A stretch of 64,000 nucleotides of DNA, taken from NCBI GenBank assembly GCA_964589625.1, contig CAZPSH010000006.1, positions 21,922 to 85,921 on the forward strand. Reading direction: 5' to 3'. Every line of letters begins with the position of its first letter. Positions within the stretch are counted from its first letter, which is position 1. Both the position numbers and the translations under genes were made by a program. The stretch comes from an uncultured Thermoanaerobaculia bacterium (lineage in GTDB: Bacteria; Acidobacteriota; UBA4820; DSQY01). Under the pieces are notes generated by a model that was not told the origin of the DNA, searched no databases, and worked only from the letters and a program-made list of their open reading frames with translations. This document shows, in pieces, positions 1-64,000 of this stretch.

Positions 1-2
1 TC

Positions 3-30
3 TTGACATCGAACGGTAAGGGTCTATATT
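3..30 (+). promoter_or_regulatory. sigma70-like promoter (TTGACA, 16-nt spacer, TATATT) upstream of the kamA leader
   Basis: Near-consensus -35 TTGACA at 3-8 and -10 TATATT at 25-30, read directly; about 265 nt upstream of the kamA start. Confidence 0.4.
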
Positions 31-295
31 TCCCGTAAGTCGTAGCGTGCGCGGCGCATCGTCGTGGGCGGCGGCTGGTCTAGAGGAGGAGGTCGGGAGA
101 CGAGAGTCTTCCGTCTGAGAATGGAAGAGGGAAATGTCAGGAGCCTGCGTGCGCACAGGCACCGAGGGGTTTTGAGCCCCTCGCCGGCGGTGCCGTCCTC
201 GCCTCTTCCGGGCGAGGCTTTTTCTTTGATGGGCCGGAATCCTGGGCTCTGCGCGGCGCTCTTTCGCGGGAACGGATTCCCGCGGGGAGGAGACC
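31..295 (+). promoter_or_regulatory. Long structured 5' leader of the kamA operon; candidate riboswitch or attenuator (possibly lysine-responsive)
   Basis: About 265-nt untranslated leader containing nested hairpins (GGCACCG..CGGTGCC enclosing GAGGGG..CCCCTC) followed by an intrinsic terminator. The 5' segment AGAGGAGGAGG can pair with CCTCGCCTCT, which is also the 5' half of the terminator stem, giving an ON-switch topology. Weak resemblance to L-box motifs (AGAGG.., GAGAnGAGAGU, CACCGAGG). Confidence 0.35.
197..227 (+). terminator. Intrinsic terminator inside the kamA leader (stem CCTCGCC/GGCGAGG, loop TCTTCCG, then CTTTTTCTTT)
   Basis: Perfect 7-bp GC-rich stem plus T-rich tract, 70 nt upstream of the kamA ATG; the position implies transcription attenuation. 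Confidence 0.5.
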
Positions 296-1552
296 ATGCT
301 CGCGAATGAGGCGCCCGCGCGAGGAGCGGGCGGCCGGGCCCAGTTCTTTCCGGAGGCGACCGACGCCGAATGGAACGATTGGCGGTGGCAGTACAGGAAC
401 CGCGTCCGCGACCTGGACGTCCTGTCCCGGCTCCTTCCCCTGACCGCCGCCGAATACAAGCAGCTCAAGCTCCTGGGACCTCGCCTTCACCTCGGGATCC
501 CCCCCTACTACCTCAGCCTCATCGACCCGCAGGACCCGGACGATCCCGTGCGGCGCCAAGCCGTGCCCTCGCCTGCCGAGTTCCTTCCCCAGCATCCCGG
601 ACTCGTGGATCCGCTGGCCGAGGACAACCACATGGCCGTGGAGGGCCTCGTCCACAAGTACCCAGACCGCGCCCTCTTCATCGCCACCAACATGTGTCCC
701 ATGTACTGCCGGCACTGCACGCGGCGCCGCGAATGGGACGAAGGCGAGAAGCCCAAAAACCGCGGTCAGCTCGACCGCATGATCGGGTACATTCGTGAGA
801 CGCCCCAGATCCGGGACGTGATCTTTTCCGGCGGGGATCCCCTCTCCCTGCCCCTTTCGGTGCTCGATTACTGCCTCTCCGAGCTTCGGAAGATCCCCCA
901 CGTGGAGATCATCCGAATCGGGACGCGCTACCCGGTGGTCCTGCCCCAGCGGATCACACAGGACCTAACGAACCTCCTCTCCCGCCACCTCCCCCTCTGG
1001 GTCCACACCCACTTCAACCATCCCAACGAAATCACACCCGAGTCCTCCGAAGCCTGCCGGCGCATCCAGCGCGCGGGCGTTCCCATGAACAACCAGAGCG
1101 TCCTGCTCAGGGGCGTCAACGACAGCGCAGAGACCATGCTCCGGCTGTGCCATGGGCTTCTGCGCATCGGGGTTCGGCCCTACTACCTCTTCCAGTGCGA
1201 CCCGGTCCGGGGAGCCGAGCACCTGCGCACCTCCGTCTGGACGGGCGTCGAGATCCTGGAGAAGATGCGGGGGCACACCTCGGGCTTCGCGGTACCCACC
1301 TTCGTGGTGGACACCGAGGGCGGCGGGAAGATCCCCCTCGGTCCCACGTACCACCTGTATTCCACCGAGGACGCCTTGGTCCTGCGCAACTACGAGGGGC
1401 GGATCTTCCAGTACCGCAACCCCGCACCTCCTCCTCCGAGGAAACAGCGCCGGGCGCCCGGCCTCCCCTTCGAGGAAGCCGACAAGCCCCGCAAGCCGCG
1501 CCTCGTGAAGCGGGACCGGACGGTCGTCCATGCGAATCGGGCTGACGTTTGA
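296..1552 (+). CDS. kamA: L-lysine 2,3-aminomutase (radical SAM, PLP-dependent; KamA/AblA family)
   Basis: 418 aa. Radical-SAM motif CPMYCRHCTRRR. Collinear with clostridial KamA over the whole length (DAEWNDWRWQ.RN, PYYLSLIDP.DP.DPVRRQ, FNHPNEIT, NQSVLLRGVND, PYYLFQCD, VPTFVVD..GGGK); these motifs were recalled from memory, not searched. Confidence 0.9.
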   Translation: MLANEAPARGAGGRAQFFPEATDAEWNDWRWQYRNRVRDLDVLSRLLPLTAAEYKQLKLLGPRLHLGIPPYYLSLIDPQDPDDPVRRQAVPSPAEFLPQHPGLVDPLAEDNHMAVEGLVHKYPDRALFIATNMCPMYCRHCTRRREWDEGEKPKNRGQLDRMIGYIRETPQIRDVIFSGGDPLSLPLSVLDYCLSELRKIPHVEIIRIGTRYPVVLPQRITQDLTNLLSRHLPLWVHTHFNHPNEITPESSEACRRIQRAGVPMNNQSVLLRGVNDSAETMLRLCHGLLRIGVRPYYLFQCDPVRGAEHLRTSVWTGVEILEKMRGHTSGFAVPTFVVDTEGGGKIPLGPTYHLYSTEDALVLRNYEGRIFQYRNPAPPPPRKQRRAPGLPFEEADKPRKPRLVKRDRTVVHANRADV

Positions 1553-2525
1553 TCTCAAGCCGCCGGCGTGCGAACCGGCGGACGGGCAACCCGACGATCT
1601 CTATGAGGAATTCGACCCGCCCGAAACCGTGGGCGCCATCGCCTCCGCCATCGAGTCCCTCGGCCACGAGGTCGTTCCTCTCGGAGGCGGCCGGCCCTTC
1701 CTCGAAAAGGCGCTTGCCGAGCGCCTGGACTTCGTCTTCAACATCGCCGAAGGACGGGGGACGCTCCGCAGCCGCGAGGCCCAGGTACCCTCCGTCCTCG
1801 AGATGCTGGGCATCCCCTACGCCCTGTCCGACCCCCTCACGCTGGCCATAAGCCTGGACAAAGCCCTCACCAAACGCCTCGTGGCCTTCTCCGGCGTGGC
1901 CGTACCGGCGGACCTCCTCGTGCGCCGCGCCGCCGACCTCGACGGCGTGGAGAGGCTCCGATTTCCCTGCATCGCCAAACCGGCGTACGAGGGCTCCTCC
2001 AAGGGAATCCGCGACACGTCTGTGGTCCGGAGCCCGGAGGAGGCTCGCCGCCACGTGGAGGCCACCCTCCGCGTCTACGGGCAGCCCGTCCTTCTGGAGG
2101 AGTTCGTCTCGGGCGATGAGTACACGGTGGGCGTGGTGGGCAACGACCCGCCTCGCGCCATCGGTGCCATGCGCATTCGACCCAAGGCGGGCCCCCACCC
2201 GGACTTTGTATACTCCGTCGAGGTGAAGCGGGATTGGAGAAACCGGGTGGCCTACGACGTGCCGCCTCCCCTGGAGCCTCCACTCCTGATGCGGCTGTAC
2301 TCCGATGCGGTTCTCGCCTTCGAGGCACTGGAGTGCCGCGACGCGGCCCGAGTGGATTTCCGGTTGCGGGACGGGCGCCCCGTCTTCCTGGAAATCAACC
2401 CCCTTCCAGGTCTCTCCCCGATCTACGGAGACCTTCCCATCCTCGCACGGGGGATGGGAATCCCCTACCCGAAGCTGATGGAGGCCATTCTCAACGCGGC
2501 GCTGGCGCGCTGCGGCTTGGCCTGA
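1530..2525 (+). CDS. ATP-grasp ligase, D-alanine--D-alanine ligase family (paralog 1)
   Basis: 331 aa. Ddl-like motifs: FPCIAKPAYEGSSKGI, EEFVSGDEYTVGVVG, ARVDFRLRDGRPVFLEINPLPG, and an N-terminal Ddl-like domain. Start overlaps the kamA 3' end, indicating translational coupling. Confidence 0.75.
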   Translation: MRIGLTFDLKPPACEPADGQPDDLYEEFDPPETVGAIASAIESLGHEVVPLGGGRPFLEKALAERLDFVFNIAEGRGTLRSREAQVPSVLEMLGIPYALSDPLTLAISLDKALTKRLVAFSGVAVPADLLVRRAADLDGVERLRFPCIAKPAYEGSSKGIRDTSVVRSPEEARRHVEATLRVYGQPVLLEEFVSGDEYTVGVVGNDPPRAIGAMRIRPKAGPHPDFVYSVEVKRDWRNRVAYDVPPPLEPPLLMRLYSDAVLAFEALECRDAARVDFRLRDGRPVFLEINPLPGLSPIYGDLPILARGMGIPYPKLMEAILNAALARCGLA

Positions 2526-2554
2526 ACGTTCCTCTCTCACGTGGGAGCGCCGTC

Positions 2555-3673
2555 ATGAGCCAGACTCCCCAGGACCGGTCCCTCTCTCCCCCGGGGCACC
2601 AGGCCGCCCCGAAACCCTCTTCCGCCGAGTGGGAGGGGGAACAGCTCCGGATCTTCACGCTCCGGCGGAAGCCCGTCTTCGTCCTCTACAACGACTTCGA
2701 CAGCGACCTGGACGGAGGCATCGCCGAACGGGCCGTCCTCGAAACCGTCGAGGGGGTGTGCCGCGCCCTCGATGAAGGGGGGCGACAGGTGGAGAGGGTC
2801 CCCCTCGTGCCACCCCTCTCCGGGGCGGCCCGTTCGCTGGAGTCCCTCCCCAAGGGCTCCACCGTCTTCAACCTCTTCGAAGGGTTTGCCGACGACCCCC
2901 CTAGCGAAGTGGCCCTTGCCATCCACCTCCGGACCTTGAGGCTCCGCTCCACGGGATGTCCGCCCCTTTCCCTCCACCTGGGCCTCTACAAGGCCATCAC
3001 CAAGCGCTTTCTCCAGGGGGCGGGCCTTCCCACCGCCCCCTTCCGCGTTTACGCACGCTCCAGCGAGGCCCAGGAAGCTCCCCCCTTTGGTTTTCCCGCC
3101 TTTCTCAAACCCGCCGCCGAGGACGCGAGCCACGGCATCCAGGCCGAGAACCTCGTGCAGGATCAGGAGGACCTTCAAAGGCGGGTGCGCCTTCTCCTGG
3201 AGAGATTCCCTGCGGGAGTCCTGGCGGAACCCTTCCTCCCGGGACGGGAACTGAACTGCTCCGTCGTGGAGACGCCCGACGGAACCGTGGCGCTCCCCCC
3301 CTCGCTCGTAAACTACGAGGAGATGCCCACCTCCCATCCCAAGGTCCTGACCTTCGACGCGAAATGGGCCGAGGAGAGCGAGGCCTATCGGTCAACGCCG
3401 ACGGTCTGCCCGGCCCCGGTGGAACCGGGATTGATCCGCCGCATCCAAGGGCTCGCCCTCGAGGCCTACTCGGCCCTCGGGTGCCGGAGTTACGCCCGCG
3501 TGGATTTCAGGGAGGACCGGGAGGGGAACCTGCAGATCCTCGAGGTGAACCCGAATCCCGATTTCTCCCCGTCCGCCGGGCTGGCCAAGCAGGCCAAGGC
3601 CCACGGTTGGGACTACGCCGAACTCACCCTCCGGGTGCTCGCGGCGGCCGAGGTGAACGAGCCATGGACCTGA
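2555..3673 (+). CDS. ATP-grasp ligase, D-alanine--D-alanine ligase family (paralog 2)
   Basis: About 372 aa from ATG 2555 (GGGAG 8 nt upstream). Motifs FPAFLKPAAEDASHGI, EPFLPGRELNCSVVE, ARVDFREDREGNLQILEVNPNPDFSP. Confidence 0.75.
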   Translation: MSQTPQDRSLSPPGHQAAPKPSSAEWEGEQLRIFTLRRKPVFVLYNDFDSDLDGGIAERAVLETVEGVCRALDEGGRQVERVPLVPPLSGAARSLESLPKGSTVFNLFEGFADDPPSEVALAIHLRTLRLRSTGCPPLSLHLGLYKAITKRFLQGAGLPTAPFRVYARSSEAQEAPPFGFPAFLKPAAEDASHGIQAENLVQDQEDLQRRVRLLLERFPAGVLAEPFLPGRELNCSVVETPDGTVALPPSLVNYEEMPTSHPKVLTFDAKWAEESEAYRSTPTVCPAPVEPGLIRRIQGLALEAYSALGCRSYARVDFREDREGNLQILEVNPNPDFSPSAGLAKQAKAHGWDYAELTLRVLAAAEVNEPWT

Positions 3674-4185
3674 TCCTGAGAGCGCTCCAGCCCGGGGACC
3701 GTCCCCGGATTGCCTCCCTGCTCCGTTCCGCGAAAGTGTTCCGCGAGGACGAGGTGGACGTGGCCCTGGAACTCGTGGACGCCGTCCTGGGCCGGCCCGA
3801 CCACCCCGACTACCGATTCGCCGTCGCCGCCGCCGGCGACGAAGTGGCGGGCTACGCCTGCTGGGGCCCCACCCCCTGCACCCTCGGGACCTTCGACCTC
3901 TACTGGATCGCCGCCTCGCCCGCCTATCAGGGAAAGGGCGTCGGCCGTCTCCTCCTCTCCCACGCCGAAGCCGACATGGCGGCGAGGGGCGCCCGAATCT
4001 GCGTGATCGAGACCTCGTCCCTTCCCCGGTACTCTCCCGCACGGGACTTCTACCTCCGGATGGGCTACCGGGAAGAGGCCCGCCTGACGGAGTTCTACGC
4101 CCCAGGGGACGACAAGATCGTCTTCGTGCGAGACCCCTGCGGTTCCAGGGAACAAAGGGTCCCCCCCCTTGCTCCCGGCCCGTAA
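3664..4185 (+). CDS. GNAT family N-acetyltransferase (possible AblB-like beta-lysine acetyltransferase)
   Basis: 173 aa; acetyl-CoA binding region QGKGVGRLLL. ATG overlaps the stop of the upstream ligase (ATGGACCTGA). Confidence 0.75.
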   Translation: MDLILRALQPGDRPRIASLLRSAKVFREDEVDVALELVDAVLGRPDHPDYRFAVAAAGDEVAGYACWGPTPCTLGTFDLYWIAASPAYQGKGVGRLLLSHAEADMAARGARICVIETSSLPRYSPARDFYLRMGYREEARLTEFYAPGDDKIVFVRDPCGSREQRVPPLAPGP

Positions 4186-4190
4186 AGGTC

Positions 4191-4198
4191 TGTAGAAT
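4191..4198 (+). promoter_or_regulatory. Extended -10 promoter element TGTAGAAT upstream of pal
   Basis: TGnTAGAAT in a short AT-rich gap, 25 nt before the pal RBS GGAGG. Confidence 0.3.
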
Positions 4199-4222
4199 GA
4201 CTGTAATTGAATGGAGGTTGAA

Positions 4223-4780
4223 ATGAGCGCGCAAAAGGCCTTCCGATGGACCGCACTCCTGGCGCTGGGTCTCCTCCTGGTCGCCTTCTTGACGGGCTGC
4301 GCCACAAGGGAGGCCGCCTCCGCGGGTCCCGGCCCGGGAACCACCGTTCCTCCCTCCTCCCCTCCCAGCACATGGACGCCGGAGGCGCCGGCCACCCCCT
4401 CCCTCGACGTGGAAAGCAGCGCCGAGGCCTTCAACCGCCAGGGCGTCCTGGGTCGCATCCATTTCGACACCGACAAGTGGGAGATCCGAGCGGACGCGAG
4501 ACCCGTCCTCAAGGAGAACGCCGCCTGGCTCCTGGCCCACCCCCAATTCCGCGTATCGGTCGAGGGGCACTGCGACGAGAGGAACACCGAGGCGTACAAC
4601 CTCGCCCTGGGCGAACGACGGGCCAACTCCGCCAAGGAGTACCTCGTGGGTCTCGGAGTGCCCGCGGACCGGATACAGACCGTCTCCTACGGCAAGTCCC
4701 GTCCCGCGTGCGAGAGCCACGACGAGGCCTGCTGGCAGCAGAACCGCCGCGACGAGTTCCTTCTCATCGACGTGAAGTAG
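4223..4780 (+). CDS. pal: Peptidoglycan-associated lipoprotein Pal (OmpA-like domain)
   Basis: Lipobox LTGC after a signal peptide; C-terminal OmpA-like domain (HFDTDKWEIR, VEGHCDERNTEAYNLALGERRANSAKEYL). The ORF track starts at 4211, but the RBS favours ATG 4223. Confidence 0.85.
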   Translation: MSAQKAFRWTALLALGLLLVAFLTGCATREAASAGPGPGTTVPPSSPPSTWTPEAPATPSLDVESSAEAFNRQGVLGRIHFDTDKWEIRADARPVLKENAAWLLAHPQFRVSVEGHCDERNTEAYNLALGERRANSAKEYLVGLGVPADRIQTVSYGKSRPACESHDEACWQQNRRDEFLLIDVK

Positions 4781-4786
4781 GCGCCC

Positions 4787-5575
4787 ATGCGCATCCTCCG
4801 GCACGCCCTGGCCGCCGCGGCGGTCTTTGCGTCGGTCTCCGTCCTCGCCGGGACCCGCGAGGACATCCAGAGGCTGGACCAGCAGATGGCCGCCCTGGGC
4901 GCCCGCCTCCAGCAAGTGGAATCCCAGCTTCCACTCTTGCAGAAGGCTCTCCAGGACGTCTCCGCCCGGGTGGAGGCCCTGGGACGGGCCTCCCAGACGG
5001 CTGACATCCGCTCGGACCTGGAGGAGATCAAGAGGCGCCTGGAACAGGTTCAGGAGCAGGTCTCCGCCCTTCAGAGCCGTCAGGAACTCCCGGCCGCCCC
5101 GCCGCTCGTCGCACCGCCGGCGATCTTTGAAGCGCCCCAAGGGGAGACCCCGTCGGGGGCGGCAGCCCTTCTCCCCCTCGCGCAGGAGGCGCCGGGGGCG
5201 CCGGCCGCCCCCGACCTCTACGCCCAGGCCTACGCGGATTACCTCCAGGGCAAGTACGACCTCGCCCTGGAGGAGTTCCGCCGTTTCCTCCAGGCGTTCC
5301 CGGACGAAGGGCGCGCGGGAAACGCTCAGTACTGGATCGGGGAGTGCCTCTACAGCAAGAAGTCCTTCGGAGAGGCCAAGGAGGCCTTCCGGACGGTTCT
5401 TGACCGCTACCCGAAGAGCCCGAAGGTTCTTGCGGCCCGGCTCAAACTCGGGTTTTCCCACCTCGCGCTCGACGAGACGGCCCAGGGGATGACCGCACTC
5501 CGACTCCTGATCCAGTCCGCGCCGGATTCGGACGAGGCCGCCATCGCCCGGGAACGCCTCGCCCGGATCCAGTAG
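4787..5575 (+). CDS. cpoB: Tol-Pal system protein CpoB/YbgF (coiled-coil plus TPR)
   Basis: Signal peptide, coiled-coil region, C-terminal YbgF TPR motif (AQYWIGECLYSKKSFGEAKEAFRTVLDRYPKSPKV..KLG). Confidence 0.8.
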   Translation: MRILRHALAAAAVFASVSVLAGTREDIQRLDQQMAALGARLQQVESQLPLLQKALQDVSARVEALGRASQTADIRSDLEEIKRRLEQVQEQVSALQSRQELPAAPPLVAPPAIFEAPQGETPSGAAALLPLAQEAPGAPAAPDLYAQAYADYLQGKYDLALEEFRRFLQAFPDEGRAGNAQYWIGECLYSKKSFGEAKEAFRTVLDRYPKSPKVLAARLKLGFSHLALDETAQGMTALRLLIQSAPDSDEAAIARERLARIQ

Positions 5576-5887
5576 CCCCTCTCCGCCCTTTCGCGGTCCA
5601 CCCTCTCCGGAGGCGTCCAGACCGTTCCAACCTCGACGTGACCAGGGGCGGTGAATGGGTTCTTAAACCCCGCGTTCTCTTGCTCGGTCACAAGGAGGAC
5701 CCGGCGTGTGACCGCCGGCGTTTCTATGCCCCGGGGGTCCGCCGCCGCACGACGTCCCCTTTTTGCCACCTTCCCCTTGCGCGGCCGGGCGCGGGGCGTC
5801 GTATCCTGGGCGGGTGCCCCGGCCCGGAGCGTGAACTCGACAGGAGGAACCCTGGACCGCTACGAAACGTTCCGCGACGAGGATCTC

Positions 5888-6397
5888 ATGGCCCGCACCG
5901 CGGGGGGGGACCGCGACGCGCTCGGTACCCTCGTACGGCGCCACCAGGTGGCTGTTTACTCCATCGCGCGGAAGTACCTCGGCGACCGGATGGAGGCCGA
6001 GGACGTGGCCCAGGACGTATTCCTGCGGCTGTGGGAGGCGTCACCGCGCTACCGTCCCGAGAAGCCCCTGCCCGCGTACTTGAGGACAATCACCGTGAAC
6101 CTCTGCCTGGACCGGCGTCGCCGGCCTACCCTCTTTTCCATCGTGGACCCCGGAGCCATCCCCGGCTCCCCGGACCCCGAGGCCGGCGTGCGGTCCGCCG
6201 AGCGTGAGAAGGCCCTGATAAGGGCCCTGGCCGTCCTCCCGCCTGCCCAGAGAATGGCCATCGTGCTCTTCCACCTCGAAGGACTTCCCGTCGCGGAGAC
6301 CGCCCGTCTTCTTGAAATCGGCGTCAAGGCCGCCGAATCCCTCCTATCCCGGGGCCGCCGCGCCCTCCGGGAGAGACTGGCGGGGATCTTGGACTGA
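5888..6397 (+). CDS. ECF (extracytoplasmic function) sigma-70 family sigma factor
   Basis: Sigma region 2 (YSIARKYLGDRMEAEDVAQDVFLRLWE) and region 4 (LPPAQRMAIVLFHLEGLPVAETARLLEIGVKAAESLLSRGRRALRE). The start could instead be GTG 5830. Confidence 0.85.
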   Translation: MARTAGGDRDALGTLVRRHQVAVYSIARKYLGDRMEAEDVAQDVFLRLWEASPRYRPEKPLPAYLRTITVNLCLDRRRRPTLFSIVDPGAIPGSPDPEAGVRSAEREKALIRALAVLPPAQRMAIVLFHLEGLPVAETARLLEIGVKAAESLLSRGRRALRERLAGILD

Positions 6398-6458
6398 CGC
6401 GCTCACCGACCGAAGGATTTCCCTCTCCGGTACGTTATGCCTGTTCTAAGGAGGCCCC

Positions 6459-6917
6459 GTGAGGTGCGCTGAAGCCCTGAAGAAGATCGACCGGACGGCT
6501 CTCGGAGGACCCCACCCGACAAGGTCGGACTTCGCGGAGCACCTGGCTTCCTGCTCTGGCTGCGCCCGGGAGTTCCGGCGGCAGGCGGCCTTGCTGGACC
6601 TCCTCGGCCACAGCGATCCGCCGTGGGAGATCCCCGACCTAGCTCCCGCCGTCCTACGACGCCTCCCTCCGCGCCGGACCTTCCGCGACGGCCTGCGGCG
6701 GGTCGCCGCGGCGGCCCTGGCTCTGGCCGCCCTCGGCCTGGGGTACTTCCTGGGCAGGGCTTGGGCGCCCGCCGAGCCGCCCTCCACACCCTCCACGGCC
6801 ATGATGGCCGCCTACGGACAGGCACTCGCCGATGAGCCTTTCGGATCCCTCGAAAGGGCCTATTCGGGCCTCCGGCCCGGGGTCCAGACCGCCTCCGACA
6901 AAAGGAGTGGTCCATGA
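6459..6917 (+). CDS. Anti-sigma factor, zinc-finger (HxxxCxxC) type with a single transmembrane helix
   Basis: GTG start with RBS AAGGAGG; motif HLASCSGC; central hydrophobic helix (AAAALALAALGLGYFLG). Immediately downstream of the ECF sigma gene. Confidence 0.7.
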   Translation: MRCAEALKKIDRTALGGPHPTRSDFAEHLASCSGCAREFRRQAALLDLLGHSDPPWEIPDLAPAVLRRLPPRRTFRDGLRRVAAAALALAALGLGYFLGRAWAPAEPPSTPSTAMMAAYGQALADEPFGSLERAYSGLRPGVQTASDKRSGP

Positions 6918-7366
6918 GACACCGGTGGGTTACGCTTGCGCTTCTGGCCTCCCTCGCCCTCAACGTGGGGCTCCTCGTTGCCCTGATCCAGAGGGCTTCG
7001 CATCATCCCCACCCCATGTCCCCGCCCGATCTGGGTCTCTCCCCGGCCCTCCAGGCCCGGTGGGACGAAAACTTCGAAGGCTTTCGCGTCCGGATGGACG
7101 CGCTGAGGGCGGAAATGCGGGCGGAGCGCGAGAAGATGCTCGCCCTGCTGGCCTCGGATGACTGCACGCCGGAGGCCCTCTCCGACCACCGGGCCCGGCT
7201 CCAAGACCTGACGGATCGCCTGTTCCGGACCGTCACGGCGCATCTCCTCGAACAAAAGGAGCTTCTCGACCCGGACCAGCGCGAGCGGTTTTTCGCGGCC
7301 CTGCGCAACCACATGCCCGACTCGGTGGGCATGTCCCCCCATTCCCCAAAGGAGAAACGACCGTGA
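6914..7366 (+). CDS. Periplasmic Spy/CpxP/ZraP-like protein (heavy-metal / envelope-stress family)
   Basis: Signal peptide, His-rich stretch (SHHPHPMSP), LxxxQ-type helical repeats (LDPDQRERFFAAL). ATG overlaps the anti-sigma stop. Confidence 0.6.
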   Translation: MRHRWVTLALLASLALNVGLLVALIQRASHHPHPMSPPDLGLSPALQARWDENFEGFRVRMDALRAEMRAEREKMLALLASDDCTPEALSDHRARLQDLTDRLFRTVTAHLLEQKELLDPDQRERFFAALRNHMPDSVGMSPHSPKEKRP

Positions 7367-8757
7367 AGCACCGCCAACTCTTCCTGCTCTGTCTCCTGCT
7401 GGCACCGGCCCTCCGCACCGGAGCGGAAGGGGAGGGACCCCCGGCGGGTCCCACCGGCTCTCCGCTCACCTTGCGTGAGTGCGTCGGGATCGCGGTCAGC
7501 CACAACCCGGACGTCGGCGCCATGCTTCATGCCGGGCGGGCCTCCATGGCACGCATCGGACAGAGCCGGGCCTCCTACTGGCCCACCCTCACGGCCACCG
7601 GGGGGTTGTCCCGATCCTACGCCGAAGCCCAGCCTGGCGCCTTAGGCCGCTCCGACGCCGCCACGAGTTCCAGCGGAATCCTCTCTACCCAAGTTACGCT
7701 CCTCGACGGGGGTCAGAGAAGGACGGAGGTCCAAGGGACCGAGGCAACGTACCAGGCCGCCGACTGGAGGTTCAAGGCCACCGTCCAGGACTTGGCCGTG
7801 GAGGTGGCCACGGCCTACTACAATCTTCAGGGCTTCCTTTGGGACCTCGAGGTGGCGCGGGAGATTCTGTCCCAAAGCACGGCCCACCTGGAGATGGCCC
7901 AGGCCAGAGAATCCGTGGGCCTCGCGCCGAGAGCCGACGTGCTCCGGGCGGCCACCGCCGAGGCGGACGCTCGACTGGGCGTGGTCCAGGCCGCCAGTGA
8001 CGTGTCTCGGGGAATGTCGGCCCTGGCGATCCTCATGGGGCATCCCGCGGACGCGCCCATCGAGATCGCGGGCGTCTCCCGGGAAGGGGGCCTGCCCCCC
8101 GTCCCGGACTGGGCCGAGGGACGGGCCCGGGCGCTGTCCGCCATCCCCGAAGTGAGGGCGGCGCGGGCGTCAGAGGAGGCCTATCTCTTCACGTGGAAGG
8201 CCGCCCGGTTCTCCACGCGGCCGACGGTCACCGCCGACGGGTCGGTGGGGCTTCTGGACGCGGGGCGCTGGCCGGACAGAGACACGTGGAGCGTGGGCCT
8301 CTCGGTTCGGATTCCACTCTTCACGGGCTTCTCCAAATCCTGGAGCGTGGCGGGGGCCAGGGCCGGTTACGAAGGCGCCAGGGAGGAAACCCGAAGCGCC
8401 CTTCTTGCCGCGGAAAAGGCTGCTTTCACGGCGCGGATTGGGATTGAGGAGTCCCTCCAGGCGGTGGGCGCCGCGGAGGCTTACCTGAGAAGCGCGGAAG
8501 AAAACGCCCAGGTGGCCGAGGGGCAGTACCGGGAGGGCCTTGGCTCCATGCTCGACCTGGTGGACGCCACCGCCTCCCTGCAGAGCGCTAAGCTGCGCTT
8601 GGTGAGGGCGCGCCTCCAGGCGCTCCTCTCCGACCTGCAGTGGGGCCGCGCCACGGGGATCGATCTCCTGGAGGGCATCACCCTGCCTTCCACTGCGCTC
8701 ACGCTGTCACGCAAAACCGGCTTGGCCGGCACAACCACGGGGGACCCAACGCCATGA
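7363..8757 (+). CDS. TolC-family outer membrane efflux protein
   Basis: 464 aa, signal peptide, the two repeated halves typical of OEP/TolC; GTG start overlaps the upstream stop. Confidence 0.85.
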   Translation: MKHRQLFLLCLLLAPALRTGAEGEGPPAGPTGSPLTLRECVGIAVSHNPDVGAMLHAGRASMARIGQSRASYWPTLTATGGLSRSYAEAQPGALGRSDAATSSSGILSTQVTLLDGGQRRTEVQGTEATYQAADWRFKATVQDLAVEVATAYYNLQGFLWDLEVAREILSQSTAHLEMAQARESVGLAPRADVLRAATAEADARLGVVQAASDVSRGMSALAILMGHPADAPIEIAGVSREGGLPPVPDWAEGRARALSAIPEVRAARASEEAYLFTWKAARFSTRPTVTADGSVGLLDAGRWPDRDTWSVGLSVRIPLFTGFSKSWSVAGARAGYEGAREETRSALLAAEKAAFTARIGIEESLQAVGAAEAYLRSAEENAQVAEGQYREGLGSMLDLVDATASLQSAKLRLVRARLQALLSDLQWGRATGIDLLEGITLPSTALTLSRKTGLAGTTTGDPTP

Positions 8758-9836
8758 GGCCCAGAACCCTTCGAAGCACTCTCGTATTCACCCTCCTCCT
8801 TGTTGTCACCCTCGTGGGCGCATGCAAGGAAGCCGGGGGGGGCAAGACCCCCCAGGGCAGCATGGTTCCCGTCAAGATCATGGACCTGCCCGCCCAGGTC
8901 ATCGCCACGGGGACCGTTACTCCGAGAGTCGGGGCCCAGGTCAAAGTGGGCCCGCGCGTCTCGGGCCGGCTCGAGCGCCTCTTCGTGCAGGTGGGAGACC
9001 GCGTGACCCGGGGACAGATCCTCGCGATCCTGGAGCAGCGGGACCTCCAGGCCAACGTGGACAAGGCCAGGGCGGCACTGGCTTCGGCCGAGGCCACGGC
9101 CACCTACTCCGAATCCAATTACGTCCGGCTCAAGGAGCTCCTCCCCAAGGGCTACGTCTCCCAGGACGCCGTGGACGCCGCCTTGCGGAATTTCGAGCAG
9201 GCCCGGGCCGACGCGAAGAACGCGAAGGCCCAACTCGATTTCGCCAAGGTCCAGCTCTCCTACGCCACCGTCACGTCGCCCATCGACGGAATTATCGGAT
9301 CCGTCTCCACCCAGGAGGGGGAGACGGTGGCGGCGAGCCTGAGCGCGCCCACCTTCGTAACGGTCATCGACCTGAGCCGCCTGGAGGTGGACGCCTATGT
9401 GGACGAGGTGGACATCGGCCGGGTCAAGGTCGGACAGGCCGCGACCTTCACCGTGGACGCATTCCCGGACAAGACCTTCAACGCGGTGGTGGAGGCCATC
9501 TACCCGCAAGCCGTCATCCAGGACAACGTCGTCAACTACGCCGTCGTCCTCGGCATTCAGGACGCCTTCGAGGGACTCCTCCGGCCCCAGATGACCGCCT
9601 CCGTCTCCATCACGCTGGACACCACCAAGGGTGCCTTGGTCGTGCCCGTCCGCGCCATCAAGCACGAGGGCGGGAAGGCCTTTGTCCAGATCCCCCAGGG
9701 GAAGGGTCTCACGGCGCGCCCGGTGACCCTTGGACGGGAGTCGGGCGACTACGTCCAGGTCAAGGCCGGGCTGTCCGAGGGCGACAAGGTCTTCGTGCCG
9801 GGCGCCGCCCGAACCAACGACACCGGCGGGATGTGA
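8754..9836 (+). CDS. Efflux membrane fusion protein (MacA/HlyD family)
   Basis: Lipoprotein-like N-terminus (LVGAC), coiled-coil hairpin, beta-barrel and MP domains; ATG overlaps the TolC-like stop. Confidence 0.85.
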   Translation: MRPRTLRSTLVFTLLLVVTLVGACKEAGGGKTPQGSMVPVKIMDLPAQVIATGTVTPRVGAQVKVGPRVSGRLERLFVQVGDRVTRGQILAILEQRDLQANVDKARAALASAEATATYSESNYVRLKELLPKGYVSQDAVDAALRNFEQARADAKNAKAQLDFAKVQLSYATVTSPIDGIIGSVSTQEGETVAASLSAPTFVTVIDLSRLEVDAYVDEVDIGRVKVGQAATFTVDAFPDKTFNAVVEAIYPQAVIQDNVVNYAVVLGIQDAFEGLLRPQMTASVSITLDTTKGALVVPVRAIKHEGGKAFVQIPQGKGLTARPVTLGRESGDYVQVKAGLSEGDKVFVPGAARTNDTGGM

Positions 9837-9846
9837 GGCGGAGGCC

Positions 9847-10524
9847 ATGATCGAACTGGGCGGAATCGCCAAGACCTACCTCACGGGCGGCGTCGAGACT
9901 CCCGTCCTGCACGGGATCGACCTGACCATCGAAGAAGGGGAGTTCGTGGCCCTCATGGGCCCATCGGGGACCGGAAAGAGCACGCTGATGAACATCCTCG
10001 GTCTTCTGGACCGGCCCTCGGCAGGCACATACCGCTTCGGAGGCCAGGACCTTACAACCCTCGGGGACGACGCCCTGTCCGCCATTCGGAACCGTCGAAT
10101 CGGCTTCGTCTTCCAACTGTTTCACCTCCTGCCCAGGGTCAACGTCCTCCAGAACGTGCTCCTACCCTTTCTCTACACCGAGCCCTACCCCCCGGACGCC
10201 CGCGACCGCGCCTTGGGCCTCCTCAAACGGGTGGGCCTGGAGGACCGTGTCGGCTTCAAGCCCAACGCCCTGTCCGGCGGCCAACAGCAGCGGGTGGCCA
10301 TCGCACGGGCTCTTGTCAACGAGCCCGCCCTTATCCTGGCGGACGAACCCACGGGGAACCTGGACTCGGTGGCGACCCAGGAGATCCTCGCCATCTTCGA
10401 CCGAATCCACAGGGAGGGGCGAACCATCGTCATGGTCACCCACGAACCCGAAGTGGCCTCCCACGCTTCGCGCGTGATTACCCTAAAGGACGGACGCGTC
10501 GCGAGCGACGTCCGGCCGGCCTGA
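9847..10524 (+). CDS. ABC transporter ATP-binding protein (MacB/LolD-like)
   Basis: Walker A GPSGTGKST, signature LSGGQQQRVAIARAL, Walker B ILADEPTGNLD. Confidence 0.9.
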   Translation: MIELGGIAKTYLTGGVETPVLHGIDLTIEEGEFVALMGPSGTGKSTLMNILGLLDRPSAGTYRFGGQDLTTLGDDALSAIRNRRIGFVFQLFHLLPRVNVLQNVLLPFLYTEPYPPDARDRALGLLKRVGLEDRVGFKPNALSGGQQQRVAIARALVNEPALILADEPTGNLDSVATQEILAIFDRIHREGRTIVMVTHEPEVASHASRVITLKDGRVASDVRPA

Positions 10525-10536
10525 GGTGCGCCTTCC

Positions 10537-11823
10537 ATGAACCGCGCCGAGACCGCCCAGCACCTTTCCTTGAGTTCGGGCCGCGCCCGGCCGGCCCTTT
10601 CCCCCTTCCGCATCCTACGGCTGGCGCGCCACGCCGCGGGCGCCCTCTGGTCCCAGAAGGGCAAGGCCTTCCTCATGCTCCTCGGGACCGCCGTCGGCAT
10701 CATGCTCCTCACGGCCGTCGTGGGCCTGAGCGCCGGCGTGGAGCAGAGAATCTCCCAGATCATGGCCACCTTCGGTCCCCGCTCGATCATGGTCTTCGCC
10801 GGCGGCGGGAGGATGATGGGCCCCCCGGGGAGGTCCGCTTCCTCTTCCACCCTCCGCCTCGAGGACGCCGTCGCGGTCCGGGAGCGGTTCTCCGAGGAGG
10901 CCGTGACCTGCGCCGGGCTCTTCCAGAGGGATGTCCCCATCAAGGCCGGAGAGGCGGAAGCACAGACCGGCGTGACCGCCGCCGACCCGGCCTACTGCCA
11001 GACCTTCGATTGGTACGTGGCAACGGGGGAGCCCCTCGACGACGACGACGAGAGGACCCTGGCGAGGCGCTGCGTCCTGGGAACCACCGTGGCTCGGAAC
11101 CTCTTCGGTGACGAGGATCCGGTGGGCAAGCGGATCCTGGTCAACCGGGTCCAGTTCACGGTGAAGGGCGTTCTCCAGTCCCGGGGAACGAATTCCATGG
11201 GGTTCGATATGGACGACCGCATCTGGGTCCCCCTTTCGACGGGGATGCGGCGCGTCTTCCGGGTGGACGCCATCCGGTTCATCCGCCTCAGGGTCCGGGA
11301 AGGCTACGAGGTCCCGGCCGTTGTGCAGGGCGTGACGGCGATCCTTCGACAACGGCACCACGTCCGGGAGGAAGAGGAGGACGACTTCCGGATGCGCACC
11401 CCGGAGTTCATCGCCCAGCGTGTCCGGAGCATGGCTCGGACCACCCAACTCGTGGGGGGCGCTCTGACCCTGGTGGCGCTCCTCGTCGGGGGAGTGGTCC
11501 TGATGAACATCCTCCTTCTGTCCGTCAGCGAGCGCGTGCCGGAGATCGGGCTCAAGCGGGCCCTGGGCGCGTCGAGGCGAGACGTCTTTTCCGAATTCCT
11601 GGTGGAATCGGTGATCGTGAGCCTCCTGGGCATGGCCTTGGGGGTCCTTCTTGGACTTATCCCCGTGCTGGCCATCCCCAAGTTGTTCCCCATGATGCCC
11701 ATGGCCGTGAGTTGGAAGACCTTCGCCTACTCGGCCCTCTTCTCCACACTGGTGGGACTCGTCTTCGGCGTCCAACCCGCGCGCCGGGCCGCCAAGCTCG
11801 ACCCCGTGGAGGCCCTAAGATGA
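10537..11823 (+). CDS. ABC transporter permease, FtsX/MacB family (permease 1)
   Basis: 428 aa: N-terminal TM helix, large periplasmic domain, C-terminal FtsX 3-TM bundle. Confidence 0.85.
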   Translation: MNRAETAQHLSLSSGRARPALSPFRILRLARHAAGALWSQKGKAFLMLLGTAVGIMLLTAVVGLSAGVEQRISQIMATFGPRSIMVFAGGGRMMGPPGRSASSSTLRLEDAVAVRERFSEEAVTCAGLFQRDVPIKAGEAEAQTGVTAADPAYCQTFDWYVATGEPLDDDDERTLARRCVLGTTVARNLFGDEDPVGKRILVNRVQFTVKGVLQSRGTNSMGFDMDDRIWVPLSTGMRRVFRVDAIRFIRLRVREGYEVPAVVQGVTAILRQRHHVREEEEDDFRMRTPEFIAQRVRSMARTTQLVGGALTLVALLVGGVVLMNILLLSVSERVPEIGLKRALGASRRDVFSEFLVESVIVSLLGMALGVLLGLIPVLAIPKLFPMMPMAVSWKTFAYSALFSTLVGLVFGVQPARRAAKLDPVEALR

Positions 11824-11912
11824 TTTCGGATTTTCGATTTTGGATTTCGGATTGGAGGCGGGAAGTGGGGTTGGTAGCATCCATCCCAAATCCCCAATCC
11901 CAAATCCCAAAT
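11822..11912. repeat. Heptamer-repeat element: four copies of GATTTCG (GATTTCG GATTTTC GATTTTG GATTTCG) and about 30 nt downstream the inverted counterpart (CCAAATC CCCAATC CCAAATC CCAAAT)
   Basis: Read directly, starting at the stop codon of permease 1 and ending at the RBS of permease 2. The arms are imperfectly complementary (potential hairpin). The same heptamer array recurs at 41938-41970. Confidence 0.6.
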
Positions 11913-11932
11913 GTCTCCGGAGGGCTCCCTGG

Positions 11933-13156
11933 ATGAATCTGGCCCGCACGCTCGTCATCTCCTGGGACGTCCTCATGGGCCACAAGTTGCGGACATTGCT
12001 GTCCAGCACGGGCATCGCCATCGGCGTGGCCGCCGTCGTCATCATGGTGGGGGCTGGAAAGGCGGCGGAGGAGGAGGTCGTCGGAAAGGTCCGCAGCATG
12101 GGCACCAACCTCCTCGTGGTCCAGGCCGGACGGTTCCAGAACCTGGGCGGACGGACCCGCCAGGTCGCCACCTTCACGACCCTCACCCAAAGAGACGTCC
12201 AGGCCCTCTCGCGCCGGATCACCGGAATCGAGCGCATCGCCGGGGTGTACCAGAGGAGCGCCGTGGTCCGGTACAAAGGAATCCGCACTCGAACCGACGT
12301 GGCGGGGGCCGAGCCTGCCCTCTTCCAGATCCGGGGCATCTCCGCCGCGAGCGGCCGCCTCTTCACCGACCTGGAACAGAGATCTTTGGCCCGTGTGGCG
12401 GTCGTGGGCCCCACGGTCGCGTCCAACGTCTTTTCCGGCGCGGACCCCGTGGGCAGATCCGTGGAGATCAACAGGATCCTTTTCAAGGTCGTGGGCGTCA
12501 CCTCCCCGCGGGGCCAGGACCTCAGCGGGGACGACCAGGACGACGTGGTGTACGTCCCGCTCTCCACCGCCATGGTGCGCGTCTTCCACGTCACCTACCT
12601 CCAGGGCATCCTGATCCAGGCCGAAAGCGCCGAAGCCATGGCCTCCCTTCCCGACCAGATCGCTCCCGTGCTCCGGAAGACCCACAGGCTCAAGCCGGGC
12701 AAGGAGAACGACTTCACGATCCAGGACCAGGCCCAGCTGATGCGGTCCGAGCAGGACACCAGCCAGGCTTTTACGGTCCTCGTGGGGAGCGTGGCTGGCG
12801 TCTCCCTTTTCACGGGAGGCGTCGGCATCCTCGCCGTCATGCTGATCTCTATCCGGGAAAGGACCCGGGAGATCGGCCTTCGGAGGGCCCTGGGAGGCCG
12901 GAGGAGGGACATCCTGGGGCAGTTTCTCCTGGAGGCGGGCAGCCTGGCCGCCATGGGAGGACTCTCGGGGGTCCTCGTGGGCCTGGGGGGCACCTGGCTC
13001 ACCGTGCACCTCATGCGATGGCCCCTCGTTTGGCCCTGGAGCGCCACCGCTTTTGCCCTCGGGCTTTCGGTGACCATGGGAGTCGCCTTCGGCCTCTATC
13101 CCGCCATGAAGGCCGCCCGGCTGGAACCGGCCGTGGCCCTCCATGCCGCCGGCTGA
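11933..13156 (+). CDS. ABC transporter permease, FtsX/MacB family (permease 2)
   Basis: About 407 aa from ATG 11933; same architecture as permease 1 (paralog). Confidence 0.85.
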   Translation: MNLARTLVISWDVLMGHKLRTLLSSTGIAIGVAAVVIMVGAGKAAEEEVVGKVRSMGTNLLVVQAGRFQNLGGRTRQVATFTTLTQRDVQALSRRITGIERIAGVYQRSAVVRYKGIRTRTDVAGAEPALFQIRGISAASGRLFTDLEQRSLARVAVVGPTVASNVFSGADPVGRSVEINRILFKVVGVTSPRGQDLSGDDQDDVVYVPLSTAMVRVFHVTYLQGILIQAESAEAMASLPDQIAPVLRKTHRLKPGKENDFTIQDQAQLMRSEQDTSQAFTVLVGSVAGVSLFTGGVGILAVMLISIRERTREIGLRRALGGRRRDILGQFLLEAGSLAAMGGLSGVLVGLGGTWLTVHLMRWPLVWPWSATAFALGLSVTMGVAFGLYPAMKAARLEPAVALHAAG

Positions 13157-13328
13157 CCCCGAAGGGGGACCGGCCCATGGAAAGAGGCCCCATGGATGGT
13201 GGGGGATCGACTTCGTCCATGGCAGCCGCAACGTCCACCTCGGCACCCCACCCGAGGGCTCGTCCGAGCTTCCAGCCCGTGTGGGCTCCGCAGGACTCCA
13301 CCGTTCCCCACACCCAGAGGAGACCATC

Positions 13329-13856
13329 ATGAAATCGCTTCAAGCCCGGCTCCTTCCTTTCGTCCTGGCCTGCCTCGCTCCCCTCCTCGCCTGCCGAGAG
13401 GCCGGGGGAACCCGCGTCGCGGTCATCGACATGGAGCGAATCGCCTCCGACTCCGCCGCGGCCAAGGCCGCCTTCGCCGAAGTGCAGGCTCTTTCGGAGA
13501 CAGCCCAGGGACAATTGTCTGGGCTCGCCCGCGAGATCCAAAGGGCCGAAGAGGCCGGGCGCATCCGGCCCGCCGATCTTGAGGCCATGAAGAGGCGGTG
13601 GATCGCCTTGAGGCAGGAGGCCGAATCCCAAGTGGGAGCCCGCCGCGAGGCGGCCGCAGCGGAGATGGAGGACGTCCTTCGCCGCGCCCTTGAGGAACTC
13701 GCTTCCGAGAACGGATGGGACTTGGCTCTCCGGAAGCAGGACGGAGTCGCCTGGTCCAAGAGGGACCTCGACGTTACGGCCCCCGTCGCGAGAAGGATGG
13801 ACGAGATCTGGGGCCGAACCCACAAGGACCGAGCCAGAGGGCCAGAGAACCCGTGA
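13329..13856 (+). CDS. Periplasmic chaperone Skp/OmpH family
   Basis: Signal peptide plus coiled-coil Ala/Glu/Arg-rich helical body of about 175 aa; weak family-level call. Confidence 0.55.
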   Translation: MKSLQARLLPFVLACLAPLLACREAGGTRVAVIDMERIASDSAAAKAAFAEVQALSETAQGQLSGLAREIQRAEEAGRIRPADLEAMKRRWIALRQEAESQVGARREAAAAEMEDVLRRALEELASENGWDLALRKQDGVAWSKRDLDVTAPVARRMDEIWGRTHKDRARGPENP

Positions 13857-13917
13857 AACCGGGAGGTCATGGGCTCCGGCGCTCCTGGGCGCTCGGATTC
13901 GTGGGCTCGCACCTCTC

Positions 13918-13941
13918 GGCGGAGAGGGGGGGATTCGAACC
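13918..13941 (-). repeat. Duplicate of the 3'-terminal 24 nt of tRNA-Ser (att-like direct repeat or pseudo-tRNA fragment)
   Basis: GGCGGAGAGGGGGGGATTCGAACC is identical to the 3' end of the tRNA-Ser gene 118 bp away, then diverges; it cannot fold into a cloverleaf. Confidence 0.6.
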
Positions 13942-14058
13942 TACAAGGACCCTGCGTTTCAAGGCCGCCTACGGTTCCCGGGGTGGGGGGTCAGCGGAGC
14001 GACCGAAGGGAGCGGAGCGCATAGGGGGGAGGACGGGACGGCCTTCCCCCTTGCTTCT

Positions 14059-14152
<94 letters not shown>

Positions 14153-14303
14153 GCGGAAAGGGTGGCCGCTTCTATTATAGGCGGGACCGAGCCTGCGCGT
14201 CAACGAAGAGAGGCTCTTGCGGCCCCTCCCGGTCGGTGGGATCCAGAGAACGCGAAGGGGGCGGGCCGAAGCCCGCCCCCTATGGGTGGCGACGAAGAGC
14301 AGG

Positions 14304-18830
<4,527 letters not shown>

Positions 18831-18842
18831 ACCCCCTTAGGG

Positions 18843-23153
<4,311 letters not shown>

Positions 23154-23296
23154 CAGGCCGTCTCCTCAAGTCCAAACCGAACGGGTCCGACATCGCGGCC
23201 CTTTACGGGCGGGGTCCGCCCCGCGCTCGGAAAAGGCACACGGGCAGGGCACGCCGGGATGGCGCCCTGCCCAGAATGGACGTGGCCGGCGGAACG

Positions 23297-23674
23297 CTAC
23301 TTGATCTCGACAGTCGCGCCCTGCTCCTCGAACTTCTTCTTGATGGCCTCGGCCTCTTCCTTGTTCACGCCTTCCTTAATGGCCTTGGGCGCACCCTCGA
23401 CCAGGTCCTTCGCCTCCTTGAGCCCGAGGCTGGTGATCTCGCGGACGACCTTGATCACGTTGATCTTCTTCTCGCCCGCGTTCTTGAGGATCACGTCGAA
23501 CTCGGTCTTCTCCTCCACGGGGGCCGCGGCGGCAGCGCCGGGGGCGGCCATCATGACGGGGGCCGCGGCGGCGGCGGAGACGCCCCACTTCTCTTCGAGC
23601 ATCTTGCTCAGCTGGGCGGCTTCCAGCACGGTGAGGGCGCTCAGCTGTTCGACGATCACATTCAGGTCGGCCAT
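23297..23674 (-). CDS. rplL: 50S ribosomal protein L7/L12
   Basis: 125 aa, Ala-rich hinge, conserved C-terminal domain. Confidence 0.95.
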
Positions 23675-23761
23675 GGGAAAACTCCTTCTTGCGGCGAAAG
23701 GCCTCGAGCTTCCTGCTCTCGGCTTGAACGACTCAACCCAGAAACCCCTTACTCGATCCGA

Positions 23762-24280
23762 TCAACCTTCGGCCTGCTTGCCGCGCTCGGACAGGCAGAC
23801 CGCCACGTTCCTTCCAGGCGTCTGAAGCAGGGTGGCCAGCTTCGTGGCCGGCGCCTGCAGGAGCCCGATGAGCTGGGCCCGCACGCCGTCGAGGCCGGGG
23901 AGCAGGGAGAGGGCCATGACGCCCGGGGCGTCCACGGCCTGCCCCTCCACCACGCCGCCCTTGACCTTCAGTTTCGGGTTCTCCTTGGCGAAGGCGATGA
24001 GGACCTTCGCGAGGGGAACCGGGTCCTTCTCGGACCAGGCCAGCGCCGTCGGCCCTTCCATCCACTCGCTGGCTCCCGTGAGGCTGGTGCCCTGGGAGGC
24101 CTGGCGGAGGAGGGTGTTCTTCACGACGCGCAGGCGGCCGGAGGATTCCCGGATCCGGTCGCGCAGCTGGCTGATGTCCTTGACCTTGAGCCCCTTGAAG
24201 TCCACCAGGTAGAACGCGCCGTTCTGCTGGATGACCTCCTGGATCTCCCGGATGGTGTCCTGTTTCTCAGCCCGGTTCAC
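23762..24280 (-). CDS. rplJ: 50S ribosomal protein L10
   Basis: 172 aa. Confidence 0.95.
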   Translation of the reverse strand: MNRAEKQDTIREIQEVIQQNGAFYLVDFKGLKVKDISQLRDRIRESSGRLRVVKNTLLRQASQGTSLTGASEWMEGPTALAWSEKDPVPLAKVLIAFAKENPKLKVKGGVVEGQAVDAPGVMALSLLPGLDGVRAQLIGLLQAPATKLATLLQTPGRNVAVCLSERGKQAEG

Positions 24281-24290
24281 GGCGTCCTCC

Positions 24291-24977
24291 TTAGTAACCG
24301 CTCACGTCCAGGCGGACGCTGGGGCTCATGGTGGTGGAGAGGTAGGCGCTCTTGACGTACTTGCCTTTGGCCGCCGAGGGCTTGGCCTTGAGGACGGCCT
24401 CGATGAGCGACTGGGCGTTCTCCAGGAGCTTGGCCTCTTCGAACGACTTCTTCCCCACGGGGCAGTGGATGATCCCCGTCTTGTCGACGCGGAATTCGAC
24501 CTTGCCCGCCTTGAGGTCCTTCACGGCCTGGGTGACGTCGAAGGTCACGGTGCCGAGCTTGGGGTTGGGCATGAGGCCACGGGGGCCGAGCACCTTGCCC
24601 AGCTTCCCCACCTCTTTCATCATGTCCGGCGTGGCCACGACGGCATCGAAATCCATCCATCCGCCCTGAATCTTGGCCACCACTTCCTCGCCCAGAGCGA
24701 AGTCGGCGCCCGCCGCCTCGGCCTCCCGAACCTTCTCGCCCTGGGCCACCACCAGCACCCGGACGCTCTTGCCCAGGCCGTGGGGGAGGACCGTCGTGCC
24801 GCGGACCATCTGGTCGGCGTACTTGGGGTCCACACCCAGGTTCAGGGAGATCTCCACGGTCTCGTCGAAGCCCGCGAAGGCGATCTTCCGCAGAAGGTCA
24901 AGCGCCTCGGCGAGCGAGTACTCGCGCGGCTCCACCTGGGCCGCCGCCGCCTTGAATTTCTTACCTACCTTGGCCAT
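24291..24977 (-). CDS. rplA: 50S ribosomal protein L1
   Basis: 228 aa. Confidence 0.95.
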
Positions 24978-24989
24978 GGCCCGATCTCC

Positions 24990-25415
24990 TCAGTCCACGA
25001 TGTCCAGGCCCATGCTTCGGGCCGAGCCGGCGATGGTCTTGACGGCGCTTTCCAGGGTCTTGGTGTTCAGGTCGGGGAGCTTGTTCTTGGCGATCTCCTC
25101 GATCTGCTTGCGCGTCACCCTTCCCACCTTGTTCTTGTTGGGCTCCCCGGAGCCCTTGGCGAGCCCCGCGGCCTTCTTGAGGAGGTCCGAGGCCGGCGGC
25201 GTCTTGGTGATGAAGGTGAAGGAGCGGTCCGCGTACACCGTGATCACCACGGGGATGATGAACCCCTCCTGGCCCTTCGTCTTGGCGTTGAACTCCTTGC
25301 AGAAACCCATGATGTTCACGCCGTGCTGACCCAGGGCCGGACCCACCGGAGGCGCCGGGTTGGCGTTTCCGGCCGGGATCTGGAGCTTTACTTCGGCAAC
25401 GACTTTCTTGGCCAT
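24990..25415 (-). CDS. rplK: 50S ribosomal protein L11
   Basis: 141 aa. Confidence 0.95.
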
Positions 25416-25461
25416 AGCGGGAGTTCTCCCTGCCTCACCGGCCGCGCGGCCGGGAGGTCCG

Positions 25462-25983
25462 TCACAGCTTCTCCACCTGGAGAAAATTGAGTTCCACGGG
25501 CGTGGACCGCCCGAAGATGGTCACCAGCACAGTGAGCGTGGCGTGGTCCGCGTTGACCTTGTCCACCACCCCCTGGAAGGAGGCGAAGGGGCCCTCGATG
25601 ATCTTGACCTTCTCGCCCGGCTCGAAGGTGTATTTCGGCTTGGGCGCCTCCGTGGCCTTCGTCATGTGGCCGAGCACCCGGTCCATCTCGTCCGGGCTGA
25701 GGGCCTCGCTGCTGACGAAACCGGTCACCTTGGGCGTGTTCACGACCACCTGGTGCGCCTCGTCGGTCATCAACATTTGGACCAGCACGTACCCCGGGAA
25801 GAACTTCTTGGTGGAGACGTGCTTCTTCCCGTTCCGGATCTCCACCACGTTCTCGGTGGGGATCATGACCTCGCCGAAGAAGTCCTTGAGCCCGAAGGCC
25901 TCGATCCGGTTCAGAAGGCTCTCCTTCACCCGGTTCTCAAAGCCCGAGTAGGTGTGGATGATGTACCACTGCATCTCAGCCAT
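25462..25983 (-). CDS. nusG: Transcription termination/antitermination factor NusG
   Basis: NGN plus KOW domains, starting at [19 protein letters not shown]. Confidence 0.9.
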
Positions 25984-25994
25984 CGGTTCGGCAC

Positions 25995-26240
25995 TCACTT
26001 GAAGAGGGCGAAGAGCCGGTTCAGGGCGCTGAAGACCACCTGGTCCACCACCCACAGATAGACGCCAAAGATGGCCACGATGACGATCACCACCGCCGTG
26101 GTGTTGACCACCTCCGCGCGGCTGGGAAAGGAGGTCTTTTTCACCTCCATCCGAACGTCCTTCAGAAAGGTCGGAAACCGCTGGAACCATTCGAGAACTT
26201 TCACGGGCCGCCTCACTCGCTTCTTAGGAAATCCGGGCAC
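25995..26240 (-). CDS. secE: Preprotein translocase subunit SecE
   Basis: 81 aa, single C-terminal TM helix; position between tRNA-Trp and nusG. Confidence 0.85.
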   Translation of the reverse strand: MPGFPKKRVRRPVKVLEWFQRFPTFLKDVRMEVKKTSFPSRAEVVNTTAVVIVIVAIFGVYLWVVDQVVFSALNRLFALFK

Positions 26241-26304
26241 TTGGCTTCACGCCTCCCGCCCGACCTGGCTCACTTCTCCGGCTGTCCGGCTCTATCCTTT
26301 TCCG

Positions 26305-26357
26305 CCCCGGCCATCCGGCGGCGCTTGCCTACGTTGCTGGCAGGCGAGGAGGGGCTC
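26305..26357 (-). repeat. Exact 53-nt duplicate of the tRNA-Trp 3' end (20 nt) plus 33 nt of its 3' flank
   Basis: CCCCGGCCATCCGGCGGCGCTTGCCTACGTTGCTGGCAGGCGAGGAGGGGCTC occurs at 26305-26357 and at 26562-26614; the sequences in between and beyond have diverged. Confidence 0.6.
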
Positions 26358-26594
26358 CCCTTTGGGCGGGCGGGGTGTCCCCTCCCGCCCAACGCTCGGC
26401 TGGGCCAAGCCCACCCTCGCGGGACAAGCTTCGATGACGCCCTCGGGCTCGGCCTCGCGGCCCACCCTCCCCTCCTGCGAAGAACCCCTTCGCCGGAAGG
26501 TCAGCGCCTTCCTCGCTCGTCCGGGCTTCTCGCCCCTCGTCACCTCTCTTTCCTTCATCGCCCCCGGCCATCCGGCGGCGCTTGCCTACGTTGC

Positions 26595-26670
26595 TGGCAG
26601 GCGAGGAGGGGCTCGAACCCCCAACCCCCGGTTTTGGAGACCGGTGCTCTACCAGTTGAGCTACTCGCCT
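26595..26670 (-). tRNA. tRNA-Trp (anticodon CCA)
   Basis: Manual fold: acceptor AGGCGAG/CTCGCCT, anticodon loop CTCCAAA, T-loop TTCGAGC; lies between rpmG and secE as in the E. coli layout. Confidence 0.85.
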
Positions 26671-26677
26671 GCGGGGG

Positions 26678-26828
26678 TCTACTTCACCTCTTTGTGGGCC
26701 TGGTGGGAGCGGCAGAACGGGCAGTACTTCCGCACCTCCAGTTTCCCCTGCTGCTTCTTCTTGTTCTTCGTCGTCGTGTAATTGCGGCGCTTGCACGCCG
26801 TGCACTGCAAATGAATGATGTCGCGCAT
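26678..26828 (-). CDS. rpmG: 50S ribosomal protein L33
   Basis: 49-aa [52 protein letters not shown] (zinc-ribbon Cys4), too short for the supplied ORF track; coordinates are +/-1 nt. Confidence 0.8.
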
Positions 26829-26831
26829 GTC

Positions 26832-28031
<1,200 letters not shown>

Positions 28032-28111
28032 GACCGCTTCTCCGCCGATGTCATTCGACCTAAACGGACCCGCCGTCGCCGCGACGGCTCGGTCCCATGA
28101 ACGATCCTGAA

Positions 28112-28187
<76 letters not shown>

Positions 28188-28321
28188 CCTCGTGCCGTTA
28201 GTAGGCGAGTCCGTGAGTACGTGAGTAGGGCAACGATCTCTGCCCCAGCGCCGGACTCGGTTTTACTCCCCTACTCCCCTACTCTCCTACTCACCTACTC
28301 ACCTACTCTCCTACTTTGGTA

Positions 28322-28347
28322 TTGGAGCGGGCGACGGGATTCGAACC
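28322..28347 (-). repeat. Duplicate of the 3'-terminal 26 nt of tRNA-Gly (att-like direct repeat or pseudo-tRNA fragment)
   Basis: TTGGAGCGGGCGACGGGATTCGAACC is identical to the tRNA-Gly 3' end 220 bp away; the upstream part lacks D and anticodon arms. Confidence 0.6.
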
Positions 28348-28567
28348 TACGGGCGCTAGGGGCCTCGCTCGCGTCGGAGTCCGCTCGCTCCGTCCCAAGC
28401 GCCCCTACGGTTCCCGGGGTGGGTCCCTCGGCTTGCCCCGCCCCGCTACGAACGCTCGCTCTTCGCTCCCGTTCTCGCCGCGGGCCTACGCCGTGTCCCA
28501 CCCTTCGAATCCCTGCTCTCTCGCTCCCTTCTTGCCGTGTTTCTCTGTTTCCCTGCTTCCATCCTTT

Positions 28568-28643
28568 TGGAGCGGGCGACGGGATTCGAACCCGCGACCC
28601 TCAGCTTGGAAGGCTGATGCTCTACCAGCTGAGCTACACCCGC
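28568..28643 (-). tRNA. tRNA-Gly (anticodon TCC)
   Basis: Manual fold: acceptor GCGGGTG/CGCCCGC, anticodon loop CTTCCAA. Confidence 0.85.
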
Positions 28644-28695
28644 CCGTTCTTGCCGGACTCCCCCCCGGGGGGACATCCGCTCGCCGTCGAATAAG

Positions 28696-28782
<87 letters not shown>

Positions 28783-28855
28783 ACCAGGAGTCTGTGGGCC
28801 TGCGGCCCGGCTTCCGGTCATCGCGGCCAAGGTCGGGTTTCGTTTCCCGGCCCTT

Positions 28856-28930
28856 TGGAGCCGATGAGAGGACTTGAACCTCCAACCAACGGATTACAAA
28901 TCCGCTGCTCTACCGTTGAGCTACATCGGC
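28856..28930 (-). tRNA. tRNA-Thr (anticodon TGT)
   Basis: Manual fold: acceptor GCCGATG/CATCGGC, anticodon loop TTTGTAA. Confidence 0.8.
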
Positions 28931-28963
28931 GTGTCCGGCACACATCCGCCGGACAGCCGGAGT

Positions 28964-28992
28964 AATTTACCACATTCCGATCCCCCGTGCAA
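28964..28992 (-). promoter_or_regulatory. sigma70-like promoter of the tRNA-tuf operon (TTGCAC, 17 nt, TAAATT)
   Basis: Read on the minus strand about 35 nt upstream of tRNA-Thr(TGT). Confidence 0.4.
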
Positions 28993-29020
28993 GTCCCAGG
29001 GGGATTCCCCCCTTAGGGGA

Positions 29021-29060
29021 GCGTAGGAAAAGAAGGAAGCCCCGGGTTTCCCCGGGGCTT
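29021..29060 (-). terminator. Intrinsic terminator downstream of the TonB-dependent receptor gene
   Basis: Perfect hairpin GAAGCCCCGGG-TTTC-CCCGGGGCTTC followed on the minus strand by CTTCTTTTCC. Confidence 0.5.
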
Positions 29061-29081
29061 CCGATGCGCGAGACGTGTGGT

Positions 29082-32000
29082 TTAGAAGGTCCAGCGAAGG
29101 GCGAGCCGGACCCGGCGCGCCACCTGGTGGCCGGTTTCCATCTTGAAGTAGTCGTACGTCTGAACGTTATCCGTGTTCAGCGTGTTGTAGGTCTGGTCCA
29201 CGGACGTGGTGCGCTGCTCGTTGGTCACGTTGAAGATGTCGGCGCGCAGGGCCAGGTTGGACTTCCAGAGTTTGAAGGTGTACTGGGCGCCCAGGTCGAG
29301 TTGCCAGGTGTTGGGCATGCGACCGGCGGTGCCGCGCGGCGTGCAAAAGCCCTCGTTCACGCCGTAGGCGTCGTCGGCGCCGAGCTTGGAGATCGGACGG
29401 CCGCTCTGGAGGGTGAAGGAGCCGGACAGCTCGAGGGGGATGTTCTCGAAGAAGTACCCGCCGTAGACCTTCAGAACGTGGGTGCGGTCGTTGGGCAGCA
29501 GGCCGTAGCCGTTCTGAAGCAGGGAGGGGATGTCGTACTTGGAGGTGATGTTCGGGTCGAGCTGGCCGTTGTCGTTGGAGAAGAGGCCTTCGTAGTTGCC
29601 CTTCAGGCGGCTGAGCACGTATGAGCCCTGCAGCATCCAGTGGTTGCTGAAGCGCTTGTCGGCGGTCAGCTCGAGGGCCTTGTAGATGCGGGTGGGCTTG
29701 GGGAACTTGTAGCGGAACCCAGGGCGGCCCAGGGCGTCGGGAACCCACACGCCCGTCCACTTGTCGGGGTTCGTCACGATGTAGGTCGAAGCGCCGTCCA
29801 CCGAGATGTCCTCGATGGCCCGGCCCAGGGTGCGGTAGATGGCCCGGGCGCCCACCGAAAAGTCGGGGCGCACCTCGTACTGGAAGCCGAGGATCGTCTC
29901 GTTGTTGTAGGAGCCCTTTAGGCTGCCACCGCCGGGACCGCCCGTGATCTGGGTGGGATAGAGGCCGTAGGTGCCGCTCCAGGCCTGGGGCACGGTGAGG
30001 GCGGGATCATAGAAGGTCAGGAAGTGGAAGTACTCGTCCGTCAGGGCGCGGATGGCCAGGTCGTTGGGGATGCGCTCGTAGTACTGGCCCCAGAAGCCGT
30101 AGAGCTTGCTCTTGCTGTTGTGGGCCACGTCCCACGTGAAGCCGATGCGGGGCGCCCACATGTCGTTGATGTTGACCTTGCGCGCCTTGCCGTTGGCCAT
30201 GTCGGGGGAGGCGAAGGTGGAGGGCACGTTGATGGAGTTGTCGCCGCCCTCCATGTGGATCTGGTCGAGGCGGACGCCCACCTTCAGCATGAAGTAGTCG
30301 GTGATGTTCCAGTTGTTCTGGGCCCAGTAGGCGTAGTACTTCTGGGTCGTCTCCTTGGACTGGTTGTTCATGAAGCCCTGGGCCCGGTAGTACATCTTCA
30401 TCCGGTCACCGGCGTCGACGAGGCCGTTGCCGTTGTAGTCCCACCAGCGGGGGTCGAAACGGACCACCACGCCGCCGGGCGTCGTGCGGCCGAAGAAGGG
30501 GGAGCTGCTAACCACGTCGTGGAGGCCCGGGCCCGTGTAGTTGAAGTTGTAGTCGTACTGGATATCGTAGTACTGGAAGCCGTAGGACAGCTCGTGGCGG
30601 CCGTGGAAGTTGAAGAGGTGGGTGGCCTTGAAGCGGAGCTGGTCGTTGATGTCCTTGGTGTACTGGTAGCTGCGGCCGCCCAAAGAGGGCCCATAGCTGA
30701 GAAGGTTCAGGGACTGAGCGGGAGCCCACAGCTTATAGGGAAGTCCGTAGGGAGCATAGTCCGAATACAGGAACCAGTTGGCCGGATTGAGGGCCCCGCC
30801 GGTACCGGCGAGGTCCCAGTCCACGCCCGCCTGGCCCAGATTGGCCTGGGTGCTCACGTGCGGCGTCACCTGGTAGCCGGCGTAGGTGCCGGAACCGAAG
30901 CGGTAGTAATAGCCATAGCTGTTCATGGCCAGGGCGTTCTTCGGAACGGTCTCGTCCTTCGTGTGGCGGCGGGCCACGACCATCTCGGTGAAGAACTTGG
31001 GCGTCCAGGTGGCGTTCCACTGGAGGCTCACGGCGTAGTTGTCGGTCTTGTCCTGAAAGGGGGACGCCGTGGGATTGAAGTTCGCGAGGTTGGCGAAGCG
31101 GTCCACCTTTTGGTTGTTGCCGAACCAGGAGAAGCCCAGCTTGTGGTTGGGGCTCACGTTCCAGGTCAGCTTCAGGGCGTACTGGGGGTCCTTCTCGGTG
31201 TTCTCGTACCCCGTGGGCGCGGCCCAGGAGTAGGAGGGGCGACCGTTGAGGAGGACGTTTTCGTCGCCGCCGTTGGCGGTGAAGGACTGCTCGGTCTTGT
31301 TGTAGTCGTAGGCCACGAAGAACCAGAGCTTGTCCTTGATGAAGTAGCCGCCCAGGCTACCGCCGATGTCGTACTGCTTGAAGGACTTGCGGAAGTTGAC
31401 GATGGTGGGGTTCTTGAGCTTGCGCTCGGTGGCGCCCATTTCGTCGTCGAAGTAATACGCGAAGAGCGAGCCGTGAAACTCGTTGCCGCCGCTCTTGGTG
31501 ATGGAGTTGATGTTGCCGCCCATGAGGGCGCCGTACTCGGCGTCGAGACCGCCGGTCTTCACTTCGGTGGCCTCGATGAAGTCGAAGTTCAGCGCGGTCA
31601 GGTTGAGGGCGTCGCCCGAACCGGTCACGTCCACGCCGTTCACCGTGTAGGAGTTCTCGGGGCCCGACGCACCGCCGATAGAGGGCGTGTCGGCCAGACC
31701 CGAGGACACGGCGCCGGGGGCCAGGAAGGCGATGCCGGCGGAGTTACGGGCCAGCGGGATGGAGCTGATCATGGTGTCGGAGATGTTGGCGCCGACTTCG
31801 GTCCGCTTGGTGTCGATCACCGGGGCCGCCGCCGTGACCACGATCTCCGTCTTGCCCTGGCTCAGCGTGAAGGGCAGGCTGATGGTCGTGCCCAGGGGGA
31901 TATCGATGCCCTTGCGCACCACCGTGTTGTACCCGGGGGCCTCCACCTTCACCTGGTAGCCCTTGCCGACGGGCAGGAACGGGATGACGTACTGACCGTT

Positions 32001-32192
32001 CGTGTCCGAGGCCGTCCCCATGAAGCCCTGCACGCTGGGACCGCTCACCTGAATGGTGGCCCCGATCACCGGCTGCCCAGCCTCATCCGTCACCTTGCCC
32101 TGCATGCCGCCGCCCTGCTGGGCGAACACGGCAAAGCCCGTGAGGCTGAGCGCCAACACGGCCAGGGCACCCCACTTGAGTGCTTTCCTCAT
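29082..32192 (-). CDS. TonB-dependent outer membrane receptor with N-terminal carboxypeptidase-regulatory-like domain
   Basis: 1036 aa, signal peptide, CarboxypepD_reg-like beta-sandwich, plug and 22-strand barrel, C-terminal aromatic terminus ..LALRWTF. Confidence 0.8.
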   Translation of the reverse strand: MRKALKWGALAVLALSLTGFAVFAQQGGGMQGKVTDEAGQPVIGATIQVSGPSVQGFMGTASDTNGQYVIPFLPVGKGYQVKVEAPGYNTVVRKGIDIPLGTTISLPFTLSQGKTEIVVTAAAPVIDTKRTEVGANISDTMISSIPLARNSAGIAFLAPGAVSSGLADTPSIGGASGPENSYTVNGVDVTGSGDALNLTALNFDFIEATEVKTGGLDAEYGALMGGNINSITKSGGNEFHGSLFAYYFDDEMGATERKLKNPTIVNFRKSFKQYDIGGSLGGYFIKDKLWFFVAYDYNKTEQSFTANGGDENVLLNGRPSYSWAAPTGYENTEKDPQYALKLTWNVSPNHKLGFSWFGNNQKVDRFANLANFNPTASPFQDKTDNYAVSLQWNATWTPKFFTEMVVARRHTKDETVPKNALAMNSYGYYYRFGSGTYAGYQVTPHVSTQANLGQAGVDWDLAGTGGALNPANWFLYSDYAPYGLPYKLWAPAQSLNLLSYGPSLGGRSYQYTKDINDQLRFKATHLFNFHGRHELSYGFQYYDIQYDYNFNYTGPGLHDVVSSSPFFGRTTPGGVVVRFDPRWWDYNGNGLVDAGDRMKMYYRAQGFMNNQSKETTQKYYAYWAQNNWNITDYFMLKVGVRLDQIHMEGGDNSINVPSTFASPDMANGKARKVNINDMWAPRIGFTWDVAHNSKSKLYGFWGQYYERIPNDLAIRALTDEYFHFLTFYDPALTVPQAWSGTYGLYPTQITGGPGGGSLKGSYNNETILGFQYEVRPDFSVGARAIYRTLGRAIEDISVDGASTYIVTNPDKWTGVWVPDALGRPGFRYKFPKPTRIYKALELTADKRFSNHWMLQGSYVLSRLKGNYEGLFSNDNGQLDPNITSKYDIPSLLQNGYGLLPNDRTHVLKVYGGYFFENIPLELSGSFTLQSGRPISKLGADDAYGVNEGFCTPRGTAGRMPNTWQLDLGAQYTFKLWKSNLALRADIFNVTNEQRTTSVDQTYNTLNTDNVQTYDYFKMETGHQVARRVRLALRWTF

Positions 32193-32295
32193 ATGGTCAC
32201 CTCCATAACCTCTGAAGTTTTCGAAACCTCCTAAAACTCAAGGACTTACCCTCCTCCGCATCACCTCCTTTCCTACCAATGCCGCCAAGTTAATA

Positions 32296-32326
32296 GAAGA
32301 ATTCCACCGTGTCAACCCCCTGTGTC
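32296..32326 (-). promoter_or_regulatory. sigma70-like promoter (TTGACA, 17 nt, TAACTT) in an AT-rich island upstream of the receptor gene
   Basis: The 32193-32416 region is conspicuously AT-rich in a 68% GC genome; the motifs were read on the minus strand. Confidence 0.35.
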
Positions 32327-32416
32327 CTTTCCGACACAATCGGGGAATATGGCCCAGAAAAAGGGGATCCCGGTACCCCGGGGTCCCCGACGAGTCCCAA
32401 AGGAGCCAGGCCTGGT

Positions 32417-33846
32417 TTAGAAGGTCCATTTCACGCCGAGGCGGGCGTTCCGGCTGCCCTGGCGGCCGGAGGTCTTGCCCCAATTGAGGTCCCGGCGCAG
32501 GTTTCCGCTCGTGACGTCGGAGAGGTAGTCGGGAGTCTGGTAGTAGGTCTGGTACTTGTAGATGAAATGGGCGCCCAGGACCATGCCGAAGTCGAAGCGG
32601 TAGGAGCCCTGGATCTTGAGCTGGTGGCGGCGATCCTGGGGGAGCCAGCCGTACCGGTTGGCGTTGAGGATGACCTCGGGGATGTCGTAGGCGCTGGAGG
32701 CGCCGGGGTTGAGGCGGGCCACTGGTCGCCGGGGTTCATGATGATGTAGGAGATGCCGCCGTACGGGTCGATGTAGCCCATGTCCTCGATTACCCGGCCC
32801 AGTTCGCGGAAGACGCCGCGGAAGCCGAAGGTCAGGTCGGGCTTGATCTCGTACTCCAATCCGGCCACGAGCTCGTCTGTGTACTGGTTCTTGACGCCGT
32901 CGAGGATGGTCGTGGGGATGGCGCCGTAGGTGGAGCGGTACCAGAGGCTCTTGGGGTATCCGCGGTACACGTCCTGGTAGGTGGCGTGGCCGGGATCCAT
33001 GGAGTGCGCCATGGCGATGGGGAGGCGCTGGTAGAAGCGGCCCAGGTTGAGGAACATCTTGGAGCGGCCGTTCTTCATGAAGTCGTAGGAGATGCCCAGG
33101 CGCGGAGACCAGGAATCCAGGCACAACTGCTGCCCGCCGTTGCCGGGCTTGATCTCGTTCTTCTCGAAGCGCAGGCCGTAAGAAAGGGACAGGTTGTCGG
33201 TGACGGACCACTTGTCCTGGGCGAAGAGGGCCGTGTAGTAGCCCTTCTCGTTGTAATTGGGATTCTGGGCTCTCTGGATGATCCAGTAGTAGTAGTCGCC
33301 GGGCCTCGGCGTGGCGGGGTTGAGGCTCGCGAGGTTGTACTGCACGTACCAGAGCTGGCCGCCCGTGGAGGCACCGTACTCGGCGTCGAGGCCGCCGGTG
33401 GCCACATCCATCTCGCGGATGAAGTTGAAGTTCAGGTTCGTCCCGAAGGTCCCCGTGACGGGGTCCGTCGTGTTGAGCCCGTTCACCAGGAAGATGTTTT
33501 CCGAGCCGGTGGAGCCGGCCACGCCGGGGTTGCCGCCCATGCCGGATGTCACGACCGTGGGGGCCAGGTACAGGGTGTCCTGGTACTGGCGGCCGATGGG
33601 GATCCTCTCCATCTCTTCCTGGGTCAGGTTCGTGGAGATCTTGGTCTCCTTGAGGGAGACGGCGGACGGGCGGGCGGTGACCGTCACTTCCTCCCCGCCG
33701 CTCGTGAGCGTCACTTCCAGGGTGATCGTGCTGCCCAGGCGGATGGTGACGTTGGACTGGATGATCTTGTTGAAGCCCACGGCCTCCACGACCATGCGGT
33801 AGTCGTTGGCCGGGGGGAGGTGGGGGACGAGGAACTCGCCCTGCAC
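32417..33846 (-). pseudogene. Truncated and frameshifted paralog of the adjacent TonB-dependent receptor
   Basis: Homology starts at about residue 65 of the intact paralog (no signal peptide; only 72 nt to the serS stop). The reading frame switches near 32720-32760, where about 95 codons present in the paralog are missing. The C-terminus ..GVKWTF is recovered in another frame. Confidence 0.55.
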
Positions 33847-33917
33847 GTTGGACGCCGTGCCGCGGGGACCCTGAAGGAACTTGGACGTGGCTCCAGAGCG
33901 TATCTTGGGGCGGGCGG

Positions 33918-35204
33918 CTAGGACCCGTCAACCTCGATTGAGTCTTTTCCGCCACAGTAGGGGCGCAACACCCCGGGGATGCCCACCGATCCGTCGGGTC
34001 TCTGGAATTGTTCGAGGAGGGCCACGAAGGTCCGCCCCACGGCCAACCCGGACCCGTTCAGGGTGTGGACGAGCCTGGGCTTCCCGCCCCCCGCGGGCCG
34101 GTAGCGGATGTTGGCCCTTCGCGCCTGGAATTCCTCGAAGTTCGAGCAGGAGGAGATCTCCCGGAAACAGCCCTGGGAGGGCAGCCAGACCTCCAGGTCG
34201 TACGTCTTCGCGGAGGAGAAGGACATGTCGCCCGCGCAGAGGAGAACCCTGCGGTAGTGGAGCCCCAGGGCCTCCAGGACCGCCTCGGCGTGAGAGGTGA
34301 GGCGCTCCAGCTCGTCGTAGGACTCCTCCGGACGCGAGAACTTCACGAGTTCCACCTTGTGGAACTGGTGCTGGCGGATCATACCCTTCACGTCCTTGCC
34401 GTAGGAGCCCGCCTCGGATCGGAAACAGGGCGTGAAGGCGCAGTAGGAGAGCGGCAGGTCCGCCTCCTCCAGGATTTCATCCCGGTGCAGGTTGGTGACC
34501 GGGACTTCGGCCGTGGGGATGAGGTAAAAGTCCCCCCCGTCCACCTTGAACAGGTCGGCCTCGAACTTGGGGAGGTTCCCCGTTCCCACAAGGGCTTCCG
34601 GCCGGACGAGGTAGGGAGGGATCACCTCCGTGTACCCGTGGCGGTTGGCGTGAAGGTCGAGCATGAACGAGATGAGGGCCCTCTCCAGGAGGGCCCCCGC
34701 CCCCCGGTAGACCACGAAGCGGGAGCCCGACAGCTTGGCCGCCCTCTCGAAGTCGAGGATGCCCAGACGCACGCCGATCTCCTCGTGGGAGCGGATCGGG
34801 AAGTCCAGTCGCGGGGCCTCTCCCCACGTTTTCACCGCCACGTTGCCCGACTCGTCGGCCCCGTCGGGGACGGAGGCGTGCGGAACGTTGGGAATCCTCA
34901 GAAGCCGGCCCTGGATCTCCCCCTCGATCTCAAGGACACGCTTGTCCAGGGCCTGGATTTCGTCCCCTTGGGCCCGCGTTTCCGCCTGGAGGGCCGAGGT
35001 GTCCTCCCCCGATTTCTTCTGCTGTCCGATGCGGCGGCTCGCGTCGTTTCGGCGGGCCTTCAGGGCCTCCGCCCGCACGAGGATCTCCCGGCGGGCGGCG
35101 TCGAGTTCCAGGAGGGCGGCCACCTCTTCAGGCGCCACTCCCTTTCGGGCCAGGGCCGCCTGGAAGGCCTCGGGCGCGCTTCGGATGGCGTGCAGGTCCA
35201 GCAC
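33918..35204 (-). CDS. serS: Seryl-tRNA synthetase
   Basis: 428 aa, class II motifs, N-terminal coiled coil. Confidence 0.95.
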
Positions 35205-35205
35205 G

Positions 35206-36123
35206 TCAGCGCCTTCTCTTGAGGAGGTCGAGTCCGGTGAGGATCGCCCGGCGGAGGCTCTCCGGGTCCGCCTGCCCCGTGCCCGCGATGTCGAAGGCGG
35301 GGCCGTGGTCCGGGGACGTCCGGAGGAAGGGCAGGCCCAGGGTGCAGTTGACCGCGTGGCCCTGGCTCATCATCTTGGCCGGGATCATCCCCTGGTCGTG
35401 GTAAAGGGCCACGGCGATCTTGTCCGGACCGTCGGGCCGGAGGAAGAGGCTGTCGGCGGGCACCGGACCGTCCACGGCCACGCCTTCGGCCAGCAGCGCC
35501 TCCACGGCGGGCTCCAGCACCTCCCGCTCCTCCCTTCCGAGGAGCCCTCCCTCTCCGGCGTGGGGATTGAGGCCCGCGATACGGAAGCTCGGCCAGGCGT
35601 TGAGCTGGCGATTCCAGGCCGTGGCCAGACCCCGCACGAAGTCCACCAGGGCCTCCTTCGTCAAAACCGACGGCACGTCGCGCACGGGGATGTGGGTGGA
35701 GAAGAGGGCCACGGGCATGACCCCCGTGAAGAACACCATGTAGGTGCGGCAGTGGAAGGACTGGGCGAAGTACTCCGTGTGGCCCGAAAAGGGGATGCCG
35801 CAGCGCCGGATGGCCTCCTTGGAGACCGGGCCCGTTACCAAGAGGTCCGCCTCTTTGCGCTCCATCCTCCGGCACGCCTCCTCCAGCGTCAGGAGCGAGA
35901 TCCTGCCGTTGTCGGGGTGGGGGCGCTTGTGGAACCGAAGCGCGGGCAGATCCACGTCGTCCCAGCGGACCCCCTCGGGTGCGCAGGCGACCGAGCGGAG
36001 CGGGCCGATGACGGTGATCTCGGCCGCCTGTTGAAGGTCCCCCGGCTGGAGGACGGACCAGAGGATCTCCGGACCGACCCCCCCGGGGTCTCCCGTCGTG
36101 ATGAGCACCCGTGGACGCGTCAT
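35206..36123 (-). CDS. pdxA: 4-hydroxythreonine-4-phosphate dehydrogenase
   Basis: About 306 aa from [20 protein letters not shown]; PdxA family motifs. Confidence 0.85.
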
Positions 36124-36467
36124 GCCTCTCGCTCCTTGTAGATGTACTTGATGGCGTGCTTGTAGACGAGGAGGTTGGGCTCGCTCAGGCGGTGGACCTT
36201 CAGGCAGTCGCGGTCGTACCACTCGATCCAGCCGTGGAGCTCCTCCCCGTCGTTCAGAACCACCACCACGGGGGTCTTGGAGCCCATCTGCTTGAGGTAG
36301 TAGAAATTCTCGGCGTTCGTCTGCTCCGGCGGAACTTGCTTGCGCCGCGCCGAGGAAAAGGTGCCGGCGGGGAGGCTACCCCCCTCCTCCTCCTTCACTT
36401 CCCGGCCTTCGCGACGGTAGCTCTTGTAGTCGCGCAGATTGGGACGGATCAGCTTCCGGTCGGGCAT
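36120..36467 (-). CDS. Hfq-like Sm-fold RNA chaperone with about 50-aa basic N-terminal extension
   Basis: Sm1/Sm2 core FYYLKQMGSKTPVVVVLNDGEELHGWIEWYDRDCLKVHRLSEPNLLVYKHAIKYI aligns to the Hfq core (..[25 protein letters not shown]....MVYKHAIS..). Confidence 0.55.
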   Translation of the reverse strand: MPDRKLIRPNLRDYKSYRREGREVKEEEGGSLPAGTFSSARRKQVPPEQTNAENFYYLKQMGSKTPVVVVLNDGEELHGWIEWYDRDCLKVHRLSEPNLLVYKHAIKYIYKEREA

Positions 36468-36484
36468 GGTCGGCTCCTGGGAGA

Positions 36485-37153
36485 TCACTCTTCCGGCGCG
36501 GCGGTCTGAGGACCCTTTTTTCCCTTTGGGCACTCGTAGCGGAGACAGCACATGAGCCGGCCGCAGCGCCCCGAGATCTTGGAGGGATTCAGGCTCAGAC
36601 CCTGGTCCTTGGCCATGCGGATGGTGATCGGATAGAACTGCGAGAGGTGGGCGGAGCAGCAGAGGGGCCGCCCGCAGTGGCCGAACCCCCCAAGGAGCTT
36701 GGTCTCGTCCCGGACGCCCACTTGCCGCATTTCGATTCGGAGGTGGTACTGGTGCGCGAGGATTCGCACGAGTTCGCGGAAATCCACGCGGTTCTCGGCG
36801 GTGAACACGAAGAGGAGCCGGCTCTCGTCGAAGAGCATGTGGACCAGGACCACCTTCATTTCGAGGCGTAGGGTCCGGACCTGGTCCCTGCAGAAGATGA
36901 GGGCCTCGCGCTCGATCTGACGGTGCCGCTGCCGGCGTTTCGCGTCCTCCTCTGTGGCCGGCCGGATCACCGTTAGGATCTGGCCGGGAGGCAGGCTGGA
37001 CTCGAGGAAATTCCTCGATTCGAGCACTTCCGCGAGGGCGGGCCCGTATTCGGTCTGGACGATGCAGGGGGATCGCCGGACGAGGGGCGGCCCCTCGTGT
37101 CGGCCAAAGGCCGGCCTGGCCTGGTTTTCGAGCTGCAACTGGTACACGGCCAT
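36485..37153 (-). CDS. ricT: PSP1-domain protein RicT/YaaT family
   Basis: 222 aa; cysteine cluster GHCGRPLCCS ... RCGRLMCCLRYE typical of the PSP1 C-terminal domain. Confidence 0.75.
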   Translation of the reverse strand: MAVYQLQLENQARPAFGRHEGPPLVRRSPCIVQTEYGPALAEVLESRNFLESSLPPGQILTVIRPATEEDAKRRQRHRQIEREALIFCRDQVRTLRLEMKVVLVHMLFDESRLLFVFTAENRVDFRELVRILAHQYHLRIEMRQVGVRDETKLLGGFGHCGRPLCCSAHLSQFYPITIRMAKDQGLSLNPSKISGRCGRLMCCLRYECPKGKKGPQTAAPEE

Positions 37154-37281
37154 TCGGGTCCAACCCCCCTGACAGGGGCACCATAGGTCAGCCGGGGGGC
37201 CAAGTCAAGGTCCGCGGGGCGCGCGGCCGGCGCCCATGGCGCGCAGGCCCGGGGCCGCGTCCGTTCCGGGCGGACCGCTCC

Positions 37282-38259
37282 TCACCCTCCCTTGCGGATG
37301 CCGGCCTCCACGGCCTCGGAGTAGGCCCCCATGGCCCTGAACTTTTCGTAGCGGCCCCGGAGAAGCTCTTCCGTGGACAGGGCCTCCAGCTCCCCGATCT
37401 GGGCCTCGAGGAGCGCGTCCAGGCGGGCGTAGACGGTCGGCGGGTCCACCGGAGCGCCCCCGGGGGGCTCCTCCACGATGGCGTCGATGAGCCCGAGACC
37501 CTTCAGGTCCTGGGCCGTCAGCTTGAGGGCCGACGCCGCGGTCTCCGCTTGGACGGCGTCCTTCCACAAGATCGCCGCGCACCCTTCCGGGGAGATGACC
37601 GAGTAGATGGCGTACTGGAGCATGTTGACACGGTCCCCGACGCCAAGGGCCAGCGCCCCCCCGCTTCCGCCCTCCCCGGTCACCGTCACCACGATGGGCA
37701 CCCGCAAGAGGGCCATGGCCTTCAAGTTGACGGCGATGGCCTCGGCCTGTCCGCGCTCCTCCGCGTCCAGACCGGGGTAGGCTCCCGGAGTGTCAATGAA
37801 GGTGAGAATGGGCATCCGGAATTTCTCCGCCATCCGCATGATGCGGAGGGACTTTCGGTACCCCTCGGGCCGGGGCATCCCGAAGTTGCGGTGGATCTTC
37901 TGTTTGGTGTCCCGCCCTTTCTGGTGGCCGATGACCGCCACCGTTCTTCCATGAAAGCGCGCCAGGCCGGCCACGATGGCCGGGTCGTCGGCGTAGCCCC
38001 TGTCCCCGTGGAGTTCCACGAAGTCCGTGAAGAGCGCTTGTACGTAGTCCAGGGTATAGGGCCTGTGGGCGTGCCTGGCCACCTGGACCACCTGCCAGGG
38101 AGTGAGCTTGGCGTAGGTATCGCGCCGGAGTTTCTCCAGTTTCTTCTGGAGGGCGGCCAGCTCCTTTTCGCGCCTCTTCTCGTCCCCGAAGAGGCCCAGG
38201 TTCTCGATCTGCGCCTCGAGTTCCAGGATGGGGCGCTCGAACTCCCGGGGGTCCTTCAT
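37282..38259 (-). CDS. accA: Acetyl-CoA carboxylase carboxyltransferase subunit alpha
   Basis: 325 aa, canonical AccA. Confidence 0.95.
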
Positions 38260-41200
38260 TGGCTCGGCCTCCTCTTTCCCTCCCCGCGGGTCAGGGTCCG
38301 GAACAGGTGCTTCACGCGCCCGCGTCCCACCAGGGCCTCCAAGTCGTCGATGAAGCCCCGTCCTCCCCTCACCCTCAGCTGGCCTCCGAGGAGAATGCGG
38401 GTGACGCAGCGCTCCTCCTCTACATCCACATACACCGGCAGGGCGCCGTGGTGCCGGCGCAGGCGCTCTTCAAAGTCCAGGAGCCAGTCCTCATCTTCGC
38501 ACAGGGCGGCGGGCAGGCACACGAGGACCCCCGTGGCCTTCGGTTCCAGCTCCTCCTGCGCCCGGTCCATGGGGACGACGGCGTTGGCCCAGACCTTCGG
38601 TTTCCCGTCCGGATCCCTCTGGATGCGGCCGATCACCAAGACGGCGGAGTCCTTCTCGATGGCCCCCTGGTATCTCTTGAAGCACTCGTTGAAGAGGAGA
38701 ACGTCCACCCGGGCTTCGAGGTCCTCGAGAACCAGCAGCCCGAACATCTCCCCCTTCTTGCTCTTCTTCTGGTTCCACTGGCCCACGACCCCTCCCACCG
38801 TGATCTCCGAGTCCGGGGGCGCATCGGCTAGTTCCACGATGTGGTGGGAGGCGAAGCGGCGCAGCATCTCCTGCTTCTCCACCAGCGGGTGCCCGCTCAG
38901 GTAGAATCCCAGGCTCTCCTTCTCCTTCGCGAACTTCTCCGCGTCGGACCACGGAGTCCCCTTGGAGTAGGCTTCCGGCTCCGATGCGTCTTCCGCGCCG
39001 AAGAGGCCCGCCTGCCCGCGGAGGCGGTCCTCCTGGTGGCGGACGGCGGAGGCCATGGCCGCGTCCAGCGAGGCCAGGAGGTCCCAGCGGGGAACCCCGA
39101 AGCTGTCCATGGCTCCCGACTGGACGAGGTTCTCCAGGACCCGCCGGTTCGCGTGGAAACGGTCCACCTCCCTGCAGAAGCGGAAGAGGTCGGGAAACGG
39201 GCCGACCCGTCGCCGGGCTTCAAGGATGGCCTCCACGGAGTTCAGGCCGACGTTCTTGATGGCGGAGAGGCCGTAGCGGATGGCGCCGTCCTCGATGCTG
39301 AACCCCACCTGGCTTCGGTTCACGTCGGGTGGGAGGAGGGAGATTCCCATTTCCCGGCACGAGTTCATGTACTTCATGACCTCGTCGGTGTGTTCTGCCC
39401 AGGCCGATAGGGTCGCCGCCATGAAGTGCGTCGGGAAGTGGGCCTTGAGAAAGGCCGTCTGGAAGGCCACGAGCGCGTAGGCCGCCGAGTGGGACTTGTT
39501 GAATCCGTAACGGCCGAAGGTTTCCATGTGGTCGAAGAGGTCCCCCGCCCGCCCCTCGTCCACCCCGCGCTTGGCGCATCCCTCCAGGAACAGCTTCCGC
39601 TGGACCTGCATGGCGGCGGCGTCCTTCTTGGACATGGCCTTCCGGAGGGTGTCCGCCTGGCCGAGGGTGAATCCCCCCAACCGATGGGCGATGAGCATGA
39701 CCTGCTCCTGGTACACGATGACGCCCAGGGTCTCGTCCAGGATCTCCTTGACCTCCTTCACCGGGTACTCGACGGCCTCCCGGCCCTTCGCCCGGGAGAT
39801 GTAGGTGTTGATCATCCCGGCGTCCAGCGGGCCAGGGCGGTAGAGCGCGTTCAGCACGATGAGGTCTTCGAACCGCCGGGGTCCCAGGCGGCGCAGGATG
39901 TCCTTCATGCCGCCCGATTCGAACTGGAAGACCCCGTCCGTGTCGCCCCGCCCGAAGAGCTCCAGGGTCTTCGCGTCGTCCAGGGGAACGGCGGCCAGGT
40001 CGGGGGGCTCCCCCCCCGAGAGGCGGATCAGCTCCAGCGTGTCGTAGAGGACGGTGAGGGTCCGGAGGCCCAGGAAGTCCATCTTGAGCAGGCCCAGGGC
40101 CTCGATCTCGTCCTTGCTGTACTGGGTGGTGATGTCCTCCTTGCCCCCGGCGGCCTTGTACAGGGGCAGGTATTCGGTGATGGGCCGGGGGGCGATGACC
40201 ACCCCGGCGGCATGGGTGGAGGCGTGCCGGGTGAGCCCCTCCAGGCGGCGGGCGATGTCCACCATCTCGCGCACCTGCGGATCGGCATCGTAGTTCTCCT
40301 TGAATTGGGGCGAGACGCTGAGGGCCGTTTCCAGGGTGGCCGAGAGGTCCTCGGGCACGAGCTTGGCGATGCGGTCCACCTTGTCCAGCGGCACGCCCAA
40401 CGCGCGCCCCGTGTCCCGAAGCGCCAGGCGCGCCTTCATTTCGCCGAAGGTGATGATCTGGGCCACGTTGTCCCGGCCGTACTTCTCCGTGACGTACTGG
40501 ATCACCTCGGCCCGTCCCCGCATGCAGAAATCGATGTCGATGTCGGGCATGGAGACCCGTTCCGGGTTGAGGAAGCGCTCGAAGAGGAGGCCGTACTTGA
40601 GCGGGTCCAGGTCCGTGATGCCCATGCAGTAGGATATGAAGGAGCCCGCGGCGCTGCCCCGGCCCGGCCCCACCGGGACGCCGCGCTCCCGGGCGTACCG
40701 GATGAAATCCCACACCACCAGGAAATAGCCCGCGAGGTCCATCTTCTTGATGAGCCCGATCTCCTGGTCGAAGCGCTTCTCGTACTCCTCCGGGGCCAGG
40801 GCCCCCTTCCGCTCCAGAAGCCCCTGCTCCTTCCGCCTGGCGAAGCCGGACCGCGCCACCTTCTCGAAGTAGGAGGCGAGCGTCTCGCCCTCCGGCACCT
40901 GGAACTTCGGGTAGTGCTTGGACTCCGTGTCGAAGGCGAAGTGGCAGCGCTGGGCCACCTTGACCGTGTTCTCCAGCGCCTCGGGCCAGTCCCCGAAGCG
41001 GTCCCACATCTCCCGGGGGCTCTTGAGGTAGTGCTCCGCGGTGTAGGCCATCTTGCCCGACTTGGAGCGCTCCTCCCGCGTGGTCTTGGTCTGGATGCAC
41101 AGAAGGATGTCGTGGGCCCCGAAGTCCTCTCTTCGCAGGAAGTGGACGTCGTTTGTGGCCACCAGGGGGATACCCGTCTCCCGGTGCATCTCCAGGATCT

Positions 41201-41780
41201 TGGCGTTCACCGCGGCCTGCTCGGGAAGGCCGTGGTCCTGGATCTCCAGGAAGAAGTGGTCGGGGCCGAAGATCTCGCGAAACTCCAACGCCGACCTCAG
41301 CGCCTCCTCGTCTTTTCCCCGCCTCAGTTTCTGCGGGATCTCCCCGCCGAGGCAGGCGGAGGTGGCGATGAGCCCCTCGTGGTGACGCCGCAGGAGGTCC
41401 TTGTCCATGCGGGGCTTGTACTGAAAGCCCTCCAGAAAGGCGGCGGTGGAGAGCTTGCAAAGGTTGTGGTACCCGGTCTCGTTCTCGCACAGGAGGATCA
41501 GGTGGGAGTACGGGCGCTTGCCGTCCGGTCCCGCCGCGTCCTCGTCGAACCGCGAGTGGGGGGCCACGTAGGCCTCGCACCCGATGATGGGGCGGACCCC
41601 GGCCTTAATGGCTCGCCTGAAGAACTTCACGGCGCCGAAGAGGTTGCCGTGGTCCGTGATGGCCATGGCGGGCGATCCGTGGGAGGCGGCTTGGGCGAGG
41701 GCCTCGTCGAGGCGGCACGCCCCGTCCAACAGGGAATACTGGGTGTGCAGGTGCAGGTGGACGAAGGGGCGGTCGGTCAT
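38256..41780 (-). CDS. dnaE: DNA polymerase III subunit alpha
   Basis: 1174 aa, PHP domain [13 protein letters not shown], polymerase core, OB fold. Confidence 0.97.
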
Positions 41781-41937
41781 GGGAAAAGCCCGACCGAGAA
41801 GAAGTGCGGGCCAAGGGGGCTTGGAAATCGGGCCACAGAAGGTGAAGGGAATGCGCCCGGGACCCGACCGGGGCTCCGCCGGTTTCCGCTCGCCCTCCTT
41901 CGGGCCTCTCGGCGGCCTCCCGGCACGCCCCGTCCCA

Positions 41938-41970
41938 CTCCGAAATCCGGAATCCGAAATCCGAAATCCA
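41938..41970. repeat. Second copy of the GGATTTC heptamer array (minus-strand reading: GGATTTCGGATTTCGGATTCCGGATTTCGG)
   Basis: Starts 4 nt after the guaA stop codon, in the guaA-dnaE intergenic region; same unit and same position relative to a stop codon as the 11822 element. Confidence 0.55.
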
Positions 41971-41973
41971 CGA

Positions 41974-43515
41974 TCACTCCCATTCGATGGTTCCGGGAGG
42001 CTTGGAGGTCACGTCGTAGACCACCCGGCTGATGCCCCTCACCTCGTTCACGATCCGGCTCGAAACGCGCCCGAGGAAATCGGGCGAGAAACGGAACCAG
42101 TCGGCCGTCATGAAGTCCTCGGTGACCACCGCCCTCAGGGCCGCCACGCGGTCGTAGGTCCTGGCGTCCCCCATGACGCCCACCGTGCGGACGGGAAGGA
42201 GGACCACGAATGCCTGGGAAACGGCCCCGTAGAGGCCCTCCCGGCGGATCTCCTCGAGGAAGATCGCGTCCGCCTCCCGCAGAAGGGCGGCGTCCTCCCG
42301 CGTCACCTCGCCGAGGATCCGGACGGCGAGGCCCGGCCCCGGAAAGGGATGCCGGTCCACGAAGGCGGCGTCCAGCCCCAGGAGGCGGCCCACCTCCCGG
42401 ACCTCGTCCTTGAACAGATCTCGGATCGGCTCCACGATTTTCATGCGCATGCGCTCGGGGAGTCCGCCCACGTTGTGGTGGCTCTTGATGACCGAGGCGG
42501 CGGCCGAGGCGGCCGCCGATTCGATGCGGTCCGGGTAGATGGTGCCCTGCACCAAGTAAGAAACCATTCCGAGGGCCTGGGCCTCCCGCTCGAAGACTTC
42601 CACGAAGGTCCGGCCCACCGCCTTTCGCTTCTCCTCGGGATCGGTCAGGCCCCGGAGGGCCAGGAAAAACTCCTCGGAGGCATCCACCGTCTTCAGGTCC
42701 AGGTTCAATCCCTCGAGAAGGCGGCGAGACACCGCCTCGGCTTCCCCTTTTCTGAGGAGGCCGTGATCGATGAAGAGGCCCGTCAGCCGGTCCCCGACGG
42801 CCCGATGGACCAGGAGGGCCGCCACCGACGAGTCCACGCCGCCGGAGATGGCGCAGAGAACCCGCTCCCCTCCCACCACCCGGCGCACCTCCGCCACGGC
42901 CTCCTCGACGAAGGAGGCCATGGTCCAATCGCCGCGCGCCCCGCATGCACCGAAGAGGAACCGGCGCAGGATCTCTCGCCCGTCGGCGGTGTGGGTCACC
43001 TCGGGGTGAAACTGGAGGGCGTACAGCCCCCTCTCCGGGTCCTCCATGGCGGCCACGGGAACGCTTTCCGTGCTCCCCGAAACGCGGAAGCCCGCGGGGG
43101 GGGCCTCCACCCGGTCCCCGTGGCTCATCCAGATCGGACGGGGATCCGGGGGCCCGTGAAAGAGGGCGCTTTCCGGGTTTCCAAAGAAGAGGGCGGGGCC
43201 GTATTCCCGGCGTCCCGAGGGGACCACCTGGCCGCCCAGGGCTTGCGCCATCCACTGCATCCCGTAGCAGATGCCAAGGATGGGAATCCCCAGGCCGACG
43301 ATGGCCGGATCCGGCAGGGGGGCGCCGTCCGCGAAGACGGACTGGGGGCCGCCCGAGAGGATGAGTCCGATGGGAGTTCTGGCGTGGATCTCCCCTGCCG
43401 GACGGTCGTGAGGCACCACCTCGCAGTACACGCCCAGTTCCCTCACGCGCCGGGCGATCAGCCGCGTGTACTGGGAGCCGAAATCGAGGATGAGGACGAC
43501 CTGTCCGCCGTGCAT
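41974..43515 (-). CDS. guaA: GMP synthase (glutamine-hydrolysing)
   Basis: 513 aa, GATase1 plus ATP-PPase (SGGVDS) plus dimerisation domain. Confidence 0.97.
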
Positions 43516-43570
43516 GGCTCCTTCCGATCCCTCGCGGAGGCGAAGAGTATAGCCCTCGTCCGGGGCGGCC

Positions 43571-44575
43571 TCAAGGAGAAAGCGCCGGGGCGTCCCGCCG
43601 CAGGGGCTCGGCCCACTCCCGGAAGGTCTTCAGGAGGGCCTGGGGGCTCTTGGACCGGTCCAAGGACCGCCTGAGGGAGGTCGCCCCGGGAATCCCCGCC
43701 GTGTATTTTCCTAGGAAGGTCTTCATCCGGTGGAGGGCCAGACCTGGGGGCCCGTTCTCCACGAGGTCCTCGAAATGAGCTTCCACGAGGGCGATCCGGT
43801 CGGGGAGGCCGGGCTCGGCATAGGTCCCACGGGTTCGCAGGTCTTCGATCTGGCGAAAGATCCACGGATTCTTGACCGCCGCCCGGCCCACCATGACCGC
43901 ATCGCAGGAGGTGGAAGCAAAAAGCTCCATCCCCTCCTCCGGCGTGGTCACGTCGCCGTTCCCCACCACCGGCACCGAGACGGCCGACTTGAGCTCCCCG
44001 ATCCGGCTCCAGTCGGCCCGACCCGAGTAACCCTGCTCGCGGGTCCTCGCGTGCAGGGTCAGGGCCGCCACGCCCGCCTCCTCCAGCGCCCTTGCGACCT
44101 CGAGAAAGGTGATCTCGGACCCAGACCACCCCAGGCGCAGTTTGGCCGTCACGGGGATCGCGACGGCCCGTACCACCGCCCTCGCCACGGCGGCCGCCCG
44201 GAGGGGCTCCCTCAGGAGGGCCGCGCCGCACCACCCCTTCGTCACCTTGGGAACGGGACAGCCCATATTGATATCCACCACGTCCGCGCCCTCGGCCTCG
44301 CAACGGCGAGCCGCCTCGGCCATGTCCCCGGGGTCGGCCCCCGAGATCTGGAGCGCGATGGGATGCTCGTCGGGGCCCATGCGGAGGTAGTCGCCCGTGC
44401 GCCGTCCGCCCCGCACAAGCCCCTCCGAGGAGAGGATCTCGGAGACCACGAGGCCTACGCCGCCGCACCTCCGAACTACCCGCCGGAAGGTCACGTCGGT
44501 CAGCCCCGCCATGGGAGCGAGAACGAGGGGAGGGAACACGGCCACGGACCCGACCCGGAGGAGCCCGTCCGTCAA
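43571..44575 (-). CDS. dus: tRNA-dihydrouridine synthase
   Basis: 334 aa, FMN-binding TIM barrel, LAPMAGLTD, catalytic Cys in NMGCP. Confidence 0.85.
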
Positions 44576-44838
44576 GGGGAGGCCTCGGAGGGACGGCGGA
44601 TTCGGAAGTACTCCGACTCCCGCCCCTTGGGAACGGGCCGGTCGGGAACGGCCAGGATCTCCACCTCCAGGGCCGCGCCCTCCTCGCTCCAGAGGACGAG
44701 GAGATCCCCCGGCACCACCTCTCGGCCTGGCTTGGCGGGCCGCCCGTTGACGCGAACTTCCCCTCCGAGTGCGGCGGCCTTGGCCGCGCTCCTCCGCCGG
44801 ATGAGGCGGGCGTGCTTCAAAAAGAGGTCGAGCCGCAT
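44572..44838 (-). CDS. S4-domain RNA-binding protein (Hsp15/YlmH-like)
   Basis: 88 aa; MRLDLFLKHARLIRRRSAAKAAALGGEVRVNG matches the S4 fold. Confidence 0.6.
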   Translation of the reverse strand: MRLDLFLKHARLIRRRSAAKAAALGGEVRVNGRPAKPGREVVPGDLLVLWSEEGAALEVEILAVPDRPVPKGRESEYFRIRRPSEASP

Positions 44839-44893
44839 GGCGAAGCTTCTCCCCGGAGGGCGGTCCGCGTCGGGTGCCTCCCGGAGGGGCGCC

Positions 44894-45850
44894 TTAGACG
44901 TACTTGGGGTTGATGCGGACGTAGCTCTGGGCCTTCAGATCCGCAATGTACGCCTTGTAGGCCTCGGAGAACTTCTGCTCCTTGAGGGCCTCCACAACGG
45001 CGAGCCGAGCCTCGTCCAGAGTGGGTGTTTTGGCTTCCCGGCGCTCCAGCACGCGAAAGATGTAGAACCCTCCGACGCTCTGGACCGGCTCGCTGACCTC
45101 CCCCGCGGCGAGGGGAAAAACCGCCCGGCCGATTTCAGGGCTCAGGTCCTCCCGGGAAAACCAGCCCGCGTCACCCCCGGCCCCTCGGGAGTAGGCCGTG
45201 GAGAAGGATCGGGCCAATTCTCCAAAATCCTTTCCCGACGCCACTTGCGCGCGAATTTCCGCGGCCGCGGCGCGGGCCTGCTCCGCATCGTACCGCTCCT
45301 TCGGGAGGAGGATCTCCTGCAAGTGAACCTGGGACTTCCCCGCCATGTCGTTCTTGTGGGCCTCGTAGAAGGCCTCCACCTCCTCCGAGGAGATGGCGAT
45401 GCGGCTCCGGATTTCGCGGCTCTTCATGAACTCCGGGATGTACACGAAGACCATCTGCTTCCGGAACTCCTCGAGGGTCATGCCCTCCTGCTCGAGGGCC
45501 TTGGAGAGGTCCGCCTTGGTGGCCAGCTTGTTTTCCTTCATGAACATCTCGAGCTGGTTGTCCACGATGAGGTCCACCTGGTACAGCTGGCGGGCCTTCT
45601 CCACGAGGAGGAGCTCCTCCTCCATCTGCTCGAGGAGCCTCTGGGGGACTTCTTTGAGCCGTGTTTCGATGTCGGGCCCCTTGTACTCCCGCTGGAGGCC
45701 ATCCAAGGTGCTCTGGAGCCGCTTCTCGAACTCGCCCTTGGTGACGATGGCGTCGTTGACCTTGAGGACGACCTCTTCGAGGACGGCACTCCTGGAGGGG
45801 AGGCCGAGGAGGGCAACGGCGGCGAGGAGTGTGGGGAGGGCGCGCTTCAT
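44894..45850 (-). CDS. Peptidyl-prolyl cis-trans isomerase, SurA/PrsA-like (parvulin domain)
   Basis: Signal peptide, SurA N-domain-like helices, parvulin motif (VHLQEILL ... GGDAGWFSRE). Confidence 0.7.
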   Translation of the reverse strand: MKRALPTLLAAVALLGLPSRSAVLEEVVLKVNDAIVTKGEFEKRLQSTLDGLQREYKGPDIETRLKEVPQRLLEQMEEELLLVEKARQLYQVDLIVDNQLEMFMKENKLATKADLSKALEQEGMTLEEFRKQMVFVYIPEFMKSREIRSRIAISSEEVEAFYEAHKNDMAGKSQVHLQEILLPKERYDAEQARAAAAEIRAQVASGKDFGELARSFSTAYSRGAGGDAGWFSREDLSPEIGRAVFPLAAGEVSEPVQSVGGFYIFRVLERREAKTPTLDEARLAVVEALKEQKFSEAYKAYIADLKAQSYVRINPKYV

Positions 45851-46707
45851 GGTGTCTCCTTCTCGTAGGCGAAGGGAAGTTTAGCCCAAAACACCTCGGG
45901 GGGAAAGCGCCGGCGCAGGTCCGCCAGATACTGGCGGTACAGCCGATCGCCGCGCTCGTCGGCCAGCGTGAGCCGGATCTGCGGCGCGAGCTCATCGAGG
46001 GTGGGCGTGTAGGAGTCGCAGCGCCTCTCCACGAGGAAAATCTGGAAGTACTCCGAGGAGGCCTGGATGGGCCCGGTGGGCACGCCGGGCCTGGCCCGCG
46101 CCAGGGGACCTTGCAGGTAATCGGGGAGCTCCTCGAATTCGAAGTACTGCAGAGCTCCCCGCTCGGGGGAGAGGGAGTAAAGCCGGGCCACGTCCACGAA
46201 GGAGTGCCCGCGGGCGAGCAAGGCCCTCGCCTCCCTCACCTGGGCTTCCCCAGGAAGGAGAATTTCCCTCAGGAGTACACCGCGCCCTTTTTCGAACTCC
46301 CTGGCGTGGGCGGCGTAGTAGGCGGCCACCTCGCCCGGGGTGACGTTCACCTTCCCGTATACGCGCTGCCTCAGGGCTATGGAAACGGCCGCCTCGCGCT
46401 GTTCCGGTGGGGCGAAATCCCACAGGGGCTGGGGAACGCGGGGAAGGGGACCCTGGACGGCGTCGGTGAGGATCAGGGCCTCCTCCACAAGGCCGTCCAG
46501 CACGCGGCTTGCCAGGAGGGCGTTTTCGGAAGCCGCCGTCTGGCGCCGGGCGAGGGCTCCATCCAGGTCCCGCACCTCGATTCGGAAGCGTCCCGCCAGG
46601 GCGAGGACCGCGGGGTCTTCGCGGAGCGCTGCCCTGGGATCTCTCCGGCAGGCCGCGAACGAAAGGAGCACGAGGACCGGTGCAAGGAGGAGCGGGAGCC
46701 GTTTCAT
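45847..46707 (-). CDS. SurA N-terminal-domain-like periplasmic chaperone
   Basis: About 287 aa from [15 protein letters not shown]; ATGA overlaps with the mfd stop and with the next gene. Confidence 0.55.
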   Translation of the reverse strand: MKRLPLLLAPVLVLLSFAACRRDPRAALREDPAVLALAGRFRIEVRDLDGALARRQTAASENALLASRVLDGLVEEALILTDAVQGPLPRVPQPLWDFAPPEQREAAVSIALRQRVYGKVNVTPGEVAAYYAAHAREFEKGRGVLLREILLPGEAQVREARALLARGHSFVDVARLYSLSPERGALQYFEFEELPDYLQGPLARARPGVPTGPIQASSEYFQIFLVERRCDSYTPTLDELAPQIRLTLADERGDRLYRQYLADLRRRFPPEVFWAKLPFAYEKETP

Positions 46708-49700
46708 GTGGGCGTCCCGTCGGGAGGAGCGGCGCACGCCAGGACCCGGTCCAAGAGGTCCAAGACCTCCTCCAGCGGTTGGAGCGGGACCTCCAGCAAC
46801 CCCCTCGGATCGATTCGCGCGCCCTTGCGGTCCGAAAGGAACCCGACGAGACCCGCGGCGTGGAGCGGCGCCTCTGGGTCGAAGGCCAGGATCAGAAGGT
46901 CGTTCCGCCGGGTGATGCTCCTCATCCCCAACCCCTCGGCCCACAGCCGGAGCCGAGTCGTTTCCACCATGCGCCGGACCTCGGGCGGCATCGGACCGTA
47001 GCGATCCTCGGCGGCGGAGGCGACCCGCCCAAGGTCTGCGGCCGACGAGGCCATGGACAGCTCCCTGTAGAAGGCGAGCCGCTGGTTCAGCTCCCCCATA
47101 TACTCCAGGGGCACCGAAAGGTCCAGGCCGAGGCCGATCTCGCACCGTACCGTCGAGGGCGGGCGCTCGCCCTTGGCCTCCGCCACGGCCTCTTCCAGGA
47201 GGCGCTGGTAGAGGTCGAATCCCACCGCCGCCATGTGGCCCGACTGGTCGGCGCCCAGCAGATTCCCGGCGCCTCTCAACTCAAGGTCCACGGCGGCGAT
47301 GCGGAACCCCGCACCCAGTTCGGAGAACTCCTGGAGGGTTTCCAGCCTGCGCGAGGCGTCCCCGGTGAGCTCCTGGCCGGGGGGGGTGAGGAGGTAGGCG
47401 TAGGCCGGAAGATCCGACCGGCCGATCCGGCCGCGGAGTTGGTATAGCTGCGTCAGGCCCAAGGTGTGGGCATCCTCCACGAGCAGGGTGTTGACCCGCG
47501 GAAGATCCACGCCGTTCTCGATGAGGGTCGTGCAGACGAGAACGTCGTGGTCGCCCCGGAAAAAGCCGAGCATCACCGTCTCCAGGTCCCGCTCCGCCAT
47601 CTGGCCGTGGGCCAGGGTGACCCGCGCCTCCGGGACGAGCGCCTGGACTTTGCGGGCGGCGGCGGCCAAGGTCTCCACCCGGTTGTGGATGTAGTAGACC
47701 TGCCCCCCCCGCTGGAGCTCCCTTCGGACGGCGCCGCGGACGAGTTCCGCATCGAAGGGCCGGACCGACGTCTGGATGGCCAGGCGATCCTTGGGGGCCG
47801 TCTGGATGAGGGACATGTCGAGAATGCCCGACAGGCCCATCTGGAGGGTCCTGGGAATGGGCGTGGCGGTGAGAGTGAGCACGTGGACCTTGGACTTGAG
47901 CGCCTTGATCTTCTCCTTGTGGTTCACCCCGAACCGCTGCTCCTCGTCCACGATCAGAAGGCCCAGCCGCGGAAGGTGGACGTCCTTGGACAGGATGCGG
48001 TGCGTCCCGATGAGGATGTCGAGGCTCCCATCGCCGGCCTCCTTCAGGGTCCTTTTCCGCTCGGTGGTTTCCACGAAACGCGAGAGCATGGCCACGCGGA
48101 CGGGAAAGGGGGCGAAGCGCTCTCGGAAGCGCTCGGCGTGCTGGAGCGCCAGCACGGTCGTCGGGCACAGAACCGCCACCTGGAGGCCCTCGCTCACGGC
48201 CTTGAAGGCCGCGCGCATGGCCACCTCGGTCTTCCCGTACCCGACGTCCCCGCACACCAGCCGGTCCATCGGGCGATCGGATTCCATATCCCGCTTCACC
48301 TCGTCCACGGCCCTATCCTGGTCGGGCGTAAGGTCGAAGGGGAACTGGGACTCGAACTCCTCCTGCCACGCCGTATCGGAGCCGCAGGCGTGGCCGGAGA
48401 TGGTGCGTCGGACGGCATAGAGGCGCAGGAGGTCCACGGCCACGGCCCGGACCGCCTTGCGCACCTTTTCCTTGCTCTTCCGCCAGGCCGTCCCGCCGAG
48501 ACGGTCCAGGACCGGGGCGTAGCCCTCCGGCCCGACGTACTTTTCCACTAGGTCCATGCGCTGGACCGGGACGAGCAGGCGCCCCCCCCCGGCGTAAGCA
48601 AGGCTCAGGTAGTCCTCTCGATGGCCGTCGCGGACCAGTGTCTCCAGCCCCTGGAAGAGTCCGACCCCGTGCTCCACGTGGACCACCGGGTCCCCCGCCC
48701 GCAAATCCCTCAGCCCCGTGGAGAAGGCCTCCTGTTTCCGCGCGCGGGCCTCCGGCGCGGCCCTGCCCCTTCCGAAGACCTCCCGCTCCGTGAGGACGAG
48801 CATTCGCTGAGCGGGAAACGAAAGTCCTTCCTCGACGGGGGCCAGCGCGGCGTACAGGCCGGGCGGCAGGTCGCCGGAATCCGACGGGGCCTCGGCCACC
48901 GTGAGGCCCTCGCCCGACGCCAGCTCCTTGAGCCGCCGGAGGGTCCCCTGGCCTTGAAGGAAGATCAGGCAGCGCCACCCGCCGCGGACCGATTCGCCCA
49001 GCTCCGAGAGGAGCCCGTAGGGGTCTCCAGGACGGAGGGCCGGCCGGGCTGCATCGAGAGGGGGCTCCGCGTTCCCCACCTCCAGCACGCCAGGGCCCTG
49101 GGCCATGGAGGCGACCTCCGCCGCTTTTAGAAAGAGCCTCTCGGGGGAAGCCATCGGGGGGCGACGGTGGCGCACGAAGCTGTCCCGAAGGTCCGACAGG
49201 CGGAGCCCCGCCCGGTGGACCGCCATGGACGCCTCCACCACTACCCACCGGGAGGGCCCCAGGAAATCGGCCAGGGTCGTGAAGTAGGCCGCCTCTCCGC
49301 GGGCCTCGGTGTCGTAGGTCGGGTAGGTCCCCGCGTGGGCGAGGCCCTCCAGGCGCACCTCTCCGAAGGCTCCGGCGTCGGCGAGGGAGGCCGAGAGCGC
49401 CGCACGGAGTCCGTCGTCCCGCACACCCTCCGTGAGGGGATGCACAAGGACCGATCGCTGGATCTCGCCCAGAGAATGTTGGGACACGGGGTCGAAAAAA
49501 CGGATCGAGTCGACCTCGTCCCCGAAGAACTCCAGGCGGACGGGAAGGGACTCGGTGGGCGGGAAGAGGTCCACGATGCCTCCCCGGAAAGACGCCTCTC
49601 CCACCTCCCCGACCTGGTCCACCGTCCGGTACCCCGAGGTCCAAAGCCGGGTCCTCAGCTCGCGGCGATCGAGGGCCGTCCCGCGCTCGAGGACGAGAAG

Positions 49701-50093
49701 GTGGCTTTTCCACCACCCGGGCCGGGGCACCCTCCACAGGAGCGACTCCACAGAAAGGAGGAGGGCGGGCCGCGTCGACGCGAGGGCCCGGCTGAGCACG
49801 GCGGCGCGTTCGAGGAGGACGCCCGGATGGTGGGGTAGCCCCTCGTAAGGGTCCGCGTCGGGGGCGGGCAACCAATCCGGCGCCGCGGTTTCCCCGAGGA
49901 GGGCCCGCATGGAGCCCGAAAGGGACCGCGCCTGGCTCTCGGCGGGGACCAGGATGACGAGCGGCCCCTCCCGCCGGAGGACGCGGCCCGCCAACAGGAA
50001 GGGAAGGGCCCCACCGCGGGCGCGCTCCAGTCCCTTGTCCCCTCCGACCCCCCGGTCGAGCGCCTCCAGAAAGGCGCGGATGAGGTCGTTCAA
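46704..50093 (-). CDS. mfd: Transcription-repair coupling factor
   Basis: 1129 aa; UvrB-homology, RNAP-interacting and superfamily-2 helicase motifs ([17 protein letters not shown]). Confidence 0.95.
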
Positions 50094-50554
50094 CGTGTTC
50101 CCCCAGCCAGGCGATCCAGGAGGCCGGTCGTGGAGCGCCCTTCGAGCAGGGGAAGGGAAGCCACCGTCCCGCCCGCGGCCTCCACCTCCGTCCTTCCCAC
50201 GATGGTCTCGGGGGTCCAGTCCCCGCCTTTCACGAGAACGTCGGGCAGGAGGAGCCGGACGAGGTCCAAGGGTGTGTCCTCCTCAAAGACGACCACCGCG
50301 TCCACGGCGGCCATGGCGGCCAGGACCTCGGCCCTCTCCCCCTGCGGCGTCACGGGGCGGGTGGGCCCCTTGAGGCGCCGAACGGAATCGTCGGAGTTCA
50401 GCCCCACGACGAGCCGGTCCCCCATCCCCCGCGCGGCGTTGAGGTAGCGCACGTGGCCCGCGTGGAGGAGGTCGAAGCACCCGTTGGTGAAGACCACTCT
50501 CTCCCCCCGCGCTCGGCACGCGCGCCGGAATTCCAAGACCGCATCTCGGGCCAT
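50090..50554 (-). CDS. hldC: D-glycero-beta-D-manno-heptose 1-phosphate adenylyltransferase (HldE domain II, stand-alone)
   Basis: [44 protein letters not shown] matches the cytidylyltransferase-like RfaE domain II. Confidence 0.75.
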
Positions 50555-50568
50555 GACGCGTCCCACCC

Positions 50569-51735
50569 TCAGGCCCCCCTCAACCTCAGGCGCGCCACAT
50601 CGCCCTGCAGGGAAGGCAGAACCTTGTCCGAAACGCTCTTCAGAGGGCGAGGCCGCCCCCCGTCGAACACCCAAACTTCTATGGGGCACCTCACGTCTCC
50701 CAGGGCCGTGAAGGAGGTTGGACCCGCGGCTCCCGGGAATCCCCTCGCGGAGAGGAGGGCGGACCGGAGCGCCTCGGCGTCCGCCTCCGGGGATCCCGCC
50801 AGGGCGGCGCCGAGGATCCGCACCGCATCGTAGGCGTGGGCCGCGTAGACGTCGGGAGGATCTCCCCATCGCGCCGTGAACCGCATCGCGAACTCCGCCT
50901 TCTCCGTCCCGCCGTCTCCGGAAACGGGGCCCGGCCTGAGAAGGCAGGTCCCGTCCATCCAGGACGGAGCATTCTTGAGGAGATCGGCCCGGGCGAACGC
51001 GCTGCAGGCCAGGATGGGCCGACGGTCCCCGGCCCGCCGCAGTCCTTCCGCGGCGGGGAGGAGCGCCCCGCTGTACCCGGCCAGGAAGATCGCCTGGAAG
51101 ACGACTCCCGGCGGGCCCGCGGCGGGTGCGGGGACCTGCCCGGGGGCCACGATCGTGACAGCGGCGCGGCGGCCCTCCCGTTCGAAGGCCCGCGCAAAGG
51201 CTTCGGCCAGACCCCGCCCGTAGGCGTTGTCATCCGCCAGGACCTCGACGCGGGTGGCGTGGAGCGAATAGGCGGCAAACTCCGCCGCGGCCTCGGCCTC
51301 GGAGGCATCCGATGGCCAGTTGCGGAAAAAGAGCCGCGAGGCGCCGGAAAGCGCCGGAGAGGAGGCCGACGGGGAGAGGACGAGGACGCCCAGAGGCTCC
51401 GCCTCAGCCGCCAGGGCGAGGGCTTCCTCGCTGGTGGCCCCGGCGATCACGGCCCGGACCCTCCCCTCTCCAGACCAGGCTCTCAGGAGGCCGACGGCGC
51501 GCTGCGGCTCGGATCGCGAGTCTTCCAGGGTGACGTCCAGGCGGCGGCCCCCCACCCCGCCCGCCGCGTTTACTTCCTCGGCGCCGATGAGGATCCCGCG
51601 CTCGAGACTTTCCCCGTAGGCGGCCTGGGGGCCCGAGAGCGGTAGGATCGCCGCCAGACGCACGGGCTCCTGGCGGCAGGAGGCCGCCCAGAGCAAAACC
51701 GCTGCGCAAAGGACCCGTCCACCCTTGACGAACAT
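50569..51735 (-). CDS. ABC transporter substrate-binding protein, type-1 periplasmic binding fold (Liv-like)
   Basis: 388 aa, signal/lipoprotein N-terminus (AASC), PBP1 architecture. Confidence 0.7.
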
Positions 51736-51845
51736 GGCCCATCAATATAGTCCAGAAATCCACAAACGTCAAGAATTCCAAAGGGTTCCGCCGCATCCGC
51801 GGACCCGCAGAGCGGCCTGCCCCGGGTGGGTCCCGAGGCGTCACG

Positions 51846-53894
51846 GTGGTAGACTTCGAGGGGAGGTGCGCGGTGCGGAGCCTTCGTTTCCTCGCGATCT
51901 TTGCCATGCTGTTCGGAACGGCCCTCTGGGGCGGAACCCCCGACGTGGTCGTGGTCACCCTCGACACCTTCCGCGCCGACCGGCTTGCCCCCTGGGGCGG
52001 CCCGCCCTCCACGGCTCCGCACCTCAACGGATGGGCCGCGTCGGGCACCGCCTTCGTCTCTTGCTCAGCCCCCGCGCCCGTCACCCTCCCGTCCCACGCC
52101 TCCCTGCTGACGGGATGCTGGCCCGCCCGCACCGGGCTTCACGACAACGGCCTCGGGGTCCTCGCCCCTTCGGTGCCCGTTCTGGCCGAGCTCCTCCGGG
52201 AGAAGGGCTACCGTTGCGAGGCCGTGGTCGCCAGCGCCGTCCTGGAGGGACGCTACGGGCTCAGCCGGGGCTTTCACGGATACGACGACGCGGTAGGGCC
52301 CGACCTCGTGCGGCGGGCCGGTGAGGTGACGGACCGCGCCCTCTCGATCTTGTCCAGCCGCGGCGCCGGTCCCCTGTTCCTCTGGGTGCACTACTTCGAC
52401 GCCCACGAACCCTACTCCAGCCCGGAGGCCTACGGGGCCCGGTTCCCGGATCACCCCTACGACGCGGCGGCCGCCTACGTGGACGCCGAGGTGGGGCGCC
52501 TCCTCTCCGCCCTATCCCCCGGATCCCTGGTGGCGGTGGCGGCGGACCACGGCGAATCCTTGGGGGAACACGGGGAACCCACCCACGGGGCGCTCCTCTT
52601 TGAATCTACCCTCCGGGTGCCTCTCCTATTCGCCGGCCCTGGAGTCCCCAAAGGGAGCCGCCGAGAGATTCCCTGCTCCCTCGTGGACGTGGCCCCGACC
52701 CTCCTGGGGCGCCTGGGGTTCGGCCCGGAGGCCATCGGGACCCTGGACGGCGCCGATCTCTTCGCGGAGCCGGCCCCAGCTTCCCGGATCCTGCTGGCCG
52801 AAACCTGGCTGCCCTTCCACGCCTTCCGGTGGAGCCCCCTGACGGCCGCCACGGACGGAAGGTTCAAGTGGATCCGGTCGGCGTCCAAGGACCGTCTCTT
52901 CGACCTTTTGGGCGATCCGAAGGAGACGAGGGATCTCTCCGGGTCCCCTCCGAAGGACGCGATGCGAGTTCGCGACCGGCTCCTTCCCTTTCCGGGATCC
53001 TCCCCCGCGGGAAGCGTGGACGCATCCCTCCGCGGTCTTGGATACGCCGCGGTCCCCTCCGGCCAGGCTCTGTCCCGAAACCTGCCCGACCCGCACGACC
53101 GCACCGGGGTTCTCCAGGCCGACGGCCGAGCCCGCCTCCTCCGCCGTCAGGGCGACAAGGAAAGATCGGAGGCCCTCTTCCGCTCGGTAACCGAGCAGGA
53201 TCCGGGGAACCCCTCGGGCTGGTTCGAATACGGGGAGACCCTCCGCCGGGGGGGAGATGACCGGGCGGGCCTCGCCGCCCTCGAGAGGGCGCTGGCCATC
53301 GCCCCTCGGATGGCGGAGGCCCACGCGGCCAAGGGCCACGCCCTCGTCGGGCTGGGCCGTCCGGAGGAGGCGGCCCGCTGCTACGAGAAGGCCCTCGCCC
53401 TCTCTCCGCGCCTGGTGACCGCGCTCAATCCCTTGGCCGCCTACCACCTGGACCGCAACGCACCGGAAAAGGCCTTCCCTCTCCTGGAGCGAGCCCTCTC
53501 CGAAGGGTTCGCCGACCAGGACACCTATCTCATGCAGGGGAGGATCCACCTCGTCCAGAGAAAATCGGAGGAGGCCCGTCGCGACTTCGCCGCCGCCCTG
53601 CGGATGAGCCCCGATCCCGCCCTCACCCTCAAGGCACAAGGGGACATCTACCTGACTCGGAACCTTGTGCAAGAAGCGGTGAGGACCTTCGAGACCGGCA
53701 TCCGCCAATTCCCGCTCTATGGCCCCAACTACCTGACCCTGGGCGCCGTGCTCCTCCAGGCCGATCGTCCCGGTGAGGCCCTTGCGGTCTTCCGGAGCGC
53801 CCTGAAGGCCCGCCTCGATCCCGCGGAGCGGGCCGACGTGGAGCAGATCGTGCGCGACCTCGAGGCCGCGGGGCAGGAGCCCCGGGAGCCCTGA
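51846..53894 (+). CDS. Sulfatase-like hydrolase/transferase fused to C-terminal TPR repeats
   Basis: N-terminal half: alkaline-phosphatase-superfamily motifs (VVVVTLDTFRADRL, HASLLTG, WVHYFDAHEPY). C-terminal half: about 6 TPR repeats. The start could be GTG 51874. Confidence 0.7.
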   Translation: MVDFEGRCAVRSLRFLAIFAMLFGTALWGGTPDVVVVTLDTFRADRLAPWGGPPSTAPHLNGWAASGTAFVSCSAPAPVTLPSHASLLTGCWPARTGLHDNGLGVLAPSVPVLAELLREKGYRCEAVVASAVLEGRYGLSRGFHGYDDAVGPDLVRRAGEVTDRALSILSSRGAGPLFLWVHYFDAHEPYSSPEAYGARFPDHPYDAAAAYVDAEVGRLLSALSPGSLVAVAADHGESLGEHGEPTHGALLFESTLRVPLLFAGPGVPKGSRREIPCSLVDVAPTLLGRLGFGPEAIGTLDGADLFAEPAPASRILLAETWLPFHAFRWSPLTAATDGRFKWIRSASKDRLFDLLGDPKETRDLSGSPPKDAMRVRDRLLPFPGSSPAGSVDASLRGLGYAAVPSGQALSRNLPDPHDRTGVLQADGRARLLRRQGDKERSEALFRSVTEQDPGNPSGWFEYGETLRRGGDDRAGLAALERALAIAPRMAEAHAAKGHALVGLGRPEEAARCYEKALALSPRLVTALNPLAAYHLDRNAPEKAFPLLERALSEGFADQDTYLMQGRIHLVQRKSEEARRDFAAALRMSPDPALTLKAQGDIYLTRNLVQEAVRTFETGIRQFPLYGPNYLTLGAVLLQADRPGEALAVFRSALKARLDPAERADVEQIVRDLEAAGQEPREP

Positions 53895-53926
53895 GGCTGC
53901 CCCCACGCCGCCCCCGCCGGCTAGGG

Positions 53927-54685
53927 CTATCCTCGGGGCATCGGGAGCAAGGCTCCGCCCGAACAGCAAAGATCCGCCCCCGTGAAGTGCCGCCCGGCCT
54001 CGCTGGCGAGGAAGACCACGGCCGCCGCCACGTCCTCGGACTCGGCCACCCGGCGGAGGGGAACCGCCGCGACGATGGACGCCTCCCTCTGCCTCAAGGC
54101 CTCCTCGCTCATGGGGGTTCGGACCCAGCCCGGGGAGACGAGGTTGACGCGGATGTCCGGGGCCAGCTCCTGGGCGAGGGAGTAGACCATGGACTGCACG
54201 GCCCCCTTGCTCCCCGCATAGTGGCTGTGGCCGGGCTCTCCACGCTGGCCGGCCGTGGAGCCGATAAACAGGAGGCTCCCTCTTTCCACGACCGCCGCGC
54301 ACTCCCTTGCGAGGTAGTACGAGGAGAAGGCGTTGGTCGCGAACATGCGCTCCAGGTTTTCCCTTGTCAGCGTGCGGATGGAGCCGCTGTTCCAAATACC
54401 CGCCGAGTGGACGAGGACGTCCAAGCCCCCGAGGCGTGCAGAGGCCTCCCGGACGAGGGTGGAGCATCCCGCCTCCTTGGACAGGTCCGCCTGGAAGACC
54501 CACGAGGCCCCGGGGTGGAGCGCGGAAAGGGCCTCGGCGGGGGTTTTCTGGCTCCGGCACTGCAGGGCGACCCGGGCGCCGGCCTCCAGAAACATGCGCG
54601 CGCAGGCCAGGCCGATGCCCGAGGAGGCGCCCGTAACGAGGACCCTTCGGCCCGCCAGGTCCGGATAGCTCGTGCCAGATGTCAT
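53927..54685 (-). CDS. SDR family oxidoreductase
   Basis: TGASSGIG Rossmann motif, YxxxK catalytic motif (YAGSKGAV). Confidence 0.85.
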   Translation of the reverse strand: MTSGTSYPDLAGRRVLVTGASSGIGLACARMFLEAGARVALQCRSQKTPAEALSALHPGASWVFQADLSKEAGCSTLVREASARLGGLDVLVHSAGIWNSGSIRTLTRENLERMFATNAFSSYYLARECAAVVERGSLLFIGSTAGQRGEPGHSHYAGSKGAVQSMVYSLAQELAPDIRVNLVSPGWVRTPMSEEALRQREASIVAAVPLRRVAESEDVAAAVVFLASEAGRHFTGADLCCSGGALLPMPRG

Positions 54686-55473
54686 TCGACCTCCATTTGG
54701 ACAGGCTCCCCGTCGAAGTCGAGGGTGAGCCCGTCGTAGGCCGGCTCGACGCCGGGGGGCAGCGAATGCAAGAGGGCTTCATGGTCCATTTCGTGGCCCA
54801 TGTGGATCAGAAACACCCGGCGAGCCCCCACGGCCCTCGCCGCGTCGAGGGCCTCGCCCACGGTCATGTGCGTCGGGTGCCGGGGGGAGAACCTCAGGGC
54901 GTTGATGGCCAGCGTGTCCACTCCCCGGAGGCCTTCCACGGCCTCGGGAGGGAGCCGCTTGCAGTCCGTGGCGTAGGCGAAGGGACCCATGCGGAAGAGC
55001 GTCACCTCCATGCTTCCGTGGTCCCCCACGAGGGGAACGACGCGAAGGCCTCCCAGTTCGAAGGGCCCGCCGACGGGAACCAGGTCCAGCTTGGGCCGCC
55101 CCCCGCCCTCGGGGAGATCCTCGAAGGCGTACCAGAAGGTCCTCCGGACGCCCTCCAGGGTGGCCGGGGACCCGTACACCGGAATGGGAGCTCGTTGCCA
55201 ATAGGCGAAGACCCGGGTGTCGTCCAGCCCGAAGATGTGGTCGGCGTGGGGGTGGGTCAGGAGCACGGCGTCGAGCCTGCGGATTCCAAATCGGAGGGCC
55301 TGCTCGCGGAAGTCCGCCCCGGCGTCGATCACGAAGGAGGCGGTCCCGCTGGTGACCCACAAGGACTGTCGAAGGCGCCGGTTCTTGGGGTTGGGGGAGG
55401 AACAGACCTTGCAAGGGCAGTTGACGATGGGGACGCCGACGGACGTTCCGGTACCCAGGAAGGTGACTCGCAT
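54682..55473 (-). CDS. MBL-fold metallo-hydrolase
   Basis: HPHADH motif, beta-lactamase-like fold. Confidence 0.8.
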   Translation of the reverse strand: MRVTFLGTGTSVGVPIVNCPCKVCSSPNPKNRRLRQSLWVTSGTASFVIDAGADFREQALRFGIRRLDAVLLTHPHADHIFGLDDTRVFAYWQRAPIPVYGSPATLEGVRRTFWYAFEDLPEGGGRPKLDLVPVGGPFELGGLRVVPLVGDHGSMEVTLFRMGPFAYATDCKRLPPEAVEGLRGVDTLAINALRFSPRHPTHMTVGEALDAARAVGARRVFLIHMGHEMDHEALLHSLPPGVEPAYDGLTLDFDGEPVQMEVE

Positions 55474-55551
55474 ACCCGCTCCAAGGGGAAGTGTACCACG
55501 GGGCCCTGGGCACCCGGGCACCCAGATGCGCGAGTCCTCCCCGACGAGACC

Positions 55552-56304
55552 ATGTCACTTGACAGCCATTCATATCCAGACTACCCTGGCTTCATGCACG
55601 AGAGCTTCCGCCCCCCCCGCCGCGGCCAGTGCCTTCTCATCCGGAGAGACTACGGGTACCCGGAGCCTGCGGTGCCCGGATGGAGGGTGCTGAACCTCCG
55701 CCGGCGCCCCCTCCCCCCGGCCGATGCCCTGCGGGACGGCCGGGGTCTCGTTCTGCTCGGTGGGGAAACGCTTCTCGGATGGGCCCGCACCCGGGAGAGG
55801 CCGCACCTCTGGAAGGAACTCGCCGGGTGTGCACGGACCTCCGGACTGGCCATCGGATGCCGCTTCCCACGCGAGATGCGCAGGGTGGGCCAGGCCCTCG
55901 CGGGGACCGGCTTGGAAGTGGAGGTGCGGGACCACACGCCGGACGGGCGGATCCCTCCCCTCTACCTCGATGCCGGCGTCCGGCCGGCGCTCCTGGCCCT
56001 CCACCTGGCCTATGAATGGGAGACCGGGGCGGCGGCGGCGCGGGGCGGAGTCGCCCTCCTCCGGGTGGCTCACCTCCTGGCCTGCGGGCCCGCCACGGCG
56101 GGGGAGACCGCCTGCGCCCTGGGGATCACGACCGGAGCCGCGCGGTCCTACCTGAGATGGATGGAGGACGCCGCCCTGGTGCGGCGGGAGGGAAGGAAGA
56201 TGGCCCTTCGGCACCCCCTGCTCTCCACGCTCTTTACCGGAACGGAGGCCGCCCCGAGGGCCCCGTCCCCGGCGTCCGTCTGGAACCCGGTGGAGCTGGA
56301 CTGA
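55552..56304 (+). CDS. Hypothetical protein with predicted C-terminal winged helix-turn-helix
   Basis: 250-aa ORF with coding-like composition; the C-terminus (GETACALGITTGAARSYLRWMEDAALVRREG) resembles a wHTH. No recognisable catalytic motifs. Confidence 0.4.
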   Translation: MSLDSHSYPDYPGFMHESFRPPRRGQCLLIRRDYGYPEPAVPGWRVLNLRRRPLPPADALRDGRGLVLLGGETLLGWARTRERPHLWKELAGCARTSGLAIGCRFPREMRRVGQALAGTGLEVEVRDHTPDGRIPPLYLDAGVRPALLALHLAYEWETGAAAARGGVALLRVAHLLACGPATAGETACALGITTGAARSYLRWMEDAALVRREGRKMALRHPLLSTLFTGTEAAPRAPSPASVWNPVELD

Positions 56305-56372
56305 TGGCCGTTCGCGTGGTTGACACCGGGGCGCGGGTCCCCTATCCTCGGGCCTCGGCGGCGGAGGGGACC

Positions 56373-56939
56373 ATGCGCGCGTTTCTGGCCGTAGAGATTC
56401 AGGAGGCGGTCCAAGAGCGTCTTGCAGATGTCATACGACAGCTTTCCCTTGCGACAAGCCGCGTCAAGTGGGTGGACCCGCGTCAGATCCACGCGACGCT
56501 GAAGTTTTTCGCCGACCTCACACCCCACAACCGCTCCGTGGTCGAGGCGGCCCTGGGCGAGATCGCGTCCTCCGTTCCGCCTCTGCCCCTGGCCGTCCGA
56601 GGGCTGGGAGCCTTCCGCTCGGGCGCGAAAATCCGCGTCCTCTGGGCCGGCCTGGACGATTCCGTCGGCGGTCTGTCGGCCTTTCAGGCTTCCCTGGAGC
56701 GAGTCCTTCACACCCGGGGGATCCCCCGCGAGGAGCGCCCCTTCCGACCCCACCTCACCCTCGGCCGATTTCGGGAGCCCTCCGCAGAGCCCCGATTGGA
56801 AGACCTTCTTCGCAAGCTTGAGGCCTTCGATGCGGGCGCCTTCGAGGCCGACGGCGTGGCCCTGTTCCGAAGCACCCTCACCCCCGCCGGCCCCCGGTAC
56901 GACGTTCTGCGGCGCTGGCCCCTGGGAGGAGAGAGATGA
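56373..56939 (+). CDS. thpR: RNA 2',3'-cyclic phosphodiesterase (2H phosphoesterase, LigT/ThpR)
   Basis: Two H-x-T-x motifs (HATLKF, HLTLGR). Confidence 0.85.
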   Translation: MRAFLAVEIQEAVQERLADVIRQLSLATSRVKWVDPRQIHATLKFFADLTPHNRSVVEAALGEIASSVPPLPLAVRGLGAFRSGAKIRVLWAGLDDSVGGLSAFQASLERVLHTRGIPREERPFRPHLTLGRFREPSAEPRLEDLLRKLEAFDAGAFEADGVALFRSTLTPAGPRYDVLRRWPLGGER

Positions 56940-57574
56940 CCTTGCGCGACGGATGGATACTCCTCATCTGCTACCTTGCCGGTTCCATCCCCTTCGGCCT
57001 GCTTCTCACCCGGTGGAGGGAAGGAGCGGACATCCGCACCCTGGGATCGGGCAACATCGGCGCCACGAACGTCCTCCGCACCCAGGGGAAGGTCCTCGGG
57101 GCGCTGACCCTCGTCCTGGACTTCGCCAAGGCCGCCCTCTCGGTGTGGGCGGGCCACCGGTTCGGCTCCGCCCCCTTCGTGGGCGCCGCGGCGGGGACGG
57201 CGGCCGTGGTGGGCCACTGCTTCCCCGTCTATCTCAAATTCAGAGGGGGCAAGGGCATCGCTTCCGGGCTGGGGACCTTCCTCTTCATTGCGCCGACGGC
57301 CACCCTCGCCGCCTTCGCCGTCTTCGTGGCGGAGATCCTCCTCTTGCGGTACGTCTCCCTCGGCTCCGTGCTGGCCTGCCTGACGTTCAGCGGTACGATC
57401 CTGGGCCTCCACTACCTCCTCGACTGGTACCCGGCGGGCTCTGCCTGGATCGGAGCCGCCACGGGTCTACTCCTCATCACCCGCCACCACTCCAACCTCC
57501 GCCGCCTTCTCGCCGGAACCGAACCTCGGGTTTGGGGCCCCGGGAGCCAATGCGGGGCGGGAGGCAAGCCGTGA
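56936..57574 (+). CDS. plsY: Glycerol-3-phosphate acyltransferase PlsY
   Basis: 212 aa; GSGNIGATN and FKGGKG motifs. Confidence 0.95.
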   Translation: MTLRDGWILLICYLAGSIPFGLLLTRWREGADIRTLGSGNIGATNVLRTQGKVLGALTLVLDFAKAALSVWAGHRFGSAPFVGAAAGTAAVVGHCFPVYLKFRGGKGIASGLGTFLFIAPTATLAAFAVFVAEILLLRYVSLGSVLACLTFSGTILGLHYLLDWYPAGSAWIGAATGLLLITRHHSNLRRLLAGTEPRVWGPGSQCGAGGKP

Positions 57575-58584
57575 GGGGCCCCGAAAGAACCGTCGTTTGG
57601 GGCGCAGGCGCCTGGGGCACGGCCCTGGCCCTCCACCTGCAGAGGGCGGGCGGCTCCGTGGCGCTCTGGGTATATGAGGAAGCCCAGTTCGCCTCCATGG
57701 TCGAGTGCAGGGAAAACCGCGACTTTCTTCCGGGGCACCTTCTCCCGGATTCCATCCGACTCTTCCACGACCTCCGCGAGGCCCCCGGGGACGCCGCGGC
57801 GTGGATCTCCGTTTCTCCCGCCCAGGCCACCCGGGCTCTCTGGCGGCAAATCGGGCCCCGGTGTGCTAGCGGGACCCTCGTGATTTCGGCCTCCAAGGGC
57901 ATCGAGCGGGAGACGCTTCTGCCGGTCAGCGCCCTCATCGAGGAGCACCTGCCCCTCGCGGCGGGACCCGTGGTGGTCCTCTCCGGGCCGTCCTTCGCGG
58001 CAGGCCTCGCCCAGGGCGACCCAACCGCGGTGGTCCTCGCCTCGCCCGATCCTTCGGGCGCCGAGCGCGCCCAGCGACTCCTCTCCCACGCCCCCCTCAG
58101 GGGGTATGCCAGCACGGACCGGCCAGGGGTGGAGCTCGGCGGAGCCGTCAAGAACGTCATCGCCCTCGCCTGCGGTATGGCCTCGGGTCTTGGCTTCGGC
58201 CCGAACACGGTGGCCGCTCTCATCACCCGCGGCCTGAGGGAGATCGTCCGGCTGGGCGTCGCCATGGGCGCCGATCCCCACACTTTCTCGGGCCTGTCCG
58301 GAGTGGGCGACCTGGTCCTCACCTGCACGGGCGGGGAGAGCCGGAACCGGACTGTGGGGTACCGGCTGGGAAGGGGCGAGCCCCTCGCCTCCATCCTGGG
58401 CTCCATGAAGGCCGTCGCCGAGGGCGTCCCGACGACCCGTTCGGTGGCCGAACTGGCCCGCCGCCACGGCGTCGAGATGCCCATCACCTTCGTCGTCGAG
58501 CGGATGCTCTACGAGGGCCTCCCTCCGGCCCAGGGCGTCCGGGAGCTCCTTTCCAGAGACCTCAAGCACGAGATGGCCAACTGA
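57550..58584 (+). CDS. gpsA: NAD(P)H-dependent glycerol-3-phosphate dehydrogenase
   Basis: WGAGAWGTALA Rossmann motif, canonical GpsA; an alternative GTG start at 57571 overlaps the plsY stop. Confidence 0.95.
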   Translation: MRGGRQAVRGPERTVVWGAGAWGTALALHLQRAGGSVALWVYEEAQFASMVECRENRDFLPGHLLPDSIRLFHDLREAPGDAAAWISVSPAQATRALWRQIGPRCASGTLVISASKGIERETLLPVSALIEEHLPLAAGPVVVLSGPSFAAGLAQGDPTAVVLASPDPSGAERAQRLLSHAPLRGYASTDRPGVELGGAVKNVIALACGMASGLGFGPNTVAALITRGLREIVRLGVAMGADPHTFSGLSGVGDLVLTCTGGESRNRTVGYRLGRGEPLASILGSMKAVAEGVPTTRSVAELARRHGVEMPITFVVERMLYEGLPPAQGVRELLSRDLKHEMAN

Positions 58585-58643
58585 GGAGACGGACCGGGGG
58601 TACCGGCGGATTGGCACGCGCCGGGACCTCGTCGCGGGTTCCC

Positions 58644-59579
58644 TTATGGCCGTCCCTCCACCTCCGACAGCAAGGTCAAGTAGCTTTCGTACCGGGCCGG
58701 GTGGATCGACCCCGCCTCGGCGGCGCGTCGCACCGCGCACCGGGGCTCGACGAGGTGGCGGCAGTCCTGAAACCGGCACGCCTCCCCGGCCGCGTGGATC
58801 TCCGGAAAAGCGCGCTCCAGTTCCCTCCAGCCCATTCCCGCCAGGCCGAACTCCCGGATTCCCGCGGTGTCCACCAGGAAGGTCCCGTCCGGCAGGCCGT
58901 GGGCATACGCGTTGGAGGTCGTGTGGCGGCCCTTTCCACGGGTGGGATCCACCTCCCCCACGGTGCGGTCGAGCCCGGGCGCCACGCGGTTCACGAGCGT
59001 CGTCTTCCCCACTCCCGAGTGACCGAGGAGAAGAGCCCAGCGCCCGCGGATCGCGGCGATGAACTCGTCCACCCCGTCCCCCCTCTTGGCGCACAGGAGA
59101 AAGATACGGAACCCGAGCTCCTCGTAGGGGCTCAGCGTCCTCTTGACCTCCCGGGGCGAAAGAAGATCCATCTTGTTCACGAGGATGGCCGCGGAAACCC
59201 CGATGCGGGAACATTCCACGAGGGTCCGGTCCAACAGGCCCGTGTTGAGGCCGGGATTCGGGGCAAGCATCACCGCCAGGACGTCCACGTTGGCGGCGAT
59301 GACCTGTTCGGCGCCCGAGAAGGAGAGCCTCCTCGACACGGCGTTGGCCCTTTCCTCCACGGCCTCGATGAGGGCGGTGCCATCCTCTTGGGGCCTGAGC
59401 CGGACCCGGTCCCCGATGGCCACGAGGTTCTTGGCGCGGTTTCGCGAGAGGGCCAGCCGGCCCCCGGGGAAGGCCTGAACGGTCCTCTCCCCGTCCCAGA
59501 CTCGGTGGAACTTGCCGTAGGTCTCCACCACCCTCCCGCTCTGTTGCACCCTCGCCTCCACGGCACTATAATGCCACAC
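58644..59579 (-). CDS. rsgA: Ribosome small-subunit-dependent GTPase A
   Basis: Circularly permuted GTPase (LLGHSGVGKTTL after NKMDL), C-terminal zinc finger CRFQDCRHLVEPRC. Confidence 0.9.
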   Translation of the reverse strand: MWHYSAVEARVQQSGRVVETYGKFHRVWDGERTVQAFPGGRLALSRNRAKNLVAIGDRVRLRPQEDGTALIEAVEERANAVSRRLSFSGAEQVIAANVDVLAVMLAPNPGLNTGLLDRTLVECSRIGVSAAILVNKMDLLSPREVKRTLSPYEELGFRIFLLCAKRGDGVDEFIAAIRGRWALLLGHSGVGKTTLVNRVAPGLDRTVGEVDPTRGKGRHTTSNAYAHGLPDGTFLVDTAGIREFGLAGMGWRELERAFPEIHAAGEACRFQDCRHLVEPRCAVRRAAEAGSIHPARYESYLTLLSEVEGRP

Positions 59580-59646
59580 CCAAGTTCCCGTGGGGGTTTC
59601 ACGACGACTTCCGCCGAACCGTCACTCTCGTAGCGAAGGGGCTGCC

Positions 59647-60501
59647 ATGTATTTGATCACGAAGAAGAAGGTGCTCGCCACCGGGGTCGTGGAGATGGAC
59701 ATCCTCGCCCCCCGCATCGCCAAGGCCCACAAGCCGGGCCAGTTCCTCATGGTGATGAACGACGAGAATTCGGAGCGCATCCCCCTCACCATCGCCGATT
59801 CGAACCCAGAAACCGGCGAAGTGACCATCGTCTTCCTGGAGGTGGGCCGGTCCACCATCGACCTGGGCCAGAACTACAAGGAGGGCGACAGCCTCTTCGC
59901 CGTCCTCGGTCCCCTGGGCACTCCCACCCACATCGAAGCCTACGGCGACGTGGTGGTCGTCGGAGGGGGCCTCGGCGTGGCGCCCATCTACCCCATCTGC
60001 AAGGGCATGCGGGCGGCGGGGAACCGGGTCACGACGATCATCGGCTACCGGCGGAAGGACCTCATGTTCTGGAAGGATCGGCTCGCGAGCGCCTCGGACG
60101 AGCTCGTCGTCACGACGGACGACGGCTCCTTCGGGATGAAGGGCTTCGTGACCACCGCGCTCCAGAAGCTCCACGACGAGGGGAGGAAGATGGACCGCAT
60201 CGTGGCCATCGGCCCGCCCATCATGATGCGGGTCGTGGCCGACCTGACGCGTGCCTGGGGCGTTCCCACGGTGGTCTCCCTCAACACGATCATGATCGAC
60301 GGCACGGGGATGTGCGGCGGGTGCCGAATCTCCGTTGGGGACGAGACCAAGTTCGTCTGCGTGGACGGGCCTGACTTTGACGGCCACAAGGTGGATTGGG
60401 ACCTCATGTTCAGCCGAATGAAGGTCTATGTGGACGAGGAGCACCGCGCCGTGGCCGCGAGCCCGTCCTGCAAACTGTACCTCGAAACTCTGAAGCGCTG
60501 A
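59647..60501 (+). CDS. NfnA/SudB-like ferredoxin:NADP oxidoreductase small subunit (FAD/NAD-binding, 2Fe-2S)
   Basis: PyrK-like fold and a C-terminal Cys cluster CGGCRISVGDETKFVCVDG. Confidence 0.75.
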   Translation: MYLITKKKVLATGVVEMDILAPRIAKAHKPGQFLMVMNDENSERIPLTIADSNPETGEVTIVFLEVGRSTIDLGQNYKEGDSLFAVLGPLGTPTHIEAYGDVVVVGGGLGVAPIYPICKGMRAAGNRVTTIIGYRRKDLMFWKDRLASASDELVVTTDDGSFGMKGFVTTALQKLHDEGRKMDRIVAIGPPIMMRVVADLTRAWGVPTVVSLNTIMIDGTGMCGGCRISVGDETKFVCVDGPDFDGHKVDWDLMFSRMKVYVDEEHRAVAASPSCKLYLETLKR

Positions 60502-60511
60502 GGGGGAGCAC

Positions 60512-61990
60512 ATGGCCGAGACCGTGGACATCGCCGCCCTGGGCGGAGTCAAGGAAGGGGAGAAGAAGCGGCCCCGCTCCAAGGAACCCCGCCGCGAGAT
60601 CGCCTGCCAGACCGTGGAGGCGAGGATTCGGAACTATGAGGAGGTAGCCCTCGGCTACTCCGAAGCCGACGCCGTTTACGAGGCCATGCGGTGCCTCGAA
60701 TGCCCCAAGCCGCGGTGCGTCGTGGCGTGCCCCGTGCACATCGACATCCCCACCTTCATCGGCCTCATCAGCCGGGGGAAGTTCTCCGAGGCCGCGGAGG
60801 ACATACGGAAGTACAACAACCTTCCCGCCGTGTGCGGTCGCGTCTGCCCCCAGGAGAACCTCTGCGAGGCCGCCTGCATCATCAACGACACCAACAAGGG
60901 CAACCCCATCGCCATCGGGCGGCTCGAGCGCTTCTCCGCCGACTGGCAGTTCGGCCACACGGAGCGCCGCGACGTGCGCAAACAGCCCGCCACGGGCTTC
61001 AAGGTGGCCGTCCTGGGAAGCGGCCCTGCGGGCCTTTCCTGTTCGGCGGACCTCGCCAAGATGGGCCACACCGTCCACCTCTTCGAGGCCCTCCACAAAC
61101 CCGGCGGCGTCCTCATGTACGGCATCCCCGAGTTCCGCCTTCCGAAGGCCATCGTCCAGAAGGAAGTGGAGTACGTGGAGTCCCTGGGCGTGAAGATCGA
61201 GTGCAACGTGGTCGTGGGGCGGACCATGCCCGTCCAGGAAGTGCTGGACGAGTTCGACGCCGTATTCGTGGCCACGGGGGCGGGCTACCCCAACATGATG
61301 AACATCCCCGGGGAGAACTTGAACGGGGTCTACTCGGCCAACGAGTTCCTGACCCGCGTCAACCTGATGCGGGCCTGGAGCCACCCCGACGCCGGAACCC
61401 CCGTCAAGAAGCCGAAGCGCGCCGTGGTGGTGGGCGCCGGATTCACGGCCTTCGACGTGGTGCGGATCAGCCTCCGCCTGGGCGCGGAGGAGGCGCAGAT
61501 CGTCTACCGGCGGACGCGGGAGGAGATGCCCGGCCGCGGCGAGGAGATCGAGCACGCCGAGGAGGAGGGCGCCGTCTTCACCCTGCTCTCCGCGCCCGTC
61601 CGCTACATCGGCGACGAGAAGGGCTTCGTCAAGGCGGTGGAGGTCCAGCGCATGCAGTTGGGAGAGCCCGACGCATCCGGCCGCCGGCGCCCCGTCCCCA
61701 TCCCCGGCAGCAACTACATCATCGACTGCGACCTCGTGGTGGTGGCCATCGGCCAGACGCCCAACGTGCTCATCCCGTCGAGCCTCCAGGGACTCGCCAC
61801 CAAGTGGGGCTCCGTCATCAAGGTGAACCGGGAGACCTACATGACCACGGTGCCCAAGGTCTTCGCGGGAGGCGACGCCATCACCGGCGCGGCCACGGTC
61901 ATTCTCGCCACCCGCGCGGGCCGCGAGGCGGCGCGGTCCATCGACGCTTACGTGCGCGATCCGTTCCGCGCCTGGCACGCGCCCGCGTGA
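60512..61990 (+). CDS. GltD/NfnB-like NADPH-dependent oxidoreductase (glutamate-synthase small-chain family)
   Basis: Two 4Fe-4S Cys clusters (CLECPKPRCVVACP, CGRVCPQENLCEAAC), FAD GxGxxG (VLGSGPAG) and NAD(P) GxGxxA (VVGAGFTAFD). Confidence 0.85.
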   Translation: MAETVDIAALGGVKEGEKKRPRSKEPRREIACQTVEARIRNYEEVALGYSEADAVYEAMRCLECPKPRCVVACPVHIDIPTFIGLISRGKFSEAAEDIRKYNNLPAVCGRVCPQENLCEAACIINDTNKGNPIAIGRLERFSADWQFGHTERRDVRKQPATGFKVAVLGSGPAGLSCSADLAKMGHTVHLFEALHKPGGVLMYGIPEFRLPKAIVQKEVEYVESLGVKIECNVVVGRTMPVQEVLDEFDAVFVATGAGYPNMMNIPGENLNGVYSANEFLTRVNLMRAWSHPDAGTPVKKPKRAVVVGAGFTAFDVVRISLRLGAEEAQIVYRRTREEMPGRGEEIEHAEEEGAVFTLLSAPVRYIGDEKGFVKAVEVQRMQLGEPDASGRRRPVPIPGSNYIIDCDLVVVAIGQTPNVLIPSSLQGLATKWGSVIKVNRETYMTTVPKVFAGGDAITGAATVILATRAGREAARSIDAYVRDPFRAWHAPA

Positions 61991-62009
61991 TCCGGAGGAG
62001 GGGGATACC

Positions 62010-62792
62010 ATGTCGATCCGAGACGTTTTCGTCGCGTACCTGAACAGCCCCTTCGCCGAAAGCCTCGCCAAGGATTTCGAGGGCGCCAAGGCCGCCCTCC
62101 CCCCGGGCGGGGCCGCCGCGGCCTCCCTCCAGGAGGTGCTCCTCGCCGTGGCGCCGGAGGGAGACCACCCCGCCTTCACCCGCAAGTGCGGGCTCTTCCT
62201 CTCCGCCGTCTTCCAGACCCTCGAGTCGGACCAAACCCTGGACCTCTCCCCCCTGGCCGGGGCCCGCCTCGTCGGTCTCGGCACCGGCTTGAGGCGCTTC
62301 GATCTTGCGGTCAAGGGCGACCTCGGGGACTACGCGGGCGCCTACATGGAATCCGGCACCCTCACCGTCGCGGGCGACGTGGCGGACTACGCGGGAATGG
62401 GGATGCGGGGCGGCGACCTCGTCATCAAGGGCCTGGCGGAGAACCACCTGGGCCATTCCATGACGGGGGGGAGGATCCTCGTGGAGCGCAACGCCCACGA
62501 TTTCGCGGGCAACCGCATGGTGGGCGGCCAGATCATCATCCGGGGAAACGCCGGGTACTCCACGGGGTACCGCATGGGCGGGGGGACCCTGGAGGTCCGG
62601 GATCTCACGTGGGACCAAGCCGGCGAAGAGATGGTGGGAGGGCGCGTCCAAATCGGCGGGCACATCGGCCGCGAACTCGGCCTCGCCATGGCGGGGGGCG
62701 AAATCGCCCTCTCCGAATCCCACAAGGACACCCCGAGGACCAAGGCCCAGGGCGGGCGCCTGTCGGTCATCGCCAAGGGAAAGAAGGGATAG
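62010..62792 (+). CDS. GltB C-terminal-domain-like protein (GXGXG beta-helix)
   Basis: Repeated GxGxG-type motifs (GDYAGAYMESG, GMGMRGGDLVIKG, GGRILVERNAHDFAGNRMVGGQIIIRGNAG). Confidence 0.7.
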   Translation: MSIRDVFVAYLNSPFAESLAKDFEGAKAALPPGGAAAASLQEVLLAVAPEGDHPAFTRKCGLFLSAVFQTLESDQTLDLSPLAGARLVGLGTGLRRFDLAVKGDLGDYAGAYMESGTLTVAGDVADYAGMGMRGGDLVIKGLAENHLGHSMTGGRILVERNAHDFAGNRMVGGQIIIRGNAGYSTGYRMGGGTLEVRDLTWDQAGEEMVGGRVQIGGHIGRELGLAMAGGEIALSESHKDTPRTKAQGGRLSVIAKGKKG

Positions 62793-62925
62793 CCCCGCGC
62801 CGGAGGCACGGGAAGAAGGCTGCACGGCCTCCGCACGCCCTCGCCGCGGCGCATCCCCCTCCGGCTGGCACTTGCCTTGCTTGGCTGGTACTCTAGGCAC
62901 GGTGAGTATGCCACAATGACACGAA

Positions 62926-64000
62926 GCACCATTCTGATCCTCGAAGACGAAGCGGAGAACCTCCGGAGCCTGACCCGCGCCCTGGAAAAGGTCGGATTTC
63001 GGGTGGCGGGGTACCAGGATCCCATTCAAGGTCTGCGCCATCTCCAGGAGCAGGGCGGAGTGGATCTCGTCCTCACGGACCTCCGCATGCCCGGCATGGA
63101 CGGCATGGAGGTGCTCAAGCGGGTCAAGCAGGCGGAACCCACCCTGCCCGTCCTGCTCATCACGGCCTTCGGCTCCGTGGAGTCCGCCGTGGAGGCCATG
63201 AAAGTGGGCGCCGACGACTACCTGGCCAAGCCCGTGGACCTCTACGAGCTGCGCCGCCGGGTCCAGGCCCTGGTGGAACGGCGGCGCCTGAGCGTGGAGG
63301 TGGACGAGCTCAAGGCCCGGCTGGACGAGCGATTCGGGTTCGAGAACATCGTCGGGTCCTCTCCCCCCATGCGCGAGCTCTTCGACCAGATCCGCATGGT
63401 GGCCCCCACCCGCGCCACGGTCCTCATCCGGGGAGAATCGGGCACGGGGAAGGAGCTCATCGCAAACGCCATCCACCAGAACTCGGACCGCAAGCGGGGA
63501 CGGTTCCTTCCCATCAACTGCGCGGCCATTCCCGCCACCCTCATGGAGAGCGAACTCTTCGGCCACGAGAAGGGCTCCTTCACCGGGGCCGACCGGGCAC
63601 ACCCCGGGAAGTTCGAACAGGCCCACGGCGGGACCCTGTTCCTCGACGAGATCGGAGAACTCAGCCTGGACCTCCAGGCCAAGCTCCTGCGCGTGCTCGA
63701 AGAGAAGACGGTGACCCGCGTCGGCGGAACCCAGGGCATCCCGGTGGACGCCCGCATCCTCACGGCCACGAACCGCGACCTCCACCGCTTGGCGGCGGAG
63801 GGGCGCTTCCGGGAGGACCTGCTCTACCGGTTGAAGGTGGTGGAACTGCGGATCCCCCCGCTGCGTGAGCGCGGCGAGGACATCCCCCGCCTGGCGCACA
63901 CCTTCGTGGCCCAACTGGCCCGAGAATACGGCAAGCCCATCGCGGGGATCTCCCCGGAGGTCCTCCAGGCGCTGTCGGCCTTTCCCTGGCCCGGGAACGT
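62926..64000 (+). CDS. Sigma-54-dependent response regulator (NtrC family); 3' end truncated by the window
   Basis: REC domain (DLVLTDLRMPGMDG), AAA+ domain with GESGTGKE Walker A and GAFTGA-like ESELFGHEKGSFTGA. Confidence 0.9.

Follow-up and report, generated by a model that had tools for sequence, protein, structure and literature searches.

The window analysed here, a 64,000-nt stretch of DNA from an uncultured Thermoanaerobaculia bacterium, begins with a long leader in front of a lysine-aminomutase gene (kamA). This leader raises a simple question: how does transcription reach kamA when an intrinsic terminator lies across its path? The original prediction placed such a terminator inside the leader, and rightly so: kamA can be transcribed from the single promoter in sight only by read-through of it. 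The solution offered then was a riboswitch-like ON switch, possibly responsive to lysine, within an untranslated leader. Judged by sequence comparison, positions 1–309 are a conserved cis-acting control region before an acidobacterial lysine-aminomutase operon. The mechanism that we favour relies on a leader ORF (uORF) and on the ribosome that would translate it.

The comparison set comprised 12 leaders, that of the window and those of 11 relatives. The promoter and the terminator hairpin are kept 5′ of kamA-ddl-ddl-GNAT operons in about 10 other Acidobacteriota lineages, with leaders of 246–284 nt, the same order of hairpins and terminator, and always the same operon; the relatives compared are not independent and represent some 7–8 lineages. 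The conserved gene neighbourhood is EamA-kamA-ddl-ddl-GNAT-OmpA-TPR, and EamA homology 5′ of the leader was also found in locus L001. The leader is restricted to the fronts of kamA-ddl-ddl operons. It is absent before acidobacterial kamA genes without ddl and before kamA genes with a fused N-terminal KamA extension, and nhmmer detected no further copy at any other position or orientation in the window and 179 loci (1.18 Mb). The gene set itself, a KamA-family aminomutase with two D-Ala-D-Ala-ligase-like ATP-grasp enzymes and an acetyltransferase, is present at >140 loci in several phyla; literature searches for a published kamA leader or kamA/ATP-grasp cluster gave nothing relevant. Lysine stays a plausible KamA substrate on sequence grounds, since KamA retains D293 and D330 of the structurally solved enzyme. 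Nothing ties lysine to the leader, whose ORF is devoid of a run of Lys codons.

All features described below lie on the + strand. The σ70-type promoter (3–30) consists of a −35 box TTGACA (3–8), a 16-nt spacer and a −10 box TATATT (25–30). That it is near-consensus, as first read, was borne out: 11 of the 12 consensus positions are matched, one site was found in the 3 kb scanned (0.1 expected), and both hexamers, together with the A/G-rich 3′ half of the spacer, occupy the same place in the 11 relatives. The upstream EamA gene apparently ends with the TGA at 4–6. Transcription would start at about 36–38, inside the conserved CCGTAAGT. The extreme 5′ end of the transcript can form a hairpin (P0, 38–76), identified by folding of the 12 leaders. 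In most of them it starts right after YAAG, and its arms differ in sequence (GUUGGAA/UUCCAAC, GUCGAA/UUCGAC, GCCGAA/UUCGGC, GCCGG/CCGGC) with a mean stability across leaders of z = −1.45. P0 may serve as a 5′ stabiliser.

The terminator (197–227) is also as textbook as had been claimed, and its hairpin is conserved in relatives. A stem of 8 pairs, 6 of them G-C, joins 197–204 to 210–217 around a 5-nt loop (205–209), with a dG of −14.4 kcal/mol. The T-tract CTTTTTCTTT (218–227) comes next, so that in the RNA the G+C-rich hairpin (197–217) runs directly into the U tract CUUUUUCUUU. A terminator hairpin with the 5′ arm (G)GCCUCGC occurs in 11/12 leaders (mean z −3.4) and is part of the full-leader MFE structure in 11 of 11 tested. 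The U tract is good in the window, L161, L002, L177 and L003 (5/12) and weak or absent in the others; it is poor in L165 and L167 and missing in L172, and therefore termination cannot be the whole story. The distance from T-tract to kamA RBS is 57 nt, not 70 nt as first given. Just 5′ of the terminator lie two hairpins, P3 (143–160, GCCUG 143–147 with CAGGC 156–160) and P4 (158–194, inner stem 163–183, outer arms GGCACC 158–163 with GGUGCC 189–194), with a mean z of −1.0. P4 is the nested hairpin of the original prediction, which does exist, but at 158–194 and not at about 153–193 as assigned. P3/P4 sequences are common only to L161; other relatives have different hairpins at this place, for instance GGUUUCC/GGAAACC or GGCCUC/GAGGCC, and one may speculate that P3/P4 acts as a pause hairpin. 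As a candidate U-run pause site 5′ of the terminator, reading of the sequence revealed only UUUU in the P4 loop (170–173), which is not conserved in relatives.

The leader had been taken as untranslated, but it contains a conserved ORF (MEEGNVRSLRAH..., 121–309) of 62 codons, from ATG 121 to TGA 307–309. This uORF traverses P3, P4, the terminator, which occupies its codons 26–36, and a further hairpin, P5; its last 14 nt overlap the start of kamA. The best-conserved block of the leader, GAGAATGGA..GAGCAACC, reads as the start of the uORF, and its ATG is invariant. Stop codons were counted on a non-redundant set of 11 leaders. Down to 24 nt before kamA, none occurs in the frame of the ATG, compared to 11 and 8 in the remaining two; 5′ of the ATG no frame is open (9/6/9 stops). 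Owing to the high G+C content, the frame is open by chance in 15–36% of shuffles per sequence; the product of these probabilities over the sequences is 4e-7, a value not corrected for relatedness. Codons 2–9 vary mainly at third positions, in patterns such as GA[N], CA[AG] and CC[AGT]. Their mean entropy is 3-periodic (0.90/0.92/1.67 at positions 1/2/3), and the start of the frame reads M-E/D-x-E/D-Q-P-P-S. The short stretches initially likened to L-box elements coincide with no Rfam match on the 300 nt, even at E ≤ 10; the block behaves like leader-ORF codons.

Between the ATG and the terminator arm there are 71, 74 or 77 nt in 10/12 leaders, a spacing that therefore differs only by multiples of 3 (for the window and L003 it was worked out by hand, as an earlier CTCGC intervenes). 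In L004 and L172, the hairpin arm is read in a different frame. The uORF is 51–65 codons long. In 11/12 lineages it ends between −20 and +32 nt around the kamA ATG, and L177 has it as an in-frame fusion; in three lineages it terminates on the kamA start itself, as TGATG, TAATG or TAA-ATG. Past about residue 9 the peptide is not conserved, and a functional small protein is therefore unlikely. An excess of synonymous codons in the uORF frame was not a regular property of close pairs (window/L161, 9 compared to 2–3 in other frames; L003/L005, 1 compared to 6–7). Constraint would seem limited to the first ~9 codons and to translation as such. The leader peptides contain 0–3 scattered Lys codons, none before the terminator in the window, and share no other codon run. 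Lys-codon sensing by the leader peptide was rejected for lack of a Lys run.

How would such a frame be initiated? The purine tract AGAGGAGGAGG, first placed at about 45–55, lies in fact at 82–92 and contains a Shine-Dalgarno-like GGAGG. Between this tract and the leader ATG stands hairpin P2 (94–113; CGGGAGAC, GAGA loop, GUCUUCCG). In 12/12 leaders, GGAG(G) adjoins or overlaps the 5′ side of a P2-type hairpin, which ends 4–9 nt 5′ of the ATG in all 12. The stems are unrelated (GCCGGGA/UCCCGGC, GGCGGG/CCCGCC, GGGUGG/CCACCC, GGAGUGG/CCAUUCC), with a mean z of −1.6. Folded P2 would bridge the gap and bring the Shine-Dalgarno sequence and the ATG to an effective spacing of ~4–10 nt; folding of the 5′ domains leaves the ATG unpaired. 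The resulting ribosome-binding site, GGAGG followed by a hairpin and then a 4–9-nt spacer, is an unusual one. Two observations count against the uORF: without bridging by P2, the GGAGG is 25–35 nt from the ATG, and in the window, L161, L166 and L171 a GGAG is located inside the P2 stem itself.

At the other end of the uORF, the kamA start is where it had been predicted (284–298), with the RBS GGGGAGGAG at 284–292 and the ATG at 296–298; GGGAGG is found 5–8 nt 5′ of the kamA ATG in all relatives. Hairpin P5 (265–284; CGCGGGAA, CGGA loop, UUCCCGCG) directly adjoins this Shine-Dalgarno sequence. Covariance model R1 found P5 in 12/12 leaders, with a mean z of −2.1. In the alignment 73% of cells are paired (39–51% when slid), 5/8 pairs change on both sides, and its covariation score was reached by 9/500 shuffles. 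This formal count through a covariance model applies to P5 only, the MAFFT alignments of P2 and the terminator (A4, A5) being out of register. Whole-leader MAFFT alignment followed by RNAalifold misaligned the window and was uninformative; it was replaced by anchored per-element folding. The MFE of the whole leader is not unusual (z = −1.56); it is the individual hairpins that are unusually stable.

Taking these features together, we consider it somewhat probable that 1–309 is a ribosome-dependent attenuator of the pyrBI type, combined with a translational-coupling device, serving the kamA-ddl-ddl-GNAT operon. What comparison of the leaders shows is the promoter, the terminator and other hairpins, an open frame with a codon-like start, and the end of this frame at the kamA start; we infer that the uORF is translated, that the position of the ribosome decides termination, and in which direction control runs. 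By analogy with the pyr leader, where termination at the pyrL terminator is inhibited by a ribosome that follows RNA polymerase closely (PMC5021804), leader translation may suppress termination. The strong σ70-type promoter would produce an mRNA from ~36–38 headed by the protective 5′ hairpin P0. P2 would place the GGAGG tract next to ATG 121, allowing translation of the 62-codon uORF through two hairpins and the terminator (197–227). A ribosome close behind RNA polymerase would cover the 5′ arm of the terminator, so that no hairpin forms and transcription continues into kamA. If translation of the uORF were late, blocked or stalled, the hairpin would form and transcription would end at ~225. 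The same ribosome would then melt P5 beside the kamA Shine-Dalgarno sequence and terminate at 307–309, atop the kamA start, and kamA translation would therefore be coupled to that of the leader.

As in E. coli pyrBI (pyrL), a promoter-proximal leader ORF spans an intrinsic terminator before structural genes: a start codon with an RBS opens a frame that is kept open in relatives, and the terminator lies inside this frame, 5′ of kamA (296). Several differences are apparent. The leader frame is longer here (51–65 codons, compared to 44 for pyrL) and stops on the kamA start or overlaps it; the Shine-Dalgarno sequence is parted from the ATG by a hairpin; the peptide has a conserved N-terminal motif; and the system belongs to Acidobacteriota and precedes an aminomutase operon. 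In addition, pyrBI reads UTP by polymerase pausing at U runs, and no comparable pause run is evident here. The trp/his/leu attenuators also combine a leader peptide and a terminator in one leader, with the ribosome position deciding termination. Their leader frames, however, are short, stop before the terminator, carry runs of cognate codons and are accompanied by a conserved antiterminator (2:3) hairpin, whereas here we found neither a run of Lys or other codons nor a conserved alternative partner for the terminator arm. A trp-like 1:2/2:3/3:4 scheme, suggested by L171 (GGCCUC/GAGGCC/GGCCUCGCC), proved not to be general.

Among the alternatives, a protein could take the place of the ribosome. 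In this unlikely case, termination and/or access to the kamA RBS would be set by an RNA-binding protein with the invariant arm GGCCUCGC, its hairpin, or P2 as its target, leader translation being incidental or a helper only. Eleven leaders share an unchanged 5′ arm (G)GCCUCGC in spite of a U tract ranging from textbook to absent, which points to a sequence-specific role beyond termination. A σ54-type promoter, absent from the window, also follows right after the hairpin, before kamA, in four relatives (L003, L005, L166, L171), suggesting that extra protein regulators act at the locus. Yet no candidate gene for an RNA-binding regulator was seen in the conserved neighbourhood, from EamA to TPR, and a protein would leave the open frame and its codon-like start unexplained. 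Protein-mediated attenuation, named as an alternative in the original prediction, is closer than its riboswitch reading, with the ribosome as the likely protein machine.

An undescribed metabolite riboswitch is improbable too. Here the leader RNA would bind lysine, beta-lysine, an osmolyte-related signal or c-di-AMP, the ligand would choose between the terminator and an alternative fold, and G+C-rich sequence would have kept the frame open as a side effect. The length and constant architecture of the leader before one and the same operon would suit such an element, as would its 3′ part, which varies like an expression platform: a terminator in some relatives, pyrimidine tracts masking the Shine-Dalgarno sequence in L165, L167 and L177, and no U tract in L172. 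Rfam 15 was searched by cmscan (E ≤ 10) with window 1–3000 and 1–300, L165 3725–4010 and L003 3745–4010. No family, whether lysine (RF00168), glycine (RF00504), ydaO (RF00379) or any other, matched the window leader or these two divergent relatives. The best in-leader scores were 13.1 bits for gyrA RNA (gathering 45) and 22.8 for mascRNA on the minus strand (gathering 42.5), and neither recurred in L165 or L003; the likeness to gyrA RNA (13 bits), touching both conserved blocks, was put down to chance. The conserved parts of the leader are the promoter, GGAG, the ATG block, the hairpin arms, the kamA Shine-Dalgarno sequence and almost nothing else. From the start site to the ATG, conservation is confined to YAAG and GGAG; the hairpin loops are not conserved. 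In relatives the leader is kept and helices P0, P2 and P5 covary, but hardly any unpaired nucleotide is conserved to build an aptamer core, and no set of conserved unpaired or junction nucleotides is flanked by covarying helices. Third-position wobble in the most conserved internal block, and the absence of stops from one frame only, also argue against this possibility.

The riboswitch reading further called for a long-range, P1-type helix between the purine tract and the upstream arm of the terminator. It was assessed by duplex energy relative to shuffles and by homology of the pairing partner. In the window, pairing of 82–92 with 197–206 is at chance (z = −1.1 relative to shuffled leaders). 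The corresponding z ranges from −1.6 to +1.0 in 11/12 leaders, with partners at non-homologous positions. No conserved antiterminator was found in the leaders, the nascent-RNA partners of the terminator arm being non-homologous. When the first 38–70 nt of the uORF were masked, the terminator stayed in the MFE structure in 9/11 leaders; in the window alone, masking of the uORF start let the 5′ purine tract outcompete the terminator, a point in favour of a switch. Like the lysine riboswitch (L-box, RF00168), this leader lies 5′ of a lysine-related gene and consists of a structured region followed by a terminator, but it has no covariance-model match at any threshold tried, no five-helix junction and no conserved core. 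With no Rfam match, no aptamer signature and a long-range helix at chance, the lysine-riboswitch-type reading is not supported. Such an annotation is tempting and, if the uORF attenuator is real, would be a mis-annotation that the present analysis corrects.

It is very unlikely that the element is a separate small-RNA or small-protein gene, with kamA served by another promoter: a near-consensus promoter and a strong terminator ~190 nt apart, and the σ54-type promoters of the four relatives named above, would agree with this, but the scan of window 228–295 found no second promoter-like site, the element occurs only before kamA and in one orientation, the frame stays open past the terminator to end on the kamA start, L172 is devoid of a U tract, and the peptide body is not conserved.

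Returning to the ribosome-dependent attenuator, other leader ORFs offer partial parallels. TnaC and SpeFL are ligand-sensing arrest peptides that block Rho-dependent termination, stalling near the end of a short frame. They share with the uORF a short conserved motif in a peptide of which only part is conserved, and a position before an amino-acid-converting operon; here a long frame, with its motif at the very N-terminus, crosses an intrinsic terminator. The Salmonella mgtL and mgtP leader ORFs contain proline codons; in mgt leaders, alternative stem-loops govern Rho-dependent termination. Consecutive Pro codons near the beginning of the frame, 5′ of the terminator, are common to these leaders, to the PPPPPP-pyrL reporter and to part of our set: Q-P-P-S/G is found at codons 5–8 in 6/12 leaders only (L002, L004, L165, L167, L172, L177). 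With a proline run 5′ of the pyrL terminator, read-through depends on EF-P by a factor of ~26, loss of EF-P increasing termination ~26-fold in the synthetic PPPPPP-pyrL reporter (PMC5021804). In the present leaders there are only two prolines, and the motif is absent in the window lineage and L161. Codons 5–8 of the window are AAT GTC AGG AGC (N-V-R-S), a decayed form of Q-P-P-S.

Q-P-P-S is a possible EF-P- or proline-dependent slow spot. A bolder and improbable extension is that the acidic Pro-Pro motif is a conserved translational sensor of this aminomutase clade, the speed of the ribosome through it setting both terminator read-through and translation of KamA as a beta-lysine-forming enzyme. 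This speed would depend on EF-P, on proline supply or on a small molecule held by the nascent peptide. Beta-lysine is the group used to modify EF-P in gamma-proteobacteria, so there could be a feedback loop of an EF-P-related or osmolyte pathway, which would be built on kamA and the two ATP-grasp ligases. A search of the window and the loci yielded no EF-P gene, a negative that is weak evidence.

If correct, the ribosome-dependent attenuator would be a natural example from Acidobacteriota, a poorly studied phylum, of a leader frame spanning an intrinsic terminator and coupled to the first gene. It also gives a testable handle on the control of a widespread, uncharacterised KamA/ATP-grasp/acetyltransferase gene set. 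Finally, E-E/Q-P-P-S/G is present in 1–2 copies in the KamA N-terminal extension of Chloroflexi, Nitrospirae and Syntrophales (95/119 homologues), raising the evolutionary question of how the same acidic Pro-Pro motif comes to be found either in the N-terminus of the enzyme or, detached, as the start of an upstream frame.

The leader region occupies the far left end of the window, which comes from an Acidobacteriota metagenome-assembled genome. The -35 TTGACA overlaps the TGA stop of the upstream EamA-family transporter gene (4-6; likewise in the related locus L161, about 1234-1236), and promoter and leader therefore fill the whole intergenic space. The predicted promoter, TTGACA-16-TATATT at 3-30, was confirmed by a scan giving one site in 3 kb against 0.1 expected. 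Downstream are a KamA-family radical SAM aminomutase gene (296-1552), two D-Ala-D-Ala-ligase-like ATP-grasp (ddl) genes (1530-2525 and about 2522-3673) and a GNAT acetyltransferase gene ending at 4185, followed in order by OmpA-family, TPR and ECF-sigma genes. A KamA with 99% identity is encoded at locus L001 (JBFLVU010000091).

Related loci were reached via KamA proteins of 62-77% identity. They yielded 11 further leaders, which come from about ten lineages once near-identical copies are excluded (L161, L002, L003, L004, L005, L165/L167, L166, L171, L172 and L177). Each is followed by kamA-ddl-ddl(-GNAT) and is in most cases preceded by an EamA gene; 246-284 nt separate the -10 box and the kamA ATG. 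Conservation is seen in the two promoter hexamers, a YAAG where transcription presumably starts, a GGAG, the block GARAATGGA....GAGCAACC, the terminator-hairpin arm (G)GCCUCGC with its partner, and GGGAGG ahead of the kamA ATG. The leader was missing from over 150 kamA loci in Chloroflexi and other phyla, from the ddl-less acidobacterial kamA loci L174, L175 and L081, and from L173 and L179, where KamA carries a fused N-terminal extension; no second copy was found in the window or in the 1.18 Mb of sequence searched. At L174 (2397-2500), L175 (2447-2500) and L081, kamA lacks both ddl and GNAT and starts 54-104 nt after EamA, with OmpA and TPR genes directly next.

The leader contains a reading frame of 62 codons (121-309). 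Its conserved block, ATG GAN NNN GAG CAA CCN CCN AGT, would encode M-E/D-x-E/D-Q-P-P-S. Over codons 2-9, mean column entropy is 0.90 bits at the first codon position, 0.92 at the second and 1.67 at the third, and the CAA/CAG and CCA/CCG/CCT variation is the pattern that a coding sequence would give. From the ATG to as near as 24 nt before kamA, the 11 non-redundant leaders hold no in-frame stop, against 11 and 8 stops in the other two frames; before the ATG, stops interrupt each of the three frames (9, 6 and 9). With mononucleotide shuffling, an open frame survives in 15-36% of trials for each sequence; multiplied over the 11 leaders this gives 4e-7, a value that overstates significance because the leaders are related (about 7-8 lineages). 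The ATG stands 71, 74 or 77 nt from the hairpin arm in 10 of 12 leaders (window and L003 by hand). The frame ends on the kamA start in L166 (TGATG), L172 (TAATG) and L171 (TAA-ATG), 20 nt before it in L003, and 9-32 nt past it in the window, L161, L002, L004, L005 and L165/L167; in L177 it is fused in frame with kamA.

Anchored folding of each leader separately gave a common order of elements: a P0 hairpin at the very 5' end (38-76), a variable linker, GGAG(G) abutting or overlapping a P2 hairpin (94-113, GAGA loop) that stops 4-9 nt short of the ATG, one or two hairpins within the reading frame (143-194), the terminator hairpin, and a P5 hairpin (265-284) abutting the kamA Shine-Dalgarno sequence (SD). 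The stems of P0, P2 and P5 differ wholly among lineages and their loops are not conserved. Mean z against dinucleotide shuffles was -1.45 for P0, -1.6 for P2, -1.0 for the frame body, -3.4 for the terminator hairpin and -2.1 for P5. A P5 covariance model found the hairpin in 12/12 leaders; 73% of alignment cells pair, compared with 39-51% when the partner is slid, both sides change in five of eight pairs, and the covariation score was reached by 9/500 shuffles, figures that lean towards the structure since the alignment was fitted to the model. Folding of P2 would place GGAGG 4-10 nt from the ATG; with P2 unfolded, the spacing is 25-35 nt. Ribosome-binding sites bridged by a hairpin occur in phage T4 genes 25 and 38, and we infer that P2 may similarly bridge SD and ATG.

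The original prediction read the leader as a riboswitch-like ON switch, possibly lysine-responsive, with a long-range helix blocking the terminator; its structural observations were largely right. The terminator is present (stem 197-217, then CTTTTTCTTT at 218-227), and so is the nested hairpin, although its place is 158-194; the purine tract AGAGGAGGAGG, assigned to 45-55, lies at 82-92. As a whole, the leader does not fold with unusual stability (z = -1.56). The predicted helix would pair the purine tract with CCUCGCCUCU. To test it, the strongest duplex that the 5' part of each leader can form with the 5' arm of its own hairpin was compared with shuffles of that 5' part. The result is at chance level: z = -1.1 in the window and, in 11 of 12 leaders, -1.6 to +1.0, with partners at non-homologous places. 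The terminator appeared in the thermodynamic fold of all 11 full leaders tested, and a mask mimicking a ribosome stalled early in the frame removed it only in the window and L004. Neither duplex tests (12 leaders) nor masked full-leader folds (11 leaders) revealed a conserved antiterminator, and the simplest conserved way to block termination would be a ribosome on the hairpin arm.

We consider, with moderate confidence, that the leader is best read as a hitherto undescribed leader-ORF attenuator. It shares with the pyrBI (pyrL) leader a frame running through an intrinsic terminator, and there the advancing ribosome inhibits termination (PMC5021804); because of this matching arrangement we propose ribosome-dependent attenuation. 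Leader translation closely coupled to transcription would give read-through into kamA, while late, blocked or stalled translation would lead to termination near 225. The translating ribosome would also open P5 and, on stopping at the kamA start, couple kamA translation to that of the leader. In a reporter with six proline codons upstream of the pyrL hairpin, read-through was EF-P-dependent about 26-fold (PMC5021804). Q-P-P-S/G at codons 5-8 could make six leaders sensitive to EF-P or proline supply; the window lacks this motif, and no leader frame has a run of Lys codons.

An attenuator that depends on a protein for its control is unlikely. A riboswitch of an unknown class is unlikely too: no Rfam family (lysine, glycine, ydaO or any other) matched the 300 nt at E<=10 or the leaders of two divergent relatives, and the riboswitch and lysine interpretation is left without support. 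A separate small gene is improbable. The remaining probability belongs to mixtures of the attenuator, riboswitch, protein-dependent and small-gene readings and to unknowns.

Termination as the sole function of the leader is weakened, because the hairpin arm is invariant but only the window, L161, L002, L177 and L003 have a good U tract, and because four relatives carry a sigma54-type promoter, TGGCAC-N5-TTGC, right after the hairpin (L003 3957-3971, L005 3917-3931, L166 3955-3969, L171 209-223). Its GC element precedes the kamA ATG by 30-37 nt; just 11 instances of the pattern turn up in the 1.18 Mb searched, and the window has none. L172 (1237-1487) retains P2, the ATG block and, with a 16-nt loop, a CUCGCC..GGCGGGG hairpin without a U tract and only about 25 nt before kamA; together with the TAATG overlap, this suggests a variant of the device that acts on translation alone. 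Pyrimidine tracts upstream of P5 (CUCUCCCC or CUCCCCCC; L165 about 3930-4000, L167, L177) can pair with the kamA SD GGGAGG, and the kamA ribosome-binding site would therefore be masked there unless a ribosome on the leader opens this CUCUCCC-type tract. In the window, P5 extends into the SD by three G-U pairs only.

Conservation of the peptide stops at about residue 9, synonymous changes are not consistently in excess between close pairs, and the first residues have drifted in the window lineage (MEEGNVRS; MEEGQVRS in L001, MKEKPERS in L161). What is constrained seems to be the act of translating the frame and its first few residues. The frame looks like a detached KamA N-terminal extension. 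KamAs of Chloroflexi, Nitrospirae, Syntrophales and others (P0024-P0120; loci L006, L033, L036, L046, L059, L063, L064) carry an extension of 40-60 residues with one or two acidic Pro-Pro motifs (EEEPPGK, EEPPS), some beginning ME...EEEPPS; 95 of 119 KamA homologues have the motif, 70 of them in two copies. Leader-bearing acidobacterial KamAs begin MLDxPAP...GR without it, and the motif instead starts the upstream frame; in L173 and L179 it is fused to KamA and no leader is present, while L177 has the leader frame fused to kamA. We favour detachment because motif, length and mutual exclusivity agree, an agreement that falls short of demonstrated homology.

At 471 bits, the window KamA falls short of the cut-off of the AblA lysine 2,3-aminomutase model (525); the only model it passes is the general KamA-family one. 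Lysine is still a reasonable substrate, because D293 and D330 of the solved Clostridium enzyme (2A5H), the two aspartates that we take to bind the epsilon-amino group of lysine, have conserved counterparts in FQCD and FVVD. The C-terminal tail (about 1419-1552) is basic, with the outline ..NPAPPPPRKQRR..LPFEE..RPRLVKR..ANR kept among acidobacterial homologues; the PPPP run is confined to the window protein and P0002. No product of the kamA/ATP-grasp trio was found described in the literature searched. The trio of aminomutase and two ddl-like genes is kept in several phyla (more than 140 loci, L006-L160), and in Acidobacteria the GNAT gene is added to it (window operon 296-4185).

Follow-up and report, generated by a model that had tools for sequence, protein, structure and literature searches.

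In methanogens and some bacteria, the lysine 2,3-aminomutase AblA and the beta-lysine acetyltransferase AblB make the osmolyte N-epsilon-acetyl-beta-lysine. In the pyrrolysine pathway, the radical-SAM enzyme PylB, which is not a PLP-dependent aminomutase of the KamA family, rearranges lysine into a non-proteinogenic diamino acid, and PylC, a Ddl-like ATP-grasp enzyme, joins the carboxylate of that amino acid to an amine. RizA and RizB (which act in sequence), BacD/YwfE, TabS and carnosine synthase (which activates a beta-amino acid) are ATP-grasp enzymes that build di- or tripeptides without a ribosome or an NRPS. A GNAT and an ATP-grasp ligase, fused in Ngg, make the N-acetylated dipeptide solute N-acetylglutaminylglutamine amide in the Ngg/AsnO system.

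The locus described here lies at positions 296-4185 of the window (the whole 64-kb stretch of DNA that we analyzed) and consists of kamA, two ATP-grasp genes (AG1 and AG2) and a GNAT gene. Like AblA/AblB, it pairs a KamA-family aminomutase with a lysine-type active site and a co-transcribed GNAT, but the constant partners of kamA are the two ligases, and the GNAT is optional. Its logic is that of PylB/PylC, although it lacks PylD; PylC was not among the PDB matches listed for the ligases. Compared with the tandem L-amino-acid ligases, AG1 is only distantly related in sequence (with an AG1 profile, E=1e-10 for the L-amino-acid ligase 3VOT versus 1e-40 for Ddl). Ngg, likened here by description, has a parallel in AG2-GNAT fusions within the cassette family. 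Unlike Ngg/AsnO, the cassette has no amidotransferase, would draw its amino acid from kamA, and has two ligases of the Ddl branch.

The cassette and its leader RNA

All four genes are on the + strand in the list of open reading frames (ORFs): kamA (296-1552; 418 aa), AG1 (1530-2525; 331 aa), AG2 (2555-3673; 372 aa) and the GNAT N-acetyltransferase gene (3664-4185; 173 aa). Their starts overlap or are closely spaced. The ATG of AG1, at 1530, is 23 nt within kamA, and direct reading of the sequence shows that the AG2 stop and the GNAT start share a ATGGACCTGA overlap at 3664-3673. AG2 is contained in an ORF spanning 2234-3673; its start is most likely the ATG at 2555, 7 nt 3' of GGGAG, which gives the 372-aa product. 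A preliminary description had reported four same-strand genes with overlapping or coupled starts, and both its coordinates and its ORFs agree with ours, although it named no start for AG2. The motifs that it quoted were all found in the translations: CPMYCRHCTRRR; FPCIAKPAYEGSSKGI / FPAFLKPAAEDASHGI; and the ATP-grasp pairs EEFVSGDEY / EPFLPGREL and ARVDF..LEINPLPG / ARVDF..LEVNPNPD. The surroundings in the window are core chromosome (rpoBC, ribosomal protein genes, dnaE and pal). In the window and in one other locus, L001, pal and a gene for a CpoB-like TPR protein lie downstream of the cassette.

A promoter, a structured leader and an intrinsic terminator, all 5' of kamA, bear out the earlier claim of a leader with its own terminator. 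The sigma-70-type promoter (TTGACA-16-TATATT; 3..30, + strand), which would drive both leader and operon, has 11 of 12 matches and is the only such site in positions 1-4400, where shuffled sequences give 0.1. Both hexamers are invariant across five related Acidobacteriota loci. A pattern based on this promoter matched six metagenome contigs: in four of them kamA follows at a distance of ~290 nt, and a fifth, truncated where its contig stops, has almost the same sequence as the L001 leader. If transcription starts a few bases past the -10 hexamer, which ends at position 30, the leader would be ~260 nt long.

The structured part of the leader (31..227, + strand) is a candidate riboswitch or attenuator. 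Neither it nor its relatives matched an Rfam family at E<=1. In an alignment of eight leaders, 86.5% of cells were paired, versus 39-51% when the partners were slid, and 15 pairs had compensatory changes, versus 4-7 with slid partners. A covariance model scored 128 bits on window positions 31-225, and all its matches, in 10 Acidobacteriota loci, lay upstream of kamA; the MFE z-score was only -1.88. We concluded that the leader is a structured RNA whose conservation is confined to a single Acidobacteriota clade.

The terminator (197..227, + strand) is a hairpin at 197-217, CCTCGCC-TCTTC-GGGCGAGG, followed by the T run CTTTTTCTTT. This hairpin is helix 7 of the consensus structure and is 91% paired over the eight sequences, with two compensatory pairs. 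We found no second promoter-like site between the terminator and kamA; hence, transcription of kamA would have to read through the terminator. Helix 8, a conserved hairpin at 266..283 (+ strand; coordinates read from the sequence), lies just 5' of the Shine-Dalgarno sequence GGGGAGGAG (284-292) and is 87.5% paired, with two compensatory pairs.

Properties of the encoded enzymes

KamA matched lysine 2,3-aminomutase (PDB 2A5H) with E=8e-132 and is 50-60% identical to the Clostridium subterminale enzyme over 365 residues. It scored 355 bits against the NCBIfam KamA subfamily model (cut-off, 199). All lysine-binding and catalytic residues of the clostridial enzyme are kept. The equivalents of Arg134, Asp293 and Asp330 (lysine binding) and Lys337 (PLP), together with the CxxxCxxC motif, do not vary among 72 cassette KamAs, and neither do C134/C138/C141, R143, D302, D339 and K345, in agreement with the earlier assignment of the first gene as a lysine 2,3-aminomutase. 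None of the same 72 proteins has Cys at the position of Cys268, and they lack the C-terminal Cys triad; judged from these residues, cassette KamA is a subfamily without the clostridial Zn site.

AG1 and AG2 are paralogous (31% identity; E=3e-26), and both matched Pfam Dala_Dala_lig_C (E=3e-29 and E=5e-27, respectively). An AlphaFold2 (AF2) model of AG1 (pLDDT, 89.6) has Ddl enzymes as its top PDB folds (TM, 0.75-0.78; identity, 22-27%), and a Ddl fold is predicted for both proteins. The four gene identities and the paralogy of the ligases given in the preliminary description are thus correct. As in the Ddl/VanA family, both ligases have the three-domain ATP-grasp fold and all residues for ATP, Mg and the acyl-phosphate. 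The catalytic set (DdlB K97, K144, E180, E187, K215, R255, D257, E270 and N272) is invariant in 86 AG1 sequences and nearly invariant in AG2, so that at the residue level both appear catalytically complete.

In contrast, identity to Ddl/VanA enzymes is 22-28%, and the scores are well under every NCBIfam Ddl or Van cut-off (best Ddl score, 151 bits for AG1 and 126 bits for AG2; cut-off, 243). The Ser150/Tyr216 pair, Gly276, Ser281 and Leu282 are altered among the ligases, and acidic residues are added. Relative to the D-Ala site of a DdlB reference sequence that agrees in length with PDB 1IOV (306 residues), AG1 has His63 changed to Glu and Leu282 to Asp; the Tyr216 position is a gap, with no equivalent, in the MAFFT alignment and Arg when aligned by eye. 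AG2 has His63 changed to Glu, Gly149 to Asp, Ser150 to Ala, Tyr216 to Trp and Gly276 to Asp. The N-terminal part of the alignment to Ddl, including Glu15, is unreliable. Distant AG1-like proteins of Fermentibacteria and Gemmatimonadales do not retain the Asp282 equivalent, and the pocket signature is therefore clade specific. Acidic residues in place of D-Ala-binding residues would fit di-cationic substrates. From these scores and changed residues, we concluded that neither ligase is a bona fide Ddl; the canonical D-Ala specificity set is not found in either.

The GNAT matched Pfam Acetyltransf_7 and Acetyltransf_1 and has a QGKGVG acetyl-CoA loop, in which both Gly residues show conservation of at least 90%. 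Nearest to this GNAT are RimI-like proteins (best NCBIfam match, RimI, 46.6 bits; cut-off, 86.4) and the uncharacterized PDB entry 2R7H, deposited as a "putative D-alanine N-acetyltransferase" (E=7e-36). The NCBIfam AblB model did not match it, and by this comparison it belongs to the 2R7H family and not to that of AblB. In 15 loci from two phyla, a GNAT-HDAC fusion gene lies downstream of the cassette. The deacetylase domain of this fusion most resembles acetylpolyamine amidohydrolases (E=3e-74), a similarity suggestive of a small N-acetyl-amine as substrate. This domain is the likeness to polyamine acetylation and deacetylation systems (SpeG/SSAT-type GNATs and acetylpolyamine amidohydrolase), from which the cassette differs in that the GNAT-HDAC gene is an accessory, absent from the window.

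Conservation, gene order and fusions

The cassette is spread over hundreds of species belonging to six or more phyla, and AG1 relatives occur in at least 549 species. Among 64 genome loci with enough flanking sequence, AG1 was accompanied by kamA in 59, AG2 in 60 and the GNAT gene in 43. Related genomes thus retain the cassette. The GNAT gene is the least constant member and is mostly missing from Planctomycetota cassettes, and a few loci carry AG1 without kamA or without AG2; acetylation is therefore not universal, and linkage is not absolute. Of the 80 best loci, 53 belong to Chloroflexota, with Dehalococcoidia in the majority. Whole orders, Dehalococcoidales and Gemmatales among them, carry the cassette widely, in a vertical pattern.

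Most loci have the order kamA-AG1-AG2-GNAT. The order is DUF3109-AG1-AG2-GNAT-kamA in SAR202 and AG1-AG2-GNAT-kamA in Fermentibacteria and Syntrophales; Gemmatimonadales share this last order, with a final gene that is truncated where the contig stops. Among the best 150 of 644 AG2 representatives at E<=1e-30, 12 were AG1-AG2 fusions and 15 were AG2-GNAT fusions; 5 further tandem proteins scored as AG1-AG1. A GNAT gene comes after one AG1-AG2 fusion, and kamA-AG1 comes before one AG2-GNAT fusion. Recurrence of the same cassette in so many phyla is far beyond chance, and conservation across phyla with shuffled order and fusion proteins indicates that the genes work together, as had been supposed. 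We found no description of such a cassette in the searchable literature. We concluded that it is a real pathway, so far uncharacterized. Judged by the source names in the record titles (groundwater, peat, sediment and deep sea), the cassette has no special tie to saline habitats, and this weakens the osmolyte version of its function.

Alternative readings and proposed function

The cassette might modify a protein or ribosomal component, as EpmA/EpmB, RimK or RimI do, with EF-P or some other protein receiving beta-lysine or acetyl-beta-lysine. RimI is the best named family for the GNAT, ATP-grasp enzymes such as RimK modify proteins, efp is directly downstream of the cassette in Singulisphaera sp. 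PoT, and rpsO follows it in L003. However, efp adjoins only 1 of ~90 loci, where the loop tip of the encoded EF-P (PGN) carries Asn instead of Lys. EpmB is the weakest KamA-family model for KamA (258 bits; cut-off, 369), no cassette includes an EpmA-like LysRS paralogue or a conserved small ORF as a possible peptide substrate, and the deacetylase linked to some cassettes belongs to the acetylpolyamine type, which acts on small molecules. We consider this reading unlikely.

We give little credence to a role in the cell envelope, with the ligases producing a different D-amino-acid dipeptide or attaching beta-lysine to the precursors of peptidoglycan. Ddl is by far their nearest family in fold and sequence, the GNAT homologue 2R7H carries a D-alanine annotation, and pal and the CpoB-like gene follow the cassette in the window and L001. 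That neighborhood is restricted to an Acidobacteriota clade, though, and AG1 and AG2 form a co-evolving pair linked to kamA, with no mur or dcw genes adjoining any cassette. The ligases do not retain the D-Ala specificity residues, and several of the many Dehalococcoidia loci are labeled Dehalococcoidaceae, cultured members of which, to our knowledge, lack peptidoglycan. A minimal cluster for a beta-lysine-containing antibiotic like negamycin or streptothricin is similarly doubtful. The negamycin cluster does combine kamA with ATP-grasp genes, and ATP-grasp ligases build bacilysin, rhizocticin and tabtoxin, but the cassette has three or four genes, no consistent exporter, resistance or tailoring gene, a core chromosome setting, and a vertical distribution unlike the patchy spread typical of antibiotic clusters.

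It is very improbable that the locus makes only N-epsilon-acetyl-beta-lysine, with the ATP-grasp genes as merely adjoining paralogues of peptidoglycan Ddl. The ablA-ablB pair is described as the established route to a beta-lysine osmolyte (Pflueger et al. 2003, PMC201229). AblA is the top-scoring NCBIfam model for KamA (471 bits), and the GNAT gene is in the same operon. Nevertheless, the AblA score is below the equivalog cut-off (525) in the window and in three other phyla, the four tested, and the GNAT is not matched by AblB; the analogy is weaker than the preliminary description claimed. AG1 and AG2 score below the Ddl cut-offs and remain linked to kamA in different phyla, whatever the gene order. 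Fusions join them to one another and to the GNAT, which, unlike the ligases, is the dispensable member. Lysine fermentation or salvage, for which speak the similarity of KamA to the C. subterminale enzyme and the place of KamA as first step of the clostridial pathway, has next to no likelihood, as had been foreseen: kamDE, kdd, kce and kal are absent from the ~24 longest of ~43 likely window genes that were scanned and from the conserved cassette neighbors, two ATP-consuming ligases make no sense in fermentation, and the cassette also occurs in presumably aerobic lineages such as SAR202 and Gemmatales.

We favor, with some reserve, a single biosynthetic module in which the products of the four genes convert free L-lysine to a small, N-acetylated, beta-lysine-containing amide or peptide, most likely cytoplasmic. 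KamA would isomerize L-lysine to beta-lysine. AG1 and AG2 would each form one amide bond via an acyl-phosphate intermediate; the carboxylate of beta-lysine probably enters into one of these bonds, and an amine of beta-lysine, or else another building block, into the other. The GNAT, in some cases fused to AG2, would then acetylate a free amine, and the acetylpolyamine-amidohydrolase-type deacetylase may undo the acetylation in some lineages. In this Acidobacteriota clade, conditional read-through of the terminator in the structured leader would gate expression. The product would most likely serve in the cytoplasm as a compatible solute, or as a polyamine-like cation whose charge is tuned by acetylation.

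Conservation and genomic context of the cassette

Four plus-strand ORFs occupy positions 296 to 4185, exactly as the preliminary description had claimed, and all of the sequence motifs quoted in it are present. The first is kamA (296-1552; 418 aa), followed by the two Ddl-fold ATP-grasp ligase genes, AG1 (1530-2525; 331 aa) and AG2 (ORF 2234-3673), and by the N-acetyltransferase gene, GNAT (3664-4185; 173 aa). The likely start of AG2 is the ATG at 2555, which GGGAG precedes by 7 nt and which gives a protein of 372 aa. The ATG of AG1 lies 23 nt within kamA, and the stop codon of AG2 overlaps the ATG of GNAT in ATGGACCTGA. The GC3 of all four ORFs is 0.76 to 0.86 in a genome of 67% GC, indicating that they are real genes.

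AG1 homologues number in the thousands; a search sampling a single genome for each species detected AG1 relatives in at least 549 species. The best 80 AG1 loci comprised 53 from Chloroflexota (mostly Dehalococcoidia, plus SAR202), 21 from Planctomycetota (Gemmatales and Singulisphaera), 3 from Acidobacteriota, and 3 others. We scored the six-frame ORFs of the loci against KamA, AG1, AG2, and GNAT from the window. In the 64 loci whose flanking DNA sufficed, AG1 was accompanied by kamA in 59, by AG2 in 60, and by GNAT in 43, and nearly all of the loci missing a partner were from Planctomycetota. This conservation of the cassette is the central finding. Its gene order is kamA-AG1-AG2-GNAT in most lineages, DUF3109-AG1-AG2-GNAT-kamA in SAR202, and AG1-AG2-GNAT-kamA in Fermentibacteria and Syntrophales; in a Gemmatimonadales locus, a radical-SAM gene that is cut by the contig end follows GNAT.

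An exhaustive search with AG2 returned 644 representatives (50% identity clusters; E ≤ 1e-30). The best 150 of these 644 included 12 AG1-AG2 fusions, 15 AG2-GNAT fusions, and 5 more tandem ATP-grasp proteins, which scored as AG1-AG1. One AG2-GNAT fusion sits after kamA and AG1, and GNAT comes after one AG1-AG2 fusion. Linkage that persists through rearrangement, combined with the existence of fusion proteins, strongly indicates that the products of kamA, AG1, AG2, and GNAT act in one pathway.

Single AG1-AG2 polypeptides include the homologues P0245, P0259, and P0304, single AG2-GNAT polypeptides include P0243, P0244, and P0256, and fusion proteins are encoded at loci L096 and L097. At L096, GNAT is followed by an ORF (2770-3177) that, on inspection by eye, looks like a class I/II aminotransferase, and at L003 the lysine-biosynthesis genes dapB, asd, and dapA lie a few kilobases downstream of the cassette (13133-16051). 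Such neighbors might point to a connection with lysine supply.

No universal extra partner gene was found across the cassette loci. Several further neighbors are lineage specific: a winged-helix regulator (21 loci), MarC (12 loci), DUF3109, an amino-acid permease, and M20/M28 peptidases. The DUF3109/Rv0495c-like protein (PF11307) is encoded first in SAR202 cassettes (L004/L005, where it lies at 683-1300 of L004, and L020, 4720-5379) and in a Chloroflexota metagenome-assembled genome (MAG; L063, 7375-8001), and it occupies the GNAT position after AG2 in L002 (10066-10581) and L021 (10030-10671).

Immediately downstream of the cassette, 14 Dehalococcoidales loci and Singulisphaera sp. PoT encode a 583-aa GNAT-HDAC fusion (L058, 10118-11869; L079, 11111-12859; and 13 further loci); in Singulisphaera it stands in for the small GNAT. 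This protein matched no NCBIfam family. Its HDAC domain is nearest to the acetylpolyamine amidohydrolases 6PHR, 3MEN, and 3Q9B (E = 3e-74 to 3e-66), which suggests that the enzyme acts on a small N-acetylated alkyl-amine and that acetylation is reversible.

The window represents core chromosome from an uncultured member of the Acidobacteriota and carries dnaE, accA, guaA, and mfd. On its minus strand at 14304-28031, ORF sizes and order suggest rpoC (1,508 aa), rpoB (1,436 aa), rplL, rplJ, rplA, rplK, nusG, and tuf, a run that, if so assigned, would itself show a core chromosomal location. The region downstream of the cassette (4211-13156) encodes a Pal-like OmpA lipoprotein and a CpoB/YbgF-like TPR protein, and then an ECF sigma factor that was assigned by eye. 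Next come short ORFs, one of them possibly encoding an anti-sigma factor, then TolC-like and membrane-fusion ORFs, also read by eye, and two MacB-type permeases confirmed with Pfam. Pfam domains identify the same downstream genes in L001, so that the block is syntenic in the clade.

Residue-level features of KamA, the two ligases, and GNAT

KamA aligned with the Clostridium subterminale lysine 2,3-aminomutase structure 2A5H over 365 residues (E = 8e-132). The [4Fe-4S]/SAM motif CxxxCxxC is present as CPMYCRHC (C134-x3-C138-x2-C141, corresponding to Cys125, Cys129, and Cys132 of 2A5H). R143, D302, and D339 correspond to Arg134, Asp293, and Asp330, and K345 aligns with Lys337; Arg134 binds the substrate carboxylate, Asp293 and Asp330 bind the epsilon-ammonium group, and Lys337 is the PLP lysine. 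All of these residues are invariant in 72 cassette KamAs. In glutamate 2,3-aminomutases, Lys and Asn replace the two substrate aspartates. For this family, the residue set in the cassette KamAs is the lysine signature and not the glutamate signature.

With the NCBIfam models, the window KamA scored 355 bits against the KamA subfamily (TIGR00238; cut-off, 199) and fell below the cut-offs of the AblA, glutamate, arginine, and EpmB equivalogs, with 471 bits for AblA (TIGR03820; cut-off, 525.4) and 258 bits for EpmB (cut-off, 369). Cassette KamAs from Planctomycetota, Chloroflexota, and Fermentibacteria passed and failed the same models; the cassette KamAs of these three phyla scored 277 to 350 bits with TIGR00238 and 433 to 495 bits with TIGR03820. 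The window KamA also lacks all four cysteines of the clostridial intersubunit Zn site of 2A5H (Cys268, Cys375, Cys377, and Cys380). Among the 72 cassette KamAs, the equivalent of Cys268 is Ser, Asp, Thr, or Asn and never Cys, and the C-terminal tail of cassette KamAs has 0 to 2 cysteines and no CxCxxC. The missing site marks a distinct KamA subfamily and is compatible with the activity. Where the clostridial enzyme has its Zn-binding C-terminal domain, the window protein has a proline-rich, basic, low-complexity tail (PAPPPPRKQRRAPG...KPRKPRLVKRDR; approximately residues 376 to 418, window positions 1420-1552).

Both AG1 and AG2 carry the Ddl C-terminal domain (Pfam PF07478), and their best PDB matches are by far Ddl entries. 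An AlphaFold (AF2) model of AG1 (pLDDT, 89.6) gave Foldseek TM scores of 0.75 to 0.78 with Ddl structures. Identity to Ddl is 22 to 28%, and that between AG1 and AG2 is 31%; AG1 is 93% identical to a MAG protein. Public records annotate the ligases of the cassette as D-Ala-D-Ala ligase. Against the curated Ddl models NF002378 (cut-off, 243 bits) and TIGR01205 (cut-off, 245.65 bits), AG1 scored only 151 and 126 bits, respectively, and AG2 126 and 109 bits.

We aligned 86 AG1 and 75 AG2 sequences with an Escherichia coli DdlB reference sequence whose length of 306 residues agrees with PDB entry 1IOV. The ATP-grasp fold and catalytic residues are conserved: the equivalents of K97, K144, E180, E187, K215, R255, D257, E270, and N272, and all of the ATP, Mg, and acyl-phosphate residues, are kept in both ligase families. 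The D-Ala site of DdlB, consisting of the Glu15/Ser150/Tyr216 triad, Gly276, Ser281, and Leu282, is not kept in either family when judged against this reference. His63 of DdlB is replaced by Glu in both. AG1 has no equivalent of Tyr216 (an alignment gap, with Arg placed there by eye) and has an invariant Asp at the position of Leu282. In AG2, Gly149 is replaced by Asp, Ser150 by Ala, Tyr216 by Trp, Gly276 by Asp, and Leu282 by Gly. The alignment at Glu15 is unreliable, and the pocket signature is clade specific, with distant homologues keeping it incompletely. Since the catalytic residues are kept and the D-Ala site is changed, we infer from these alignments that AG1 and AG2 are competent ligases with remodelled, more acidic substrate pockets. 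The reading of the two genes as Ddl-type ligases therefore holds for fold, PF07478, and catalytic residues, and fails for the curated scores and the D-Ala residues. No third ddl-like gene is present in the 64-kb window.

Membership in the L-amino-acid ligase branch (BacD/YwfE, RizA/RizB, and TabS) was not borne out by sequence: among PDB entries, the AG1 profile matched 3VOT, an L-amino-acid ligase, with an E value of 1e-10, versus 1e-40 to 1e-24 for Ddl entries. An AG1-type enzyme may still work like an L-amino-acid ligase.

GNAT contains an acetyl-CoA loop. Its best named family is RimI, below the cut-off; at E ≤ 0.01 it matched RimI and other generic models and not the AblB model. The nearest structure is 2R7H (E = 7e-36), an uncharacterized protein titled "putative D-alanine N-acetyltransferase." The analogy to AblA/AblB drawn in the preliminary description is weaker than it was put there, given an AblA score below the cut-off of 525.4 bits and the missing AblB match. 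Family-defining tests were negative for AblA, AblB, Ddl, L-amino-acid ligases, and EpmB alike, and KamA-family membership is the only positive assignment.

The leader RNA upstream of kamA

A structured plus-strand leader of approximately 195 nt lies within positions 1-295. It has its own near-consensus promoter (TTGACA-16-TATATT at 3-30; 11 of 12 matches, 0.1 expected), the only sigma-70-like one in positions 1-4400, and a strong intrinsic terminator at 197-227 on the plus strand, in agreement with the terminator described earlier upstream of kamA. There is no promoter-like site between this terminator and kamA, so the operon probably relies on regulated read-through.

The 5′ region is kept upstream of kamA in related Acidobacteriota (L006, 4615-4914; L091, 3036-3332; L008, 2005-2305; L007, 6470-6760; L001, 6476-6775; and L093, L094, and L095). 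A promoter-based pattern matched six metagenome contigs, four of which have kamA approximately 290 nt downstream. Of the other two, one is truncated where its contig ends but otherwise closely resembles the L001 leader, being nearly identical to it, and one is unrelated. In an alignment of eight sequences, the consensus structure was 86.5% paired, versus 39 to 51% in slid controls, and compensatory changes were found at 15 pairs, versus 4 to 7 in those controls, for a structure derived from the same alignment. The consensus comprises a 5′ stem-loop, the terminator, and a plus-strand hairpin at 266-283 that abuts the Shine-Dalgarno sequence. ATGGA is an invariant single-stranded block, and GCAACC is another in most sequences. 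The minimum free energy z-score of the leader is only -1.88.

The window leader had no match in Rfam 15 at E ≤ 1, and two relatives had chance-level matches only. With R1, a covariance model of the leader, we found the motif only in one Acidobacteriota clade and only at kamA, with no second copy in the window and none in other phyla; an R1 match in L004 (18.6 bits) was gapped and at chance level, and we discarded it. We also rejected a leader peptide starting at the conserved ATGGA (M-D/E-S/A-E-Q-P-P in five relatives). Its frame and peptide are not kept in the window, L006, or L091, and the ATGGA-started frame runs into kamA in L001 and is out of frame in the window. We judged the conservation of ATGGA to be at the RNA level. 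The leader is a candidate new riboswitch or attenuator. In Dehalococcoidales loci, its counterpart may be the small winged-helix (MarR/HTH_24-like) regulator, whose gene is divergent from kamA and lies upstream of it in most of the 21 loci that have it (e.g., L045, 12335-12676, minus strand).

A predicted beta-lysine amide pathway and its alternatives

We consider it somewhat more probable than not that the cassette is a biosynthetic module for a small beta-lysine amide or peptide. KamA, for which there is residue-level support, would convert free lysine to beta-lysine. AG1 and AG2 would each form one amide bond via an acyl phosphate, with beta-lysine serving as acyl donor, amine acceptor, or both, and GNAT would acetylate a remaining amine of the small product. 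The cassette would work like a hybrid of AblA/AblB, the tandem ligases RizA/RizB, and PylB/PylC, where a Ddl-like ligase likewise acts after a lysine mutase, yet it belongs to none of the three. We found no description of it in full-text literature on the aminomutase, ATP-grasp enzymes, beta-lysine, 2R7H, or Dehalococcoides ddl, and the amidoligase survey of Iyer et al. (2009) possibly contains an earlier in silico mention. The cassette is likely to reveal a new metabolite.

Any specific product is far less certain than this general mechanism. A role as a compatible solute would be in line with AblA/AblB and NAGGN. A polyamine-like cation whose charge acetylation adjusts would accord with the acetylpolyamine-type deacetylase linked to the cassette, with the acidic ligase pockets, with the Planctomycetota cassettes that lack GNAT, and with record titles whose source names are not saline. 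Only tentatively do we combine these readings: the cassette might make an undescribed class of short beta-lysyl peptide or amide, its charge set by acetylation and deacetylation, which Dehalococcoidia, SAR202, Gemmatales, Acidobacteriota, Gemmatimonadota, and others would use in place of polyamines or as a compatible solute. On this reading, the annotation "D-alanine--D-alanine ligase" would be wrong for hundreds of proteins of these phyla, and the leader might be a new riboswitch class for lysine, beta-lysine, or the product.

An antibiotic gene cluster is unlikely. Negamycin clusters likewise pair kamA with ATP-grasp genes; however, the cassette has only three or four genes, lies in a core context, and extends across whole orders.

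Protein modification, such as beta-lysylation of EF-P, has little support. An efp gene does adjoin the cassette in Singulisphaera sp. PoT, directly after it (L058, 11966-12529, minus strand), but this is 1 locus of approximately 90, and the encoded EF-P has Asn at the tip of its loop (TPGNLRA), whereas E. coli EF-P has the modified Lys there. We therefore rejected EF-P modification as a general explanation. In addition, EpmB is the worst-fitting KamA model, and the LysRS paralogue EpmA is absent from every cassette locus examined. Nor did clustering of 20- to 90-aa ORFs around 85 cassettes yield a conserved small ORF, only shadow ORFs of neighboring genes, which argues against a RiPP or carrier-peptide substrate and against protein modification more broadly.

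Two further alternatives conflict with the data. If the pathway were AblA/AblB alone, the Ddl genes would be bystanders, which clashes with the linkage data and with the family cut-offs. A role in the cell wall is contradicted by the loss of the D-Ala residues, by the missing mur context, and by the dominance of Dehalococcoidia among the loci; cultured Dehalococcoidia are not known to have peptidoglycan. Lysine catabolism, already thought improbable in the preliminary description, is excluded by context, as no lysine-fermentation genes were found in the scanned genes of the window.

The cassette is small, widespread, and easy and cheap to test. Should the proposed pathway be confirmed, it would be a new route to beta-amino-acid peptides or amides in major uncultivated lineages, namely Dehalococcoidia, SAR202, Gemmatales, Acidobacteriota, and Gemmatimonadota. 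A systematic misannotation would then be corrected, PDB entry 2R7H would gain a function, and beta-lysine or other cationic compounds would join the substrates known for Ddl-branch ATP-grasp enzymes. For riboswitch discovery, the leader RNA offers a small lead of its own. The acetylpolyamine-type deacetylase linked to the cassette points to a cationic metabolite under regulation, which would bear on osmotic or polyamine homeostasis in these organisms.

Follow-up and report, generated by a model that had tools for sequence, protein, structure and literature searches.

A CnrX-like sensor, ECF sigma factor and zinc-finger anti-sigma factor encoded upstream of a two-permease MacAB-TolC-type exporter in an uncultured Thermoanaerobaculia bacterium

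Results

Gene content and organisation of the locus

Open reading frame calls combined with Pfam and NCBIfam profile searches placed eight consecutive plus-strand genes at about 5831-13156 of the window, the whole 64,000-nucleotide stretch of DNA from an uncultured Thermoanaerobaculia bacterium that was analysed. All eight had been reported on this strand in a preliminary description of the sequence, and the domain assignments agreed with the identity given there for each of them. The genes are listed below with the features that lie beside and between them.

5701..5727, plus strand: terminator-like hairpin, T-rich tail, in the interval from cpoB to the sigma gene (pattern scan)
5831..6397, plus strand: ECF sigma factor, ECF20-derived and ECF281-like (Pfam Sigma70_r2 6.4e-22, Sigma70_r4_2 2.8e-14)
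6459..6917, plus strand: zinc-finger (class I) anti-sigma factor, single-pass (NCBIfam anti-sigma NF052375, 5.6e-9)
6914..7366, plus strand: CnrX/NccX-like periplasmic sensor protein (PF13801; Metal_resist 9.2e-15), anchored in the membrane at its N-terminus and carrying two LTXXQ-like motifs
7363..8757, plus strand: TolC-family outer membrane channel (Pfam OEP 5.9e-47, two repeats; NCBIfam TIGR01844 3.7e-46)
8754..9836, plus strand: MacA-like periplasmic adaptor, or membrane fusion protein (NCBIfam RND_mfp 3e-63, MacA 2.9e-47)
9847..10524, plus strand: ABC ATPase, a separate gene (NCBIfam MacB ATPase-domain region 1.1e-76, LolD 1.5e-68)
10537..11823, plus strand: MacB-type permease 1, orthologue group P1 (Pfam MacB_PCD 6.3e-34, FtsX 2.5e-19; NCBIfam MacB 2.9e-51)
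11822..11912, no strand assigned: two inverted heptamer-repeat arrays between the permease genes (GATTTCG x4.6, then ATCCCAA x4.3)
11933..13156, plus strand: MacB-type permease 2, orthologue group P2 (Pfam MacB_PCD 1.8e-38, FtsX 1.5e-19; NCBIfam MacB 2.4e-55)
13332..13856, plus strand: Skp/OmpH-like periplasmic chaperone gene (Pfam OmpH 4.7e-15)

The gene overlaps noted earlier were recovered at ATGA 6914-6917, GTGA 7363-7366 and ATGA 8754-8757, and these 4-nt overlaps, among them those of the sensor gene with the TolC gene and of the TolC gene with the adaptor gene, suggest translational coupling. The remaining intergenic gaps measure 61, 10 and 12 nt, plus 109 nt between the two permease genes, permease 2 most likely starting at ATG 11933. 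The heptamer arrays in this last gap can pair as a hairpin with no T run after it; shuffled sequence folds just as stably (z = -0.04), and the element is absent from locus L002, whose two permease genes abut. Since a pattern scan predicted no intrinsic terminator inside the eight-gene cluster, a single transcript is plausible, and the eight genes would then be co-transcribed as one operon.

Upstream, the hairpin at 5701..5727 may perhaps mark the end of the tol-pal transcript, in which case the sigma operon would have its own promoter; clear GC hairpins followed by T runs occur at the matching position in L002 and L165. Downstream, the Skp/OmpH-like gene lies 175 nt away on the same strand, a neighbour that is not counted in the module. 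It may be co-transcribed with the module, and in L164 and L165 a gene of similar size follows permease 2.

The sigma factor and anti-sigma factor

The sigma protein consists of Sigma70_r2 and Sigma70_r4_2 with no further Pfam regions. Its start is uncertain within 5831-5888, GTG 5831 being possible. The previously assigned start, ATG 5888, was not upheld: it encodes an invariant internal methionine, and because homology with seven orthologues reaches about 10 to 20 residues further upstream, the true start lies upstream of 5888. Residues D16, L19 and M20, all encoded upstream of or at this codon, are invariant in the orthologue alignment.

Group ECF281, which derives from original group ECF20, carries a zinc-finger anti-sigma factor at +1 and a PF13801 protein at +2, and has been proposed as related to heavy-metal stress (Casas-Pastor et al. 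2021, PMC7826278). The window triad has the same layout, with an ECF sigma factor, a zinc-finger anti-sigma factor at +1 and PF13801 at +2. Judged by this layout the triad fits ECF281, and the second-best PDB match of the sigma factor, CnrH of ECF20/ECF291 (4cxf, 1.3e-15), lends indirect support. The main text of PMC7826278 makes no mention of a MacB-type pump linked to ECF281, and we found no experimentally studied member of the group in the literature searched, where the name ECF281 occurs in a single work.

The anti-sigma factor of the window reads C3...H28-x3-C32-x2-C35. The residues C3, H28, C32, C35, G95 and G99 are identical across 12 orthologues, with W81 and Y135 almost so, and the protein comprises a transmembrane helix with GxxxG and a short periplasmic tail with a conserved G-S-L-x-x-A-Y. 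Against Pfam zf-HC2 the window protein scored 14.2 bits (E = 0.047), below the threshold of 22.2 bits; positional orthologues pass this threshold with 25-45 bits.

The exporter and its two permeases

The adaptor contains the Pfam domains HlyD_D23, HlyD_3 and Biotin_lipoyl_2 and is probably a lipoprotein, judging from the lipobox in ...LVGAC. Walker A, the signature LSGGQQQR and Walker B are all found in the translation of the ATPase (225 residues), and each cluster has one ATPase gene. In both permeases MacB_PCD and FtsX exceed the Pfam threshold. Permease 1 has four transmembrane helices and a large periplasmic core domain, and the hydropathy of the permeases fits a periplasmic domain of ~230 residues enclosed between one N-terminal helix and a C-terminal membrane block.

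The combination of two permeases with one ATPase had been likened to LolCDE, and a phylogeny of the permeases with MacB and LolC/E had been proposed as a check. In this tree the permeases lay nearer to MacB, at a distance of about 1.6 from the E. coli protein versus about 3.0 from LolC or LolE, and E. coli LolC and LolE were the most distant sequences. The LolC/E models matched the permeases at 1e-8 or weaker, with lolCE scores of 37 and 22 bits where the cut-off is 362 bits, and the DevC model reached only 1e-3. The MacB equivalog model gave 174-258 bits, far below its cut-off of 966. The likeness to LolCDE therefore holds for the number of genes, but not for the sequences, which are MacB-like in match strength (1e-51 and 1e-55). 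By these profile matches the exporter is of the MacAB-TolC type (type VII ABC), its ATPase being encoded on its own, and both permeases are MacB-like rather than Lol-like. Identity with a MacB orthologue was rejected on the separate ATPase, the two permease genes and the equivalog score; because the ATPase is a separate protein and the permeases are two paralogues, the pump is a variant of this system.

The ATPase and two permeases could in principle be the host's LolCDE-type machine for extracting lipoproteins or lipids, with no role in efflux, and their stoichiometry at the gene level, two different permeases and one ATPase, equals that of LolCDE. We consider this very improbable: the Lol models fall far behind MacB in E-value, LolC and LolE occupy the most distant positions in the tree, the gene for a MacA-like adaptor invariably lies next to them, and in the lineage of the window the operon includes TolC.

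The two permeases share 33% identity (BLASTP, 3e-54). Thirteen genome loci from several phyla have a P1 gene followed by a P2 gene, and the pairwise distances of the two families across loci correlate (r = 0.86), although the deep P1 and P2 clades are weak in the neighbour-joining tree (bootstrap 9-23%). The ordered pairing and the tracking distances support the heterodimer suggested in the preliminary description, as they point to an old pair kept adjacent in fixed order. The two permeases most likely assemble as a heterodimer, in which permease 1 and permease 2 would be combined with two copies of the ATPase. An unlikely alternative is that each permease homodimerises and shares the ATPase and adaptor, so that one operon would encode two pumps of different substrate range. 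MacB and FtsX are indeed homodimers, the two paralogues match each other in conservation region by region and have complete periplasmic and transmembrane domains, and P1-type genes without a P2 partner occur as exceptions on the contig carrying P0042 and in L005, where P2 is missing because a repeated element follows P1. Strict P1-P2 adjacency and order together with correlated distances are nevertheless what an obligate pair such as LolC/LolE would show.

The reviews of type VII ABC systems consulted here (PMC5985334 among them) describe MacB and FtsX as homodimers, LolCE as the one heterodimer, and BceB and YbbP as fused; an adaptor-coupled heterodimer does not appear in these reviews. The arrangement had been called unusual for a TolC-coupled system, which applies among characterised pumps only: genomes commonly contain such clusters, with two adjacent MacB-type permease genes in 42 of 76 sampled loci, and in 23 of these 42 a membrane fusion protein gene lies upstream.

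Linkage of the regulatory triad and the pump across genomes

The triad immediately precedes the pump in 12 other loci of Acidobacteriota and Planctomycetota, one of which (L001, from a Logan assembly) has the same sequence as the window and is not independent. In these loci the order of the pump genes is adaptor, ATPase, P1 and P2, with P2 missing from L005. TolC is included in L002, L003, L164 and L165. It is absent from the operon in L005 and L009 (Planctomycetota) and in L168, L169 and L170 (metagenome contigs), and the linkage was also found in L008 and L010 (Bryobacteraceae and Terriglobia). Across the two phyla the order and strand of these genes are constant, and no other neighbouring genes are common to the loci. 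Together with the gene content and homologies of the window, conserved gene order and conserved linkage of triad and pump are direct observations. Recurrence of the juxtaposition in 12 further loci supports a regulatory link between sigma factor, anti-sigma factor, sensor and pump, as had been surmised from the window.

Close orthologues of the pump, at 52-58% identity, occur without the triad (L004, L166, L167), and many triads are found elsewhere without the pump (for example L084, L085 and L119), so the linkage is specific to certain lineages. Upstream of the sigma genes of the 12 triad loci, no shared ECF-type promoter motif was detected beyond what shuffled sequence gave. Both observations would fit a sigma cassette that is a mere neighbour of the pump and controls other genes, the pump being regulated separately. 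This seems quite improbable in view of the constant order and strand in two phyla despite otherwise unlike neighbourhoods, and of the 4-nt overlaps that join the sensor, TolC and adaptor genes in the window.

The sensor protein and the nature of the cue

The sensor had been described as a His-rich protein resembling Spy, CpxP or ZraP, and a Pfam search for Metal_resist/LTXXQ in the 6914-7366 reading frame had been suggested. This search recovered Metal_resist (9.2e-15) and LTXXQ (2.2e-4), and the PF13801 match scored 55.3 bits against a threshold of 29.2 bits. When a profile of sensor orthologues was compared with solved structures, full-length CnrX (3zg1) gave 1.6e-16 and NccX 2.4e-14, followed by Spy (1.3e-7) and ZraP (1.3e-4). 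The match to CnrX and NccX spans the anchor as well, where S13, L16 and N17 are conserved in the orthologue alignment. The protein is more aptly called a membrane-anchored homologue of CnrX and NccX, and its N-terminal His cluster is unconserved among orthologues. The analogy to CnrYXH proved stronger than proposed, with CnrX and NccX as the best solved relatives of the sensor and CnrH ranking second for the sigma factor.

The metal ligands of CnrX used for mapping were His42, His46, Glu63 and His119, plus Met123 for Ni/Co. In an alignment that is uncertain by one or two residues in its N-terminal part, the window sensor keeps His at the positions of His42 and His119 but has Pro in place of His46, Gln in place of Met123, and Phe in place of Glu63 with a Glu one residue later. 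Of the five ligand positions the sensor family conserves one, the His119 equivalent, which hardly varies; the full CnrX metal site (His42, His46, Glu63, His119, Met123) is not conserved. The cue may, as proposed, be a metal, but the ligand positions other than the His119 equivalent are not kept. Genes for the chromate transporter ChrA lie in or beside the orthologous operons L008 and L010, and ArsR/SmtB-family HTH_5 regulators lie beside L168, L169 and L170, the first of which has Fur and DtxR nearby as well. The ChrA and ArsR-family neighbours of some orthologous operons hint faintly at metal(loid) stress.

It is possible, if on the unlikely side, that the same architecture answers to general envelope or xenobiotic stress rather than to metal, the cue being misfolded periplasmic proteins, antimicrobial peptides or lipophilic toxins. 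The PF13801 protein would then be a CpxP/Spy-like feedback inhibitor or chaperone, and the pump would remove peptides or amphiphiles like MacAB and YknXYZ. In B. subtilis, the MacB-type yknWXYZ belongs to the regulon of sigma-W, a sigma factor that a zinc-finger anti-sigma factor restrains, which counts in favour of such a cue. So do the matches of the sensor to Spy, ZraP and the LTXXQ model, the unconserved set of CnrX ligands, the lack of N-terminal His or Cys in the Bryobacteraceae and Terriglobia orthologues, and the envelope genes pal, cpoB and skp that adjoin the operon in the window. Known substrates of the MacB family, which are peptides, toxins, macrolides and glycolipids (PMC5985334), point the same way. 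Against this, Spy trails the metal sensors CnrX and NccX by nine orders of magnitude in E-value, the His119 equivalent is kept almost throughout the family, and the metal(loid) genes recur at L008, L010 and L168-L170.

Discussion

The ECF281-type triad and the MacAB-TolC-type two-permease pump probably form one sigma-controlled operon. The hairpin-bearing gap of 109 nt between the permease genes weighs against this reading. Co-transcription, control of the pump by the sigma factor, pairing of the two permeases, the kind of signal and the substrate are what we infer from the sequences; regulation and export would run as follows. At rest, the anti-sigma factor would keep the sigma factor at the membrane. 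The CnrX-like sensor may touch the anti-sigma factor through the transmembrane helices, with the conserved Asn in the anchor of the sensor and the GxxxG motif in the helix of the anti-sigma factor, and also at the conserved GSLxxAY motif in the short periplasmic tail of the anti-sigma factor. This contact would be altered by a cue in the periplasm, which may be a metal or metalloid, and the released sigma factor would transcribe its own operon, pump genes included. Like MacB, the pump would presumably rely on mechanotransmission to drive its substrate out of the periplasm or the outer leaflet.

The closest regulatory parallel is CnrYXH-CnrCBA, the nickel/cobalt resistance system of Cupriavidus metallidurans, which shares with the window a CnrH-related sigma factor, a membrane-anchored CnrX-like sensor, and regulatory genes that adjoin a tripartite efflux pump, in the Cnr system one under their control. 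While CnrYXH-CnrCBA combines the small class II CnrY with an RND pump, the window encodes a class I zinc-finger anti-sigma factor at +1 and a type VII ABC pump, and its sensor family keeps one of the five ligand positions of CnrX. Identity with CnrYXH-CnrCBA was rejected because the anti-sigma factor is of the class I zinc-finger type and the pump is ABC rather than RND.

On the export side, the window resembles E. coli MacAB-TolC in its MacA-like adaptor, TolC-family channel, MacB periplasmic core with four-helix FtsX, and MacB-like ATPase domain. While E. coli MacB is homodimeric with a fused ATPase, the window has a separate ATPase polypeptide and two paralogous permeases, and its adaptor is probably a lipoprotein. 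LolCDE, the sole heterodimeric type VII system named in the reviews of the family consulted here (PMC5985334 among them), likewise pairs two different MacB-fold permeases with one ATPase gene, but it has neither adaptor nor outer-membrane channel, both of which are present here. The cyanobacterial glycolipid exporter DevBCA-HgdD and YknXYZ of Bacillus share the separate ATPase and permease with a membrane fusion protein, and DevBCA uses a TolC homologue as the window pump does; each has a single permease gene, and their regulation is unlike that of the window.

In a bolder and distinctly tentative reading, the window would be the first recognisable example of a conserved family of obligate-heterodimer MacB-type tripartite pumps in Acidobacteriota and Planctomycetota. 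The two periplasmic domains might divide labour like those of LolC and LolE, here within an exporter that works with an adaptor and TolC, and the CnrX-like sensor and zinc-finger anti-sigma factor might switch the pump on for a metal(loid) or metal chelate, which would then be expelled.

While the parts themselves are well known, a sensor/sigma cassette placed before a two-permease MacAB-TolC-type pump recurs in two phyla. The hosts belong to uncultured Acidobacteriota and Planctomycetota, and the finding will have limited practical use as long as no tractable member is available. A conserved adaptor-coupled heterodimer, if true, would add a topology to the type VII ABC family and offer a natural system for studying how export through a symmetric MacA/TolC duct is powered by periplasmic domains that are asymmetric. 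Likewise, if the proposed regulation is true, it would provide a concrete output for the uncharacterised group ECF281 and a case in which a CnrX-type sensor is paired with a zinc-finger anti-sigma factor in place of CnrY.

Organisation of the operon

Eight consecutive plus-strand genes span approximately 5831-13156 of the window (G+C ~67%), the closest relatives of which are metagenome-assembled Acidobacteriota genomes; the nearest match to a class-named genome is from Thermoanaerobaculia. Domain matches agree with the gene identities in the preliminary description, including a Metal_resist domain in the third gene.

Genes of the cluster, with coordinates, strand and domain matches (E-values)
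About 5831-6397, +, ECF sigma factor (Sigma70_r2, 6.4e-22; Sigma70_r4_2, 2.8e-14)
6459-6917, +, anti-sigma factor (C3...H28-x3-C32-x2-C35; NCBIfam anti-sigma, 5.6e-9)
6914-7366, +, PF13801 protein (Metal_resist, 9.2e-15)
7363-8757, +, TolC/OEP (OEP, 5.9e-47)
8754-9836, +, MacA-like adaptor (MacA model, 2.9e-47)
9847-10524, +, ABC ATPase (MacB ATPase-domain model, 1.1e-76)
10537-11823, +, permease 1 (MacB_PCD and FtsX)
11933-13156, +, permease 2 (MacB_PCD and FtsX)

The reported stop/start overlaps were confirmed (ATGA at 6914-6917, GTGA at 7363-7366 and ATGA at 8754-8757), and AAGGAG ribosome-binding sites precede the first two. No intrinsic terminator was predicted within the eight-gene cluster, and an Rfam search of 5400-14400 found only a tRNA-Ser. 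The sensor cassette (sigma factor, anti-sigma factor and PF13801 protein, hereafter the triad) and the pump form one tightly packed co-directional unit, which recurs across phyla.

The start of the sigma gene required revision. The ATG at 5888, previously taken as the initiation codon, corresponds to an invariant internal methionine, and seven orthologues align further upstream. Because their alignment contains conserved residues upstream of the first ATG (D16, L19 and M20 are invariant), translation probably begins at a GTG or CTG codon, perhaps GTG 5831. In the same reading frame a CTG at 5852 follows an AGGAGG at 5843-5848. For permease 2 the most likely start is ATG 11933, leaving a gap of 109 nt after permease 1.

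A promoter shared by the sigma genes was sought by enumerating bipartite motifs (a 5-mer and a 4-mer separated by 15-18 nt) in the 300 nt upstream of sigma at 12 triad loci; only 3 of them shared the best motif, a result not above that of shuffled sequences. Alignment of the sigma-upstream regions of the window and three Acidobacteriota loci (L164, L165 and L002) gave no informative pattern. The ECF-like sequence GGAAC-N17-CGTT (5846-5873) was set aside as a promoter since it falls within the conserved N-terminal coding region.

The permease gap contains inverted heptamer arrays (11822-11912; GATTTCG x4.6 opposite ATCCCAA x4.3). The resulting hairpin was rejected as a terminator: its stability does not exceed that of shuffled sequence (z = -0.04), and it lacks a T tail. 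Inverted pairs of short tandem arrays with 7-8 nt units occur in intergenic DNA, as near 28.2 kb (28196-28315; CGTGAGTA x4 opposite TACTCCCC/TACTCACC x6.5), and an unpaired TCCGAAA x4.4 array lies at 41939-41969. The heptamer pattern exceeds shuffled expectation (15 matches versus a mean of 6.3), and the arrays may represent a lineage-specific REP-type repeat element.

Upstream of the operon lie a D-Ala-D-Ala-ligase-like gene, a GNAT acetyltransferase, pal (OmpA family) and a CpoB/YbgF-type TPR protein; downstream are a Skp/OmpH-like gene and, on the minus strand, tRNA-Ser(GCT) and rpoC/rpoB. The order ddl-GNAT-pal-cpoB-operon-(skp-like)-rpoC is conserved in L164 and L165 (69-76% permease identity), which argues that the operon occupies a stable chromosomal locus rather than an island. 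The tRNA-Ser(GCT) gene (14059-14152, minus strand), between the skp-like gene and rpoC, has a near-consensus promoter at 14203-14174 (minus strand; TTGACG, 18 nt, TATAAT; 11/12 match to the sigma-70 consensus).

Linkage of the triad to the pump

The triad lies directly 5′ of the adaptor-ATPase-permease 1-permease 2 genes in the window and in related loci from genomes and metagenomes.

Loci with the triad directly 5′ of the pump genes, and presence of TolC between sensor and adaptor
Window and L001 (same sequence, Logan contig), Acidobacteriota: yes
L002, L003, L164, L165, Acidobacteriota: yes
L005 (Thermoguttaceae), L009 (Pirellulaceae), Planctomycetota: no
L168, L169, L170, metagenome contigs with the layout of L005/L009: no
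L008 (Bryobacteraceae), L010 (Terriglobia): no

The absence of permease 2 from L005 is explained by a repeated element directly 3′ of permease 1. There, two minus-strand copies of one ORF of ~155-175 residues, beginning MPARSPAGRYTGWSTLEPPYG, are present (11010-11477 and 14425-14949); the operon was probably disrupted by a repeated mobile element or by an assembly join.

Across phyla the triad-pump loci have no other flanking genes in common, so the juxtaposition itself appears to be selected. Pump orthologues without a triad exist (L004, L166 and L167; 52-58% identity), as do ECF-zinc-finger-PF13801 triads without a downstream pump (for example L084, L085 and L119). A metagenome scan with the sigma alignment, in which the matches listed were mostly unrelated ECFs on short contigs, revealed such pump-free triads but gives no frequencies.

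The sensor cassette

The window triad has exactly the gene layout described for ECF281 and is, by that layout, a candidate member; the authors who defined this group suggested a link to heavy-metal stress (PMC7826278). Among solved structures, CnrH (4cxf, 1.3e-15), the founder of ECF20, ranks second in similarity to the sigma factor.

The PF13801 protein had been described as Spy/CpxP/ZraP-like. Searched singly, it barely matches Spy (E = 0.063). A profile built from 12 positional orthologues and run against solved structures does recover Spy (1.3e-7) and ZraP (1.3e-4), but scores far better on NccX (4clv, 2.4e-14) and best on full-length CnrX (3zg1, 1.6e-16), where the match covers the N-terminal membrane anchor. 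The protein is therefore a CnrX homologue with a membrane anchor.

In the CnrYXH system CnrY docks by its C-terminus into the dimer of CnrX, and interactions also occur between the transmembrane helices (PMC6851896). Within the sensor anchor L16 is invariant, and S13 and N17 are nearly so. In 12 anti-sigma orthologues C3, H28, C32 and C35 are invariant, as is G95-x3-G99 in the transmembrane helix, and the short periplasmic tail carries a conserved G-S-L-x-x-A-Y motif in which Y135 is nearly invariant. By analogy with CnrYXH, we infer that sensor and anti-sigma factor form a complex via their membrane helices and the periplasmic tail.

The metal ligands of CnrX are His42, His46, Glu63 and His119, with Met123 recruited for Ni/Co (PMC6851896). 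When 12 pump-linked sensor orthologues were aligned with CnrX, only the His119 position proved nearly invariant (H110 in the window). The window sensor keeps a His at the His42 position and has Pro for His46 and Gln for Met123. Of the five no-TolC, Planctomycetota-type sensors, four contain C-P-L-H, with its His at the His46 position; in the fifth, from L169, Ser replaces the Cys. Bryobacteraceae and Terriglobia orthologues lack an N-terminal His or Cys. The HHPHP cluster behind the earlier "His-rich" label is not conserved among orthologues and was rejected as a metal-binding signature. Metal binding is possible, though the alignment does not support it as a family-wide property.

A metal(loid) signal is a tentative reading, somewhat doubtful on balance. 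The main rival to the overall model leaves the architecture unchanged and takes general envelope or xenobiotic stress, in place of metal, as the cue; we consider it rather unlikely. Gene neighbours hint, loosely and circumstantially, at metal(loid) or oxidative stress. A ChrA chromate transporter gene lies between sensor and adaptor in L008, where it is split across two reading frames, and another lies 3′ of permease 2 in L010; SAM-dependent methyltransferase genes are inserted in L008 and L170. These inserted or appended genes occupy 5799-7757 of L008, 12461-13687 of L010 and 5089-5853 of L170. ArsR/SmtB-family regulators adjoin L168, L169 and L170, and L168 also adjoins Fur, DtxR, catalase and desulfoferrodoxin genes. 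A 45-residue ORF recurs beside L168 and L169.

A conserved permease pair

For the adaptor, the ATPase and both permeases, the E. coli MacA and MacB models give the highest scores. The ATPase is encoded separately, and neither permease attains the MacB equivalog cut-off. A Lol identity for the permeases was rejected, given the MacB scores and the position of LolC and LolE as the most distant sequences in the tree.

The two permeases are 33% identical, each with complete periplasmic core and FtsX domains. They were compared across 13 genome loci from Acidobacteriota, Planctomycetota, Omnitrophota, Nitrospirota, Alphaproteobacteria and unclassified MAGs. The paralogues are equally conserved region by region, so neither looks like a decaying copy. 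At every locus the first gene has its higher score against permease 1 and the second against permease 2. Across the same loci, pairwise distances within the permease 1 set and within the permease 2 set are correlated (r = 0.86 over 120 pairs). In a neighbour-joining tree the orthologues of permease 1 and permease 2 form two mirrored groups, with E. coli MacB among single-permease systems; bootstrap values of the deep clades are only 9-23%. The case for a pair therefore rests on gene order, reciprocal scores and distance correlation. This pattern is the one expected of an obligate pair, and makes the favoured, quite probable assembly a heterodimer of permeases 1 and 2 that takes up the single ATPase in two copies.

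The arrangement had been called unusual for a TolC-coupled system. This holds for studied pumps: reviews of type VII systems name only LolCE as heterodimeric, with no adaptor-coupled heterodimer (PMC5985334, PMC8277102), and we found no adaptor-coupled heterodimeric MacB-type pump in the literature searched, although absence there is not proof. It does not hold for sequenced genomes. Of 76 sampled loci that each gave one or more full-length permease matches, 42 have two adjacent MacB-type permease genes. The loci were selected for resemblance to permease 1 and are rich in Acidobacteriota, such that counts are not population frequencies. An adaptor gene lies just upstream in 23 of these 42, and 13 of the 42 contain adaptor, ATPase and two permeases.

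A second paired permease family (L048-L080, from Acidobacteriaceae and Terriglobales) forms its own pair of tree groups; an adaptor gene is often upstream, and no ATPase gene was detected adjoining the pair. On the contig carrying P0042 a permease 1 homologue (65% identical) occurs singly: neither an adaptor nor an ATPase nor a second permease accompanies it, and its neighbours are genes for large PKD/cadherin-repeat proteins and for polysaccharide export.

Proposed mechanism

The component parts are of known kinds, namely an ECF281/CnrX-type sensor cassette and a MacAB-TolC-type ABC pump. In the literature searched we found no description of these parts in conserved combination, nor of a pump that is coupled to an adaptor and has a conserved pair of heteromeric permeases. 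The original observation was sound, and its interpretation is right for the most part, in outline.

Control of the pump by the sigma factor is reasonably likely. Taken as a whole, we favour, with moderate confidence, a model in which the sensor cassette releases the sigma factor, which drives the efflux pump operon. The anti-sigma factor would sequester the sigma factor, and the CnrX-like sensor would modulate the anti-sigma factor from the periplasmic side and in the membrane. A periplasmic cue would free the sigma factor, such that the operon, sigma gene included, is transcribed. The pump would be driven by MacB-style mechanotransmission through two non-identical periplasmic domains, and the offending compound would be removed from the periplasm or outer leaflet via the adaptor and TolC.

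What the first reader, a model, noticed from the sequence alone, without database searches (positions are those of the whole stretch)
11822..11912. GGATTTC heptamer tandem array forming an imperfect inverted repeat between the two permease genes, with a second array copy after the guaA stop (41938-41970)
Seen: immediately after the stop codon of permease 1 the sequence reads GATTTCG GATTTTC GATTTTG GATTTCG GATTGG. 30 nt later comes the inverted version (CCAAATC CCCAATC CCAAATC CCAAAT), which abuts the next start codon. At 41938-41970 the same unit (read on the coding minus strand: GGATTTCGGATTTCGGATTCCGGATTTCGG) begins 4 nt after the guaA stop. Both copies therefore sit directly 3' of a stop codon in the sense orientation. 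Inference: a small REP/MITE-like or protein-binding repeat family. Possible roles are mRNA 3' stabiliser, intra-operon processing or attenuation site between the permease genes, or a tandem binding site for a regulator. It is not a CRISPR array: the unit is 7 bp and there are no spacers.
Basis: seen in the sequence. Interest (0 to 1): 0.5.

Follow-up and report, generated by a model that had tools for sequence, protein, structure and literature searches.

The report
Repeat-armed hairpin left by gene cassette
The roughly 110-base insert between two transporter genes, whose arms are mirror-image runs of a 7-base repeat, is most likely the gene-less remnant of a widespread small cassette that normally carries a 'four-helix-bundle' (23S rRNA intervening-sequence) protein gene, and this link may help explain why 7-base repeats so often sit next to bacterial genes.

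Summary
There are three period-7 arrays with a GGATT core (11822-11853, 11883-11912, 41939-41969). No array this strong appeared in any of 50 shuffled windows. One detail is wrong: permease 2 starts at ATG 11933, behind its own Shine-Dalgarno (SD) ribosome-binding site, not at the ATG that touches the second array.

Relatives show that the ancestral permease junction was a 4-nt ATGA overlap. The window carries a 109-nt insert there. At the same junction, other relatives carry hairpins with different heptamer arms. One carries a full PF05635 ('23S rRNA intervening-sequence protein') gene between inverted arrays, and one a truncated copy.

In other phyla, GGATT/AATCC arrays with the same end sequences (TGAtttcGGATT...AATCCgaaATG) bracket PF05635 genes. 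All 12 PF05635 genes inspected on plasmids of cultured bacteria have short tandem arrays beside them.

So locus 1 is most likely an ORF-less miniature of an IVS-type cassette. The guaA array is a one-armed or solo copy. The insert is 91% identical to a relative whose 4-fold sites are 72-78% identical, so it is constrained. Its predicted hairpin is only marginally stable. RNase III processing or a translational-coupling role is inferred, not shown.

It belongs to the known heptamer-repeat class (Xanthomonas GGGAATC, Nostoc GGGGATT). I found no paper describing the link to PF05635 cassettes.

The parts
10537..11823 (+). Permease 1 (MacB-type), the upstream gene of the junction. Its stop TGA 11821-11823 is overlapped by the first repeat unit.
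   Evidence: Pfam MacB_PCD 6e-34 and FtsX 2.5e-19. ORF list.
11822..11853 (+). Left arm: GATTTCG GATTTTC GATTTTG GATTTCG GATTGG, i.e. (GGATTNN)n.
   Evidence: TRF period 7, 4.6 copies, score 43. Sequence. Same start 'TGAtttcGGATT' as the left arms of full cassettes L053 and L009.
11854..11882 (+). 29-nt loop, where full cassettes carry the PF05635 gene.
   Evidence: No PF05635 remnant anywhere in the window. The loop is the least conserved part against the 92% relative: 6 of the 10 spacer changes fall here.
11883..11912 (+). Right arm: (ATCCCAA)n, i.e. AATCCNN units, the inverted partner of the left arm. On the minus strand it reads GGGATTTGGGATTGGGGATTTGGG, a G-quadruplex (G4) motif at 11885-11908.
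   Evidence: TRF period 7, 4.3 copies, score 53. Pairs with the left arm at 23 of 29 positions. G4 motif. Nearly identical to the Planktothrix cassette arms AATCCCC...AATCCCAAATATG.
11911..11913 (+). Vestigial ATG at the end of the right arm. This is the canonical cassette end 'AATCCnaaATG'. It is out of frame with permease 2.
   Evidence: ORF 11911-13332 has no Pfam hit. In full cassettes this ATG is the start of the downstream gene.
11914..11932 (+). Tail of the insert, with a Shine-Dalgarno-like GGAGGG at 11919-11924, 8 nt before the true start.
   Evidence: The 20 nt from 11913 are identical in the 92% relative. Homologous tails (CCGGAGGNCTCC) occur in L133, L140 and L178, whose arms differ.
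11933..13156 (+). Permease 2 (MacB-type), the downstream gene of the junction.
   Evidence: Pfam MacB_PCD 1.5e-38 and FtsX 1.3e-19 for 11933-13153.
41939..41969 (-). Solo array GGATTTC GGATTTC GGATTCC GGATTTC GG, 4 nt after the guaA stop, in the 193-nt guaA-dnaE spacer. No inverted partner.
   Evidence: TRF period 7, 4.4 copies, score 55. guaA and dnaE by Pfam. A co-occurring strain has a fifth unit, GGATTGG. Similarity to locus 1 is limited to the array plus about 8 nt.
28196..28315 (-). Second repeat-armed hairpin, with period-8 units (GGNGAGTA x6.5 ... TACTCACG x4 read on the minus strand). It lies between a tRNA-Gly 3' fragment and tRNA-Thr.
   Evidence: TRF. Fold -54.4 kcal/mol, z = -5.1. 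tRNAs. The period-8 arms resemble those of the L144 full cassette.

Best explanation
Locus 1 (11822-11932) is an ORF-less miniature of an 'IVS-type' cassette. The full cassette is a small insertion element: a gene of about 120 codons for a PF05635/TIGR02436 four-helix-bundle protein (the '23S rRNA intervening-sequence protein', S23p, related to Avd), bracketed by two inward-pointing arrays of 4-5 tandem heptamers. The cassette landed exactly in the ATGA stop/start overlap of two translationally coupled MacB-type permease genes. The gene has since been lost, which leaves left arm, 29-nt loop, right arm and a tail that supplies a new ribosome-binding site for permease 2.

The insert is transcribed within the operon mRNA, where the arms can pair into a stem of about 29 positions with one mismatch per unit. 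By analogy with rRNA intervening sequences (IVSs), which have the same architecture and are excised by RNase III, the stem is probably a processing site or a translational-coupling structure that makes the insertion tolerable. The guaA array is a one-armed or solo copy of the same family.

Shown here: the insertion, the homology of the site series, the association of the arms with PF05635 genes, and sequence constraint on the insert. Inferred: that the window's copy descends from a gene-carrying cassette, that the hairpin forms in vivo, RNase III cleavage, and any effect on expression.
For: 1. Insertion. Outgroup and some ingroup relatives have permease 1 and 2 overlapping by ATGA (L136, L141/142, L143, L179). 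The window and others have 100-115 nt, or up to about 460 nt, inserted there, with the (A/G)TGA(A) junction present on both sides.

2. Site series. At the same junction there are several states:
- (GGATTTC)n/(CCCAAAT)n in the window, L129 and L132.
- (AAGGCGG)n/(CTTCCGA)n in L133, L140 and L178.
- (GGAATTC)4 in L135.
- (GTTGATAA)7 + a 124-aa PF05635 ORF (E = 1.6e-32) + (CATCAACT)3.5 in L144.
- A truncated PF05635 ORF + (CAACGATT)3.5 in L139.
The inserts with different arms share the tail CCGGAGGNCTCC, which points to one ancestral insert.

3. Same arms around the gene elsewhere. L009 (Mucilaginibacter), L053 and L017 (Phycisphaerae) and L159 read: stop-TGAtttc(GGATTNN)3-4, PF05635 ORF, (AATCCGN)4, aATG of the next gene. 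Among the top 120 homologues of that protein subfamily, 25 end in SEIRNPKSE-type tails, which are translated (GAAATCC)n.

4. Independent sample. All 12 PF05635 genes inspected on plasmids of cultured bacteria have short tandem arrays, mostly period 7, within about 100 nt, and most are in inverted arrangement. Planktothrix has GATTTAC/GGGATTT...AATCCCC/AATCCCAAATATG, almost the window's arms.

5. Polarity. GGATT arrays pair convergently (43) far more often than divergently (6). The ORF boundary on the 5' side of an array is closer than the one on the 3' side (68 vs 39 cases; medians 23.5 vs 78 nt). This is what inward-pointing arms at gene junctions predict.

6. Constraint. The insert is 99/109 identical with no indel against a relative whose 4-fold sites are 72-78% identical.

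7. Precedent. The Coxiella 23S IVS has an S23p ORF preceded by (GACAGAT)3-4, and RNase III cuts at the first repeat (PMC4990558).
Against: - No PF05635 gene or remnant exists in the window. Descent of this copy from a gene-carrying cassette is inferred from relatives, not seen.
- Only 3-4 of about 100 distinct GGATT arrays in the genome-scan loci enclose a PF05635 ORF, and 64% are solo. Arrays may therefore exist independently of the gene.
- The predicted hairpin is weak in this lineage: z = -1.3 in the window, -0.7 in L129, +0.2 in L132. The substitutions against L129 are not compensatory, so the constraint may not be on pairing.
- The guaA array has no partner. In the 92% relative it is replaced by an unrelated (GAGCCCGN)4 array.
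- The duplicated ATGA could be a selection filter (each gene needs a stop or a start) rather than a target-site duplication.
- No recombinase or mobility mechanism is known for PF05635 proteins.
Confidence: 0.6

Rival explanations
1. Arrays came first. These are free-standing heptamer simple-sequence repeats of the class known from Xanthomonas and Nostoc, created by replication slippage and kept as RNA or DNA hairpins in their own right. PF05635 genes merely tend to insert into them or be retained between them. On this reading the window's element never contained a gene.
For: Most GGATT arrays are solo or form short-loop pairs without any ORF. Period 7 dominates the tandem arrays in the 120 loci, with many different units (317 of 978 arrays). 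A heptamer excess has been attributed to polymerase slippage (Mrazek 2007, as cited in PMC4692102). Unit number is polymorphic between co-occurring strains (L132 and L001).
Against: Splitting a direct array cannot produce inverted arms. The arm unit tracks the PF05635 subfamily: all P0242-like proteins with >=48% identity have GATTT-type arms, while more distant ones have other units. The ends are conserved across phyla to the nucleotide (TGAtttcGGATT...AATCCgaaATG), including around the gene. L139 shows a decaying gene at the same junction.
Confidence: 0.2
2. The arrays are multivalent binding sites on RNA or single-stranded DNA for a ring-shaped or oligomeric protein, one heptamer per subunit. 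The binder could be the pentameric PF05635 protein itself, acting in trans, or another RNA-binding regulator. Binding would control translation or stability of the flanking genes.
For: Arrays cluster at 4-5 units. S23p from X. campestris is a homopentameric ring (cited in PMC4990558). Arm unit and protein subfamily co-vary. The arms are more conserved than the loop and than 4-fold sites, and the changes are not compensatory. The Nostoc preprint 10.1101/2022.06.06.494920 speculates about an unknown heptamer-binding factor.
Against: There is no binding data of any kind. No PF05635 gene lies in the 64 kb or in about 150 kb of close relatives, apart from the junction copies. Units differ between loci of one genome (GGATT here, GGNGAGTA at 28.2 kb), which would need several binders.
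Confidence: 0.1
3. The arrays act as G-quadruplex or i-motif elements, as proposed for GGGAATC and GGGGATT repeats: four G-tracts fold and modulate transcription or translation.
For: The right arm on the minus strand is GGGATTTGGGATTGGGGATTTGGG, a canonical G3N4 x4 motif. AATCCCC is the reverse complement of the Nostoc GGGGATT repeat, which was shown to form G4 in vitro (PMC4692102). Arrays prefer four to five units.
Against: The left arm and the guaA array have only GG tracts. The G-rich strand at locus 1 is antisense to the operon. Orthologous elements with (GGAATTC)n, (GTTGATAA)n or (ATTTTAG)n arms cannot form G4 yet have the same architecture. The motif is one of 16 in this GC-rich window.
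Confidence: 0.05
4. The element is neutral junk: a decaying scar of an old insertion with no present function, tolerated because the tail supplies a ribosome-binding site.
For: Weak fold z-scores in this lineage. Non-compensatory substitutions. The guaA array has turned over completely in a 92% relative. Some lineages lack the insert altogether.
Against: The insert is 91% identical with no indel, although simple-sequence repeats are normally hypermutable and 4-fold sites are only 72-78% identical. Arm complementarity is retained in every lineage despite complete change of unit.
Confidence: 0.05

Closest known systems
Heptameric intergenic repeats GGGAATC (Xanthomonas) and GGGGA(C/T)T (Nostoc), Rehm et al. 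2015 (PMC4692102). Also the cyanobacterial STRR heptamers (Mazel 1990, from my own knowledge and as cited there).
   Same: Tandem heptamers that are intergenic, typically about 4 units long, and within 50 bp of the 5'-neighbouring ORF (after a stop on the sense strand, or before a start on the antisense strand). Convergent inverted pairs occur (70-75 in Xanthomonas). The site is conserved between relatives while length and sequence vary. AATCCCC, in the window's right arm and in Planktothrix, is the reverse complement of Nostoc GGGGATT.
   Different: The unit here is GGATTTC (GG only, not G3) on one arm. That work proposed G-quadruplexes and found no function. It does not mention PF05635/IVS genes. 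Here the arrays are tied to a gene cassette and to an insertion event.
23S rRNA intervening sequences (IVS) carrying an S23p ORF, e.g. Coxiella burnetii (PMC4990558), Leptospira, Xanthomonas.
   Same: Inverted ends form a long stem, and the loop holds a PF05635 ORF or nothing. Tandem heptamers (GACAGAT x3-4) lie at the 5' side, with unit-number polymorphism between strains. The ORF decays. Distribution is sporadic, which suggests mobility. RNase III excises the element from the transcript.
   Different: Those sit in helix 25 or 45 of 23S rRNA. This one sits between two protein-coding cistrons and has lost the ORF. RNase III cleavage is not shown here.
REP/REPIN elements mobilised by RAYT transposases, and MITEs.
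   Same: Short (about 100 nt), gene-less, hairpin-forming, intergenic, often just after stop codons, and present in many copies. A miniature derivative of a larger element.
   Different: The arms are tandem 7-mers, not single imperfect palindromes. There is no RAYT or IS transposase. The putative parent carries a four-helix-bundle protein with no known recombinase activity. The same arm unit is shared across phyla.
TAACTGA direct repeats of Beggiatoaceae, cyanobacteria and Bacteroidetes (MacGregor 2015, PMC4679880).
   Same: Heptamer arrays of 2-6 units, intergenic, a few nucleotides upstream of start codons, with a patchy distribution across phyla that suggests horizontal spread.
   Different: Different unit. 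Almost no inverted pairs were reported. That work proposed a binding site for a translational regulator and made no link to PF05635.

Membership tests
Heptameric intergenic SSR class (Rehm 2015 type / STRR) | Head-to-tail repeats of a 7-nt unit, at least 3-4 copies. | tested here: met
   TRF period 7 with 4.3-4.6 copies at three sites. No such array in 50 shuffles.
Heptameric intergenic SSR class (Rehm 2015 type / STRR) | Intergenic, within 50 bp of the 5'-neighbouring ORF: after a stop on the sense strand, or before a start on the antisense strand. | tested here: met
   The arrays lie 0 and 4 nt from stop codons. Across 120 loci the 5' boundary is closer in 68 cases against 39, with medians of 23.5 and 78 nt (crude ORF calls).
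Heptameric intergenic SSR class (Rehm 2015 type / STRR) | Preference for about four units, and occurrence of convergent inverted pairs. | tested here: met
   Unit counts peak at 4-5. Convergent pairs number 43 against 6 divergent. Locus 1 is a convergent pair.
Heptameric intergenic SSR class (Rehm 2015 type / STRR) | G3-tract units able to form a G-quadruplex. | tested here: inconclusive
   Only the right arm (minus strand) has the G3N4 x4 motif. The left arm and the guaA array have GG tracts only.
IVS-type PF05635 cassette | Two inverted ends that can pair into a long stem. | tested here: met
   23 of 29 positions pair in register, and the minimum-free-energy fold is a hairpin. The stability z-score is only -1.3.
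IVS-type PF05635 cassette | PF05635/TIGR02436 ORF between the ends. | tested here: not met
   The loop is 29 nt and the window holds no remnant. The feature is met at the orthologous junction in L144 (E = 1.6e-32) and partly in L139. It is also met between GGATT arms in L009, L053 and L159. The window copy is therefore filed as an ORF-less derivative, not a full member.
IVS-type PF05635 cassette | Located in helix 25 or 45 of 23S rRNA. | tested here: not met
   It lies between two permease cistrons. No rRNA is present in the window.
IVS-type PF05635 cassette | Excised from the transcript by RNase III. | not testable with these tools
   Needs RNA end-mapping or an in vitro cleavage assay. The precedent is PMC4990558.
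REP / REPIN | Each unit is an imperfect palindrome of 20-40 nt, with a cognate RAYT gene in the genome. | tested here: not met
   The arms are direct heptamer arrays, not palindromes. No RAYT-like gene was noticed in the rough ORF map of the window or among the few ORFs scanned against Pfam. The rest of the genome was not available.
MITE | Terminal inverted repeats plus a target-site duplication, derived from an IS that encodes a transposase. | tested here: inconclusive
   Inverted arms are present. A 4-6 nt (A/G)TGA(A) lies on both sides in 5 of 6 inserts first examined (the later L178 also fits), but this could be a selection filter. The parent element has no transposase.
Intrinsic (Rho-independent) terminator | GC-rich stem followed by a T-run. 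| tested here: not met
   No terminator-like site at 11822-11932. The right arm is followed by GTCTCCGGAGG.
CRISPR array | Repeats of 23-50 nt separated by unique spacers. | tested here: not met
   The units are 7 nt and contiguous.
Any Rfam RNA family | A covariance-model match. | tested here: not met
   Only tRNAs reach the gathering score. In the element regions there are only chance hairpin hits with E > 1.

The most novel reading that the evidence does not exclude
Inverted arrays of 4-5 tandem heptamers are the cis-acting ends of a previously unrecognised, cross-phylum class of intercistronic insertion cassettes built around the PF05635 four-helix-bundle (S23p/Avd-like) protein. rRNA intervening sequences would be one special case of this class. 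Their gene-less and one-armed relics would account for a large share of the long-noted excess of heptameric repeats next to bacterial genes (STRR, GGGAATC, GGGGATT, possibly TAACTGA). The pentameric protein may recognise its own arm repeats.
Probability: 0.4. Interest if true: 0.8.

Novelty: new variant of a known kind. Interest (0 to 1): 0.6.

Why it matters
Two long-standing loose ends in bacterial genomics would be joined.

The first is why 7-nt tandem repeats are over-represented in many bacterial genomes and why they sit right against gene boundaries. This has been known since the STRR sequences of 1990 and the 2007 and 2015 surveys, with no accepted function.

The second is what the very large 'four helix bundle protein' (23S rRNA IVS protein) family is. 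More than 8000 cluster representatives matched in a single search here, and the family has no known role.

If the arrays are the ends of these cassettes, both become testable in culturable hosts such as Nostoc, Xanthomonas and Mucilaginibacter, using RNase III mutants, end-mapping and protein-repeat binding assays.

There is also a practical point for annotation. Gene callers read through the arms, producing SEIRNPKSE-type tails. They also pick the vestigial ATG at the end of an arm.

For this window alone, the finding is a modest one: a constrained but probably relic insert in an efflux operon.

Tried and rejected
- Intrinsic terminator or attenuator: no T-run and no terminator-like hit at the element.
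- Known RNA family: nothing in Rfam beyond tRNAs. Only chance miRNA-like hairpin hits with E > 1.
- CRISPR and REP/RAYT: the architecture does not fit.
- Close relatives of the window among the 120 genome-scan loci: none found by BLAST.
- PF05635 remnants in the window's loops and spacers: none at E < 2, even with filters off.
- Homology between the interiors of locus 1 and the guaA-dnaE spacer: limited to the array plus about 8 nt, and the interiors score no better than shuffles.
- Compensatory substitutions between the window and the 92% relative: none found. The A-to-C changes in the right arm break pairs.
- Thermodynamic support for the window hairpin: weak (z about -1.3). I therefore do not claim a strongly selected structure in this lineage.
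- An inverted partner for the guaA array: none.
- One relative (P0130) could not be read because no DNA is held for it.
- Literature searches for a described link between PF05635/S23p and heptamer repeats found only the Coxiella IVS paper. Rehm 2015 and MacGregor 2015 do not mention it.
- The ORF-boundary statistics rest on crude ORF calls of at least 100 codons, not on a gene finder.
Full report
**1. Observation**

The sequence is as described. Tandem Repeats Finder reports three period-7 arrays (sequences):
- 11822-11853, 4.6 copies, unit GATTTCG.
- 11883-11912, 4.3 copies, unit ATCCCAA.
- 41939-41969, 4.4 copies, which reads GGATTTC on the minus strand.

No period-7 array of comparable score appeared in any of 50 dinucleotide-preserving shuffles of the window. 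The window has about 67% G+C.

Pfam identifies the neighbouring genes:
- An outer-membrane factor (Pfam OEP, 7363-8757).
- An ABC ATPase (9730-10524).
- MacB-type permease 1 (10537-11823).
- MacB-type permease 2.
- An OmpH-like gene.
- On the other strand, guaA (41974-43515) followed by dnaE (38256-41780).

The first array overlaps the permease-1 stop (TGA 11821-11823). The guaA array starts 4 nt after the guaA stop.

One detail of the finding is wrong. The ATG at 11911 that touches the second array is out of frame, and its ORF has no family match. Permease 2 starts at ATG 11933, 8 nt after GGAGGG at 11919-11924.

The two arrays at locus 1 are inverted and pair at 23 of 29 positions in register, with about one mismatch per unit. 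The guaA array has no partner.

A third structure of the same kind has 8-nt units. It lies at 28196-28315, in the tRNA cluster upstream of tuf.

**2. The motif is not private to this genome**

By my own arithmetic, about 4 are expected by chance in 2 x 596 Gb.

The hits come from Verrucomicrobiota, Planctomycetota, several classes of Acidobacteriota, Chloroflexota, Bacteroidota, deltaproteobacteria and others, at 34-71% G+C.

In those 906 kb, period 7 is by far the commonest tandem-repeat period: 317 of 978 arrays, with many different units.

The GGATT arrays show these regularities:
- Read in the GGATTTC direction, they tend to have an ORF boundary close to their 5' side. The 5' boundary is closer in 68 cases and the 3' boundary in 39, with medians of 23.5 and 78 nt. 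These are crude ORF calls.
- The boundary is either a stop codon on the same strand or a start codon on the other strand.
- Unit number peaks at 4-5.
- Convergent pairs (GGATT... then ...AATCC within 150 nt) outnumber divergent ones 43 to 6. About 64% of arrays are solo.

These are the properties reported for GGGAATC repeats in Xanthomonas and GGGGA(C/T)T repeats in Nostoc. They include the four-unit preference, the 'close to the 5'-neighbouring ORF' rule and 70-75 convergent inverted pairs, and no function was found for them (PMC4692102). TAACTGA repeats in Beggiatoaceae are a further relative (PMC4679880). The window's arrays therefore belong to a known but unexplained class.

**3. The orthologous sites**

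The window comes from an Acidobacteriota lineage seen in several metagenomes. The guaA protein is 92% identical to that of an NCBI metagenome-assembled genome.

*guaA-dnaE spacer*
- Window: 193 nt, with (GGATTTC)4.
- The 92% relative: 147 nt, with a different array, (GAGCCCGN)4, at the same place. This was found identically in four independent assemblies.
- The 78% relative: 73 nt, no array.
- The 74% relative: 22 nt, no array.
- A co-occurring strain has a fifth unit, GGATTGG.

This site is in rapid flux.

*Permease junction (tree)*
- L141/142, L143 (both outgroups), L136 and L179: the two genes overlap by ATGA.
- Window, a co-occurring strain (L132, one extra right-arm unit) and the 92% relative (L129-131): the GGATT/AATCC insert.
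- L133, L140, L178: (AAGGCGG)n ... (CTTCCGA)n.
- L135: (GGAATTC)4, with a period-14 hybrid right arm that still contains CTTCCG.
- L144: (GTTGATAA)7, then a 124-codon ORF, then (CATCAACT)3.5.
- L139: a truncated copy of that ORF, then (CAACGATT)3.5.

The ORF is PF05635, '23S rRNA-intervening sequence protein'. Its E-value is 1.6e-32, and 7.6e-20 for the fragment. NCBIfam names the L144 ORF TIGR02436 'four helix bundle protein', with a weaker resemblance to the DGR protein Avd.

The inserts with different arms share a tail, CCGGAGGNCTCC, before the start codon. This tail is absent from typical cassettes elsewhere, so they most likely descend from one insertion whose arms were later rewritten or exchanged.

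The junction (A/G)TGA(A) is present on both sides of the insert in 5 of the 6 inserts seen at that stage; L178, fetched later, fits the same pattern. This could be a target-site duplication. It could also be a selection filter, since each gene needs its stop or its start.

L136 (no insert) is sister to L144 (full cassette) at 89% identity. This implies either a precise loss or repeated gain.

**4. The same arms bracket the same gene elsewhere**

Among the genome-scan loci, four read as follows:

upstream stop-TGAtttc(GGATTNN)3-4, PF05635 ORF, (AATCCGN)4, aATG of the next gene.

They are L009 (Mucilaginibacter), L053 and L017 (Phycisphaerae; the ORF is decayed in L017) and L159 (a che operon). 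The window reads TGAtttcGGATTttcgattttGGATTtcGGATTgg ... AATCCccAATCCcaAATCCcaaATG. That is the same two ends with a 29-nt loop in place of the gene.

A profile of this protein subfamily returned 8000 proteins at E <= 1e-10. Of the best 120, 25 end in SEIRNPKSE, KSEIEIPKSEI or NPKSAIRNPK, which are the translation of (GAAATCC)n-type arrays. In these, the gene runs into its right arm.

As an independent sample chosen only by protein similarity, I inspected 12 PF05635 genes on complete plasmids of cultured bacteria: Gloeocapsa, Planktothrix (two), four Nostocales, Pseudanabaena, Chlorohelix, Bernardetia, Treponema and Dolichospermum. Findings:
- All 12 have short tandem arrays, mostly 7-mers, within about 100 nt.
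- Most arrays are in inverted arrangement, and the right arm often abuts the next ATG.
- Wherever a neighbouring gene is annotated close by on the same strand, the PF05635 gene is co-oriented with it. Several sit inside defence operons.
- Planktothrix has GATTTAC/GGGATTT ... AATCCCC/AATCGTA/AATCCCAAATATG, almost the window's arms. AATCCCC is the reverse complement of the Nostoc GGGGATT repeat.
- The arm unit tracks the protein subfamily. P0242-like proteins have GATTT-type units. More distant ones have GTCGGAG, AGATTGC, TCGTAAT, GTAAAAA or GTTGATAA.

The Coxiella 23S rRNA IVS has the same design: a stem, an S23p ORF, and (GACAGAT)3-4 before the ORF with strain-to-strain unit variation. RNase III cuts at the first repeat (PMC4990558).

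**5. What the window element most likely is and does**

Locus 1 is best read as an ORF-less miniature of such a cassette, inserted into an ATGA overlap. The arms-inward geometry explains the positional rule in section 2 and in Rehm et al.

The element is not neutral in this lineage. Against the 92% relative, 4-fold degenerate sites are 72-78% identical, but the 109-nt insert is 99/109 identical with no indel. The last 20 nt of the spacer (11913-11932, essentially the tail) are 20/20. From the ten differences listed, the two arms together differ at about 4 of 59 positions and the loop at 6 of 29.

What is constrained is unclear:
- Predicted hairpins are only marginally better than shuffles here: z = -1.3 in the window, -0.7 in L129 and +0.2 in L132. 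In other lineages the values are -1.3 (L133), -1.35 (L140) and -5.2 (L135). The tRNA-cluster hairpin in this window scores -5.1.
- The few substitutions are not compensatory.
- There is no terminator and no Rfam match.

By analogy with IVSs, I infer that the transcribed arms form an RNase III substrate. Four heptamers (28 nt) is just over the roughly 22 bp that enzyme needs (the latter figure from my own knowledge). Alternatively, or in addition, the stem puts the upstream stop and the downstream start side by side and so preserves translational coupling. In the window the tail's own SD has probably taken over that role. These steps are inference.

The guaA array is a one-armed or solo copy. 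Why solo arrays are so common, and why a different unit occupies the same site in a close relative, remains unexplained.

**6. Rivals**

I considered four alternatives:
- Arrays first, with genes landing in them later.
- Multivalent protein-binding sites, possibly for the pentameric PF05635 protein.
- G-quadruplex elements. The right arm's minus strand is a G3N4 x4 motif, but orthologous elements with AT-rich or G-poor arms have the same architecture.
- A functionless scar, which the conservation result argues against.

**7. Novelty**

The repeat class and rRNA IVSs are each known. I found no paper linking heptamer arrays to PF05635 cassettes outside the single Coxiella IVS description. The searched library is incomplete, so this is not proof of novelty.

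I rate the window feature a new variant of a known kind: an IVS-type element in an mRNA operon that has lost its gene. Interest is moderate to good, because it makes an old question directly testable.

Noticed in passing
window 28196-28315 (minus strand): An inverted pair of period-8 arrays, (GGNGAGTA)6.5 ... (TACTCACG)4, forms a strong hairpin (-54 kcal/mol, z = -5.1). It lies between a tRNA-Gly 3' fragment and tRNA-Thr(ggt) in the thrU-tyrU-glyT-thrT-tufB cluster. It is the same kind of repeat-armed hairpin with a different unit.
   Followed up: partly
window 28322-28347 and 28567-28592: An exact 26-nt duplicate of the 3' end of tRNA-Gly (TTGGAGCGGGCGACGGGATTCGAACC), with 219 nt of non-coding sequence between the copies. 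It looks like an att-type scar of an integration into the tRNA gene.
   Followed up: no
window 11911-13332: A 473-aa ORF starting at the ATG that ends the right arm is out of frame with permease 2 and has no family match. It is a GC-rich shadow ORF that a gene caller could wrongly prefer.
   Followed up: yes
L122-L125 11555-11584; L126 9805-9825 and 1530-1551: Close relatives carry other short arrays at gene ends. (GAGCCCGN)4 lies right after the guaA stop in the 92% relative. In the 78% relative, (GAAAAGT)3 lies on the dus stop codon, and its reverse complement (TTTCACT)3 lies in another spacer.
   Followed up: partly
L166-L177 (plasmids of cyanobacteria, Chlorohelix, Treponema, Bernardetia): PF05635 'four helix bundle protein' genes sit inside operons and are co-oriented with the neighbouring genes wherever those are annotated close by on the same strand. 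Several are in defence systems: drmD|pglX or MmeI, DUF1156|HEPN-Swt1, and next to cas1/cas2.
   Followed up: partly
P0241-P0350 (database proteins): 25 of 120 four-helix-bundle proteins carry C-terminal tails such as SEIRNPKSEIRN, which are translated (GAAATCC)n repeats. One N-terminus (P0303, GFRNSDFG) is a translated left arm. These look like annotation read-through into the arms.
   Followed up: yes
L129 13963-18517 vs window 13856-14300: Downstream of the OmpH-like gene, the 92% relative has unknown ORFs and a YD-shell protein. The window has tRNA-Ser and then rpoC. This is a synteny break next to the operon.
   Followed up: no
L135 2354-2440: The left arm is a perfect (GGAATTC)4, but the right arm is a period-14 hybrid, (CTTTCCGAATTCCG)2, that still contains the CTTCCG of the sister lineage's arm. 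It looks like a snapshot of one arm unit being replaced by another.
   Followed up: partly
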